From Squalus acanthias (Eukaryota): a DNA stretch of 64,000 nucleotides. Positions 1 through 64,000 of the stretch are shown piece after piece (the stretch's first letter is position 1; every line of letters starts with the position of its first letter). The notes beneath the pieces were generated by a model. The model was given only the letters and a program-made list of their open reading frames with translations. It did no database searches and had not been told where the DNA came from. The DNA lies in NCBI GenBank assembly GCA_030390025.1, contig CM059452.1, forward strand, positions 7,874,001 through 7,938,000, written 5' to 3'. The translations under genes were made by a program, and so were the position numbers.

Positions 1-346
1 TCTGTGCCTTTCAACCGCTCTGGGAAATCTGGAGACTTGTCTCCCTGCACCGAGATGTATCTCCTCATTCATTATCTCGGATCATCCCCGGGGCTACTGG
101 TTGTACCAGAAGAGGAAGGGAAATCTATCGGCGTGGAGTAACTAGTGTTCAGTATTAAGATCTGTCCTTCCTGAACTGTTAAATCAGGTGGATCCTGTGT
201 TAATGAGGCTTCGCCAGTGCAACAAAATACATAATCTGTCAAAAGTCTGGGAGTAAATATAACCCATGAAATACATACGTTCCTTTAAACATAGACTCAC
301 CGGGCAGCACGACCACTAATATCAGTGCGGAACATGGGGAGCACAT
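1..346 (-). pseudogene. TCR alpha/delta V pseudogene (paralog of the 8.5 kb and 59 kb V), cut by the window edge
   Basis: Leader MCSPCSALILVVVLP at 301-346 with gtgagt donor. V remnant SLTQDPPDLTVQEGQILILNTSYS has the first Cys lost, frameshifts, stops and no clear AG acceptor. Confidence 0.8.
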
Positions 347-530
347 GGTGTCTGGTATGGATGGGAGGCTCCGGCATCAGAACAACATTAACTATAGCCC
401 TTCACTGCTCCCCCTCAGCAGCAAACGGAAGCTGTGAGCGGTGCTGATGAAGAGGGAGTAAGAAGAAGGAAATACTCGCCTGGTGCTCCCTTTCTCTCGC
501 AATTCGCCCTTTCTCTGAAGCGTAATAAGA

Positions 531-1373
531 ACATAAGAACATAAGAAATAGGAGCAGGAGTAGGCCATTCGGCCCTTCGAGCCTGATCCGCCATTCAACT
601 AGATCATGACTGATCTTCTGCCTCAACTCCATTCACCGGCCCTATCGCCATATCCCTTGATGCCCTTACTAGTCAGAAATCTATCGACTTCTGTTTTGAA
701 TATACCCAATGACTGAGCCTCCACAGCCCTCTGGGGTAGAGAATTCCAAAGATTCACCACCCTCAGTGTGAAGAAATGTCTTCTCATCTCAGTCCTGAAT
801 GGCCTACCATTTATCCTGAGGCTGTGGCCCCTGGTTCTAGACTCCCCAGCCAAGGGACACATTCTCCCAGCATGCATCCTATCAAGCCCTGTAATAATTT
901 TGTATGCTTCAATGAGATCCCCTCTCATTCTTCTGAATTCAACAGAATACAGGCCTAGTTTACTCAATCTCTTCTCATACGACAGTCCTGCCATCCCAGG
1001 AATCAATCTCGTGAACCTTCGTTGCACTCCCTCTATGGCAAGTATATCCTTCCTTAGGTAAGGGGACCAAAATTGTACATAGTACTCCAGGTGTGGTCTC
1101 ACCAAGGCCCTATATAATTGGAGTAAGACTTCTTTACTCCTGTACTCAATCCTCTTGTAATGAAGGCCAGCATACCATTTGCCTTCCTAATAGCTTACTG
1201 CACCTGCACATTCACTTTCAGTGACTCATGTACAAGGACACCCAGGTCCCTTTGAGCATCTGCATTCCCCAATCGTTCACCATTTAGGAAATACTCTGCC
1301 TTTCTGTTTTTTCTACCAAAGTGGATAACTTCACATTTATCCACATTATATTCCATCTGCCATGTTCTCGCCC
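531..1373 (-). mobile_element. CR1 LINE 3' fragment
   Basis: ORFs 623-1105 and 1195-1437 carry CR1 RT C-terminal motifs (RPHLEYYVQFWSP, RVVNLWNSLP); short tandem ttcttatg tail. Confidence 0.9.
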
Positions 1374-2370
1374 TTGATTTAAAATTTGAAACTTGTTTTA
1401 TTGGTGTTACTAACATCACCTTTTCTATCAAGCACAATTTATTTGTTTTTTAAGCTCTAATAACCAGGATACGAAATTCACCTTTCTTATTTTTATCAGG
1501 TGTTTTCTTGAGAAGTGTCGGTACCGGAGTACCACGTGCAATGTTTGGGTCACCCACCAGGGGGCGGCAGGACCCCAGCCTACCCCTTCAGTGAAGTCCC
1601 CGCCCTCCATTAGGGCAGCGCCTTTGTTTGCTGCATCAAATCATTGAAGTTAGTCAACTGAATATGGCCAACCAGTTGGCTGCTGGGACTTCCTGCAATG
1701 GAAAAAAAGTATTGTGAAATTCAAACTCCTGGTGTGAAGATCTGGAACACAGAGGACACGTCAAGTCACCAATATGGCACAAAATTTGTTGAAAAAGCAA
1801 GATGATTAGACTGAGAATTTTATATAACTTTATTGAACCACCACTGACGCTGAGGGAAGGGGAGCGGATACAATGATCCGTGTGAGGCGATGTCAGTCAC
1901 GTGTTGAATTGGCTCACAAACCTTTTTTTAATTCATTCTCCGGATGTGGGCGTCTCTGGCAAGGCTGGCATTTATTTGCGTCGCAAGTTGCCCTTTTAGA
2001 AGCGACTGTCTTCCTGGACCACTTCACAATGCAGTTAAGAGTCAGTCACATTGGTATGGGAATGGAGTCACCAACTTGGACAACTGGGGAGCGGCAACAA
2101 TCGCCAGCGATACCTGCAGCCCGAGAAAAAATTAACATGCCACTTCTGTTTATCCAATCATATTGGGCCTCTCTCTCACATGTCCAATCATCTCAAGGAC
2201 TGTTAGCAAACGGTCCCGATTGGTTTAACCTTGAGCACGTGATTTGTCATTGAAGAATATTGCCGCGAGCTGCTCAGTGCAAAGACTGGATCAGCTTCCC
2301 AGCAAAGGAGAGAGTATTGGAAATCAGCTCGACCCGGAGAGGCCCACACTGGTGGGGATTGTCGGAGATC

Positions 2371-2876
2371 ATGCATTTCAAATTCAACCTTTTGAGTACC
2401 CTCACCTGCTTAACATTCGGTAAGTTTTTAAAGGATGATATAGTACAAACATTTGTCAAGCACAGGTTCTTATTAAACCCACAATTAAACTCGAATCAAT
2501 ACTTTCAATCTTTCCACCAGATCTGAGTCAGGGAGATTCTGTGTCTCATGATTGGTCGGCTGTAGTCCTGAAAATGGGACAGACTTTCAGAACGCAATGC
2601 AGCTATTCGACAAAAGCAGGCTGGTACGACCTGTACTGGTACCGAAAGTATCCCGATACACCCCCGGAGATGATCGTGTGGAGAAGTTCCAGCAACAGTC
2701 GGGGAAAAGCAAAAAATATTGGGAATCGCTTCACTTCTGAATTAAACACATCCTCAAGATTGTCTATTTTAACCGTCACTGATCTCCAGCTTAGTGACAC
2801 GGCGCTGTACATCTGTGGATTCGCCCCATCGCTTCGACACAGTGATATAACCTAGTTCTCCTCTCGTACAAAAACT
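2371..2876 (+). CDS. TCR delta/alpha V segment, apparently intact (leader 2371-2419, V exon 2521-2837, RSS 2838-2876)
   Basis: MHFKFNLLSTLTCLTF/gtaagt, then ag/DLSQGDSVSHDWSAVVLKMGQTFRTQC..LYWYRK..LSDTALYICGFAPSLR. RSS cacagtg-23-acaaaaact. Confidence 0.9.
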
Positions 2877-2959
2877 GCCTGCGGTCTGTTTTGGTGGAGG
2901 ATGAGTTTCAGTGCGGTCAGATAGAGCTGCAGCACCGAGTGCAATTCCTGTGGGCTGAA

Positions 2960-3590
2960 TCATTGAATCATACAGCACAGAAGGAGGTCATTCGGCAATG
3001 GTGCCTGTGCCGGCTATCCAATGAGTGCAATTCCCCGTTTTTCTTACCCAAAGCCCTGCAATTTGTTCCACTTCAAGTATATACCCAATTCCCTTTTGCA
3101 TGCTACTATTGAATCTGCTCCGACCACGCTTTCAGGCAGTGCATTACAGATCGTAACAACTCACTGCGTAACCAAATTTCTCCTCCTCTCCCCTTTATTA
3201 GCCAATTATCTTAAATCTGTTTCCTCCAGTTACCGACCCTCGTGTCAGTGGAAAAAGTATCTCCCTGTCTACTCTATCAAAACTGCTCATAATTTTGTAC
3301 ACCTACTATATCTCCTCTCAACTTTACCTGCTCGAATGAGAACAAACCCTGTTTCTCCAGTTTCTCCACGTAACTGAAGTCTTTCATCCCTGGCACCATT
3401 CTCGTAAATCTCCTCTGCACCCTCTCTAATGCCTTGACATCCTTCCTAAAGTGTGGTGCACATAATTGGACACAATACTCCAGCTGAGGCCTAAGCAATG
3501 TTTTATAAAGGTTTAGTATAACTTTGTTGCTTTTGTACTCGATGCCTCTATTTAAAAAGCCCAGAATACCATATTTGTTTTTATCAGCCT
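2960..3590 (-). mobile_element. CR1 LINE fragment
   Basis: ORF 3277-3681 contains GIEYKS..RPQLEYCVQL..ALERVQRRFTRM. Confidence 0.85.
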
Positions 3591-5167
3591 CTGCTCCTTC
3601 AAAGACCTGTGGATGAAATAGCCAGAGGAGACCGCTAGATGGCGGGCGAACAGCTGAGTGCAAATTCTTCCGATGAGGCATCTCACCAAGTGGAGCTGGA
3701 GATTTTGGAGAAAAGGAAATTAAATGACCCGCGCCGAGGAAGGTGGCTGACAGGTAGGACTTAAGAAGGAGGCACCTGGTTTCCTCTTCAATTTATATCG
3801 AGCTACCTGCAGTTTTTCGCTCAGTCTCCATGGAGGTACAGATACAACGGCGGCAAACCAGTGCTTCCATACCCAGGCCTACTCTCGTGTTAAACGTTGA
3901 CAACATTTTGTTCGATTCTTCCACCAGGCTTGTTGACAAGCCCCACATCTTTCTCACACAAAGGGTAACCGGCAATCTGGAATTTTCATAGCCAAAAGGC
4001 TGTGGATGCTGTGGGACAATTGGAGCTTCCAAGGCTGAGATAGATAGAGTTTTATTGGGTAAGGGTACCGAGGGATATGGAGCAAAGGCGGGTAAATGGG
4101 GTTGAGGTACAGGTCAGCCTTGATCCAATTGAATGTCGGAACAGGCTCAAGGGGCTGAATTACCTCCTTCTGTTCCTATGTAAGGATATCGAGGAATCTG
4201 AAGTAAAGCGAGTAGACTGAGTTGCGGTGGAGAATAACTTTGATCTAATTGAATAGCGGAACTGTCCCGAGGGGCTGAATTGCCTCCTGCTGTTCCAATC
4301 TGCCAGCTGCGGCGGGTCGGGGGGTCACGAGCGGTCCCAGGGCGGGGGTTGGCAGCGAACGGCACTCGCCCAGTGAGCAACGCTCATCCTTCAGCTGGGT
4401 TTCATTTTCAAAATTGAGGCCCGGCGCTCCTCAGGGAAAGAATCTCCGTGAGTGAGACTGCGGGAGCTAAAAGAGAAAAGGAGAATTCGGAACAAACACT
4501 TGGAAAGGCGGTTCGATTTTATATATACATCATGACGTTTACAGATTCGTTGCTCCAAGCGGCCAATTTAACGCTTATTCCCTCCCACACCGCCGCCCCC
4601 CCCACCCCGCGCCCCACAGATGTGGCCAGATATGAATCTCCCGCTCCCAGGCCGTGCCCGCCTCCACCGTGGAAAGGCTCGAGATAATATCTGTTTGGGC
4701 TTTGATGGAAATGTTTTGTAATGAGTTGTCTTCACGACATTAAATATCCGCGGGTTAATGTAACGGGTAGAAATAAAATCACAAACACAGGCAGAATATA
4801 GGGACTAGATCCTGTCCAATAAACGGAGCGACCAGCAGGAAGTTCCTGGCGCTGTCAACAACCTCTTTCTCGGAGCTGATCTGAACATCGACCCATGACT
4901 TTAAGGGAAAACAGCTGATCAGAAGCAGAAAGGACAGTTTAACCGGTCGGTTCATTCTGTGATCGATCTTTCGGGCCGATTGGATTCTGCAGTTTGTTTT
5001 CTCGGAAGCTCCTGGAAATAGTTGGGTGACAGTTTGATCCGAGGTTAATTTGGTTTCCTCTCGGTGTGTGTTTGAGCGCCTGACAGCGCGCTGCACATTG
5101 TGGCTGCATCTGCCCGCGATTCCACACAACCCCAACAGACAGGAGCTCCGCCCAACTGTCCAATGGC

Positions 5168-5662
5168 AGTTTTTGTACAGGGCTGAGACTGCTTTCCATC
5201 ACTGTGAGTCCCAGGGAGCGCAGTAATACACGGCAGCGTCAGTCAGCTGCAGCCCGGAGATGGTTAAACTGGTGAGTTTAGTCGCGGTCTGGAGCTCAGC
5301 AGAGAAACGGATTCCGAAACCTTCTCCTCTCAGTTGATGTGCGTCCCAAGACCGTCTCCTGATTACAAACTGGGGCTCCTTCTCTGGTTGGTGCCGGTAC
5401 CAATATAAATAATAGCTGCTGGCTGTGGTACTGTCGGTACATCTTATAGTCAGCGCTTCACCTTCTCTCCTGCTGACTGAAGTCTGGGATGAGTAACAGA
5501 ATCTCCATCACTCTGATCTGTGACATGTGTTCAGGAACAAGATAAGACCGAGCATTAAAAGCTGAAATAATATTAACACTTTGGTTTGAAAACGAATTGA
5601 TTCGATTCATCCTTACCGACAATAACCACCATAAACACAACCCAGGCGCTGAATAGCCGCAT
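5168..5662 (-). pseudogene. TRDV: TCR delta-type V with a single 1-nt frameshift (leader 5617-5662, V exon 5207-5517, RSS 5168-5206)
   Basis: MRLFSAWVVFMVVIV/gtaagg; DQSDGDSVT[frameshift]SQTSVSRREGEALTIRC..YLYWYRHQPEKEPQF..LTDAAVYYCAPWD. RSS cacagtg-23-acaaaaact. Confidence 0.85.
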
Positions 5663-6729
5663 GGCCGCTGATGAGTCCGAACCTGTCGGTCCGGTTAAAA
5701 GTCCAAACCCGAACCGGAATAGATCTCGTCAGAGGCTTCTATTGGTTCACCGTCACTTCCTGGTCTCATTGTTTCCCTCCAATTCCGCAATCTCCAATCC
5801 ACCCGCCGATATAATCAGTTGAGATTGAAATGAGGACCATGGGTCACCTGAAGGCCTTTGAGCCACAGCTTAAACTATCTGAGGTTGGAGTAAGTCTCTC
5901 AGTGAGCTAAATCTGTGGTGTGAAGATGCTTCAGCTTTGCTGACGTTTAGGGATTTATTTACTGGGCCCGAATCGGTCACACTGAGTGTTTGTTTAATTT
6001 CTGTCGATGTGTGAGGGCTCACCGAGAGCATTAGCTTCATTCTCCTGTTTCGTTCCTGTTCACACTGAACTATCCACTCTGGGTGTCAGATTTCCTCTGC
6101 TCGCTATTTCTACCCAAACAGTTAACGCATTTACGATTTCGCTAAAGCAACTATCCGAGGAGATTTCCACTGAGAGACCAGAGAAAATCTTCCGCTTGTG
6201 TGCCTCCAGGAGAAGGTTATTCAAACCCGACACCCCCCCCCCCCCCGACCCCGGCAACCACCTCGGTCTGATTAGTGACAGTGAGTGAAATAAACTGAAC
6301 ATCTTCATCTACATTCAAACCGATATTTTTCACCGAGATAATAACTTACCGCCATCAAGTGACCCAGACAGACCGGTGTCCATCTGTTTGCCAGTCATCA
6401 GCCTTGTTACCTCTACAAAGGACTCTCACTCATCTGCCTGGATTTTGTACATACACATTACATATTTATTATTAACAAAGATAAATATGTATTAAAATAA
6501 ACAGTTTAAGCTCCAATCTACAAGTACTAGCTGTCAGCCGTGGCTCAGTTGTGTTTATCTAGTTTCCCCTAAACACTGTTCAGTGTTGCGTCAAGGATGT
6601 TCCAGATGGTTTTCTTCACTTCGTATCAACCTATTGATATTCTTGTGTTCAGGCAACTGACCGATTAAATATAATGTATGATACAGAGGTGAAATACAGT
6701 ATTGTAAACTTGTAAACTTGTAAACTTAC

Positions 6730-6781
6730 CAGTTAAGAGAGCTGCAGCTGTGACGAATGAATAAAAAGTGGCAACCAACAT
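6730..6781 (-). pseudogene. Orphan V leader exon (paralog of the 60069-60120 leader), no V exon found downstream
   Basis: MLVATFYSFVTAAALLT/gtaagt. Upstream promoter region 6790-7130 is an inverted paralog of about 59610-60060. Confidence 0.75.
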
Positions 6782-7489
6782 GTTTGCAGCGAGTTGATGG
6801 CGGATTTGAACAAAACTCACAGCTCACAGCTCCTTTGTTATCCCATTGATCGAATCAGCTCACAGCTCCTTTGTTCTCCAGTTCACCAATCAGCTCACAG
6901 CTCCTTTGTTCTCCAATTCATGACGTCAGAGCGGGCAGCGGGGAACGGAGTGAAATTGTTCTCCTCGCAACAGAGAACTGGACCGGAATTGAACCCAATG
7001 TTGGCCCATTAACAGGGTCAATCTGGGAGGTGGACGCAGTGAATTGTAATAGTTAATGTTGTTCTGTTATCAGTACCGAGGCTCCCGTTAAAAGAGCTGT
7101 TCAGTGACCATTAGAACCACCCACAGTTATAAAGGCGGATGTAGAGACTCCGGTGGGATTTAAACACAGCGATGCGGTAAATGAGACAGACGCCGCCTTT
7201 GACATGAATGAAATGGGGAGTGACTGACAGGTTTGAATAGGAGGGTACGAACAGCCAATGGACTCAGTGATACTGGGAAGAGCTGCTTATTAAAAAATAA
7301 TGCAGCATATTTTCATTAATAATATTTTAATACTTCATAATAATATTGAAAATAAAGCACAGCTTCCGTTTGAAATTAATACTTCTATTTCTGGAACTAT
7401 TTCTTTACTCCGTTTCTTCAATAAAGTCATTGAATAATGTTCTCAGTTTGTAACTCGCCCCATACGCTGAAACCAACAGTGAACACTTA

Positions 7490-7780
7490 CGGGAACGGTA
7501 GCATAGTGGTTCTGTTACTGGACTAATAATCCTGGATTAATAATCTGCAGACGTGAATTCAAATCCCGACAGCAGGGGAATTTAAATTCAGTTAATTAAA
7601 TAAATGTAGTATCAGTAATGGTAATCATAAAACTGCTGGATTATCGTTAAAAACCCATCTGGTTCACTAATGTCCTTTAGGAAGGGAAACCTGCTGTCTG
7701 ACCTGCAAGTGACTCCAAGACCACATCCAATGAACGAATAAAAACACATTTAGTTGCCACTGCCCTCTGATGGCAACTAA
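7490..7780 (+). mobile_element. tRNA-derived SINE
   Basis: A-box-like ggtagcatagtggtt, B-box-like ttcaaatccc, and a body typical of shark SINEs (aaaacccatctggttcactaatgtcctttagg). Confidence 0.6.
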
Positions 7781-8504
7781 ATGTCCGATTCCAAGTCCTG
7801 CCTTCGTACAGTTCACAAGATTATAGGATAATTCCGCATGGGAGAAGGAATTCTACCACTACTTAGTTTATCCATCCAGCAAGATCCTAACACCACAGCC
7901 CCTTCTCCTTCCCCGTTGTAATATCCATTATTCCCAGGTGTATCGCTCGTTGTTCCATCTAGAAGCTGATTCCACGCATTTATCGCTCTGTGTCTGAAGA
8001 ATTTCCTGATATCAGGCCTAAAATGACCTTTCATATTTTGAGCCCGTGACCCCAAGTTCTAATTCCGAAGGTTAAGTTAAATTATATTCCGAGGTAACTG
8101 CCTCCTATCAATCTGATTTTCCTCTTGTCTTCACTGTAGTCGGTAACTCGGGGTTATTAAAGCGCCAGTTTCCAACTATCTCAACATTCAGCTCCCAAAC
8201 TTACGAGAACAAACCCGTCACTGAGCCGTGAAACACACCGCGTTTGACACTCGCAGAACCTGCTGGCGGAATCCACACGGGCCGGGTTTTGTCTGCGTGG
8301 GCTGGATACTTTCAGACAAAGGATCATTGAGATAGAAAGTGAGGATAGGGAGACTCTATTTACCTCACTGTCTGTCTATCTACTTAGATATCCATCCAGC
8401 TATATATATTGATCTATCTTTTTATTTTTATAGTTTAGTTCTGTTGTATTGTCATAATCCAAGTCCCAGATCTGATTCAGTGAGAGGAGGTGAAAGTCCT
8501 TTGC

Positions 8505-8982
8505 TGGTTTTGAACGGACTGACTGCGCCCCTGTAACAGTGTGAGGTTCAGCGCACAGAAATACACGGTAGAGACAGAGACAAGCGCCCCGGAGACATTT
8601 AAAGGAATCGTATTCTTGTCTTGGTCCAAGTCAGCAGAGAATCGGTCTGGGAAATCTGGAGACTTGTCTCCCGACACCGAGCGATATCGCTTCACTAAAT
8701 ATCTAGGAGCTTCCCCGGGATACTGGATGTTCCAGAAGAGAGTTGAACCAGTGTACTCTGCCGAGTAACTACAGTTCAGTATTATGGTCTGTCCTTCCTG
8801 AGCCATTAATTCAGGCGGATCCTGGGACACTGAGTCTTTGCCACGCGTTCCTGCAAAAAAAATACAGAATGTGTGATAAGTCTGGGAGTAAATAAAAGCC
8901 ATGGAACACACACTGGCCCTTTAAACATGTACTCACCGGACAGCACGACAATTATTATCAGTAAAGAACATGGGGAGCACAT
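8505..8982 (-). CDS. TCR alpha/delta V segment, open frame but degenerate (leader 8937-8982, V exon 8544-8850)
   Basis: MCSPCSLLIIIVVLS/gtgagt; GTRGKDSVSQDPPELMAQEGQTIILNC..LFWNIQYPG..VSVSTVYFCALN (WY changed to WN, DxAxYxC changed to VxTxYxC). RSS cacactg-23-tcaaaacca. Confidence 0.85.
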
Positions 8983-9490
8983 GTTGTCTGGTTTAGAATT
9001 CGACAGAAAATAGCAGCACGCGTTAAATATGTTGACCTTCTAGTCTGATATTAACGAGTAAACTCAGATCAGGGGCAAGATTCACTGATTAGGAAACTGA
9101 GGGGCGTTTCCCAGGGACAGGATTGGCTGGTCTCTCAGAACTGATACCAGCTGTGCACCAATCAGTGTTAGTTGTGGACCAATTACTGATGTCTCCCTAC
9201 AAATTCTTTCCATGCCGAGCTATGTGTGTGAGTCTCCCTCTCGCTGTCCCTCTTTCTCTCCCTCTCTGTCGCTCTCTCTCTCTGTGTCTCTATCACTTTG
9301 TCCCTCTCTCTCTCTCTGTCCCTCTCTCTCTCTCTCTCGCTCTCGATCTCCCTTTCTGTGTCTCTATCATTTTATCTCTCTATCTGTCTTTCTGTCTCTG
9401 TGTGTGTGTGTCTCTCTCTCTCCATCTATCTATCTCTCTGTTATCTGTTTTCATTCTGTTTCCATGGGTAACCAGGAATGTTTTCTGCAG

Positions 9491-9670
9491 GACTGAGTTC
9501 TGGAGACTCAGTTGAGCAGTGGCCAATCGAAGCCCAATCTGTGGAAGAAACCTCAATGAGCATTAATTGTAGTCATTCAACATCCCTAGCAAGCTATTAC
9601 CTGGAGCTTTACCCTCAGAGCCAGAACAAGGCTCCCACTGTCGTAATTCAGACACATTCCTTTGGAAAGG
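9491..9670 (+). pseudogene. 5' half of a TCR V exon interrupted by LINEs
   Basis: ttttctgcag/GLSSGDSVEQWPIEAQSVEETSMSINCSHSTSLASYYLELYPQSQNKAPTVVI, then CR1 sequence begins. Confidence 0.8.
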
Positions 9671-10385
9671 GTGAGGGACCTGGGAGTTAATGTGCAAAGG
9701 TCCCTGAAGGTGGCGGGACATATTGAGAGAGTGGTTAGCAAAGCATATGGGATCTTGGGTTTCATAAATAGAGGTATTGAGTATAAAAGTAGAGAAGTTA
9801 TGCTGAATATTTATAAAGCGCTGGTTAGGCCACAACTGGTGTATTGCGTCCAGTTCTGGTCACCACACTTTAGGAAGGATGTGAAGGCCCTTGAGAGGGT
9901 GCAGAGGAGATTTACCAGAATGATTCCGGGCATGGGGGATCTTAGCTACAAGGACAGGTTGGTGAAGCTGGATTTGTTTTCATTAGACCAAAGGAGGTGG
10001 AGGGGTGATTTGATTGAGGTGTACAAGATTATGACGGGTTTGGATAGGCTAGACGGGGAAAGGCTGTTCCCACTATTTGATGGTACAAGGATTAGGGGAC
10101 ACAGATTTAAGCTTTTGGGCAAGAGATTCAGGGGGATGTGAGGGAAAACATTTTTACGCAGCGAGTGATGAGGACCTGGAACTCGCTGCCGATGGAAGTG
10201 GCGGAATCGGACACATTCAATGTTTTCAAGGGGAGACTAGGTAGGCACTTGAGGGAAATAAACTTGCAGGGCTACGGGGATAGAGCGGGGGAATGGGACT
10301 GACTGGATTGCTCTGCAGGGCCCCGGCACGGACTCGATGGGCCGAGTGGCCTCCGTCTGTGCCGTTATGACTCTATGACTCTAAG
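9665..10385 (+). mobile_element. CR1 LINE 3' fragment
   Basis: ORF 9662-10141 is a CR1 RT C-terminus; tail of atgactct repeats. Confidence 0.9.
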
Positions 10386-10389
10386 TTTT

Positions 10390-12858
10390 TTTTATTCGTT
10401 TATGAGATGTGGGCGTCGCTGGCAAGTCCAGCATTTATTGACCATCTCTAATTGCCCTTGAGAAGGTGGTGGTGAGCCGCCTTCTTGAACCGCTGCAGGC
10501 CTTGTGGTGAAGGTAATCCCACAGTGCTGTTAGGTAGGGAGTTCCAGGATTTTGACCCAGCGACGATGAAGGATCGGCGATATACTTCTAAGTCAGGATG
10601 GTGTGTGACTTGGAGAGGAACTTGGAGGTGGTGGTGTTCCCATGCGCCTGCTGTCCTTCTCCTTCCAGGTGCAAGAGGTCGCGGGTTTGGGAGGTGCTGC
10701 CTAAGAAGCCTTGGCGAGTTGCTGCATTGCATCTTGTAGATGGTACACACTGCAGCCACGGTACGCCGGTGGTGGAGGGAGTGAATGTTTAAGGTGATGG
10801 ATGGGGTGCCAATCAAGCGGACTGCTTTGTCCTGGATGGTGTCGAGCTTCTTGTGTCTTGTTGGAGCTGCACTCATCCAGACAAGTGGAGAGTATTCCAT
10901 CACACTCCTTACTTGTGCCTTGTAGATGGTAGAAAGGCTTTGGGGAGTCAGGAAGTGAGGCACTCGCCGCAGAATACCCAGCCTCTGACCTGCTCTTGTT
11001 GCTACATTATTTATGTGGCTGGTCCAGTTACGTTTCTGGTCAATGGTGACACCCAGGATGTTGATAGTGGGGGATTCGGCGATGGTACTGCCGTTGAATG
11101 TCAAGGGGCGATGGTTAGACTCTCGCTTGTTGGAGATAGTCATTGCCTGGCATTTGTGTGGCACGCATGTTACCTGCCACTTATCAGCCCAAACCTGAAC
11201 GGGTTCCAAGTCTTGTTGCATGCGGGCATGGACTGCTTCATTATCTGAGGAATTGTGAATGGCACTGAACACTGTGCAGTCATCAGCGAACATCCCCATT
11301 TCTGACCTTATGTTGGAGGGAAGATCATTGATGAAGCAGCTGAAGATGGTTGGGCCCAGGACACTGCCCTGAGGAACTCCTGCAGCGATGTCCTGGGACT
11401 CTGATGATTGACCTCCAATCGCCAGAACCATCTTCCTTTGTGCTAGTTATGACTCCAGCCAGTGAAGCGTTTTCCCCCTGATTCCCAATATCTTCAGTTT
11501 TACTCGGGCTCCTTGATGCCACACTCGGTCAAATGCTGCCTTGATGTCAAGGGCAGTCACTCTCACCGCACCTCTGGAATTTAGCTCCTTTGTCCATGTT
11601 TGGACCAAGTCTTTAATGAGGTCGGGAGCCGAGTGGTCTTGGCGATACCCAAACTGGGCACCAGTGAGCAGGTTATTGGTGAGTAAGTGCCGCTTGATAG
11701 CACTGTCGATGACACCTTCCATCACTTTGCTGATGATTGAGAGTAGACTGATGGGGCGGTAACTGGCCGGATTGGATTTGTCCTGCTTTTTGTGGACAGG
11801 ACATACCTGGGCAGTTTTCCACATTGTCGGATAGATGCCAGTATTGTAGCTGTACTGGAACAGCTTGGCTAGAGGCGTGGCTAGTTCTGGAGCACAAGTC
11901 TTCTGCACGATAACCGGTATGTTGTCAGGGCCCATAGCCTTTGCTGTATCCAGTGCGCTCAGCCGTTTCTTGATATCACGTGGAGTGAATCGAATTGGTT
12001 GAAGACTGGCTTCTGTGATGGTGGGGACCTCAGGAGGAGGCCGATATGGATCATCAACTCGGCACTTCTGGCTGAAGATGTTTGCAAACGCTTCAGCCTT
12101 GTCTTTTGCACTCACGTGCTGGGCTCCTCCATGATTGAGGATGGGGATATTCATGGAGCCTCCTCCCCCCGTTAGTTGTTTAATGGTCCGCCACCATTCA
12201 CGTCTGGATGTGGCAGGACTGCCGAGCTTTGATCTGATCCGTTGATTGTGGGATCGCTTTGCCCTGTCTATAGCATGATGCTTCCGCTTTTTAGCATGCA
12301 TGTAGTCACCTAGAGCTGCTCCTGGCATGCTCTTCTACACTCCTTATTGAACCAGGGTTGGTTCCCTGGCTTGATGGTAATGGTAGAGTGATGGATATGC
12401 CGGGCCATGAGGTTACAGATTGTGCTGGAATATAATTCTGCTGCTTCTGATGGCCCAAGTGCCTCATGGATGCCCAGTTTTGAGCTGCTAGATCTGTTCT
12501 GAATCTATCCCATTTAGCATGGTGGTAGTGCCACACAACACGATGGAGGGGATCCTCAGTGTGAAGACAGGACTTCGTCTCCACAATGACTGTGCGATGG
12601 TCATGCTACCAATACTGTCATGGACAGATGCATCCGCGACTGATAGATTGGTGAGGACGATCTCAAGTAGGTTTTTCCCTCGTGTTGGTTCTCTCACCAC
12701 CTGTCGCAGGCCCAGACTGGCAGCTATGTCCTTCAGGACTCGGCCAGCTCGGTCAATAGTGGTGCTACCGAGCCACTCTTGGTGATGGACATTGAAGTCC
12801 CCCACCCAGAGTACATTCTGTGCCCTTGCTACTCTCAGTGCTTCTTCCAAGTGGTGTT
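10390..12858 (-). mobile_element. CR1/L2-group LINE (second family), 5'-truncated, endonuclease end plus RT
   Basis: ORFs 12488-12850 (WVGDFNVHH endonuclease motif), 11447-12328 (YRPISLL, ALDIKAAFDRV) and 10448-11431 (GVPQGSVLGP, FADD). Confidence 0.9.
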
Positions 12859-12860
12859 AA

Positions 12861-13008
12861 AGATAACGACCGTTTCTCTGTCATTTTGGAAACGTCCTGA
12901 AATATCGCTATTTTCACCCTCTGAGCTGCGGCTCGCTGACAGCGCCGTGTACTACGGTGCACTGAGGTCAACATTGAGAAGGACTTCGGGACACATCGTA
13001 CAATAACC
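12861..13008 (+). pseudogene. 3' half of a TCR V exon with a decayed RSS
   Basis: DNDRFSVILETS*..SELRLADSAVYYGALR (second Cys changed to Gly). RSS aacattg-23-acaataacc. Confidence 0.8.
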
Positions 13009-13696
13009 GCGATCTGTGAGATCAGCTCAAAGAAACTGCTTTAAACTCGGCCACCAGGTGGCGCTGACAGAGCGCCGATTCCCACCGCCGGGCACCTTGC
13101 GTCAATAATTCTGACTGACACTTCCTCAATATAAATTAACATGAAATTCCTTTTGATCTCATTATTTATGTTTATTAATGTTATACATTCCTTTACAGTT
13201 TTATGATTTCAGAAGTTAGTGAAGTTGAAACAAGATGTGCGCCTCCAGAACCTCGGGATCGGTTGCAATTTTGCTCTATTTCCCACCGCTAGTTTCAGCC
13301 CCTGGTTTTAACCCAATTCACAACAAAATTTTGTAAATTTTTGAATAATATGATAATTCTGCAATTCCTGTCGCGAGTCTGCTTGTCCCGAATTTGTAAT
13401 GAATGTGAAAGTAACGCCGCCCTTATAGAGAGACAGAGGTATATCATTTCCAAAGGGGACATTATTATTGAATTCAGTTCCTCACAGGTGGATCTTACGG
13501 GTGATCACACCGCCCACAGCTTCCGTTTCCTGCCCTCGCTCTGACCCACCTTGCCTGCCCTGTGTTATTGGAGAGATTGCTGCCGCTGTTCCCTGTTTGA
13601 CATTGGTTGGATCAGCAGTGCAGTGGGGCGGGGATCTGTATTTCTGCTCCGACAGAGGATTTCCCGGACTGCAGAGTTACAGACTCAGGGAACATC

Positions 13697-14219
13697 ATGC
13701 GGAACCGTCTCGCACCGCTCCTCATCATTATATCTCTTCTCGGTCAGGAATTCCTTCCCAGTAAACATTTATTCTCCTCTGACTGCTGTATCCCAGATGT
13801 TATTATTGGTCAAATGATGATGATTATGTTGGTTGAGGGGATGATGATTCTGACTATTATAATTATTTTATATTAGAATGGAGCCACCAAGACACAGTGG
13901 AACAGCCGGTCCCTGAAATGATGGTTGAAGAGGAAAGTAATGTCACCCTAACCAGCACCTTAAAAGCAAGCGACAGAAGCCCTTATGTGTTCTGGTACAG
14001 TCAGCACCTTGGGCAGCCTCCACTGTATACGATTCGTCTTATCGGAGGGATAGAAACCAGAACCCCGACTTCACGGATCGATTTAATTCTACGTTTAATG
14101 AAACTACTAAGATTACCGAGCTAACGATCGGCAAAGCCCTGATCTCCGACACCGCCGTGTATTTCTGTGCGATGAGCCCCACACTGCTGCAGAGATATAG
14201 CGGATCCCGGTCAAAAACC
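13697..14219 (+). pseudogene. TCR alpha/delta V pseudogene (paralog of 54250-54788)
   Basis: Leader MRNRLAPLLIIISLL 13697-13742; V exon 13877-14179 with first Cys changed to Ser and a frameshift near 14050. RSS cacactg-24-tcaaaaacc. Confidence 0.88.
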
Positions 14220-15379
14220 AAACTGAGTGTTTCAGTTAGTGCTCACCAGAGGGCGCTCTCACCCCGATAAACAGAAGCGATAATTCAGCCTCCACAGTGA
14301 GAGTCACATAGATTCTAAAAAGGGCAAATACACATTACTCATCATCAACAGGTGAACTCCACTGGCGGAATTATATTAGTTGGTGATTTCAACTCCCATT
14401 TATAATTTAAAAAATAACTTCACAAACCCATCTGTGGCGCCTTACCTCCCCTTTTGTCTTTCGATGCCCTTTCCGTGCCTGCCTGTCCCTTCTCATATCC
14501 TGTCTCTACTCTTCACCTATAATCCTGTGAACTTCCTTCTTCCAGTCTTTAGTTTAAAGATGTAAAACCTTTGCTGCTTCTCTGTACATTTATTCAGAAC
14601 CGCTCCAACCCAGCTTCCCATAACCAGGAACTGCAGACAGGGCAGTGAATAAACACAGGATTTCTCACACTGTCCACCGACATCTGAACAGTTCTCAGAA
14701 TATCCACCAGAGGGCGGAAGGTCACAATATTCCTTTTGTGGATCAGACACTGGGCATTGAGTTAAATGCTGTTTCTCTAATAGCTGTGCAAATTTTGGAA
14801 TGAATTGAAGATTAATATTTGAAATCCACTTGCCACAATGGGCTGGGTGGGTACATCGGGCAATACTCATCACAAAAAGACATCCATCATATCAAACGAC
14901 TGCATTTTGATACTCACCAGTGGGCAGGACCATTGAGTGGAAGAGTGTGGAAGATGGAGAAAGGAATATTAAAATGTGAATGAAAAACACAGCCTGAGAT
15001 CTGATTTCTGAAGCCATTAACTGTACTGATGGTGAAGTTCGATGTTAAAGGGGCAAAAGACAAACCGAAACCGCCTGTTTTGTGTGTTTTTCTGCGCCAC
15101 GTCCTTTTCTAACATGAATGAAAGTTGTAAGGAGTGTTTCACGCCCTGCTGGTGTTGAGCTCTTGTTATCGAGGACCCGCCCTACACCTCACCCTCGGGG
15201 CTTTGAACCCGCTCCCGTGCTCTGCTCCCGGGAACTTAAAGCAGATGAGCGGTAAATTACTGAAAAGCGCCGATGCGCTACTCTCTTGATTCTCTCTCAT
15301 TGAAAATCCAAAATCTGAAGATTATGGATCCCTAAATTAATCATTACAGGCCCTAAGCAGGTCACACTCACCAGATATA

Positions 15380-15810
15380 AAGAAAGTAAGCCTTGCACTT
15401 ATATTGCGCCTTTCACGACCTCGGGACGTCCCACAGCGCTTTACAGCCAATGAAGTACTTTTGAAGTGCAGTCCCTGTTGTAATGTCGGATGCGCGGCAA
15501 CCAGTTGCGTGCAGCAAGCTCCCACAAACAGCAATGTAATAATGACCAGATAAGCTGTTTTAGTGATGTTGATTGAAGGGTAAATATTGGCCTAGACACC
15601 GGGGATAACTCCCCTGCTCTTCTTTGAAATAGTGCCATGGGATCTTTTACGTCCACTTGAGAGAGCAGACTGGGCCTCGGTTTAACGTCTCATCCAACAG
15701 CCAGCACCTCCGACAGTGCAGCGCTCCCTCAGTACTGCACTGGAGTGTCAGCCTAGACTTGATCCCACAACCTTCTGACTCATTGGCACGAGTGCCAGCA
15801 CTGAGCCACA
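15380..15810 (-). mobile_element. Deu-domain/SacSINE1-like SINE
   Basis: tRNA-like head near 15800 and conserved body (cactccagtgcagtactgagggagc ... cattggctgtaaagcgct ... tataagtgcaag). Further fragments near 16920-17090, 20262-20420, 21530-21700 and 48160-48290. Confidence 0.65.
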
Positions 15811-17461
15811 CAAGACACAAGATAACAAGATAAGACATTTTCACACTCATTACCATTCTAAAAGCAGGATTTTTTATCAATTGGTATTTGCATCAACTGA
15901 TGCTTTCAGCGTAACTGCGGCATTGTAGTGTTTCAGCACAGCTCCCACAGTATCATCGTTTTGATGTTAATTATGGTTCTCTACAAGGAGTTAATGGAAT
16001 ATACTGTGAGACTAACACAAAGATCAATAACTTCAATATTAGCAGCAAATCCAATTCTCAAAGTAACCATTGCTCTGAGTGGGCCATCTTCGGTGCCCCA
16101 TATGTCATTGCAAGTCCCATGACACAGTTCAGTGTTCTGAGCAAAAGGTGGCTAAAAGGTGTTATCGTTTCGGGTCAGCTCCCTGCTGAACTGTGAATCG
16201 GTCGGCCGGCAAAGGGTATTTGAAATGTGAGATAGGCAGTTGTATTACGCAGAGCAGAACCAATGACCTATTTGTTAATAAACCTGGTGGATATTAGGAC
16301 CCTGCGGCAGCCCATCCGGGGTGCTGAGGTCACGGTTCCAGGCTCTGTCCAACACGGCCATCTTTGTGTGACGTACAGTCGGCCATGATTATGTGACGTA
16401 CTGTCGGCCATGATTCTGTGACATACTGGCCGTCTGTGGCCCTTTACTCGCCATTTGTCCTTTGATGCCCTTTCGGTGCCTGCGTGCAATATTGTGTAGC
16501 CCTTTACACATCTCCCCTGAAAGTTTTCCGGACCCTTTGATCGCGGCCTGTACACTAGGTTTAGTTGATCAGGGCATGTTGCTGGGTCAGAAGACTGTTC
16601 TTACACAATGAACAGATGTCACAAGGTAGTGATTGTGTTCTTTAAAACAAGCCACAAGCACAGAGTTCCCCAATGTCGATTCGCCTTCCGAGTGTCGCTT
16701 CATTCTCTGTCACTGCACCTGGAAACGCTGAATATTAGACACCTTGAAAGCAATCATTACTTAATTGAAACATAACTTTACAAGCAAACCACAGAAGGGG
16801 ACGGTGCATGAAGCATTTATTTAAATTACAGACAGAGTTTATTATTTATGTATATTGTGTGTATCTGCCTGTATATTGAAAATGGCCCTGGACTGTCTCA
16901 TATTGTAACCTGACACTCAGTTGCTGGACTGAGGGAGTGCTGCAGGGTCTGAGGCGCCGTCCTTCGATCAGAGGTTTAACCGAGGTCTCCAGTCCGTTCA
17001 TGGAGATGTTAAAGAATTCCCGGCACTATTGGAATAGGAGCGGGGGATTCTCCCGGTGTCCTGGGCCCACATTCCACCCTCAATAAACACCACCCAATAA
17101 AACCACATGAACCGACCTCCCAGCTTATTAATGTGGGGCAAAGGCGGGCGGCAGTCTCTGCCGACAGAACAACTCCCCCCTGTACAATGTGGGAGGGGCT
17201 TTCACATCGGGCTCACAGACCCAATGAAGCGCCAGAAAACTGCAGGTTATTTTTTAAACCTGTCGCTTATTCACACAACTCACAGCCAGAGATCCGGGAA
17301 CCGTGCGGCCCATCAGTGATCTCCGGGGCACCGCCCTGTGCTAATCAACTCGACCCCCTAAAGTATTTCAGTCCAGCTCTGAGGTACAGTCTCCCAGACA
17401 GTCCAGGGCTGCAGTCTCCAGCTCCCCGTCATATAAACCATCAGCTCCAGGCAGCAGAACG

Positions 17462-17980
17462 ATGGGAATCCTCCTTGTTTTCACCCTGTGTGTCTGTTTA
17501 CCCCGTGAGTACCGATCAAACAAACCGACATTGTGTGGATTTAATATAAAGCTGCCCTCGTCCATCCGAATTGCAGAGACTGTCTGGGTTTTAGCCCCGT
17601 TGTGTGGTTCGGCTCTGATGGCCCATTAAACTCTCGCTGTTTAATTTCCAGGCTCTTTCAGTCAGTCAGTGACACAGACCCCGCCAGCGGTGACCAGGGA
17701 GGAGTGTCAGTCTCTCAGCATCATCTGCGTTTTCCATGGTGGTTATTGGGATTATAATTTTCATAATGGACATTTCTTCAGACAAACCCAGACCGGGACA
17801 GAGCGGGAGCGGATCTCGAGCGGCGAGCGATTTGTTGTGAGGACGAATAACGCAGAAAAGACATTTTCGTTGGAAATTCGGGATGTGCGAGTTGAAGACA
17901 GTGCCACCTATTACTGTAAAGCTGAGTACTGGTCCTACATCACACAGTGATGGGCCTCGGCTTCCCGCGATACAAAAACA
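17462..17980 (+). CDS. NAR-TCR V segment 1 (IgNAR-like V, germline configuration; leader 17462-17504, V exon 17652-17942, RSS 17943-17980)
   Basis: MGILLVFTLCVCLP/gtgagt; SVTQTPPAVTREECQSLSIIC..FFRQTQTGTERERISSGERFVVRTNNAEKTFSLEIRDVRVEDSATYYCKA. CDR2-deleted NAR-type framework with an extra FR1 Cys. RSS cacagtg-22-acaaaaaca. Confidence 0.93.
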
Positions 17981-18293
17981 CTCACTGCAGATTGTGACAG
18001 AAACAAGTGAAGAAGCGGAGTTAAACCCACAGTTCCGCCTCGCGCCGTCGGCCCCACAGTCTAGTTTATAATCAGGTTGGATTATTGCAGTTAACACCTT
18101 GAGTTTTGTAAATGCTGAGTGTGTGCGGGCGGTGACGTCTTTCCCGGGATTGGTGTCAATAAATGGCGATTGGGAATGACTGATCCCAGTTACAAGTCCC
18201 GAACACCAGATGGGATCCTGTTCTAACAGCTGGAACCGGGAGCCGCGGTCCCCGCCGTGTAACTAATGTCCCCCCATCTCACCGAGTACCGGG

Positions 18294-18362
18294 GGATTTG
18301 ATGCTGACTTGAAACACTGTGTTTACTGGAACCTCACAGTGGATGAGACCTGAGCAAATACC
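18294..18362 (+). other. NAR-TCR D segment (coding 18322-18334, tttactggaacct) with 12/12 RSS
   Basis: ggatttgat-12-cactgtg, D, cacagtg-12-gcaaatacc; lies between V1 and J1. Confidence 0.85.
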
Positions 18363-18678
18363 TGTGTACAATTAAAATATAAATTCCCCGGGCCCGGAAC
18401 CTGAATTGTAGGTTTGATCTTATTATCGCTGTAATCTGGTTTAATTTAATTGTCATTTCCTACTTTCAGTTATCTTTCTTTGATATTTTGCTCCGTTGAT
18501 ATGAAGCGCCCATCTCCGCCCGTGTTCCTGGGCCATTTTACTGAGAGCTCAGAGTCTCACAAACAACAGTTTGAACCGACGGGGACTGTGGAACACGGAA
18601 TATTGTTTATTGATCCCTGGAATAATTGGGCAGCGCCGACTGTCTGGTGATGTGTGTCCGGCAGATTGAGGTGTCGGT

Positions 18679-18765
18679 GGTTCTTGTACCGGGGTGACTG
18701 AGAGCGGTGTCACTGTGGTTATGATACTGTGGATGGATCCGGGACGGTGGTGACTGTCACAGCCG
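18679..18765 (+). CDS. NAR-TCR J segment (coding 18718-18765)
   Basis: ggttcttgt-23-cactgtg, then YDTVDGSGTVVTVTA and a phase-1 gtaagt donor. Confidence 0.93.
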
Positions 18766-19283
18766 GTAAGTGACTCCAAACCCCGCCGTGTTACAGACTG
18801 TCCCGGTTAATGTTCACCGTCAGTTTATTATTGTGATCAGTATCACCTCAATCCCCTTCAAAATCAAACAGAGCGGTTTTCTAATGGGGGGGGGGGGGGG
18901 GGAGGGTTCATTGCAGTTCTAGATTGGGGAGCAGAATATGAACCGGGATCGGGTCCGCGTCCGGGTGTTAGTCCGGAGAGAGGAGATATGAGACCTCCAC
19001 GGAGCAGGCAGTCTGGGGCGGTTTGACCCCATATGGACCATCATTGGTTTAACAGGGACCTCGGGGGTCCCATGAATATACAGGACTATCACTCTGATCC
19101 CCAGTTCGTTTAAATGAGCGCAGATTGCCGAGGCTCCGGCCTCCGCTCTCGGTGTTAACTGTGACTGAGGGAGCGCTGCTCATCCCTGTGAGCAGGGCAG
19201 GAGGTCACAGAGCTCCGTCCTGGGCAGGAGATTGCAGTCCGCGCCAGGTAGTGTGAATGAGGTACCCGGAGAGTGAACCCAAT

Positions 19284-19492
19284 ACAGCGGCCCATCCGAA
19301 ACCCACTGCGGCCCGTCCGATACCCGCAGCGGCCCGTCCGATACCCGCAGCGGCCCGTCCGATACCCGCAGCGGCCCGTCCGATACCCGCAGCGGCCCAT
19401 CCGAAACCCACTGCGGCCCGTCCGATACCCGCAGCGGCCCGTCCGATACCTGCAGCGGCCCGTCCGATACCTGCAGCGGCCCGTCCGATACG
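19284..19492 (+). repeat. 21-bp minisatellite (cagcggcccgtccgatacccg), about 10 copies; about 3 copies in unit 2 at 23103-23162
   Basis: Direct tandem repeats visible in the sequence. Confidence 0.9.
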
Positions 19493-19804
19493 TTATTGCC
19501 GGAACAGTTAATGCCGGCTGTGGGAATGTACTTCCGAGAAGAGTAAAGAAACTAAGAAGCAAAACGTTCTATAGCATCATGTTTAGCAGTGAAGTGGCTA
19601 ATTCTGTAATACTGATCAAACATATCAAGACGGATAATTCTTGATATTTATCGGTGCCATTTTCCCACAACAGATTATTTAGTGTGAGAACTCCTTCGCT
19701 GCATAGTTCACATCATATGAATCATGTTTGTATATTAATATTGTTCTTGGACAAGTATGAACACTATCTTTATAATCTCTGGCAAGAAAAGGTGATTTCA
19801 AGCA

Positions 19805-20261
19805 AAGGTGGGATGAGAGGGCTGTCCTATGATGAGAGATTATGTAGAATGGGCCTATACTCTCTGGAGTTTAGAAGAATGAGAGGTGATCTCATTGAAA
19901 CATACAAGATTCTGAAGGGGATTGACAGGGTAGATGCTGAGAGGATGTTTCCCCTGGCTGGAGTGTTTAGAACTAGGGGGCATAGTCTCTGGATAAGGGG
20001 TCGGCCAATTAAGATTGAGATGAGGAGGAATTTCTTCACTCGGAGGGTTGTGAATCTTTGGAATTCGCTGCCCCAGAGGGCTGTGCATGCTAAGTCTTTG
20101 AGTATATTCAAGGCTGAGATAGATAGATTTTTGGATTCTAGGGGAATCAAGGGATATGGAGATCGGGCGGGAAAGTGGAGTTGAGGTCGATGATCAGCCA
20201 TGATCTTATTCAATGGCGGGGCCGTATGGCCTACTCCTGCTCTTATTTGTTATGTTCTTAT
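19805..20261 (+). mobile_element. CR1 LINE 3' fragment (duplicated at about 23478-23927)
   Basis: LYSLEFRRMRGDLIETYKIL..RVVNLWNSLP. Confidence 0.9.
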
Positions 20262-22075
20262 GTCCACTTGAGAGAGCAGACTGGGCCTCGGTTTAACGCC
20301 TCATCCAAAAACCAGCAACTCCGACAGTGCAGCACTCCCTCAGTACTACACTGGAGTGTCAGCCTAGACTTGATCCCACAACCTTCTGACTCACTGGCGC
20401 GAGTGCCAGCACTGAGCCACACAAAACACAAGATAACAAGATAAGACATTTTTCACACTAATTCCATTCTAAAAGTAGGATTTTTTGCAATTGATATTTG
20501 CATCAACTGATGTTAACAGCGTAACTACGGCATTGTAGTGTTTCATCATAACTCCCACAATATCATGGTTTTGATGTTAATTATGGTTCTCTACAAGGTG
20601 TTAATGGAATATACTGTGAGACTAAACGCAAAGATCAGTAACTTCAGTATTAGCAGCAAATCCAGTTCTCAAAGTAATCATTGCTCTGCGTGGGCCATCT
20701 TCAGCGCCCCATACATTATTGCAAGTCCCATGACACAGTTCAGTGTTCTGAGCAAAAGGTGGCTTAAAAGGTGTTAACTTTTCGGATCAGTTCCATGCTG
20801 AACTGTGAATCGGTGGGCCGGCAAAAGGTATTTAAAATGTGAGATGGGCTGTTGTATTGCGCAGAGCTGAAACAATGGCCAATTTTTGAACCAGGTGGAC
20901 ATTAGGAACCTGCGGCCGCCCATCCGGCGGTGCTGAGGTCACGGTTCCAGGCTTTGTCCAACACGGCCATCTTTGTGTGACGGACATGTCAACCATGTTT
21001 CTGTGACGCACTGTCGGCCTTGATTGTGTGACGTACAGTCCGTCTGTGGCCATTATCTCGCCTTTTGTCCTTTTATGCCCTTTCGGTGCCTGCCTGAAAT
21101 ATTGTGCAGCCCTTTGCACATCTCCCCTGTCAGTGTCCCGGACCCTTTAATCGCGGCCTGTACAGAGGGTTTATTTGATCAGAGTATGTTGCTGGGTCAG
21201 AGACTGTTTTTACACAATGAACAGATATCACAAGGTAGTGATTGTGCTCTTTAAAACATGCCCCAAGCACAGAGTTCTCGCAATGTCGATTCGCCTTCCG
21301 AGTGTCGCTTCATCCTCTGTCACTGCCCCTGTAAACTCTGAATATTAGAGACCTTGAAATCAATCATTAATTAATTGAAACATAATTTTACAAGCAAACC
21401 AAAGAAGGGGACGGTGCAGGAAGCATTTGTTTAAATTACAGGGGATAGTTTATTCTTTGTGTATATTGTGTGTATCTGCCTGTATATTGAAAATGTCCTG
21501 GACTTCTCAAATTTTAACCTGACACTCAGTTGCTGGACTGAGGGAGTGCTGCAGGGTCTGAGGCGCCGTCCTTCGATCAGAGGTTTAACCGAGGTCCCGC
21601 CAGCCCGTTCAGGGAGATGTTAAAGTATCTCCGGCACTATTGGAATAGAAGTGGGGGATTCTCCCGGTGTCCTGGGCCCACATTCCACCCTCAATAAACA
21701 CCACACAATAAAAATACATGAACCGACCTCCCAGCTCAGTGCTGTGGGACAAAAGACACCGGCAGCCTCTGCTGACAGAACAACTGCCCCCTGTACATCA
21801 GACTAATGTGGAAGGAGCTTTCACACCGGGCTCAGAGACCCAATGAAGGGCCAGAAAACTGCAGGTTTATAACTGTCGTTTATTCACACAACACACAGCC
21901 AGAGATCCGGGAACCGAATGGCCCATCACTGACCTCTGGGACACCGCCCTGTGCTAATTAACTCGGTCCCATAAAGTATTTCAGTCCAGCTCTGAGGTAC
22001 AGTCTCCCAGAGCAGTCCTGGGCGGCAGTCTCCAGCTCCCCGTCATATAAACCGTGAGCTCCAGGCAACAGAACG

Positions 22076-22607
22076 ATGGGAATCCTCCTTGATTTCACCC
22101 TGTGTGTCTGTTTACCCCGTGAGTACCGATCAAACAAACCGACATTGTGTGGATTTAATATAAAGCTGCCCGGGTCCATCCGAATTGCGGACACTCTCTG
22201 GGTTTTAGCTCCGTTGTGTGGTTCGGCTCTGATGGCCCATTAAACTCTCTCTGTTTAATTTCCAGGCTCTTTCAGTCAGTCAGTGACACAGACCCCGCCA
22301 GCGGTGACCAGGGAGGAGTGTCAGTCTCTCACCATCACCTGCCTTTTCGATTGTGATTTTTGCGCTCGTTCTTTAACGCGTGGGGATTTCTTCAGACAAA
22401 CCCGGACCGGGACAGAGCGGGAGCCGATCTCGAGCGGAGGGCGATTTGTTGTGTCGACTAATAAGGCAGACAAGACATTTTCGTTGGAAATTCGGGATGT
22501 GCGAGTGGAAGACAGCGCCACCTATTACTGTAAAGCTGAGTACTCGTACCGGAAGGATCACCATGATACTGTGGATGGATCCGGGACGGTGGTGACTGTC
22601 ACAGCCG
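22076..22607 (+). CDS. Pre-joined NAR-TCR VDJ exon (leader 22076-22118, VDJ exon 22266-22607)
   Basis: Continuous frame ..SATYYCKAEYSYRKDHHDTVDGSGTVVTVTA/gtaagt with no RSS. Leader intron retained. Leader reads MGILLDFTLCVCLP. Confidence 0.95.
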
Positions 22608-25600
22608 GTAAGTGACTCCAAACCCCGCCGTGTTACAGACTGTCCCGGTTAATGTTCACCGTCAGTTTATTATTGTGATCAGTATTACTAGAATCCCCTC
22701 AAAATCAAACAAACCGGTTATCTAAGGGGTTTCATTGCAGCTTTAGATTGGGGAGCAGAATATAAACCGGGGCCGGTTACGTGTGTTAGTCCGCAGAGAG
22801 GAGGTGTGAGACCCCCACGTAGCAGGCAGACTTGGGGTTTACCCCATCTGGACCATCATTGGTTTAACGGGGCCCTCGGGGATCCCATGAACATCCCGGA
22901 ATCTCACTCTGATCCCCAGTTGGTTTAAATGAGCGCCGATTGTCAACACTCCGGCCTCCGCTCTCGGTGTTAACTGTGACTGAGGGAGCTCTGCCTGTCC
23001 CTGTGGGCAGCGCAGGGGGTCACAGAGCTCCGTCCTGGGCAGGAGATTCCAGTCCGAGCCGGGCAGTGTGAATGAGGTACCGGGAGAGTGAACCCAAAAA
23101 TACAGCGTCCGGTCCGATACCCGCAGCGGCCCGTCCGATAACCGCAGCGGCCCGTCCGATGCGTTATTGCCGGAACAGTTGATGCTGGCTGTGGGAATGT
23201 ACTTCAGAGAAGAGTAAAGAATATAAGAAGCAAAACGTTCTATAGCATCATGTTTAGCAGTGAAGTGGCTAATTCTGTAATACTGATCAAACATATTGTG
23301 ACGGATAATTGTTGATATTTATAGGTGCCATTTTCACACAACAGATTATTTAGTGTGAGAATTGTTTCGCTGCATAGTTCACATCATATGAATCATGTTT
23401 GTATATTAATATTTTTCTTGGACAAGTAGGAACACTATCTTTATAATCTCTGCAAGAAAAGTTGAATTCAAGAAAAGGTGGGATGACAGGGCTGTCCTAT
23501 GATGAGGGATTGTGCAGAATGGGCCGATACTCCTGGAGTTTAGAAGAATGAGAGGTGATCTCATTGAAACATACAAGATTCTGAAGGGGATTGACAGGGT
23601 AGATGCTGAGAGGTTGTTTCCTGGCTGGAGTGTCTAGAACTAGGGGGCATAGTCTCAGGATAAGGGGTCGGCCATTTAAGACTGAGATGAGGAGAATTTT
23701 TTTCACTCAGAGAGTTGTGAATCTTTGGAATTCTCTGCCCCAGAGGGCTGTGGATGCTGAGTCTTTGAGTATATTCAAGCCTGAGATAGATTTTTGGACT
23801 CTAGGGGAACCAAGGGATATGGAGATCGGGCGGAAAAGTGGAGTTGAGGTCGTTGATCAGCCTTGATCTTATTGAATGGTTGAGCAGGCTCGAAGGGCCG
23901 TATGGCCTACTCCTGCTGTTATTTCTTAAATCATTACCATACATTTGAAAGTAAAAATAAAAGATCACGATCTAAATTAAGACGAGGAAGGGACTTTCAT
24001 CCTATTTAATTTGTCTATCCAAAAAAAAGACAAACTCGGTGCTGGAATCAGGGGTTTGGAGGTTGGGCGGGTGGTGGAGGTGGGGGTGGGGTGAAGTAAG
24101 CAGCGATCCATTCGGCCTTCCCTCAGAATCGCTCTCAGTCAGCGCGCAGGCGTCCAGCACAGACACAGCACTTAAAGCAGCACAGCTCGACTTGTTTTTC
24201 CATCTCTGTCCCTCCTCCATCTCCCACCCCCAAATAATCTTTCCAACACTAGAATGATTCTTTATCTCAATGTCCTAATAACCCCTGCATTGCCCACAAT
24301 TATTGTGTTTATTTCAAAATTAATGTCAACAAGCCAATCAGGTCCGATACCTGCAGCGGCAGAAATACTGGAGCACAACATGGCGGGGCTTCAGATACAC
24401 GTGATCCGCCTGTCGGTCTAGATGGCAGTTCATTATTGTACACTCAATGACTGAAATTAGTTGTATTATATCTGACATTTATTCCAATTGCTTTTATATA
24501 AACAATCATTTTCCCTCCACGTTTCCCGTTTAAGTCGAAAAGTAAAAGCTTCGAACTACAGACGCTGTTAATTTTTTTTCTATTTTCTAATCAATCCAAT
24601 AGTGAATTCAGGAGGAACTTCTTTACCCAGAGAGTGGTCAGAATGTGGAACTCGCTGCCACAAGGAGCAGTTGAGCCGAATAACATCGATACATTGAAGG
24701 GGAATCTAGATAAGTAGGTGAGGGAGAAAGGAATAGAAGGATCTGTTGATGGGGTGAGATGGAGTAGGGGTGGGAGGAGGCTCGTGTGGAGCAGTAACAC
24801 CGGCATGGACCGATTGGTCCCAATGGCCTGTTTCTGTGCTCTACATTCTGTGTAATTCTCTGTAATATTTAATGTTCATGTTTGAGAGATCGGATTGCAG
24901 TAATTTATCTGTATCCATGGTTACTGTTAACTGAAACAACACTGGGCAGTGAGCGAGTGAGGGCGAGGTTCTAATGTTCCTATAAAGGAGAGCAGGAACA
25001 CCCGAGGGAACAAGTACAGACTGGAGGGAAGCCCATTTAGAACCAGCAAGAAATCATTCACCGAAAGGGAGAGAAATATCGGACTTCACCGGCCGGGCGG
25101 GGGTGTGGAGACACCGGTCTCTGGGCCGTTCAAAGCACAATCCGACACCGGGGCAGTGAGATTTACTGGAGGGACGGGCTGCGATTGGACTCGGCCCTTT
25201 TCTCAGCTTTGGATTTCTTACACTCCTGAGAAAAGACATCAGCAGCAATCCACACATTTCTGGAAAGATTGAACAGGCGGGGACTCTTTTCTCTGGAAAA
25301 GAGAAGAAAACGAGGAGACCTGATGGAGGTGATTAAAATGATGAAGGGGTTCGATAGGGGGCACGTGGGGAAACTGTTTCCATTGTGGGTGAGTCCAGAA
25401 CAAGGGGCCACAAATATAAGATAGTCACTAACAGAACAAATAAAGACATTGGGAAGAATTTATTCACACAGAGAGGCGTCAGAATGTGGAACTCGCTGCC
25501 ACACGGAGCAGTTGGAGCAGATAGCGTTGATGCATTTAAGGGGAGGCTTGAAAAATACAGGGAGGGAGAAGGAATCGAGGGACTACAGGGGTCAGAGTGT

Positions 25601-26710
25601 GAAGAGGTAATTAGAGTGGGGGGAGGCTCGTGTGGAGTATAAACACCGCACAGACCAGTTGGGCCGAATGGCCTGTTCCTGTTCTGCAGATTCTGTATAA
25701 TGTAAAACTCAGAGAAAACTCCGCCCGGAGAACACGGGAGAGAATCAGCCAATGGGCTGAAGGAATTGAAGTTGTCAGAGAGCCGGAAGAGCCAGTTCCC
25801 AGTGAGTAACAGTAAAACCACTGCGGAAACTGCACAGACTGAACCCAACCGACAACTGAGAGACTTTGGGACAAGTTCTCAGGCTGGCAAAAAACCACAA
25901 ACAGCACAAAGTGAGCGACCCAGATGTAGAAATAAAATGAAACTAACTGTAAATAATTCAAATTAAAGTGAAATGGAGCAAAAGGGGCCCCACTGATGGA
26001 AGAAAAGAGACAAATAGAGCGAGAGGCAGACAGGAGCTCCCGTGAACTGTTAAACTGCAGTAAAAGATTGACCTTTGACCCACAGATTTTCAGTGTCAGT
26101 TTGGCTCAATCGGTGCTGATGAATCTCACTGCTTTCTGTTGGATCTTGCTGTGCGCAGTGACATAACACAGCCGGGTTACTCTCGGTCAAACATCATTGG
26201 AATGTGGTTGTCTCAGTGAGGAGGAGAATGGACTATTATTTTTTTCAGGTTTATCTTTCACGAAGAAAAATAAAACCTGAAATTCAATAGAAATCATAGA
26301 ATCATACAGCAGAGAAGGAGGACATTCGGCCCACCTTGTCTGTGCGGCTCTTTGAAGGAGCTATTCAATTAGTCCCACTCGCCCCGCTCTTTCCCCATAG
26401 CCCTGACAAATTTTCCTTTTCCAGTATTAATTCAATTTCCTGTTGAAAGTTACGATTGAATCTGCTCCCACCACCCTTCCAGGCAGTGCATTCCAGATCA
26501 TAACGGCCCACTGCGTAAATACATTTCTCCTACCCCACCCCCACCCCCTCCCCACGCCGGTGCTTTTGCCAATGACAGTGAATAAAGTTGGAACAGGCTT
26601 CAAATGAAGAACGGCATTACCACGAGTGGCAGAACTATTCCTGTCATTGACAAGTGTCCCCGGGTAAACAGCAGCCAAATAAATAATAATTCCCCATTTT
26701 AATCCCGCAG

Positions 26711-27055
26711 ATTCCAGTTTCTCGATGTCCCAGGGTCCGCCTCTACAAAACTCTGCTGCCGGAGACACCATTACTTTAAACTGCGAATATTCAGGGGTCT
26801 GTCAGCACACAGTACACTGGTACCGTCAGTCCCCAGGAAAGGCTCCGAAATACCTGCTTCAGAGACACACTTCAGGAGAGGGGAATAAAGAAAACGCTGC
26901 CGGGGGCCGAATTTCTGCTTCTGTCGATGGTGCGCAGAAAATCAGCCGCTTAAACATCGCGAAACTGCAACTGAGTGACTCCGCTGTGTATTACTGTGCA
27001 CTGAGTCCGCGCACAGCACAGTGATACAGAGCACGGAGAGAGCCGTACAAAAACC
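26711..27055 (+). CDS. TRDV: Supporting TCR-delta V of NAR-TCR (leaderless; exon 26711-27016, RSS 27017-27055)
   Basis: cccgcag/phase-1 DSSFSMSQGPPLQNSAAGDTITLNCEYSGVCQHTVHWYRQ..LSDSAVYYCALSPRT. Extra CDR1 Cys, no functional leader found, perfect RSS cacagtg-23-acaaaaacc. Confidence 0.9.
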
Positions 27056-28311
27056 TGAACATGGTGGGGATTACAGACACACTGTGATACAGAGCACGGA
27101 GAGAGTTCACAAACCTGACCATGCTGGGGATTACAGACACACAGTGATACAGAGCGCGGAGCGGGAGAATAAATATTCTTCTTGGATGCATTCTCGACGA
27201 ATCTTAGAGTTTTACCCGACAGAAACAACTGATTAAGCCCATCAAGTCTACACTTTTCTTTTCGCTCCTCGCACCCTTTAATATGCCCATCTTTCGAGTC
27301 TCCTATCCAATTCCCTAGTTAAAATATTTGATGCATTTATTCCACATTTTCACTTCCTTCTGTATAAATAATTGTTTTTCTCAACTGAAACATTTATATT
27401 TTGCCGAGTGATATTTCACCCTAGGAGTTATATTTATTGTCCGCCTGTTTTCAAACGGACCAGCAGAGTTTCATCTTTCATTTTCTTTGGTTCAATCCGT
27501 CTTTCAACGCTTGGGTTGATCAGCGGTCTCCACCTCCTGGGATTTCCCGGATTTGGTGTGTAATCTGCTCAGAGATTCTCTCCGCTCAACAGGACACCCG
27601 CAGTCTGTCCGGACCAACAACCCGGCCAGCTCCCGGCTGAAGGAGTTTGGGTTTGGATTCACTGAGTTAATGACTCGGCCATGGAGGGCTGCGGCTCCCA
27701 CAATTCACAGCGGCAGGGAAAAGGCCCATTGTGACACGGGCCGCGCTGCACTCTGGGAGAACTCACCGCACATTTGCACCTCAGAAAACCTTTTAATGAC
27801 AACTTTTTTATTCTCTCCTGTGCCAGAATTTCACTTTAATCGATTAAGATCGAGCATTTATTTTGATGGAAACTGATGTAAATTTGTTTTTCAATCGCGC
27901 AGCGGTTAGACGTCACACAAACATAACCGACTGTACGTCACACAAACATGGCCAACGCCGGTTTGCCCTGCAGTTGATGACGTTATAATCCCTCAGCATG
28001 TCACAGCAACGTTATTGGCGGTTTCCCCCATTGATTCAGGGTTAGGAGATCACGGGGCGTCTCCAGCCTCCGCTCAGCGCTGAAGAGCCCCAGTTTGTGG
28101 CACCTGTGACCCCTGACTCAGTCCTATGAACCCGAGGAGTGGGCGGGGGCAGCACGGGGCCTCTTAAAGGGACACTGCACTCCATGAGAATCACCGAGCC
28201 CGGAGTCAGTGAGAGCCTGGGAACAGGGAAGTGAGACGAGGATGATATTGGAGGGGATGGCGGCCCCGGATAGGGGGAGGGGTGAGAGATTGTGGCAGAG
28301 ACGGAGTATAA

Positions 28312-28985
28312 GCACCAACTCCATACATTCCCAATCTCCCTTCAGACGGTCCGTTAATTCTTCCCTCTCTTAACCCGATGTCATGTTCAACTATAGGACA
28401 CCTCACGCCTGAATTTAAGGAGTTTCGAAGAAGAGCAGAACCGCATTTGAAGGAAAATGCCAGAAGATACTCGGGCCTGGCCACAAACCTCTGGAGATGT
28501 TCACGTGGCACGGAGTCACCGAACTAATCTGATGAGACGGTGAAGGACGTGGAGCGAAAGTTCAAGGAAACAGGGAGCAAAGATCTGAAGGTCACTGCGG
28601 ATCTCGGAGGTGATGTTCAGTGAGTTCAGGTCGATGGTATGAGAGGGAATGGAGGAAAGCAGGGAGAAAGGATCCCTGAGGTGATGTTCAGTGAGTTCAG
28701 GTGGATGATTTGAGAGGGAATGGAGCAAGAACAGGGAGAAAGGATCCCTAGGGTGATGTTCAGTGAGCTCAGGGAGATGATGTCAGAGGGAATGGAGCAG
28801 AGCAGGGAGAAATGTCGTCAGGGAAACAGGAGACAGAGGGCCAGGGTGAATGGGTGTGGCTGAGATTGAAGAAGGCTTGGAAGTGGTTACCCCAGTGCTG
28901 GGCCTACTTTGCTCCTTTGGTCTGTGTGGACCATTTGAACTCGGGTCTCCTTTAAAGGGGCGATTCCAAAACAAAAATATATTCC
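28312..28985 (+). repeat. Unclassified ~670-bp element with internal ~70-bp repeats; inverted diverged copy at 48635-49891
   Basis: Colinear match by eye from caccaactccat..cattcccaa to ggtctcctttaaaggggcga..ccaaaacaaaaata. Confidence 0.8.
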
Positions 28986-29404
28986 ACTAGTGCCCACCCG
29001 AGAGGAGGGCTCCACTCGCACACTTGGCCTGAACAAAACTAAAATTATATTCCATTAGAATTTGATTTTGTCACAACCTTTATCGAGTTGTGCTCACTGG
29101 ACGCAGAAGGCTCCAAATGTGTCTGTGGACACCGCGCGATCCCTCATCTCCTCTCCCTCAAATACAGTCCAAAAGCTGGAGAGAGGCTGTGTGTCAGATA
29201 GGCCCCAGGCTCTGGGAATCATCCCCAGGGTTTGTGCTTCCTGGTGCATCTGTGTCAGATATCTATCCCGTGATGTCCCTGCCCTGGGAGTGATTGATGG
29301 GACAGTGGATAGGGACCTTTACTCTGTATCCAACCCGTGCTGTATCTTCCCTGGGAGTGTTCGATGGGATAGTGTAGAGGGAGCTTTACTCGATATCTAA
29401 CCTA

Positions 29405-29453
29405 TCTATCCTCGACTACTGGGGACTAGGCACCATGGTGACGGTGATTGCAG
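29405..29453 (+). pseudogene. IGHJ: Ig heavy-chain J segment lacking its RSS
   Basis: SILDYWGLGTMVTVIA followed by a phase-1 gtgaga donor (WGxG motif). Upstream sequence is satellite, with no heptamer or nonamer. Confidence 0.85.
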
Positions 29454-29548
29454 GTGAGAACCATTCACTCTTTCAGTAACTGCTGTATCTGTGTCTTTAT
29501 TTTATATTTCTGTTTCTTTCAGCAATTCATTCATTCACTGAAACTTGT

Positions 29549-30770
29549 GTTCGCTGGATTCTGTATTGAGATTTTTTGCAATGCTTCATTTGATTCTGCT
29601 GAAAAGGGTTCATAGAATTAAACTGCTTCTTCCGAAAAATATATTGTTGTGGGATTGAGCCCCTGATTGATGTGATTTGGTGTTTATCTGCTGATGAGAC
29701 TGTGCGCCTGGGGTTACTTTAAATACCCAACGGTTGTTGAACTGTTTGGCTATTCTACAATGTTTAATCTCGGTGACATCTAATGGTTGCAGGTTTTCTG
29801 ATCAAATGTAAACATTTATGTGACTAAATGTGTTTGAAATAAGATTGTAGGCAGAAAATAGAAACTTTAGCGGTCAAAATAATTTAAATATATTTTGACG
29901 TATTTCTATTTGTGATATTTACATTGTCATTTATTAATCTAATGTCCACCAACGGTCATATTCAATACGTGAAAAGTTAGTGTAATTAATAACTAAATAA
30001 TTAATAAATTTGTTGCCTAAATCAGTTTTAAATTAATATAAATTAAATTAATTTATTGTAGTAATATCACCCAATATTACAATAATATGCTATATCAATA
30101 TTAATTTATTAAACATGATCCGTCTACTCACAATTCCGCTGTCATTATTTTATATTTATGTTTATTTCAATAATTAATTCGTTCAGTGATAGATGGGTTC
30201 GCTGGATTCTGTATTGAGATTTTTTTGCAATGTTACATTTGATTCTGCTGAAAGGGTTTATAGAATGAAGCTGCTTCTCCACAAAACGTTCTGTTGCGGG
30301 ATTCAGCCCCTCAGTGATGTGATTTGCTGTTTATCTGCTGAGGAGAGTGTGTGCCTGGGTTACTTTGAATAACTAAAGTTTGTGAAATTGTTTGGCGTTT
30401 CTGCAATGTTTAATCTCGGTGACATCGAACTGCTGCAGGTTTTCTGATCTGTTTAAAACTGTCTGAAAGATGATTCTAGGCAGACAACAAGTAGGTTTTA
30501 TAAATCATAAATCGTTTAAAAATAATTTAATGCATCTTTCTATTTAAGTGAGAGTTGCAGATTCAACTATTAATATATGGTTTACGGTGCTCACATTTAA
30601 TAGGTAAATTGTTACTGTAATTATGAATTATATAATAAAAAAATTCAGGTTGAAGGAGAATGAAATCAATATAACTCAAACGATTATAATGCGGTAATAT
30701 TGCCCAATATCACTCAATATGCTGTAGTATTAATATTAATGTATTAAACATTATTCGCCTTCCAGAATTC
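29549..30770 (+). repeat. ~650-bp tandem duplication in the AT-rich JH 3' intron
   Basis: gttcgctggattctgtattgagattttt starts at both 29549 and 30197, with colinear downstream sequence. Confidence 0.8.
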
Positions 30771-32989
30771 TGCTCTAAACTGGTCACAATTAACGTGAGC
30801 GGAGAATTTTAGAGGCTGGAGACAATTTCTGATTATGTCTGAAATTATTTTAATAACAGCAGACTGATTCCACCGCAGTGTTCAGGTTAATGAGGGTTTG
30901 AAATTAATTGTTATCTCCCTGTTTCACACAGATGAATGACGGATTGTATTTAATTATGCATTAAATGCGAGTTGTAAATAGAAGTTTGTAAATGTAATAA
31001 ATCTGCCGGGTTATTAAATTCTTACTGTGCAGCGGAAAGCATGTTATTCCTTCAATATTATTTGTTGTTTGATAGCGAGACAATTATCACTAAACTAATC
31101 TTAAACAGTTTGTAAGATCATGGGCTGAGCGGTCGCTGGCAGTCAAAGAATTGTTCATATGATTCTATTTAAATTCAAGGAAAGTGCAGACTGCGTAAGG
31201 CTGGCGACACACATTGACATTCAAGCAGATTAATTTAATTACGAAAGGTTAATATTAGTTTTGAATTTAACAACAACATCCTGTCTCCTCTAACGGTGCT
31301 GTTTACGGGATAGAATTATAGACAATGCACAGATTACATCAGAGAGTTATGTTTAATTCTCATTAATACCAAATTGATCAACAAAATCTCGCCTCCATTT
31401 GCTCATTAAATTTCAGTGTCGCAGATGGTCTGATTGATTTGTTCTCGGGCAGTTTTACACTGATCATTCTGGAACTGATTTTCAATAAATAGCAGAATAT
31501 ATTTAATAATTAATTTACCGGCATTGTGTGAATTACGGGAGTAAATATAAAAAGATTGCCTGTGTTATTAAACAGCGGAGGCTCTGTTACTGACTGCAAA
31601 CTGGCCGGTTGTCTTTTAATTCATGAAAATAGTTTTTCTAGTTAAGATTGAGGACAATGTTTCAGCTCGAGAGCCCTGCTTTAGTAAACACACGGTGTTA
31701 CAGTCCATTGGTAGTTAGTGAGATGTGACCATGGCCAGACTTTGAACTATTTAAATAGTCCACTCCTAAATCCATCATGTGAAATCCACTCTGAGAAAAG
31801 ATGGAGTTTCTGTTGTCTCAGAGAGTTCAGAAACATGCAAAGTTTACAAGTGTGTAGATAGAGAGCGGGAATGTATTAGAAGTTAGTGACCATTTTAACT
31901 TATTCAAATGTGATTTGATTTAAGTAAAATTAATATATTTTTCTGAATGCCTTTATCTATTAATATGATTCTTAATATTTTAATATTGATAAGTGTCATG
32001 TTAATTTAATTGAAACCCTAATAGTTCACAGGTTACCAGGCAGAAACAGGTTTAAAATTAATTTTACCTAATTTTATTATAATCCAGTGTAACATCAGAT
32101 AACATCAAAATTAACTTAGAGTATAATATCAGTGTGAATTTATTAAACATAAATAAGCTCCCACAATTGCTTTGTATACTGAACAGGGTTATAGTTGCTG
32201 TAAAATCTCAAGGGTTGGAGAGAATTTTAAATTTTGTCTAAAATTAATTTAAAAACAATACATGTCTTAATCAGCTGTGCTCAGCTCGAGAAGGTGTCGC
32301 CGCAGATCTCAATGTGTTTTGCCTCAATGATTTTCCAGGTTATATTTAATTATGAAATTATATTAACCCAGTGGGTAACCGGTTTTTTGAAACAAGATGG
32401 CTCCTGGGCTAGCAGCTCCCTAGGGAGTTGCTTTGCCATCCTTGGCCATCCGTTGCCATCCTTTGCTCTGTTTCCCCCAAGTCTCCTCTCTTCTGCTGTT
32501 TAAGTACCCCTGGCTCTAATAGTGGGTGCATTTTATCCCTAACTGCAAGTCCAAGCTGCAAGGTTAAAGTTACCTGAGCCCACTGCCCATCCCCCGACCA
32601 TGCCTGTTCTTTGTTCTCAGTGAGCACTGGCTCTTCACTTAAACTTCGCTCCCAAATTCCCAGACCTCTCTGCCGTCAAGACTATGCTTCTCCACTAGAC
32701 TAGTGATCTAGTGACGAGTGGATCGCGAGTGGAGTTCGGGGCCAGGGATCGCGAGAATATCAGTACTAATTTGATCCTGTGAGAGACAACATCATTCATG
32801 TCCGAGGCCGGGACCCAGGAGCGAGGACGAGCCCAGCAGCGATATCAAGGCCCAGGAGTGGCGCAGCGTGGACCAGCAGCAGGATCGGGACCCAGGGAAG
32901 GTGCGGCACAGGCCAACAGCGAGGTCGGGAGGAACACAATGCATCCTACGAAACCCAGGCAGAGAGGACCTGCGGGAAGGAGGGAGGAG

Positions 32990-35900
32990 GACAGTAGCAT
33001 TGTTTGTGTGTGTGAGCTAGGCCGTTGTAGCAGAGCCTGGTTTCCAATCGTCTTGGATCCCCTTGCCATTGGACCAAGACCTTGCTCTGTCAAGCCCGTG
33101 AGGTAGCTGGTGTGCAACGGCCACCCCACATTAAAATAATTCACGCACAGGCAACTTCCACCCTTTAAAATGAAGTTCGGGACCTGGAACGTAAGGACCC
33201 TCATGGACAACCCCAACAGTGACAGACCGGAACGCCGTACTGCTATTGTTGCCCGGGAGCTCAGACGTTTCGACATTGACATTGCCGCCCTAAGCGAGAC
33301 CCGGCGGGCAGGGGAAGGCTAGCTCAAGGAGCAAGGCGGTGGCTACACTTTCTTCTGGAAAGGCAAACCTGAAGAAGAATGCCGCCTCCATGGGTTAGGC
33401 TTCGCTATAAAAAATGAACTGGTTGAACGTCTCAGAGACTCCCCTTGTGGAATAAACGAGTGCACACCCTAGCCCAGAACCAGTGCGCTACGGTCATCAG
33501 TGCGTACGCCCCAACACTGGAAGCCACAGACGAGACCAAAGAGCAATTCTACTCCAGCCTCGAACAATCCTTTTCCCGAGTCCCAACGGGCGACAAGCTA
33601 ATCCTCCTTGGCGACTTTAACACCAGAGTTGGAAAGGACACAGACCTCTAGGGAGGTGTGATCGGCAGAGAGGGGATAGGGAAAGCCTACTCCAACGGTA
33701 CGCTTCTCCTGTCGAAATGCTTAGAACATCGCCTTGTCATAACCAACACCTTGTTCCGTCAGAGAGACAAGTACAAGGCTTCATGGCAGCACCCTCGCTC
33801 CAAGCACTGGCATCTGCTGGACTACGTCATCGTCTGAGCGAGGGAGCGCAAGGACGTCTGCATCACCCGCGCCATGACAGGAGCTGACGACTGCTGGACA
33901 GACCACCGCCTAATCCGTTCTGTCATCTCCATCAATGTAGCCCCAAAACAGCGGTGGCAACAGAAACAATGCTGCAGGAAAATCAACGCTGGAGCACTCA
34001 AAGACCCCGCTAAGAAGGCTCTATTCAGCCTGCGCCTCACAAACAACCTGACGACTCCCAGTGATGCAGAGACACTGAGTGTCCACAGCGCCTGGTCTGC
34101 ACTCAAGGCCTTCATAATCAGCACCTGTGAAGAGACGCTCGGTCACTCGACCAGGAAACACCAAGACTGGTTCGACGAGAACGACCAGGACATCCAGCAG
34201 CTCATAAGCCCCAAGAGCAAGGCATTCCTGATCTGGAAACAGCAACAGAACTCGAAACCAAGAAAGCAGCTCTACAGACCTGAAGGCCGAGGTCCAACAA
34301 AAAACTCGCGACCTAAAGAACAGATGGTGGGTGGAGAAAGCGCAGGAGATCCAGCAGTTAGCCGACAACCACGACGTGCGCGGATTCTTTAGCACAGTCA
34401 AGACCATCTATGGCCCAAGCACCCAAGGGCCTACCCCACTGCGGGCCAAGAACGGAGAAGCAGTCAGTGCCCGCTGGAAGGAGCACTTCGAAGATCTCCT
34501 TAACCGAGACTCTGTCTTCGACACAAGTGTCCTCAACTCCATCCCGCAGCATGCTACCCGCCACCATCTCAGCACAACCCCAGCCCGGCATGAGGTTGAA
34601 AAGGCCATCCGACAACTAAAGAACAACAAGGCCTCAGGAGCAGATGGAATCCCCGCCGAGGCACTAAAGCATGGCGGAGAAGCACCATTGGCGCGAATTC
34701 ATGAACTCATTTTTCTTATCTGGAAGGAGGAGAGCATGCCAGGGGATCTCAGAGACGCCGTAATTGTGACCATCTTCAAGAAAGGTGACAAGTCCGATTG
34801 CGGTAATTACAGAGGAGTTTCCCAGCTGTCTGCCACAGGGAAAGTCATCGCAAGAATCCTCCTCAATCGTCTTCTCCCAGTGGCCGAAGAGCTCCTCCCA
34901 GACTCGCAATGCGGATTCCGCCCACTAAGGGGCACAATGGACATGATCTTCATCGCACGTCAATTACAATATGAATGCAGGGTACAGCACCAACCGCTGT
35001 ACATGGCCTTCTTTGATCTCACAAAGGCCATCGACACTGTCAACCGTGAGGGATTATGGAGTGTCCTCCTCAAATTCGGCTGCCCTCAAAAGTTTGTTAC
35101 CATCCTCCGCCTGCTTCACGACGACATGCAAGCCGTGATCCTGACCAACGGATCTACCAGAGGCCCAATTCACGTACGGACCGGGGTCAAGCAAGGCTGT
35201 GTCATCGCACCAACGCTCTTCTCGATCGTCCTTGCTGCAATGCTACATCTCACCCTCAGTATGCTCCCCGCTGGAGTGGAGCTAATTTACAGAACAAACG
35301 GGAAACTGTTCAACCTCCGTCGCCTCCAGTCCAGATCCAAGGTCGTCCCATCCTCTGTCGTCGAATTACAGTATGCAGACGACGCTTGCATCTGCGCTCA
35401 CTCAGAGGTCGAAATCCAAACCATCGTCAACACCTTCACCGAAGCTTACGAGAGCATGGGCCTCACACTAAATATCCGTAAGACCAACCTGCCCCCGCCA
35501 CACAGTACTGCCCCCCGATTATCAAAATCCACAACAAGGCATTGGACAACGTGGACCACTTTCCATATCTCGGGAGCCTACTGTCAACAAGAGCAGACAT
35601 CGATGCCGAAGTCTAACACCGCCTTCAGTGTGCCAGTGCAGCCTTCGGTCGCCTGAGGAAGAGAGTGTTTGAAGACCAGGACCTCAAACCCGGCATTAAG
35701 CTCATGGTCTACAGAGCAGCAGTGATACCCGCCCTGCTGTATGCCTCAGAGACATGGACCATGTACAGCAGGCACCTCAAAGCACTGGAGAGGTACCACC
35801 AACGCTGCCTCCGCAAGATCCTACAAATCCATTGGCAGGATAGGCGCACCAACATCAGTGTTGTCGCTCAGGCCAACATCCCCAGCATCGAAGCTTTGAC

Positions 35901-36354
35901 CATGTTCGATCAGCTCCGATGGACTGGTCACATTGTCCGCATGCGCGATACGAGACTCCCGAAACAAGCGCTCTACTCGGAGCTCCGACACGGCAAGAGA
36001 GCCCCAGGTGGGCGGAAGAAACGCTTCAAGGACACCCTCAAAGCCTCCTTGAAAAAGTGTAACATCCCCATCGACACCTGGGAGTCCCTGGCCCAAGATC
36101 GCACAAAGTGGAGGAGAAGCATCCGAGAAGGCGAGGAACACCTCGAGTCTCTTCGCCGGGAGCAAGCGGAAGCCAAGTGCAAGGAGCGCACGTCAACCCA
36201 AGCACCTCACCCACCCGCCCCTTCAACCACCGTCTGCCCCACCTGTGACAGCGACTGTAGGTCCCGCATTGGACTCATCAGTCACCTGCGAATTCATTTT
36301 TAATGTGGAAGCAAGTCATCCTCGGTTCCGAGGGACTGCCTAAGAAGAAGAAGA
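32990..36354 (+). mobile_element. Near full-length RTE-clade LINE, with stops and frameshifts
   Basis: APE start MKFGTWNVRTL at 33170, LGDFN and WTDH motifs, RT with GVKQGCVIAPTLF and QYADD, C-terminal CPTC..H..H finger, (aag)n tail. Confidence 0.92.
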
Positions 36355-36954
36355 ATCGGTTTTCAATGTAAATGTCTCCTGGTTTGTTAAATTCTTGCTC
36401 TGTCACGGAGTCCCTGTTATATGCAGCAAATTACCCTGGAATGTGAATTATTTCCGTAAACTTTTTTCAGGGAATCGAAATCTTACTCGGTTTGTAAGAT
36501 TGTAGACAGGGAGGGAGAAATGGTTGGAAGTCGAAGTGAGTTTTTCAAATTAATATCAGTTTACTTTCATAAAACGTGCAGATTTGAGGTGGTCGGAAAT
36601 TGACAAGAGATCAATTAGAAATCAGCTTCATAAAATTGACAGATTGAAGAGATCTATCTGCCGAGAGCACGATTGTTGCACCGTTTGTGTCTGTTCTGTT
36701 TCTGTGCGGCTGCTCACTGTGTGAGAATCAAGAGTCCGCCTGAGTGTTTGTAAACCTGCTGGTTTGTTCTCTTGTGTTTCATGGAGTACAATTCGACTCA
36801 TTTATTTCAGAAGTTTGTACCTGTGAGAAATGCGATAGTGTGACTTTAAGTTTCAGGAGGCGCTTCCGATTTGGCAACAGTACCCCAGTTTGTGGCATTC
36901 AGAAGGAGGAATTCAGAAACACTTCTGGCAGACTGTAGAAGGAAATTTAATCAG

Positions 36955-37480
36955 TTTTACCTGCCCTGGGAGTGTTTAATGGGACAGTGTAGAGAGAGCT
37001 TTACTCTGTATCTAATCTGTGTTGTACTTGCCCTGGGTGTGTTTGACGGGACAGTGTAGAGGGAGATTTACACTGTATCCAACAAGTGCTGGACCTGCCC
37101 TGGCAGTGTTTGATGGGACAGTGTAGAGGGAGCTTTACGCTTTATTTAACCCGTGCTGTAACTGACCCGTGACATTTGATGGGACAGTGTGGAGGGGGCA
37201 TTTACACTGTGTCTAACCCATGCTGTACCTGGCTTGGTCGTGTTTGACGGGACAGTGTAGATGGAACTTTACTCTGTTTCTAGCCCGTGTTGTACCTGCC
37301 GTTGGAGTGTTTGATTGCGCAATGTTGATGGAGCTATACTCTGTATTTAACCATTGCGGTACCTTACCCGGAGTGTTTGACAGTGCAGTGTAGACTTGGC
37401 TTTGCTCGGAATCAATACCTTGCTATACCTGACCATACAGCGCATGGCAGGGCAGTGGATAGAGAGCTTTAGTCTGTATT
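36955..37480 (+). repeat. ~65-bp satellite (ctgccctgggagtgtttgatgggacagtgtagagggagctttactctgtatctaacc..), about 8 copies; 2 copies also at 29270-29403
   Basis: Tandem degenerate repeats visible in the sequence. Confidence 0.85.
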
Positions 37481-38579
37481 ATCTGTAAATTAACAGACCT
37501 GAGAATACTTTGTCTCGCGTTGCTCAAGGAATCTTAATCTGCATCCAACGAATAAAATGTGACTTCTCCAGCCAGATATCTAAAAATAAAACCCGGGATG
37601 AGAGGCTTCAGTTATGTGGAGTGATTGGAAAAGCTGGGATTGTTCCTTAGAGCAGAGAAGGTTAAAGGGAGACCTAATAGAGATGTTCAAAATTGTGAGA
37701 GGTTTTGTCAGAGCAAGTCGGGAGAAACGGTTTCCTCTGGCGAGTTGGTCGATAACCAAAGGCCACAGATTTAAAATAATTGCCAAAAGAACTAGAGGAG
37801 AAATTAGGAGATTTTTTTTCAAGCAGAGGATTGTTAAGCTCTGGAATTCACAAGACAACTAACTGGTCAAGTACTTGACCAGTAAAGTGTCAGTTCTCGA
37901 ACCACAGATATATAAAAATAAAACTTTCCATTGCTCCGATGAAACAGCCGTGCATTAATTGAGTTTAACCTTATTCCAAAAATAATGACTGCCCACATTT
38001 TAAAGAATCGATAAACTTTAAACATTTTGAGTGTCAGATAATGATTGAATGAGATTGGCCTGATCCTGAGCTCACTTTCAGAACAATCAGTTTCAGGAAG
38101 TGACGGTAACGCTCCAGAAAGCAGCGCCTGTTCTGATCTGATGGGAGGCTGGAAGTTATTTTAAGAATTTAAATGGAGAATGTCGAGACTCCAGCTCCAA
38201 ATAACTATTATGGGAACATTATGTTTGAAAGCATTATTTCGTTCAATTGTTTTTTTAAAAAGGTAACAGGCAGGGACAAACTCGGGTGAGGTGCAGCTAT
38301 TGGACTGGGTCACAGCACAAGGCTCACAGTCACTGAGCCGCACCTCTGTGAAACATTTAAAGAGCAACAGTCAGCCTGCGATGAGTCGTCATTCACAATA
38401 AGCTTTAAGACTCTGTGACGGTATCCGATTAAATCATTTGAGTCAAATTCCTCAGTTCCTTTATTTTAAATATCCTCTTGTATTATAACAAACAATAAAA
38501 TAGATCTGATAGAGGTGTTCAACATTATGAAGCGTTTCCTTCCATTAAATCGGGAAGAACTAATTCCGCTGGGCCGTGT

Positions 38580-39460
38580 AGAATCACAGAATCTCAGAGC
38601 ACAGAAGGGGCCATTCGGCCCGTCTTGCCTGTGCTGGGTCTGAAAGAGCTGTCCAATCAAATCCCAGCTTTTTCCTCGTAACCCTCCACTGAGTCCGCTT
38701 CATGTCCAGTTGCCTCGTGCATTCCAGAAATTAACAACCCTCTGTTTGAAAAAACAAATGTCCCCATTTCCCCTCTAGTTCTTTTGCAAATTATTTTAAA
38801 TCTGTGAAAATTGGTTACGGACCTACTCGCCAGAGGAAACCATTTCTCCCGATTTGCTCTGACAAAATCTCTCACAATTTTGAACACCTCTATTATGTCT
38901 CCCCTTAACTTTCACTGCTCTAAGGGACAATCTCAGTTTTTCCAATCTCTACACAGAACTGAAGTCTCTGATCTCCGTTATCATCCTGGTCAACCTCTTC
39001 TGTACCCACTGCAAGGCCTTTTCATCCTTCCTAAATTGTGGTGCCCAGAATTGTAAACACTACTCCAGCTGATGCCTAACCTGTGATTTGTAAAGGTTTA
39101 GCATGACTTCCTTGCTTTTTGTATTCAATGCCCCTTTTACAAATCCAAGTATCCCACACACTTCCATAACCGCCTGATCAACTTGCCCTGCCACCTTCAA
39201 AGGTTTGTCAATATGTGCCCCCAAGTCCCTCTGCTCTTACACACCCCTCAAAATAGTGACAGTTAGATTATACTGTCTCTCCTTGTTGTCCCTCCCAAAG
39301 TGCATCACCTCACACTTATCTGCATTAAACTGCATCAGCCACATGTCTGCCCATTTCACCAGTCTGTCTATGTCCTCCTGAAGTCCGCTGCTATCCTGCT
39401 CACTAGTAACTACCTTGCCAAGTTTTGCATCATTCGCGAACTTGGAAACTGTACTCCCTA
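38580..39460 (-). mobile_element. CR1 LINE fragment (related + strand fragment at about 37590-37855)
   Basis: LQEDIDRLVKWADMWLMQFNADKCEVMHFG motif. Confidence 0.8.
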
Positions 39461-39894
39461 TAAACAAGTCCGCCGCGACCGGTGGGCGCCGCGGGGGCTG
39501 GAGTGCATCGTCACCCCAGACTACCAAATTTTAATTTGATTTGTTAAGTTTCCTTTAAAGTTTTATTTAGTTACAGATAATTGATTGGTTTACATCAAAA
39601 TAGTAAGAAGAGTAAAACAAGGTTACACTGCAGTAGGAGTAAATTGGCACAGCAGGCAGTGGAAACCAGTTTTCTAATCAATCAGCAGGGGTGACTCATT
39701 TGGCTGTAAACAAACAAACAGTATAAACAAGTCCAGGTAATTTATATATAAAACCGGAAAAGCAATGGTCCAGTACCGACCCAAGGAATCCCACTGCATA
39801 CTTATCTCCATTCTGAAATACATCCGTTCACCACAACTCTCTGCCTCCTCTCCCTCAGCCAATCACATACCCAAGCTACCTCCGTCCCTTCACA

Positions 39895-40174
39895 GAATCA
39901 CCGAATCCCCACAGTGCAGATAGAGGCCATTTCGGCCCATCGAGCCTGCACCGACACATATCCCTAACACTAAGGGTCAATTCATCATAGCCAAATCAAC
40001 CTAACCTGCACATCTTTGGACTGTGGGAGTAAACCGGAGCACCCGGAGTGAAACCCACGCAGACACGGGGAGAATGTGCAAACTCCACACAGACAGTCAC
40101 CCGAGGCCGGATTCGAACCCGGGTCCTTGGCGGTGTGAAGCAACAGTGCTAACCACTATGCCACCGTGTTGCCC
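39895..40174 (-). mobile_element. V-SINE (HE1-like) tRNA-derived SINE
   Basis: Reverse strand reads gggcaacacggtggcatagtggttagcact..gggttcgaatcc..ggagtttgcacattctccccgtgtctgcgtgggtttc (V-domain). Confidence 0.85.
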
Positions 40175-41800
40175 TTAACCCCATATGCTTCTACTTTCCG
40201 AATAAGTATTTTATGAGATACTTTATAAAATGCCATTTGAAAGTCGATGTGTACAACGTCTATTGCAACACCATCATCAACCCTCTCTGTTACTTCACAG
40301 TGTGGACCGAGCTTTCAGTATCTGACCAATAAGCCACAGGTGATTGAGTTATCAGCACAAACCAAAAGCCAGAGATTCCCACATCAGCAGTCAGCACATG
40401 AGTTACTATTTGTCCTTCCTTGCAGACTACCGCTGATATCCAGTCGATTTATAATGTTTAAGGATTGCCAATATTAGATATTTAGTGAAGAAACCTGTCC
40501 CGATGTTTAGATTATTTTCGGTACAAACAGCAACAAGAAGTGACTGTAACGACCCAGGAAGCAGTGCCTGTTCTCACTGGTGGGAGGGTGGAAAGTAATT
40601 TGGAAAATGCAATGGAGAATTTAAAGAACATCGTTCCATATAACCGGCTTTGAGAATCGTATTTAATTCGGATTATTTAATTGAGTGAGTGGGAGGAGGG
40701 AACTCAGGAGACATCCATTCAGTAGAATGGGATAGAGCACAAGTCACACTGCATCGCTCTTTCTCCAATTCTGAGAAGGAAAGAGAGAGACTCGAATCAA
40801 TCCCGATTCATCTAAAGCTTGAATCTTAGAAACCCGGCTGTGCAAAAGTTCCCTATTCAAATCTGTGCGCTATATTATTCCGTTCACATTTTAAAGGAGA
40901 CTTCAGCTATTTATTGTAAACGTCCTTTATTGTCGTGGGAACAAAAAAGATTTAGAGGAGGTCTGATAGAGGGGTTTGGAATTATGAAGGGATTCGGGAA
41001 ACATATTTCCTCGGGTCGGTGAGTTGGTGAGTAAATGGCACTAATTAAAATCAGCAGCAGCAGAATAATGGGATAGGCTATTGTTCTACTTTACTACACA
41101 GGGGGTTGTTAGGACATGGGATGTCCTATCAGAAAGACGGCTGCATACAGAATCCGTAATAGCTCGATAAAATTGAACATTTGAGAAGAAGATTGGGAAT
41201 TCGAAGGAGCACGAGATTGGTGGAGAGATCTTTTCGAGGCGTGATTGGCCGAATAGATTACTTCTGGGCTGTAAAGATGTATGACTTTATAATTCTGGGT
41301 CATGCTCTATAAAGACGCTGTAAACACATTTTAAAGGTAATACAACTAGTAGATCTAGCTGTAGGAGTTGTGTGACTCTTCTGATAATTCAATTGCTAAC
41401 TTCACTAACAAAACACTCTGGGGCCCGAAATGATGCATTGAAGGGGAAGGTGGATGAGTCAATGAGGGAAAAAGGAATAGAAGGATATGTTATTAGGGTT
41501 AGATGAAGTAAGGTGGGAGGAGTCTCGTGTGGAACATAAACGCCGGCATTGACCAGTTGGGCCGAATGGTCTGTTTCTGTGATGTAAATTCTATATAATT
41601 TTCCAGTCCAACTCTTTAAGCTCCCAGAGAGAAGGATTGAATGCCCCTCTGCTCCGGGCTGGAAAACCGGACAGGACACAGAGGGGAAAAGGGAATCCTT
41701 TAAAATTCAGTGCAAAGCACATTTCTCTCACATCGAACCGCCGGTTTCATTTTCTCTGGAATTCTCCAGTTTATTGACCTTTATTGTAATTGTTCTGCAG

Positions 41801-42191
41801 CAAAGATCCGCGGGAACCGTCCGTGTCTGTCCTCCTGCCCCCGGCAGAAGAAGTCTCCGCTCAGAGGTTCTTCACCCTCACCTGCTTAGTGAGAGGTTTC
41901 TCCCCCCGAGAGATCTTCGTCAAGTGGACCGTCAATGACAAGCCGGTGAATTCCGGCAACTACAAGAACACCGAGGTGATGGCGGAGAACGGCAGCAGTT
42001 CCTTCTTCATGTACAGCCTGTTATCCATTGCAGCGGAGGAGTGGGCCAGCGGCGCTTCTTACTCCTGTGTGGTGGGACATGAAGCGATCCCCTTGAAGAT
42101 CATCAACAGAACGGTTAATAAATCCAGCAGTAAACCCAGTTTTGTCAACATTTCCCTTGTTCTGATGGACACCGTCAATTCTTGTCAATGA
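41801..42191 (+). pseudogene. IGHM: IgM heavy-chain last constant domain (Cmu4) plus secretory tail; acceptor out of standard phase
   Basis: [85 protein letters not shown]. Tail has an NxS site and penultimate Cys; internal phase-1 donor at 42130. Confidence 0.9.
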
Positions 42192-42219
42192 GAATCTCTC
42201 GATTGCATTTCAGGACTTG

Positions 42220-42235
42220 AATAAAAACCAATAAA
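42220..42235 (+). terminator. Secretory-form polyadenylation signals (two aataaa)
   Basis: aataaa at 42220 and 42230, just after the secretory stop codon. Confidence 0.75.
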
Positions 42236-42619
42236 GGCCTTTTCTTCCAATCGTCAGTTACACACACAGCCGCTCAATTAATTTTGTTTCCCATTTTTGC
42301 CAAGGGGAGGGCTGTTTATCTGAAGCAGGATATTTGCCGGTCTCGGGCCGAAGGCTTGTACAGTCACCGCTCCCAGCTCATAAAAACCACGGGTTAGAGA
42401 CAGACTGAAGCTCAAATGACAGGATTTCTCAAAGTCACTTCAGCAACTTTCCTCCCGCTTGGGGAATCAAAAAGTTCCGATTTCAGACAAACAAACGCAG
42501 CACATTTAGATCTCGGTGTCCCTGTTTCTCGTGTTGTCCATCCCTTCAGAATTGGGGTCAGTTTTATTTTGCAGCATCTCACCCTCTGGGATCTGAAATA
42601 AGGCCACTGAAGAAACCGA

Positions 42620-45280
42620 ACTGTACCCCCACTCCCCCACCAGAGAGAGAGGAAAGGGCAATTGATAAACCACTGTACCTCCCACTCCCCCACCAGAGAG
42701 AGGGGAAAGGGCAATTGTTAAACCACTGTACCTCCCACTCCCCCACCAGAGAGAGGAGAAAGGGCAATTGTTAACCCGCTGTACCTCACACACCCCACTA
42801 GAGAGAGGGGAAAGGGCAATTGTTAACCCACTGTACCCCCCACTCCCTCACCAGAGAGAGGGGAAAGGGCCATTGTTAACCCACTGTACCTCCCACTCCC
42901 TCACCAGAGAGAGGGAAAGGGCAATTGTTAACCCACTGTACCTCCCACTCCCCCACCAGACAGAGGGGAAAGGGCCATTGTTAACCCACTGTACCTCCCA
43001 CTCCCCCACCAGAGAGAGGGGAAAGGGCAATTGTCAACCCACTGTACCTCCACTCCCCCACCAGAGAGAGGGGAAAGGGCAATTGTTAACCCACTGTACC
43101 TCCCACTCCCCCACCAGACAGAGGGGAAAGGGCCATTGTTAACCCACTGTACCTCCCACTCCCCCACCAGAGAGAGGGGAAAGGGCAATTGTCAACCCAC
43201 TGTACCTCCCACTCCCCCACCAGAGAGAGGGAAAGGGCAATTGATAACCCACAGTACCCCCACTCCCCCACCAGAGAGAGGGGAAAGGGCAATTGTTAAC
43301 CCACTGTACCCCCCACTCCCCCACCAGAGAGAGGGGAAAGGGTAATTGATAACCCACAGTACCCCCACTCCCCCACCAGAGAGAGGGGAAAGGGCAATTG
43401 TTAACCCACTGTACACCCCACTCCCCCACCAGAGAGAGGGGAAAGGGCAATTGTTAACCCACTGTACCCCCACTCCCCCACCAGAGAGAGGGGAAAGGGA
43501 AATTGTTAACCCACTGTACCCCCACTCCCCCACCAGAGAGAGGGGAAAGGGCAATTGTTAACCCACTGTACCCCCACTCCCGCACCAGAGAGAGGGGAAA
43601 GGGCAATTGTTAACCCACTGTACCCCCACTCCCCCACCAGAGAGAGCGGAAAGGGAAATTGTTAACCCACTGTACCCCCACTCCCCCACCAGAGAGAGGG
43701 GAAAGGGCAATTGTTCACCCACTGTACCCCCACTCCCCCACCAGAGAGAGGAAAGGGCAATTGTTCACCCAATGTACCTCCCACTCCACCACCAGAGAGA
43801 GGGGAAAGGGCAATTGTTAACCCACTGTAACCCCCACCCCCTCACCAGAGAGAGGGGAAAGGGCAATTGTTAACCCACTGTACCCCCCACTCCCCCACCA
43901 GAGAGAGGGGAAAGGGCAATTGTGAACCCACTGTACCTCCCACTCCTCCACCATAGAGAGGGGAAAGGGTAATTGTTAACCCCCTGTACCCCCACTCCCC
44001 CACCAGAGAGAGGGGGAAGGGCAATTGTTAACACACTGTACCCCCACTCCCCCACCAGAGAGAGGGGAAAGGGCAATTGTTAACCCACTGTACCCCCCAC
44101 TCCCCCACCAGAGAGATGGGAAAGGACAATTGTTAACCCACTGTACCTCCCACTCCCCCACCAGAGAGAGGGGAAAGGGCAAATGTTAACACACTGTACC
44201 TCCCACTCCCCCTCCAGAGAGAGGGGAAAGGGTAATTGTTAACCCACTGTACCCCCACTCCCCCAACAGAGAGAGGGGAAAGGGCAATTGTTAACCCACT
44301 GTACCTCCCACTCCCCCACCAGAGAGAGGGGAAAGGGCAATTGTTAACCCACTGTACCTCCCACTCCCCCACCAGAGAGAGGGGAAAGGGCAATTGTTAA
44401 CACACTGTACCCCCCACTCCCGCACCAGAGAGAGGGGAAAGGGCAATTGTTAACACACTGTACCTCCCACTCCCCCACCAGAGAGAGGGGAAAGGGCAAT
44501 TGTTAACCAACTGTACCCCCACTCCCCCACCAGAGAGAGGGGAAAGGGCAATTGTTAACCCACTGTACCCACACTCCCCCACCAGAGAGAGGGGAAAGGG
44601 CAATTGTTAACCCGCTGTACCTCCCACTCCTCCACCAGAGAGAGAGGAAATGGCAATTGTTAAACAACTGTACCTCCAACTCCCCCTCCAGAGAGAGGGG
44701 AAAGGGCAATTGTTAAGACACTGTACCCCCACTCCCCCACCAGAGAGAGGGGAAAGGGCAATTGTTAACCAACTGTACCCCCACTCCCCCACCAGAGAGA
44801 GGGGAAAGGGCAATTGTTAACCCACTGTACCCACACTTCCCCACCAGAGAGAGGGGAAAGGGCAATTGTTAACCCGCTGTACCTCCCACTCCTCCACCAG
44901 AGAGAGAGGAAACGGCAATTGTTAAACAACTGTACCTCCAACTCCCCCTCCAGAGAGAGGGGAAAGGGCAATTGTTAACCCACTTTACCCCCACTTCCCC
45001 ACCAGAGAGAGGGGAAAGGGCAATTGTTAACCTACTGTACCTCCCACTCCCCCACCAGAGAGAAGTGAAAGGGCAATTGTTAACCCACTGTACTCCCACT
45101 CGCCCACCAGAGAGAGGGGAAAGGGCAATTGTTAACCCACTGTACCCCCACTTCCCCACCAGAGAGAGGGGAAAGGGCAATTGTTAACCCACTGTACCTC
45201 CCACTCCCCCAGCAGAGAGAGGGGAAAGGGCAATTGTTAACCCACTGTACCCCCACTCCCCCACCGGAGAGAGGGGAGGT
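42620..45280 (+). repeat. 53-bp minisatellite, about 50 copies
   Basis: Unit gggcaattgttaacccactgtacctcccactcccccaccagagagaggggaaa (52-53 bp variants). Confidence 0.97.
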
Positions 45281-45599
45281 GAACCAATCTCTATTACATG
45301 AACTCAGCTGCCATCAGTAAAAAGTCAGCTTTAACTCACAGTCTAAAAACGTTAAAGTTGCCGGATGAGAATCACATTGTAAAATAAATATTTATTCAAC
45401 AATTTATCTTTAACTAGTGTTTGGAGTAAATCTGTCTCTGTTATTCATAAACTAACAGATTGAATTTTAATAGTCCAAATTTGAACTGGTGATTGAATCC
45501 TCTGCGGGTTTCTCACGGTTGTGTCCCTGATGGTTTGAGGCCCATCAGCTGACGTCACATTGCGTCTCACACAGAACACATTTACACAGAGCGGGGAAG

Positions 45600-46420
45600 A
45601 ATGCGTGTAAAGTGAGTGTGTCTGTGTTTATGTGTCAGTGCGTTTGCGATTTTGTGTAAGTGTGTGTGTTTATGTGTAAGTGCACACTTACACATAAACA
45701 CACAAAGGCTTACATATAAACACACACATTAACACATTGACACAGAATATTACACATACCCAGAATATAATACACACCGTCATTGTCAGACCCAGTTATT
45801 GGTACTCGCTGAAACTTTGAACAGCACCGGAAATACACACACGCACACCCTTGAACAAAGCACACACAAACACATGCATTAACACACACACTTACACTTA
45901 CACACCCATAAACTCACACATCAACATAAACACACACATACAAACACACACACTTACACAGAAACACTCACACGCCTACACCTAAACATACACAAAAACT
46001 TACACATAACATAAACACACATATGGACGCACATACACAAAAACAAACACACACTTAAACATAAACACACTTACAAATAAACTGACACACAAACACACAC
46101 ACACAATTACAAATAAACACACACACTTATACAAAGACTTACACATAAACATACACAAACTGACAAAAATACACGCACACTTACACATAATCACACACTT
46201 ACACATAAATACACAAATATAGAATTACACAAACACGCAAACTTATACAGCAACACACACATTAACACACAAACACACACACAATTACACTTGAACACAC
46301 ACACACTTACACATCAACACACACACAATTACACTTGAACACACACATTAACTCACAAACACAGACTAAAACAAAACAAGAGATTGTCATACACACATAC
46401 GCAAACACGAATGCGCGAAA
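45600..46420. repeat. Degenerate (CA)n-rich low-complexity tract
   Basis: acacac/ttacac-rich sequence. Confidence 0.85.
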
Positions 46421-47052
46421 AAACCTCAGGCTATAGACGAATGTAGAATTAAAACGCACTTTTTGAACGAACACCGTTTCCAACGATTGTCCTGAATGAA
46501 TAATTATTGATTCCATAACATCTCACCTTTCTCTATTCTGGTCCTACACATACACTGAATCAATGTTCTTGTTGGAAACTGATACAAGTTAATTATGTTC
46601 AGAGCATTACCATAACAAATAAATAAACAAGATTATAACTCACATCTGATCTCTTACCCAGCCCCCTTGACAGTCTTCAAATCAGTAGCTATCTAAACCT
46701 ATCGTTAAAATAATCGATATCAATCAGTAAACCTCCCTCGATATTTCATCATATTATCCCCGAATCATCGATTGTACGAAATTGATGCAAAATCAATCAG
46801 AGTGTGACATTGAAGAAAAAACTGTCATTTTTTCCAACACGGACTATAGGAGGATCATAAAGGAAGAGCGACTGTGGAGTTAGGAACAGAGATAGATTGC
46901 TGAGAGTGATTAACTTAACACAAGATATACTTTGAAAATTAAATTAGAGAACAAACTAATACCGTAAGGAAAAGAAGGGAATATATAATAATAATATGAT
47001 ATCTTGGATTAATAAACGATCTGAATATATTTCCGCCTCTACATCCCCGTAG

Positions 47053-47180
47053 ATTCCTCAGACCACATCTTGATTGAAGACTATGAGGAAGCGAGCGGCA
47101 ACATCTGGACAACCGCTTCCACATTCATCATCCTGTTCTTCCTGAGCATGGCCTACAGCGCTGCCATCACTCTAGTGAAG
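47053..47180 (+). CDS. IGHM: IgM transmembrane exon TM1
   Basis: ag/xSSDHILIEDYEEASGNIWTTASTFIILFFLSMAYSAAITLVK/gtgaga. Ig CART motif; in phase with the Cmu4 internal donor. Confidence 0.92.
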
Positions 47181-47320
47181 GTGAGAAGATTCAATCCTCT
47201 CACACTTCGATCTGACTGAAGCGGTTTGACAAATCTCTAAAAGTTTGATTGATAAAAACCCTGAGATAAATGCCCCAAACCACTAAATCTCTGCTTCATT
47301 CTTTTATCCCTCTTTTACAG

Positions 47321-47329
47321 ATCAAGTGA
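47321..47329 (+). CDS. IGHM: IgM transmembrane exon TM2 (IK*), giving a KIK cytoplasmic tail
   Basis: tcttttacag/atcaagtga; aataaa near 47392 and at 47773. Confidence 0.85.
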   Translation: MK

Positions 47330-48789
47330 ACGGTTGAATTTCGGACGCCGTGGATTTTCCTCATCTGTTTATTAACATCTCTGTGTCCTGAAAATAAAAT
47401 ATACCCTCTTGGTGATTCTCAGAGTCAAATGTCTTCAGCTAATAGATCCGAATCTGTAGCTGAGAAAGTCATAACCGGGATTTCCGTCTCTCTGTTTGAA
47501 ATGTGTGAGATAATCGTGGCTATAATGTAAATGTATCTTAGAGTTTCACCGTTATTTGAATATTTCATGTGTAAATAAGTCACTTTTCTGGTTCCCAATT
47601 CACAATTGTTCCCTTCCCTTTATGTTGAGCCCCTGGTGTCTGTTACAGTTGTACAGATAACTGGCAGCTCAGACCGCCTGTGTTCTGGTCTCAATGTGAC
47701 GCTCTGCTGTTATATTCACTTTGTGTTAACTTTTTAAAAACTTCGCTGTAAATTGTTCTCTGTGAAATTATTAATAAATCTGGAATTACAAATGAACTAA
47801 CTTGGACTTTGCTGAATTCCTTTCTCCAAGGCTCCTCCACACCGCTCCATTTTCCCTGTCACACTTTGTTTTATTTCCCTGACAGGTATTTTTCACCCGT
47901 CCTGTCTGGGTTGTGTTTGAACCCAAGTCCCTTCGGTTAACGAGCCATTGCGCCACCCAGTGTTTCATCAGAGTAACGACACCTTTACTACTGCCTTTTC
48001 ATGTCAAGACCCAGAGGCGGAATGACTGCACAGCGACCAGGCGCACCTTGAAGTCCATTCTCACATTATGGTCTGTCACATTCACATGCCAGGTTCTATT
48101 AATGAGCAGGGTTCTGCTCCATCACAGCCTGATACAGTACAGTACATGGCAGAGTAAAGCTCCCTCTACACTGTCCCTACATTACAACAGTGACTACAAT
48201 TCAGAAAGTCCTTCATTGGTTGTGAAGCGCGTTGGGACGTCCGGTGGTCGTGAAAGGCGGTATATAAATGCAAGACTTTCTTTCTTCTTTATTTCCCATC
48301 AAACATGCCCAGGGCAGGTAGAGCACGTGTTAGATATCTGACACAGGCACATCGGGGAGCACAAACCCTGGGATTAATTCCCGAAGACTGGGCCTATCTG
48401 ACGCACAGACTCTATCGCCATCTGTTCTCTTTAAACACACTCAGACACCCAAGGCAGAGAGGAAAGAAGGAGAGGTTGTATTTGAGGGACAGGCGATGAG
48501 GGATCCCGCGGTGTCCACAGGCAGTGGGCTCTGCTGGATACAGCTTGTGTGATAGACCAACAAAATCAAATTCTGATGGAATATCATTCCAGTTTGGTTC
48601 AGGCCAAGTATGCGAGTGGAACCATTCACGATAGAATGTATTTTTGTTTTGGATTCGCCCCTTTAAAGGAGACCCGAAGCCAAATGGTCCACACAGACCA
48701 AGGAGAAAATTGGGCGTGACTGGGGTAACCACTTCCAACCCTTTTCCAATCTGAGCAACACCCATTTACCCTGACCCTCTGTCTCCTGT

Positions 48790-49440
48790 TTCATAAGCAC
48801 ATAAAAACATAAGAAATAGGAGCAGGAGTGGGCCCTTTGGCCCTTCGGGCCTGCTCCGCCATTCAATAAGATCATGGCTGATCTTCGACCTCATCTCCAC
48901 TTTCCTGCACTATCCCCATATCCCTTGATGCCCTTAATATTCAAAAATCTATCAATCTCGGTCTTGAATATACTCAATGACTGAGCCTCCACAGCCCCCT
49001 GGGGTAGAGAATTCCAAAGATTCACAACCCTCTGAGTGAAGACATTTCTCCTCATCTCAGTCCTAAATGGCTGACCCCTTATTCTGAGACAGTGACTCCT
49101 GGTTCTAGATTTCCCAGTCAGGGGAAACATCCTCCCTGCATCTACCCTGTCAAGCCCTGTAAGAATGTTGTATGTTTCAAAGAGATCACCTCTCATTCTT
49201 CTAATCTCTAGAGAATATAGGCCTAGTCTACTCAATCTGTCCTCATAGGACAATCCCCCCATCCCAGGAATCAGTCTGGTGAACCTTCGTTGCACTCCCT
49301 CTATGGCAAGTATATCCTTCCTTGGGTAAGGAGACCAAAACTGTACACAATACTCCAGGTGTGGTCTCATATATAATTGCAGTAAGACATCTTTACTCTT
49401 ATACTCAAATCCTCTTGTAATAAAGGCCAACATACCATTT
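48790..49440 (-). mobile_element. CR1 LINE 3' fragment inserted into the unclassified element
   Basis: ORF 48891-49502 is a CR1 RT C-terminus; its flanks rejoin to match the 28.8 kb sequence. Confidence 0.9.
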
Positions 49441-50047
49441 TCCCTGACGACATTTCTCCCTGCTCTCCTCCATTCCCTCTTGTACGATCTACCTGAACTC
49501 ACTAAACATCACCCCAGAGATCATTTCTCGCTGCTCTCCTCCATTCCCTCTGATACCAACTCCCTGAACTCACTGAACATCACTCCAGGGATCCACCAGT
49601 GACATTCAGACCTTCGCTCCCGGTTTCAGTGAAGTTTCGCTCCTCCTCCTTCACCGTCTTATCGGATTCTTTCGGAGTCTCCCAGACACGTGAACATCTC
49701 CACCTATTTCTGGTCAACCCCGAGTATCTTCTAGAATGTTCCTTCTACTGGGGCGCTGCTTTTCCACGAAACTCCCCAAGTTTAGGCGTGAGGTCTCTTG
49801 TGGTTGGATAGCACATCGTGTTAAGGGAGGGAAGAATTAGCGGCCCTTCTGTAGGGCTCGGAAGTAAGTTTGGGAATGGATGGAGTTGGTGTTTAAACTG
49901 TCCCTGCCGCAGTGAAATAAAAAGGAATTTCACCTTAATTTATATTGAGAAATATAATGGCGGATTGACCACCGCCCTTTGCCTGAACTGGTCGTTTTCG
50001 GAACCGATTTGCTGTCACCCAATCTACCCAGGCTTAGCTCAGAGAGG

Positions 50048-51712
50048 AGATATTGTAGGAGAGCGTGGCCTTTCCCTCACACTGTGGCCCACGGCACAGT
50101 AATAGATTCCGGTATTCACCAACTCTGCCTGGTCGATGCCGAGTGTGCTCAGACTTTGATCCCGGTCGGTGTGGATCTTAAACCGGCCTTGGTGGCGCTC
50201 TCCTTTGAATCCACAATGGATGTATCCCGGGGCTTTGCTCACCAGTCGACTGTACCAACAGATGATGCCGGTCGTGCTGAACCCGCACTGGATCCTGACG
50301 GGGTTTCCTTCCACTGCGAACTCTCGGGCAGGTTGAGAATTCTGGGATAAACTCGGAGCATATTTGGACGCAATTTAAGAATTACACAGAATTTACAGCA
50401 CAAGGATCCCTAGTAAAACTGAAGTCAATGGGAATCTGGGGGAAAACGCTCCACTGGCTGGAGTCATACCTAGCACAAAGGAAGATGGTTGTGGTGGTTG
50501 AAGGTCAATCATCACAGCCCCAGGACATCGCTGTAGGTGTTCCTCAGGGCAGTGTCCTCGGCCCAACCATCTTCAGCTGCTTCATCAATGACCTTCCCTC
50601 CAACATAAGGTCAGAAATTGGGATGTATTCTGATGACTGCACAGTGTTCAGCGCCATTCGCAACTCCTCAGATAATGAAGCAGTCCATGCCCGCATGCAA
50701 CAAGACCTGGACGACGTTTAGGCTTGGGCTGATAAGTGGCAGGTAACATTTGCGCCACAGAAGTGCCAGGCAATGACTATCTCCAACAAGCGAGAGTCTA
50801 ACCACCTCCCCTTGACATTCAACTGCATTACTATCATCGAATCCCCCACCATCAACATCCTAGGGGGTCACCATTGACCAGAAACTTAACTGGACCAGCC
50901 ACATAAATACTGTGGCAACAAAAGCAGGTTAGAGCCTAGGTATTCTGCGGTGAGTGTCTCACCTCCTGACTCCCCAAAGCCTTTCCAGCATCTACAAGGC
51001 ACAAGTTAGGAGTGTGATGGAATGCTCTCCACTTGCCTGGATAAGTGCAGCTCTAACAAAACTCAAGAAGCTCGACACCATCCAGGACAAAGCAGCCCGC
51101 TTGATTGTCACCCCATCCACCACCTTAAACATTCAGTCCTTCCACCACCGGCGTACCGTGGCTGCAGTGTGTACCATCTGCAAGATGCACTGCAGCAACT
51201 CGCCAAGTCTTCTTCGGCAGCACCTCCCAAGCCAGCGACCTCTTTCACCTAGAAGGACAAGGGCAGCAGGTGCATGGGAACACCACCACCTGCAAGTTCC
51301 CCTCCAAGTCATACACCATCCTGACTTAGAAGTATATCGCCGATCCTTCATCGTCGCTGTGACAAAATCCTGGAACTCCGTCCCTAACAGCATTGTGGGA
51401 GTACCTTCACCACACGGACTGTAGCGGTTGGTTCAAGAAGGCGGCTCACCACCACCTTCGCTCAAGGGCTATTAGGGAAGGGCAATAAATGCTGGACTTG
51501 CCAGCGACGCCCACATCCCATAAACGAATAAAAATAAAATATAAAAGAAACAGGCCATTCGTCCCAACTGGTCTATACCTGTCTTTATGCTCAACACGAG
51601 CCTCCTCCCAACCCCATTGACATTGAAACACAACAGTTTATTGAGCAGAATTATTAAAAACAGATGAATAATACTCACAGGATAAGAGTAGGAAGAGGTG
51701 AATATCCCCCAT
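50048..51712 (-). pseudogene. TCR V segment, probably a pseudogene (leader 51679-51712, V about 50087-50360, RSS 50048-50086)
   Basis: MGDIHLFLLLS/gtgagt; EFAVEGNPVRIQCGFSTTGIICWYSRL..LVNTGIYYCAVG. RSS cacagtg-23-acaatatct. No in-phase acceptor found; a LINE sits in the intron. Confidence 0.78.
50405..51535 (+). mobile_element. CR1/L2-group LINE 3' fragment (same family as 10390-12858)
   Basis: GVPQGSVLGPTIFSCFINDLPS..YSDD and the same 3' end. Confidence 0.9.
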
Positions 51713-52239
51713 GGCTGATTTATACTCTTTACTCAAGGCTCCGTCTCACTCTGTATTGAAGCTGGCGGTGATTATTGGAGGCTGCAACTTGCCCAGTCTC
51801 AATGAGACCGCGCTCTCTGCTTCTGTATAACTTCACAGCGACCCCTGCAATAGTACAGGAGACAGGAGACATCGCGATAGAAGGCCACGGTTTCTCACGT
51901 CAGTTTCACTGTCAGTCATACGGGATCTGCTAGAGTTAATGTTAGTGATAGTCTCACATCTTCTGCTTTAGGTGAAACTCAATCGGTCATCAATATATCG
52001 ATTACTTTGCCCAGCTGGCTCCCGTAAACAGAAGGATCACATTGGACCTGTGACAGTTCTCTGAGCAAACTGTTCCCTTAGTCCAATTCTTCTCCTCTTT
52101 CACTACACACGTGAGTTTCTGTTTCAAATATTAGCCCATTTACATTTTAAAAGTTATTTTAAATTCGGCTTCCTCGCTGCTTTTGTTGGGAATTTCATGT
52201 CTCAACAATCCTCTGAGTCAAAAAAAGAACCTTCGTTCT

Positions 52240-52895
52240 CTTGGTAGGGATCGCAGCACTGAGTACTGTAATACAGCGAGACACCAGCAGAGGGAGCTAG
52301 ATAAAGGTGTGACAGAATACAGTGCTACAGAGAGACACCAGCAGAGGGAGATAGATAAACGTTTGATTGAGTACAGTGTGTAATACAGAGAGACAGCAAC
52401 AGAAGGAGTTAAATAAATGTGTAAAAGGGTATTGTGATACAGAGAGACACCAACAGAGGGAGATAGATAAATGTGTCACTGAATACAGCGAGCAATAAGA
52501 GAGGGAGACAGATAAAGTTGTGACTGCGTACAGTCAATGATACACAGAGACACCAACAGAAGGAGATAGATAAAGTTGTGAGAAACACTGAGAGTGGGCG
52601 GCCCGGTGTGAGCTCAGAGACAGTGTGAGCTGGTGTCAGTGAGATACACTGAGTGTGGGCGGTCCGGTGTGAGCTCAGAGACAGTGTGAGCTGGTGTCAG
52701 TGAGTCACACTGAATGTGGGCGGCCCGGTTTGAGCTCAGAGACAGTGTGAGCTGGTGTCAGTGAGAAACACTGAGTGTGGGCGGTCCGGTGTGAGGTCAG
52801 AAACAGTGTGAGCTGGTGTCAGTGAGTCACACTGAATGTGGGCGGCCCGGTTTGAGCTCAGAGACAGTGTGAGCTGGTGTCAGTGAGTCACACTA
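52240..52895 (+). repeat. Two adjacent minisatellites: degenerate ~50-60-bp units (52240-52580) and 5 x 61 bp (52586-52890)
   Basis: cactg/cacta recurs at 52586, 52647, 52708, 52769, 52830 and 52891. Confidence 0.9.
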
Positions 52896-53069
52896 AGTAA
52901 ACCCCGAGATGCAGCTTGTTTTGTTTACTCGACAGGAAGAAGCCTCTGAGTTGCACATGAAGCGGGAGTCAGTCTCCTTGTGAAATCTCCTTAATAAAAT
53001 ATCTTTGTCCTGGTTCTAACCCGAACGCTGTGTACAATTCTTTCAGCCTCCTTATCATCTGATCGGATA

Positions 53070-53442
53070 ATGCTCCGGATTTACAGAGTTTCCCTGCTGA
53101 TTTACACTCTGATCTGCACGGATGTGAGCGGTGAAGATGAGGTGAAGCAGCTCCCTCGGCGGGTGGTTGTTCCTGAAGAGAGAATCGTGTCCATCAACTG
53201 CTCCGCTACCGCTGCGTTTACCTTCCTGCACTGGTACAGACAGCACCCGGATCAGACACCCCAGCACCTGGTGATGGCCACAAGCGGGACCGATCAACAC
53301 GGGAGGATCACTGCTTCAATCGGGGGAGGCAATAAACTCAGTGCCCTGACTGTGAGAGACGCGCGAGTGACAGACAGCGCCACCTATCTCTGCGCCGTGA
53401 GCCCACAGTGTAACAAACAGGCGGAGAGTCCGCACAGAAACC
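53070..53442 (+). CDS. TCR alpha-like V segment with leader and V in one exon (coding 53070-53403, RSS 53404-53442)
   Basis: MLRIYRVSLLIYTLICTDVSGEDEVKQ..INCSAT..LHWYRQ..TDSATYLCAVS is uninterrupted. RSS cacagtg-23-acagaaacc. Confidence 0.92.
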
Positions 53443-54249
53443 TGCACCGAGGGGGAGCGCCGCTCTGCTGTTTTTGGAGTAACGGGATTGGGAGGGGCCC
53501 GGTTATAATAATCGGAGGGCAGAGGGAATGAGCACAGAACAATGATGATATATTGAAGAGAGAGAGCTAAAGAAAGTGAGAAATGAAGAGAGTTGGAAAC
53601 ATAACAGAGGGAAAGAAAGAGAAAACACCAAAGAAAGAATGAGAGAGCGAAAGAGAAAGAGCGGTGTAATAATGAGAGTGTAGAGGACAGCAAATTAGTA
53701 AAGGCGGGAAAGTGAAATGAAAGAAAGTGAGAAATAACGAGTGAGAAACACAAAGCTAAAAGGTAAGAGAAAGCAAGAAACAGATTCAGAAATAAAGTAA
53801 AATGTATTTTCCTTTAAATTAATTCACATTTCCCTTCGCCCTATTTACAAAGCTGAATTGTCTGAAACAATACACATTGTCTCCCAATAACAGGTCTCTG
53901 GAAACTGCCCCATCGATAAACTCACACTTTACTCTGCCGATTTTCCCGACAGTGTAAAATTCTCAGAGTCACCGGCAGAGGGCGCCGTGGTCACATGTTT
54001 CTTACCGTCATCAACTGGAAATTATAGAGACAAATCTTGTGGTGACACCGCCCGCGGCAGCCCCGCCCACAGCTTCCGTTTGCTGCTCTCGCTCTGACCC
54101 GCCTTGCCTGCCCGGTGTTATTGAAGAGATTGTTGTCGCTGTTCCCTGTTTGGCATTGCTTGGATCAGCAGTGCAGTGGGGAGCGGATCTGTATTTCTGC
54201 TCCGACAGAGGATTTCCCGGACTGCAGAGTTACAGACTCAGGCAGCATC

Positions 54250-54788
54250 ATGTGGAACCGTCTCGCACCGCTCCTTATCATTATATCACTTCTCAGTAAG
54301 TATTTCCTCCCCAGTATAGCTCCATTCTTCCCCAACTGCTGTAACCCAGGTGCTATTGTTGGTGAAATGATGATGATTACGTTGCTTGAGATGACAGTGT
54401 TGCTGATCGTGATGATGATGACTATTACTGCTATTTTATTTTAGAATGGAGCCACCAAGACACAGTGGAACAGCCTGTCCCTGAAATGACGGTTGAAGAG
54501 GAAAGCAATGTCACACTAACCTGCACCTTGAAAACAAGCAATCCTAGCCCTACAGTGTTCTGGTACAGTCAGCGCCCCGGGCAGCCTCCACAGTACGTGG
54601 TTCGTCTTATCGGAGAGAATGTAAACCGGAACCCCGACTTCACTGACAGATTCAATTGTACGTTTAATAAAACCAGCAAGATTACCGAGCTAACGATCGG
54701 CAAAGCCCTGATCTCCGACACCGCCGTATATTTCTGTGCCATGGAGCCCACACTGCTGCAGAGATATAGCGGATCCCGTACAAAAACC
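54250..54788 (+). CDS. TCR alpha/delta V segment, intact (leader 54250-54295, V exon 54445-54748)
   Basis: MWNRLAPLLIIISLL/gtaagt; DTVEQPVPEM..TLTC..VFWYSQRPGQPP..SDTAVYFCAME. RSS cacactg-24-acaaaaacc. Confidence 0.92.
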
Positions 54789-55182
54789 CCACACTGAGAG
54801 TTCCAGTTAGTGATCACCAGAGGGCGCTCTCACACCGACAAACAGAAGCGATAATTCAGCCTCCACAGAGAGTCACAGGGACCTTCTGAAAAGGGCGAAA
54901 AAACACAACTCTCAACAAGTCACCGCTTTTTTTTCTGTCTTAACTCTTGAAGACAGCGTCTGACTGACAGAATCACAATAATTCAGATCTGAAAAAACAT
55001 GTCCAAACAGGAAAAGGACAGACCAGCGAGTGTTTACAATTCAGATTCAAAACATGTTGGAAATTGGAGAAAAGTTGAAATGTGTGTTGATTCACCATCA
55101 TCATCACCATTTCACCAACAATAACACCTGGGTTGCAGCAGTCAGGGGGAGAATTGATATTTACTGGGGAGGAAATACTTAC

Positions 55183-55228
55183 TGAGAGGTGATATAATGA
55201 TGAGGAGCGGTGCGAGACGGATCCACAT
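55183..55228 (-). pseudogene. Orphan inverted leader exon with promoter and half intron of the 54.2 kb V family
   Basis: MWIRLAPLLIIISPL/gtaagt. Region 55090-55415 is an inverted copy of about 54060-54375; no V exon follows. Confidence 0.85.
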
Positions 55229-57108
55229 GATTCACCCAGAGTCTGTAACTCTGCAGTCCGGGAAATCCTCTGTCGGAGCAGAAATACAGATCCCCGCCCA
55301 CTGCACTGCTGATAGAACCAATGCCAAACAGGGAACAGCGGCAGCAATCCCTCCAATAACACAGGGCAGGCAAGGCGGGACAGAGCGAGAGCAGCAAACA
55401 GAAGCTGTGGGCGGGGCTGATGAAGAGGGAGTGAGAAGAAGGAAATAGTCGCCTGGTGCTCACTTTCTCTCGCAATGAGCCCTTTCTCTGAAGCGGAATG
55501 ATGAAAGGGATGGGCACAGGAGCTGTTTTAAGTAACAACGTGTCCCAGTGCCCGACTGCAATGACCCCAAGAGGAGTATCAGCATTAAAACCGAACCCGC
55601 AATATTATTTAAACTGAGCTGTGGAATTAGAAGCTGGGGACACGGGGTCAATGTATAAAAGCTCATTTTAGTGCTGGCACCAGGAAATTCTTCACACACA
55701 CAGAGTGATTAATGTGTGGAATATACGTCTGGATAGAGTGGCCGAGGGAAATACCCTGGAATCGTTTAAGGGAAAGTTTGAGGTTGCAGTGAGGGGCGGG
55801 AGTTAGGATCTCTCTGGATGGATGAGACAAGACAAGCCGAATGGCCTCCTTCATTCTCAGTGATCTGGTGAACTGCAACACGGCGGGATTTGTACGTGTA
55901 GTTACAGGTACTCGCCACCAGAGGGCAGTGGGCGGATGTGTTCACTGTTGGTTTCAGTGTGAGGGCGTGTTACAGACGGACAACACCGTTTAGTTCCTTT
56001 ATTTAATAAAGGGATTCAGAAATAAAGGCATTAATTTCAAATGGAAGCGTTGTTTTATTTTTTAATGTTATTGTGAATTATTAGAGTATTATTAATGAGA
56101 TGTTGTAAATATTTTAATGACCAGCTCACCTTAGTATCACTGAGCCTATCCGCTGTTCGCATCCTCCCATTCTGCTTAAACATGTCAGTCATTCCCCATT
56201 TCATTCATATAACAGGTGGCGTTTGTACAATTTACCGTATCGTTGTGTTCAAGTCCCTCGGGGCCCGCTGGCCGTCTATATTCCCCTTTATATCAGCAGT
56301 GGGTAGATCTGATGATTAGTGAGCAGCTCTTCTAATCGGAGCCTCCGGCACTGATACCAGAACAACATTAACTATTTCCCTTTACTGCCCCCACCGCACA
56401 GATTGCACCTGTCTAGTGAATTTAGATCCCATTGCATCTGAAAACAGAATGTGGGCAAGTTGTTGCGCAAACAATATGAGATTAATGTTTTTTATCCGTT
56501 CAGGGACCTGCACTCATCAATTAAAGACAGCAGCAAGTAGATCGCACCGCGGGGACGGGGCTGTGCTGATTGTGTCCAGGAAGAGAAGCGAGAAAGGACA
56601 AATATACAACCCGTGACTCAGGGATGAGCGGGTGCAGCTTGTCACATGATATTCAGAAATTGTCTGATTGGTTGGGAAATATTTTGGCACATTGTTGAGA
56701 GACGGAATGAATCCAATTTTAGAATAGTTTGCACCAAGTCTGTTTCTCATTCATCTCAAACAATTCACAACTGAATATAGATCAATAACATCCACAAGAT
56801 ATCAATCATTGTGTGCCCGTCTGTGTTTATTCTGGTATGTGTGTCTGTGTGTGTTTGAGTGTGTGTCTGTCTATGTGCAAGTGTCTGTGGTCATGTGCTT
56901 GTTTCCAATGCTCTGTGTGAGGCTTGTACCTGACACAAGAGTGCGCTCTCTGATCACTTGTTAAAGAGCTTGCATCTCAAGCAAAGTACAACTGAATATA
57001 AGTCATTAACCTCCAAAGATATCAAACATTCTGTGTATTTTTGTTAATGTTGGTGTGTGTGTAATGTAATTCATATTCTTAAGATTGCAACTATTAATGG
57101 GACACAAC

Positions 57109-58591
57109 GGCCCAAAAATTCGGCTGAATACGGGAGAGTATGCACTGTGTACTCTCGCGTATTCGGTCCCCAAGTGCCGGTTTCCTGCATGCACTGCGCA
57201 TGCGCGGGAAACCTGCACTTCCGGTATGGCGAAGGGGGCGGCTCCTAAGTGAACCGCGTGTGCACTACAGGCTGTGCGCACGCAGCACACTTAGGTTTTT
57301 TTTCAGGTTTCAACGCGAGGGTAAGTATGGAATATTTTACACATGGGCCCAGAAATTAGACTTCGATGGTTGCCGCGGGGGTAAGGATCGTGCGCGATCT
57401 TACCTACCGCGCCTGCCTTTATGGTTCGGGCCCACACGAACTTCTGGTCCTGGGCCTCTCCCTGTTGCCGGCGCGCAGTGTGTGCGTGTCCCAGAGGCAC
57501 AGTTAGTTCGATGCGACCTCTGGGATCACGTGGGCCAGTTAGAGCCAATGGCAGCACACCATCTTTCATTCTTAGATTTGCCCCCAAAAGAACAGCTAAA
57601 CCTCAATTAAATTTCAAAAAAACCCATAACTATAGTTAAATAAATTAACCACTTTAAACAAAAATTAAAATTTTTGAAAAAATTTAAATTCTTTTTAAAA
57701 GTTATAAAAGTAAACTTACCTTTCTGTAAAGTCTCTAAAAAAGATAAACCGGTTGAAAAAAATGTAAAATAATACTTAATTAACTACTTACCTTGTTAAA
57801 TGGGGGTCTTACGCCTCCTTTTTTCATGTGTAAAATCTTCCATACCTACCCTCGTGTTCAAACCTGAAAAAAAACCTAAGTGTGCTGCGTGCGCACAGCC
57901 TGTAGTGCGCACGCGGTTCACTTAGGAACCGCCCCCTTCGCAATATCGGAAGTGCCGGTTTCCCGCGCATGTGCAGTGCATGCAAGAAACCGGCACTTCG
58001 GGACCGAATATGGGTGAGTACACAGTGCGTACTCTCCCGTATTCGGCCGAATTTCTGGGCCATTAAGAAAGGAGGCGTAAGACCCCATTTTAACAAGGTA
58101 AGTAGTTAATTAAGTATTATTTTAATTTTTTTTCAACAGGTTTATCTTTTTTAGAGACTTTAAAGAAAGGTAAGTTTATTTTTATAACTTTTAAAAAGAA
58201 TTTAAATTTTTTCAAAAATTTAAATTTTTGTTTAAAGTGGTTAATTTATTTAACTATAGTTATTTTATTAATGTGATGGTTTTTTTTACAATTTATTTGA
58301 GGTTTAGCTGTTCTTTTGGGGGCAATTTGTTTTCATAGTTTTGACAGTTCTCCTGTCAAATCTCGGAATGAAAGATGGTGTGCTGCCATTGGCTCTCCAT
58401 GGCCCACGTGAGCCCAGAGGTCGCATCGAACTAACTGCGCCTCTGGGACACGCACACACTGCGCGCCGGCACCAGGGAGAGGCCCAGGACCAGAAGTTCG
58501 TGTGGGCCCAAAACACAACGGCCGGCGCGGAGTGCGATATCGCGCAAGATCCTTACCCCCGCGGCAAGCCTCCGAGTCAAATTTCTGGGCC
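57109..58591. mobile_element. Non-autonomous TIR element (MITE, Harbinger-like) with a second copy nested in reverse orientation at about 57346-58061
   Basis: Ends ggccca(a/g)aaatt..aatttctgggcc, 3-bp flanking duplication aac, A-B-A'-B' layout. Confidence 0.8.
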
Positions 58592-58981
58592 AACGACTTC
58601 TGGAATTTCTTCACATTTCACCTTAGTTAGAGAGCGACAGAGATAGAATGAAAGGAAAAGACAGAGAGAGAGACAGAGAGGGGGAGAGAAACCGTGACTC
58701 AGATAGAGACACAGAGTTAAATAGACATATATATAGAGAGAGATAATGACACACACAGACAGGCAAGGAAAGAGTTTGAATAGATCCTGCAGTAATTGGA
58801 CACAAATAACACTCATTGGTGCAAAGCTGAAGACAGTTCTGAGAGACCAGCCAATCATGTCCTGGGAAACGCCCCTCAGTTTCTCAATAAGTGAAGCCTG
58901 CCCCTGATCTGGGTTTAATCTTTAATATCGCACATGTTTAGAACATTCTGTTATTTTCTGTCGAACTCTAAACCAGACATC

Positions 58982-59460
58982 ATGTGCTCCCCGTGTTCTT
59001 TACTAATAATAATGGTCGTGCTGCCCAGTGAGTCTATGTTTAAATGGCCAGTGTGTGTTCCATGGGTTGTATTCACTGCCAGGCTTTTCACACATTCTGT
59101 ATTTTGTTACAGGTACGAGTGGAAAAGACGCAGTATTTCAGGATCCGCCAGAATTAACCGCTCAGGAAGGACAGACCATAATACTGAACTGTCGTTACTC
59201 GGCAGAGTACACTGGCTCAACCCTCTTCTGGTACATCCAGTATCCCGGGGAAGCTCCGAGATATTTACTGAAGCGATATAGCTCGGTGTCCGGAGAAAAG
59301 GCTCCAGATACCCCAGAACGGTTCTCTGCTGATTTGGACCAAGACAACAAAACGGTTCCTTTAAATGTCTCCGGAGCGCTCATCTCTGACTCTGCCGTGT
59401 ATTTATGTGCGCTGAGCGCCCCACACCGTTACAGGGGCGCAGTCAGTCCGTACAAAAACT
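58982..59460 (+). CDS. TCR alpha/delta V segment, intact (leader 58982-59027, V exon 59113-59421)
   Basis: MCSPCSLLIIMVVLP/gtgagt; KDAVFQDPPELTAQEGQTIILNC..LFWYIQYPG..SDSAVYLCALSA. RSS cacaccg-23-acaaaaact. Confidence 0.92.
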
Positions 59461-60068
59461 GGCAAAGGACTCTCACCTCCTCTCAATGAATCAGATCTGT
59501 GACCTGGATTATGATCAGATAATAGAACGGAAACCAAATTATAAAGACGAGTTTGGCTGAATGGCTTGTTTCTGTGCTGTGCACAGTGTAATTCTATATA
59601 ATATCCCCATTTATATCGGCTGTGGGTAGTTCACATGGTCCGTGAGCAGATGTTTTAACGGGACCCTCCGGCACTTATACTAAACAAGATAACCATTTCC
59701 CTTCACTGCTCCCAACGCACACACTGCCCCTGTTAAAGGGCGAACATTGGCTTTAATCCCCGTCCAGTTCTCTGTTGTGAGGAGAACAATTTCACTCCGC
59801 TCCCCGCTCCCCGCACTGAGGTCATGTGTTGGAGAACAAAGGAGCTGTGAGATGATTGGATGAATGGGAGAACAAAGGAACTGTGAGCTGATTGGATGAA
59901 TTGGAGAACAAAGGACCCCTGAGTTGATTGGATGCCACCTGTTGACTCTGTCAGGAATGAACCAATCGGCAGAGAGACGGATATTACTCAACATCTTCCC
60001 AACTCTTGACTAAAACAATTACATGTTCAACCCGTTCTGTTCAAATCCGCCATCAACTCGCTGCAAAC

Positions 60069-60631
60069 ATGTTGGGTGGGACTTTTTACTCAGTCCTCAC
60101 AGCTGCAGCTCTATTAAATGGTAAGTTCACAAGTTACACAAACTTCCTCTTGCAGGTGTCACTAACATAGATAATCTTTTAACTGTGTTTCTCTATACTT
60201 GCCATGCATTCCGTCACCTTTATTATATTAGTTATAATTAAATGACAGTGGGAGCTTTCAGTTCTGTATTTCTAAATTTCTGCAGGTGTCAGTGGTGCGG
60301 ACTCGGTCTCACAGGGGCCGGTTACAGCGATGCAGTTTGAAGGAGACTCGGTGACCATCAATTGCAATTATTCGACCACTGCTACTTTCTATTTCTTACA
60401 ACTGTACCGTCAGGACCGGGACAAAGGCCCCACATTCTTGATCTACATCCCTTCTGGTGGGGATGTTTCCAAAGCAGAGGGGGCGGGGGCTCGATTTTCA
60501 GCATCTCTCGACACTTCGAAAAGTGAAGTGAAATTCACCATCGGCGGCCTGCGGCTGTCTGACAGCGCGGTGTATCACTGCGGGCTGAGAGACACAGTGA
60601 CAGAAACCAGAGGGAGCCTCGTACAAAAACA
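60069..60631 (+). CDS. TCR alpha/delta V segment, open frame, conserved Trp replaced by Leu (leader 60069-60120, V exon 60286-60592)
   Basis: MLGGTFYSVLTAAALLN/gtaagt; GVSGADSVSQGP..INCNYS..FLQLYRQ..SDSAVYHCGLR. RSS cacagtg-23-acaaaaaca. Confidence 0.9.
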
Positions 60632-62121
60632 CTGCTGGAACATAACAAGGTCAGCGGGATAGCGGGCAGTGTGGAGAGAAACGGGGACTTTCTAAACTTG
60701 TGACCAGAGGTGCTGATTTAAAATATACCCAAATAAACAGCAAGCAGGGAGCAACTGATAAGCATTGGGGAAACTTTCCTCTGGTGCTTCTGGGTTGAAT
60801 ACATCCTGAGCATAATGAAAAGATGTGTTTAGAGAATTTATACCAGTTCATAAATTAAAGATATTGCGGCAGAAACACTGCCCAAACAATTTGAGATTGT
60901 GTTCCAGCCGTTCAAGGAGCTGTACACACCAGGCAAACCCAGCGGCATTTCTATAACACCGAGGGAACGCGCTGAATGTCTGCAGGAAATATGATCAAAA
61001 ATTTGTATTTACATAAAGTCTTATTCATTCTGTTCAGATTCCCCTAAGTGTTTCTGATGTGCGGTCAAGTAATAACTGAGTTACATATTTAGACTGATTT
61101 GTTCCTGAATAAACCACCTATCATCGTTATTTTGATTAATCTAAATTTTGAAACTTGTTTTATTCGTGTTACTAGCATCACCTTATCTATCAAGCGCAGT
61201 TTATTTCTTGGTTAAGCTCTAATTGCCAGAACACGGCGAAATTCACCTTTCTTCGTGTCATCTGGCATTTTCTTAAGAATCTGTCCCGCAGCACCGCGTA
61301 CAATGTTTGGGCCAGCCACCAGGGGGCGGCGGGACTCCACCCTTCCGCTCAGTGAAGTCGCCGCCTTAGCTTCAGATGGAGTTTGTCAACTGAATATGAG
61401 GAAGCAGTTGGCTGCCGGAAATTATTGCAATGGAAAGGGGTTCGATCGAAACCAACTCCTGATGTGACGATCTGAAACACAGAGGAACCGTCAATTCACC
61501 AAATTGGTACAATATTTATTGAAAAACCAAGGTGGTGACACCGAGAATTCTATATACCTTTAATGAACGACCACTGACGGTGAAGGAAGGGGAGCGGATA
61601 CAATGATCAGTGTGAGGTGATGTCGGTCACGTGTTGAATTGGTTCAGGATCATTTTTTAATTCATGTTTTTAATTCATGTGGACGTCGCTGGCAAGACTG
61701 GCATGTAATTTCCAGTTCTACTTGCAATGATACAACTGGCGGTCTTGCTGGGCCACTTCATAAGGCAGCTAAGAGTCAACCACATTGGTGTGGGACTGGA
61801 CTGGACTCACCATTTCAGGACAACGGGGGACCAGCAATGAAGGCGGCCTCGCCAGCGACACCTGCAGCCCGAGAATGAATTAACACGCCACTTCTATTTA
61901 TCCAATCAAACATTGGTCTCTCTCTCTCATATATCCAATCATCGCAAGGACCGTTCACGGACGGTTCCGATTGGTTTAAACTGGAGCACGTGATTTGTCA
62001 TTGAAGAATATTGCCGCGAGCTGCTCAGTGCAAAAACTGGATCAGCTTCCCAGCAAAGGAGAGAGTATTGGAAATCAGCTCGACCCGGAGAGGCCCACAG
62101 TGGCGGAGATTGTCGGAGACC

Positions 62122-62625
62122 ATGCATTTCAAATTCACCCTTTTGACTACACTCACCTGCCCAGCATTTAGTAAATCTTTAAAGGATGATATAGTACAAA
62201 GCTACGTTTAACAAAGTTTGATTGTAAACCCACAATTAACATCCAATCAATACTTTCAGTCTTTCCACCAGATCTGAGTCAGGGAGATTGTGTCTCAGGA
62301 TTGGTCGGCTGCAGTCCTGAAAATGGGACAGACTTTCAGGGCGCAATGTAGCTATTCGGCAACAGCAGGCTGGTACGACCTGTACTGATACCGAAAGTAT
62401 CCCGATACACCCCCGGAGATGATCGTGTGGAGAAGTTCCGGCAACAGTTGGGGAAAAGCAAAAAATATTGGGAATCGCTTCAATTCTGAATTAAAGACAT
62501 GTTCAGAAGTGTCTATTTTAACCGTCACTGATCTCCAGCTGAGAAACACGGCGCTGTACATCTGTGGATTTGCCCCATCGCTCCGACACAGAGATATGAC
62601 CTAGTTCTCCTCTCGTACAAAAGCT
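62122..62625 (+). pseudogene. TCR V pseudogene, paralog of 2371-2876
   Basis: Leader 62122-62170, V exon from 62272. Conserved Trp codon is TGA (62386-62388). RSS cacagag-23-acaaaagct. Confidence 0.92.
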
Positions 62626-63199
62626 GCCTGCGGTCTGTTTTGGCGGAGGATGAGTTTCAGTGCGGTCAGAGAGAGCTGCAGCACCGAGTGCAATTCCTGT
62701 GGGCTGAATCATTGAATTATACAGCACAGAAGGAGGTCATGGTGTCTGTGCCGGCTCGTTGAAAGAACTGTCCGATTAGTCCAGTTCCCCGATTTTTTAC
62801 CCATAGCCCTGCACATTTTTGCTTTTCAAGTATATATCCAATTCTCTTTTGAAAGTTATTATTGATTCTGCTTCCACCACCCTCCCAGACAGTGCGTTAC
62901 AGATCATAACGACTGAGTGCCTGAACAAATTTCTCCTCCTCTCCCTTCTGTTGTTTCAGCAAATTATCTTAAATCTGTTTCGTCCAGTTACCGACCCTTG
63001 CGTCAGTGGAAACAATTTCTCCCTAGCTACTCTATCAAAACTCCTTATAATTTTGAACACTTCTATTAAATGTCCTCTCAACTTTCTCTGCTCTATTGAG
63101 AACAAAACCAGTTTCTCTAGTCTCTCCACGTAACTGAAGTCTTTGCTGCCTACATGGCAAGAGAGCCCCAGGTGGGCAGAGGAAACGCTTCAAGGACAC

Positions 63200-63757
63200 C
63201 CTGTATCCTGCAGTTTCGGTCTCTTTACCTAAGGAAGGATATACTTGCCATAGAGAGAGTCCAACGATGGTTCACCAGACTGATTTATGGGATGGGAAGA
63301 TTGTCCTATGAGGAGAGATTGAGTAGACTAGGCCTATATTCTCTAGATTTTAGAAGAATGAGAGGTGATCTCATTAAAACATACAACATTCTTACAGGGC
63401 TCGACAGGGTAGATGAAGGGAGGATGCTTCTCCTGGCTGGGATGTCTAGCACCAGGGGTCACAGTCTCAGAATAAGGGGTCGGCCATTTAGGACTGAGAT
63501 GTGGGGGACATTTCTTTACCCAGAGGGTTGTGAATCTTTGGAATTCTCTACCCCAGAGGGCTGTGGAGGCTCAGTCGTTGAATATATTTAAGGTGGAGGT
63601 CAATAGATTTTTGGATGTTAAAGGAATCAAGATATATGGGGATAGTGCAGGAAAGTGGAGTTGAGTTGGAGGATCAGTAATGGTTTTATTGAATGGCGGA
63701 GCTGGCTCGTGGAGCCGAATGGTCTACTCCTGCTCCTATTTATTATGTTCTTATGTT
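63200..63757 (+). mobile_element. CR1 LINE 3' fragment
   Basis: YLRKDILAIERVQR..RRMRGDLIKTY; tatgttcttatg tail. Confidence 0.88.
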
Positions 63758-63769
63758 ACCTGAGATAAG

Positions 63770-64000
63770 GCCTTTTATAATATAAACAAAGTCATGGGCT
63801 GTAACAAATAAGGCAGGGCCTAGTGCAATAATTACTGAAACAGCAACTAGTGTAATATAAACTGAGGCAGGGTCTAGTACAGTAATAACGGAGACAGGGT
63901 CTGGTGTAATATAAACTGAAACAGGGCCTAGTGTAATATAAACAGAGACAGGGGCTAGTGCAGTAATAACTGAGACAGGGTCTAGAGTAATATAAACTGA
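63770..64000 (+). repeat. ~27-bp minisatellite
   Basis: acagggtctagtgtaatataaactgag-type tandem units running to the window end. Confidence 0.85.

Follow-up and report, generated by a model that had tools for sequence, protein, structure and literature searches.

An internally deleted IgM relic behind a germline-joined NAR-TCR cassette in Squalus acanthias

Shark IgM genes are organized as miniclusters (VH-D1-D2-JH-Cmu1-4-TM), which include partly germline-joined forms (PMC5192425, PMC2193156). In the elasmobranch antigen receptor complex (AgRC), IgM miniclusters are interleaved on both strands with TCR alpha/delta V genes and NAR-TCR (PMC12227049). This layout has already been tabulated for the great white shark, where table S1 of PMC12227049 has two entries 'IgM (missing V)', three 'IgM pseudo?' and a germline-joined NARTCR. 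Nurse shark IgM1gj, which is expressed, keeps a joined VDJ and lacks only CH2 (PMC5192425). NAR-TCR is a doubly rearranging TCR-delta composed of a NAR V-D-J and a supporting V-delta (PMC6795676, PMC5931798, PMC12227049), and an origin by transfer of a NAR V to an IgW cluster has been proposed for IgNAR (PMC12227049).

The Squalus acanthias locus shows the same alternation of IgM and TCR V genes as the AgRC (PMC12227049). It differs in a nested deletion series, resolved to the base and tied to the NAR cassette, in two junctions and in a conversion tract; such a series does not appear in the passages and table entries of PMC12227049 considered here. The relic described here shares 90-98% identity with complete miniclusters in JH, J-C intron, Cmu4, tailpiece, TM1 and TM2, but VH, D, RSS and CH1-3 are absent. 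As in IgM1gj, constant exon sequence is missing from the germline (PMC5192425); the relic, however, has no V and has lost three constant exons. Unlike described NAR-TCR genes, this one has a tip domain joined in the germline, and behind its V-delta lies an IgM relic. With its NAR V(D)J ahead of Ig constant exons of the same strand, the arrangement recalls IgNAR, but here these exons are mu, a V-delta lies between, and no joined transcript or protein was found. In the literature searched, no description of a comparable deletion series was found, although IgM remnants may have been described for the nurse shark TCR-delta locus. Most probably (probability about 0.8) the relic is non-functional and marks one stage in a stepwise erosion of IgM clusters after their duplication along with NAR-TCR cassettes.

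Exons and signals of the relic

Positions refer to the window, i.e. the whole 64,000-nt stretch of contig CM059452.1 that was analysed. The JH, Cmu4 (CH4), secretory tail, TM1, TM2 and polyA signals reported in the initial annotation were all mapped to the plus strand, the strand of NAR-TCR, and the relic follows a NAR-TCR cassette immediately and in the same orientation and order.

Table 1. Features of the relic and of the sequences flanking it, in window coordinates
Feature	Position	Strand	Remarks
Upstream unrearranged NAR-TCR cassette	17462..18765	+	leader, V, D, J; V 22-RSS (17943), D 12-RSS (18335), J 23-RSS (18717)
Leader of germline-joined NAR V	22076..22118	+	private V-to-D change in hydrophobic core
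Germline-joined NAR V-D-J exon	22266..22607	+	open; phase-1 donor
Supporting V-delta exon with 23-RSS	26711..27055	+	first in-frame acceptor past NAR J
60-bp tandem repeat	27017..27161	+	V-delta RSS as repeat unit; 3 units with heptamer
Inverted copy of distal 3' flank of an IgM cluster	27170..29402	-	ends in 67-bp minisatellite fused to JH
JH remnant	29410..29453	+	homology starts at 29410; donor after 29453 intact; RSS absent
IgM J-C intron	29454..41374	+	~90-93% identity to complete clusters
LINE-type insertion in J-C intron	~32375-36376		~4 kb
67-bp minisatellite in J-C intron	36958-37479
Site-type switch tract	41464..42276	+	deleted-lineage to standard-cluster diagnostic sites
Cmu4 exon and secretory tailpiece	41801..42191	+	1-nt deletion at start, V25F, G111S
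Two AATAAA, secreted form	42220..42235	+	42220, 42230
53-bp minisatellite in CH4-TM intron	42620..45277	+	51 copies
TM1 exon	47053..47180	+	open; acceptor and donor intact
TM2 (3 codons) and 3' UTR	47321..47778	+	TM2 47321-47329; AATAAA 47393, 47773
Direct copy of IgM 3' flank	48294..49911	+	diverged inverted repeat (~80%) of 28300-29300

The relic Cmu4 is a C1-set domain, with human IgM Cmu4 and its tailpiece among the best solved relatives; the secretory tailpiece is present and its penultimate Cys is kept. By its sequence, the relic fits an IgM pseudogene of the AgRC: it descends from the local IgM family, is disabled and lies among TCR V genes, and it can neither rearrange nor encode a heavy chain.

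The cassette in front of it follows the NAR-TCR pattern, i.e. a NAR V-D-J and then a V-delta with a 23-RSS to which it is spliced in frame, and the same V-V junction occurs in gene models of other sharks. The V-to-D change was seen in one of 13 leaders read. The V-delta RSS repeat ranges from 3 to 78 units among 16 cassettes. At the array ends on this contig neither a C gene nor a gap was found; C-delta was found only on scaffold C911, alongside IgM exons and the same V families, so that V-delta joining may delete the relic block or just detach it.

Missing exons and shared junctions

Searches of the whole 64-kb window (tBLASTn and BLASTn, with this genome's own exons as queries) revealed no CH1, CH2, CH3 or VH; the queries matched only CH4 itself and the 3' ends of TCR V exons. 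The earlier description of an internally deleted IgM gene was thus confirmed, and the deletion could be placed at a single junction, 41374/41375, where one clean cut with a 2-nt GA microhomology took some 4.8 kb with CH1, CH2 and CH3. Compared with the 14 of 20 paralogous stretches that align on both sides, the deletion measures 4.3-6.8 kb (median ~4.9 kb), and CH3 is present in all 20 and CH2 in 19 of the 20 paralogous upstream stretches. The junction is common to three copies, which are 94-95% alike. Of the reported 12 kb without CH1-3, the absence of the exons held, but the length itself is ordinary: JH and CH4 are 12.3 kb apart in the relic and 12.2-12.3 kb apart in two complete clusters, because the ~4-kb LINE and a further insertion of 1 kb offset the deletion.

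The relic is also headless, VH, D and the JH RSS all being gone. Thirty loci were examined and 25 JH contexts written out; the JH heptamer is missing in all five headless copies and kept in the other 20. The 5' junction recurs in these five copies, which are 94-96% alike. That the headless state arose by a simple inversion of JH-TM was rejected, since the complete 3' flank recurs behind TM2, with neither a JH signal end nor a VH beyond it. The break sits within a few bases of the JH heptamer border. Joining of a RAG-cut JH to a cryptic RSS was considered, and no convincing cryptic RSS was found in the minisatellite. The sister clade is D-J joined, and the RSS may therefore equally well have been lost by ordinary joining in the germline that preceded the deletion.

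On the contig, IgM clusters are spaced every 50-100 kb over 4.3 Mb; complete clusters are located 59 kb upstream of the relic and 50 kb downstream of it, and several complete clusters are V-D, D-J or VDJ joined in the germline. The suggestion that the relic stems from Ig-cluster invasion stood as far as a relic is concerned, but not as a lone invasion, since across this distance TCR V genes are interspersed in alternation with at least 31 copies of the IgM C region. A same-strand IgM remnant lies behind 12 of the 16 NAR-TCR cassettes on the contig: headless with CH1-4 kept in two, reduced to CH4 in three (the relic included), to TM in four and to the post-TM flank in three. One further cassette is placed tail-to-tail with an opposite-strand IgM cluster (7.49-7.55 Mb), itself damaged, and three show no IgM exon in a stretch of 14-17 kb. 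In a tree of 29 JH introns the five headless copies formed one clade (100/98), inside which the three CH1-3-deleted copies were nested (100/98). Sister copies lie at 8.44 and 9.55 Mb of the contig.

Lesions and homogenization

The exons had been described as without internal stops, which is correct for the open reading frame, although the CH4 exon lacks 1 nt at the acceptor (one of 30 copies matching the acceptor pattern, 34 examined) and the TM donor is altered. The in-frame phase-1 CH4 acceptor is gone, and the frame is restored only by a weak AAG at +5. While TM1 and TM2 are intact, the G preceding the CH4-internal membrane-form donor has been changed to A (position -1, 42129, from G111S), as in no other of the 34 copies. 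All five headless modules carry a lesion in the assembly: besides the CH4 frameshift and altered TM donor of this copy, the secretory stop is lost in two, CH3 has a +1 shift in one, and one shows a -1 shift in the NAR V and one Y55D and G85S. These single-base lesions were read from the assembly and may be assembly errors.

Diagnostic sites were of the deleted type before the junction (57/58) and up to 41440 (8/8), and of the standard type at 41464-42276 (36/38). This tract probably derives from a standard cluster by gene conversion or unequal crossover, and the clean look of the relic CH4 would be due to its having been overwritten by the tract.

Private CH4 changes comprised 10 replacements and 3 silent changes in the three CH1-3-deleted copies (omega ~1.0) and 15 replacements and 10 silent changes in the 29 other copies (omega 0.45), a contrast that does not reach significance (Fisher p 0.47, or 0.27 if one broken copy is left out). 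TM1 had too few changes to be scored, so that the proposed dN/dS comparison yielded a value for Cmu4 but not for TM1. Among the relic and standard copies TM1 differs at 0-4 of 128 positions and the TM1-TM2 intron at 0-3 of 130, while the intron upstream of TM1 differs by up to 55 of 563 between copies. As the non-coding TM1-TM2 intron is as uniform as TM1, this points to homogenization and not to coding selection. In eight of nine relics TM1 is open and keeps its two splice sites; one TM-only copy has a dead TM1 donor.

Proposed origin and alternative readings

Both junctions and their recurrence among copies, the nested tree and the lesions are direct readings, and the order of the following steps is reconstructed from them. 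At first, a NAR cassette and a minus-strand IgM cluster would have lain tail-to-tail, with a plus-strand cluster behind them. A deletion from the 3' flank of the minus cluster to the JH of the plus cluster may then have taken out all intervening sequence and left a headless JH-Cmu1-4-TM (five descendants); as the 3' flank copies differ by 15-20%, the tail-to-tail ancestor would be old, and this second step is a reconstruction. Subsequently, a microhomology-type deletion may have removed CH1-3 in one sub-lineage (three descendants), and conversion from a standard cluster may have overwritten CH4 in this copy, with new lesions arising afterwards. Parallel deletions would have left TM alone or flank alone behind other cassettes. 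As in other NAR-TCR genes, the supporting V-delta is the expected splice partner of the NAR V. As long as V-delta is not joined to D-J, read-through RNA would meet a stop codon within the V-delta RSS and, if spliced on from the JH donor, would probably be degraded as a premature-stop transcript. Since interleaved IgM and NAR-TCR copies are cut and re-homogenized, open reading frames in this region are no sign of function. As debris the relic carries modest weight; its value is a base-by-base view of co-duplication, cutting by deletion and re-homogenization. It also shows that the geometry supposed for the origin of IgNAR, a NAR V(D)J before a headless Ig constant region, arises spontaneously, by which that hypothesis becomes testable.

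The initial annotation had proposed that the acceptor and polyA sites of the relic could end or capture RNA of the joined NAR V until V-delta rearranges. With a constitutively open NAR V, this would limit read-through into the V genes downstream. The common strand, the kept polyA hexamers and TM splice sites and the same-strand TM exons retained in 9 of 16 cassettes would suit such a role, and the JH donor is intact, so that germline NAR-V-delta RNA could reach CH4 or TM1. The sites are, however, not the first available, since the V-delta acceptor at 26711 lies in frame 4.1 kb past the NAR J donor and 17 AATAAA and 44 acceptor-like sites precede CH4. If NAR J were joined to the ancestral CH4 acceptor, the frame would be lost and a stop would follow after 29 codons. 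Seven of the 16 cassettes have no same-strand exons in the stretch covered, and the persistence of TM to the last may reflect the geometry of deletions with a fixed left end. Four cassettes on the contig share this joined NAR V, and CH4 is kept only behind this one. Two of the other three have no IgM exon, among them the closest by supporting V-delta, near-identical with 99% identity in NAR V and V-delta; the third, with a 100% identical NAR V, retains TM only. We therefore regard a regulatory role of this kind as very unlikely.

Very doubtful, too, is a nascent chimera in which the NAR V(D)J skips V-delta and splices to IgM constant exons (CH1-4 in two sister copies, CH4 or TM alone in others), giving a heavy-chain-only or one-domain membrane receptor, which would be a living counterpart of the origin proposed for IgNAR. 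All junctions are of phase 1; NAR J splices in frame to TM1 and to the AAG 5 bases inside CH4, and the predicted NAR J-TM1-TM2 (172 aa) and NAR J-CH4 (256 aa) products are open. Two sister copies hold CH1-4 ~15 kb behind NAR J, but both are frameshifted in the assembly, one in CH3 and the other in the NAR V, and in this copy the CH4 frame, the TM donor and the leader are all damaged. Where CH1 is retained, a light chain would be required. That NAR V passed between TCR and an Ig cluster has been proposed (PMC12227049), and one great white shark model is marked 'NARTCRdV (part of above IgM?)' (PMC12227049 table S1); nevertheless, none of 60 longer NAR V homologues showed a NAR V-Cmu domain joint, their C domains being of the TCR-delta type with ~30% identity to Cmu. 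Loose ends at the CH4 acceptor, among those listed in two RNA-labelled contig sets, were CH3 ends and included no NAR J or JH end; no loose end was listed behind NAR J, where the sole RNA-labelled run comprised three contigs. The private letters of the window were seen neither in these two RNA sets nor in two DNA runs, and the RNA contigs are therefore uninformative on this copy. For the joined NAR V no RNA run was listed as a carrier, which speaks neither for nor against its expression. It is conceivable, though very improbable, that in nine cassettes the deletions have set rearranging or pre-joined NAR V(D)J before VH-less IgM exons such that skipping of V-delta would yield an IgNAR-like isotype on IgM, with CH1 loss as a step to light-chain independence. 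Chimeric transcripts, if they exist, would represent a new antigen-receptor form.

That mis-joining or collapse among clusters of 90-98% identity produced the deletion and the NAR-IgM adjacency is extremely unlikely: the locus is highly repetitive and the switch at 41440-41464 could itself be a mis-join of two copies, but both junctions recur in several copies with a consistent tree, there is no N in the window or any other stretch used, and a 341-nt contig of the independent DNA run X4 bridges the deletion junction on a sister allele. The germline NAR join was likewise bridged by contigs of the DNA runs X3 and X4, each of which differs by one letter, and the GT..AG joint of the NAR leader to V was seen in a contig of run X15.

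Structure of the deleted IgM gene and its relatives

The relic is a real IgM pseudogene with two deletions; it belongs to a family, and loci of this kind are already known. The window covers C29 7874001-7938000, and its protein relatives place it in a shark. Its JH, Cmu4 (CH4) with secretory tailpiece, TM1, TM2 and polyA hexamers were confirmed as annotated, on the same strand as the NAR-TCR cassette (NAR V-D-J, then a supporting V-delta with its own RSS). The reported absence of CH1-CH3 was upheld by tBLASTn and BLASTn, as CH1, CH2, CH3 and VH of the same genome, used as protein and DNA queries, gave only cross-hits to CH4 and TCR V ends in the 64-kb window. CH3 was found in 20/20 and CH2 in 19/20 paralogous stretches of 10 kb upstream of CH4. 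The JH-CH4 interval is not foreign DNA; up to the deletion junction it is about 90% identical to the J-C intron of complete clusters, and alignment picks up again inside the CH3-CH4 intron. Of 20 paralogues, 14 could be aligned to both flanks, and these carry 4.3-6.8 kb with CH1-3 between the junction points. The junction showed GA microhomology and no RSS. The loss is offset by a LINE-type insertion of 4 kb and by a separate insertion of 1 kb, so that the JH-CH4 interval, at 12.3 kb, is as long as that of complete clusters. Two further copies, 94-95% alike, have the identical junction, which is also spanned by a 341-nt contig from DNA run X4 that differs at 17 positions and represents a sister allele.

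The heptamer is absent at the relic JH, which is fused to a 67-bp minisatellite ending a 2.3-kb stretch, an inverted copy of the flank normally 3′ of TM2 in IgM clusters. This headless junction is common to five copies, all behind same-strand NAR V, NAR J and supporting V-delta. A JH-intron tree of 29 sequences (30 loci, one dropped as too short) grouped the five in one clade (support 100/98), in which the three CH1-3-deleted copies nested (100/98); the remaining two retain CH1-4.

Features and their coordinates (C29, contig CM059452.1; C3620, another contig)
Feature	Position	Remark
TCR V segments	window 1-15000, 50000-64000	many families, both strands; several carry stops or frameshifts
Unrearranged NAR V-D-J, then joined one	window 17462-22607	no V-delta between
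Germline-joined NAR V, 5 copies	window 22266-22607; C29 6809171, 8596517, 8200390; C3620:38584	94-100% identity
V-delta RSS repeat	window 27017-27161; 15 other cassettes, e.g. C29:8205300-8211000	60-bp tandem repeat, formerly 23-RSS
Further RSS repeat arrays	C29 6.065-6.083 Mb
Deletion junction	window 41374/41375	J-C intron alignment to 41375, resumed at 41374
Identical junctions	C29 9.053 and 8.060 Mb
VH of different family	C29 5961352 (locus L029), 7839516	two IgM clusters; 66-69% DNA identity to others
Minus-strand NAR V + J	C29 7697900-7699100 (locus L162)	tail-to-tail with VDJ-joined IgM cluster; no supporting V-delta between
Minus-strand cluster behind a NAR cassette	C29 7.498-7.516 Mb (loci L182, L145)	second TM1 copy; CH4 damaged (lacks the 5′ 30 nt and the tail Cys; frameshifted)
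More diverged CH1 copies	C29:16641980, 6 Mb beyond array; contigs C988, C130, C449, C559	88-91%

Probable erosion and homogenisation behind NAR-TCR cassettes

Full-length supporting V-delta occurs in 18 copies, and the DNA behind all 16 on C29 was compared. Headless JH-CH1-4-TM followed two of these, JH-CH4-TM three, same-strand TM1/TM2 only four and the post-TM flank only three; one was tail-to-tail with an opposite-strand IgM cluster, and three showed no IgM exon within 14-17 kb. In one TM-only copy, a TM pair on the minus strand and one on the plus strand are separated by 4 kb, the arrangement that deletion of the central part of two head-to-head clusters would leave. Among the four cassettes with the window's joined NAR V, the window's has CH4, the one with a 100% identical NAR V has TM only, and two have no IgM exon. 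The ancestor was probably NAR-Vdelta followed by a minus and then a plus IgM cluster, which independent deletions would have eroded.

Sites that distinguish standard clusters from the two deleted sisters were scored in the window: 57/58 before the junction and 8/8 from there to 41440 are of deleted type, and 36/38 between 41464 and 42276 are of standard type. Judged from the sequence, this switch over CH4 is probably a conversion tract or crossover, which would account for the clean appearance of CH4. The erosion series and this tract are new detail, with no counterpart found in the literature searched, including the available portions of PMC12227049 and its table S1. The 130-nt non-coding TM1-TM2 intron is as uniform as the TM exon across relics and standard clusters, whereas the intron upstream of TM1 differs by up to 10%, indicating homogenisation rather than coding constraint around TM.

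In the assembly, the window CH4 lacks one base at its start (1/30 pattern-matching copies, 34 examined), its membrane-form donor has A for G at -1 (1/34) and the leader of the joined NAR V has D in place of V (1/13). Sister copies showed a lost secretory stop (2), CH3 +1, NAR V -1 and radical replacements. The single-base lesions are putative, being read from the assembly sequence. Once the frameshift was removed from the count, the three CH1-3-deleted copies had 10 replacement and 3 silent private changes in CH4 (omega ~1.0) against 15 and 10 in the 29 other copies (omega 0.45), a contrast that was not significant (p 0.47). TM1 was open with intact splice sites in 8/9 relics, which counts against decay.

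Splicing of the joined NAR V

The initial annotation had regarded the relic's acceptor and polyA sites as the first available downstream of the joined NAR V. This was not borne out: the V-delta acceptor at 26711 comes first after the NAR J donor at 22607, in frame, and CH4 is preceded by 17 AATAAA and, on a crude count, 44 acceptor-like sites. Gene models of NAR-TCR from other sharks contain the same in-frame NAR J-to-V-delta splice. The unrearranged V-delta terminates at a stop within its own RSS, and RNA spliced onward from the JH donor would carry this stop upstream. The RSS consensus, the exon-phase rule and nonsense-mediated decay are general background to these readings, and the terms NAR-TCR, supporting V-delta and AgRC (antigen receptor complex) follow the cited literature. 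The NAR leader was spliced to V in contigs of a related animal, and RNA-labelled contigs contained CH3-CH4 joints of ordinary IgM.

Splicing of NAR V onto IgM constant or membrane exons, an IgNAR-like birth, would be frame-compatible but appears very improbable, since every copy with C exons carries lesions and a Cmu domain was present in 0/60 longer NAR V homologues. Computed splicing of NAR J to the ancestral CH4 acceptor met a stop after 29 codons; a weak AAG 5 bases downstream would restore the frame.

IgM clusters among TCR V and NAR genes

Thirty of the best 40 CH4 matches lie on C29 at 5.97-10.27 Mb, on both strands, giving at least 31 copies with one further match. Complete IgM clusters are present at 59 kb upstream and at 50 kb downstream in the 160 kb surrounding the window, separated by blocks of TCR V segments, and IgM within the V array is therefore the rule here. 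Four other clusters inspected all had a complete C region, three being partly or fully germline-joined. C-delta was located on scaffold C911, at whose start IgM exons and TCR V genes are likewise present; V-delta joining may proceed by deletion or by inversion. PMC12227049 places TCR V exons between IgH clusters, and NARTCR, TCR V and IgM models alternate in its table S1 for great white shark, with labels such as 'IgM (missing V)', 'IgM pseudo?' and 'NARTCRdV (part of above IgM?)'. The IgM-TCR V-NAR layout was repeated on several small contigs. The order of V segments in the block at window 53-63 kb is found again upstream of the C29 9.59 Mb cluster; V blocks were therefore duplicated along with IgM clusters.

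The closest germline-joined NAR V copies have two extra Cys in CDR1, and the joined exon was bridged in DNA contigs from runs of two labelled organisms. For the J donor of the unrearranged upstream NAR V-D-J, the first acceptor would be that of the joined NAR V, predicting a NAR-NAR-Vdelta chain, which resembles a great white shark model in table S1 of PMC12227049, 'V(gj)V(gi)V'. The number of heptamer units in the V-delta RSS repeats, which could act as RAG decoys or a deletion hotspot, ranges from 3 to 78 among cassettes; the spacer is shortened in most units, and some retain a full 23-RSS.
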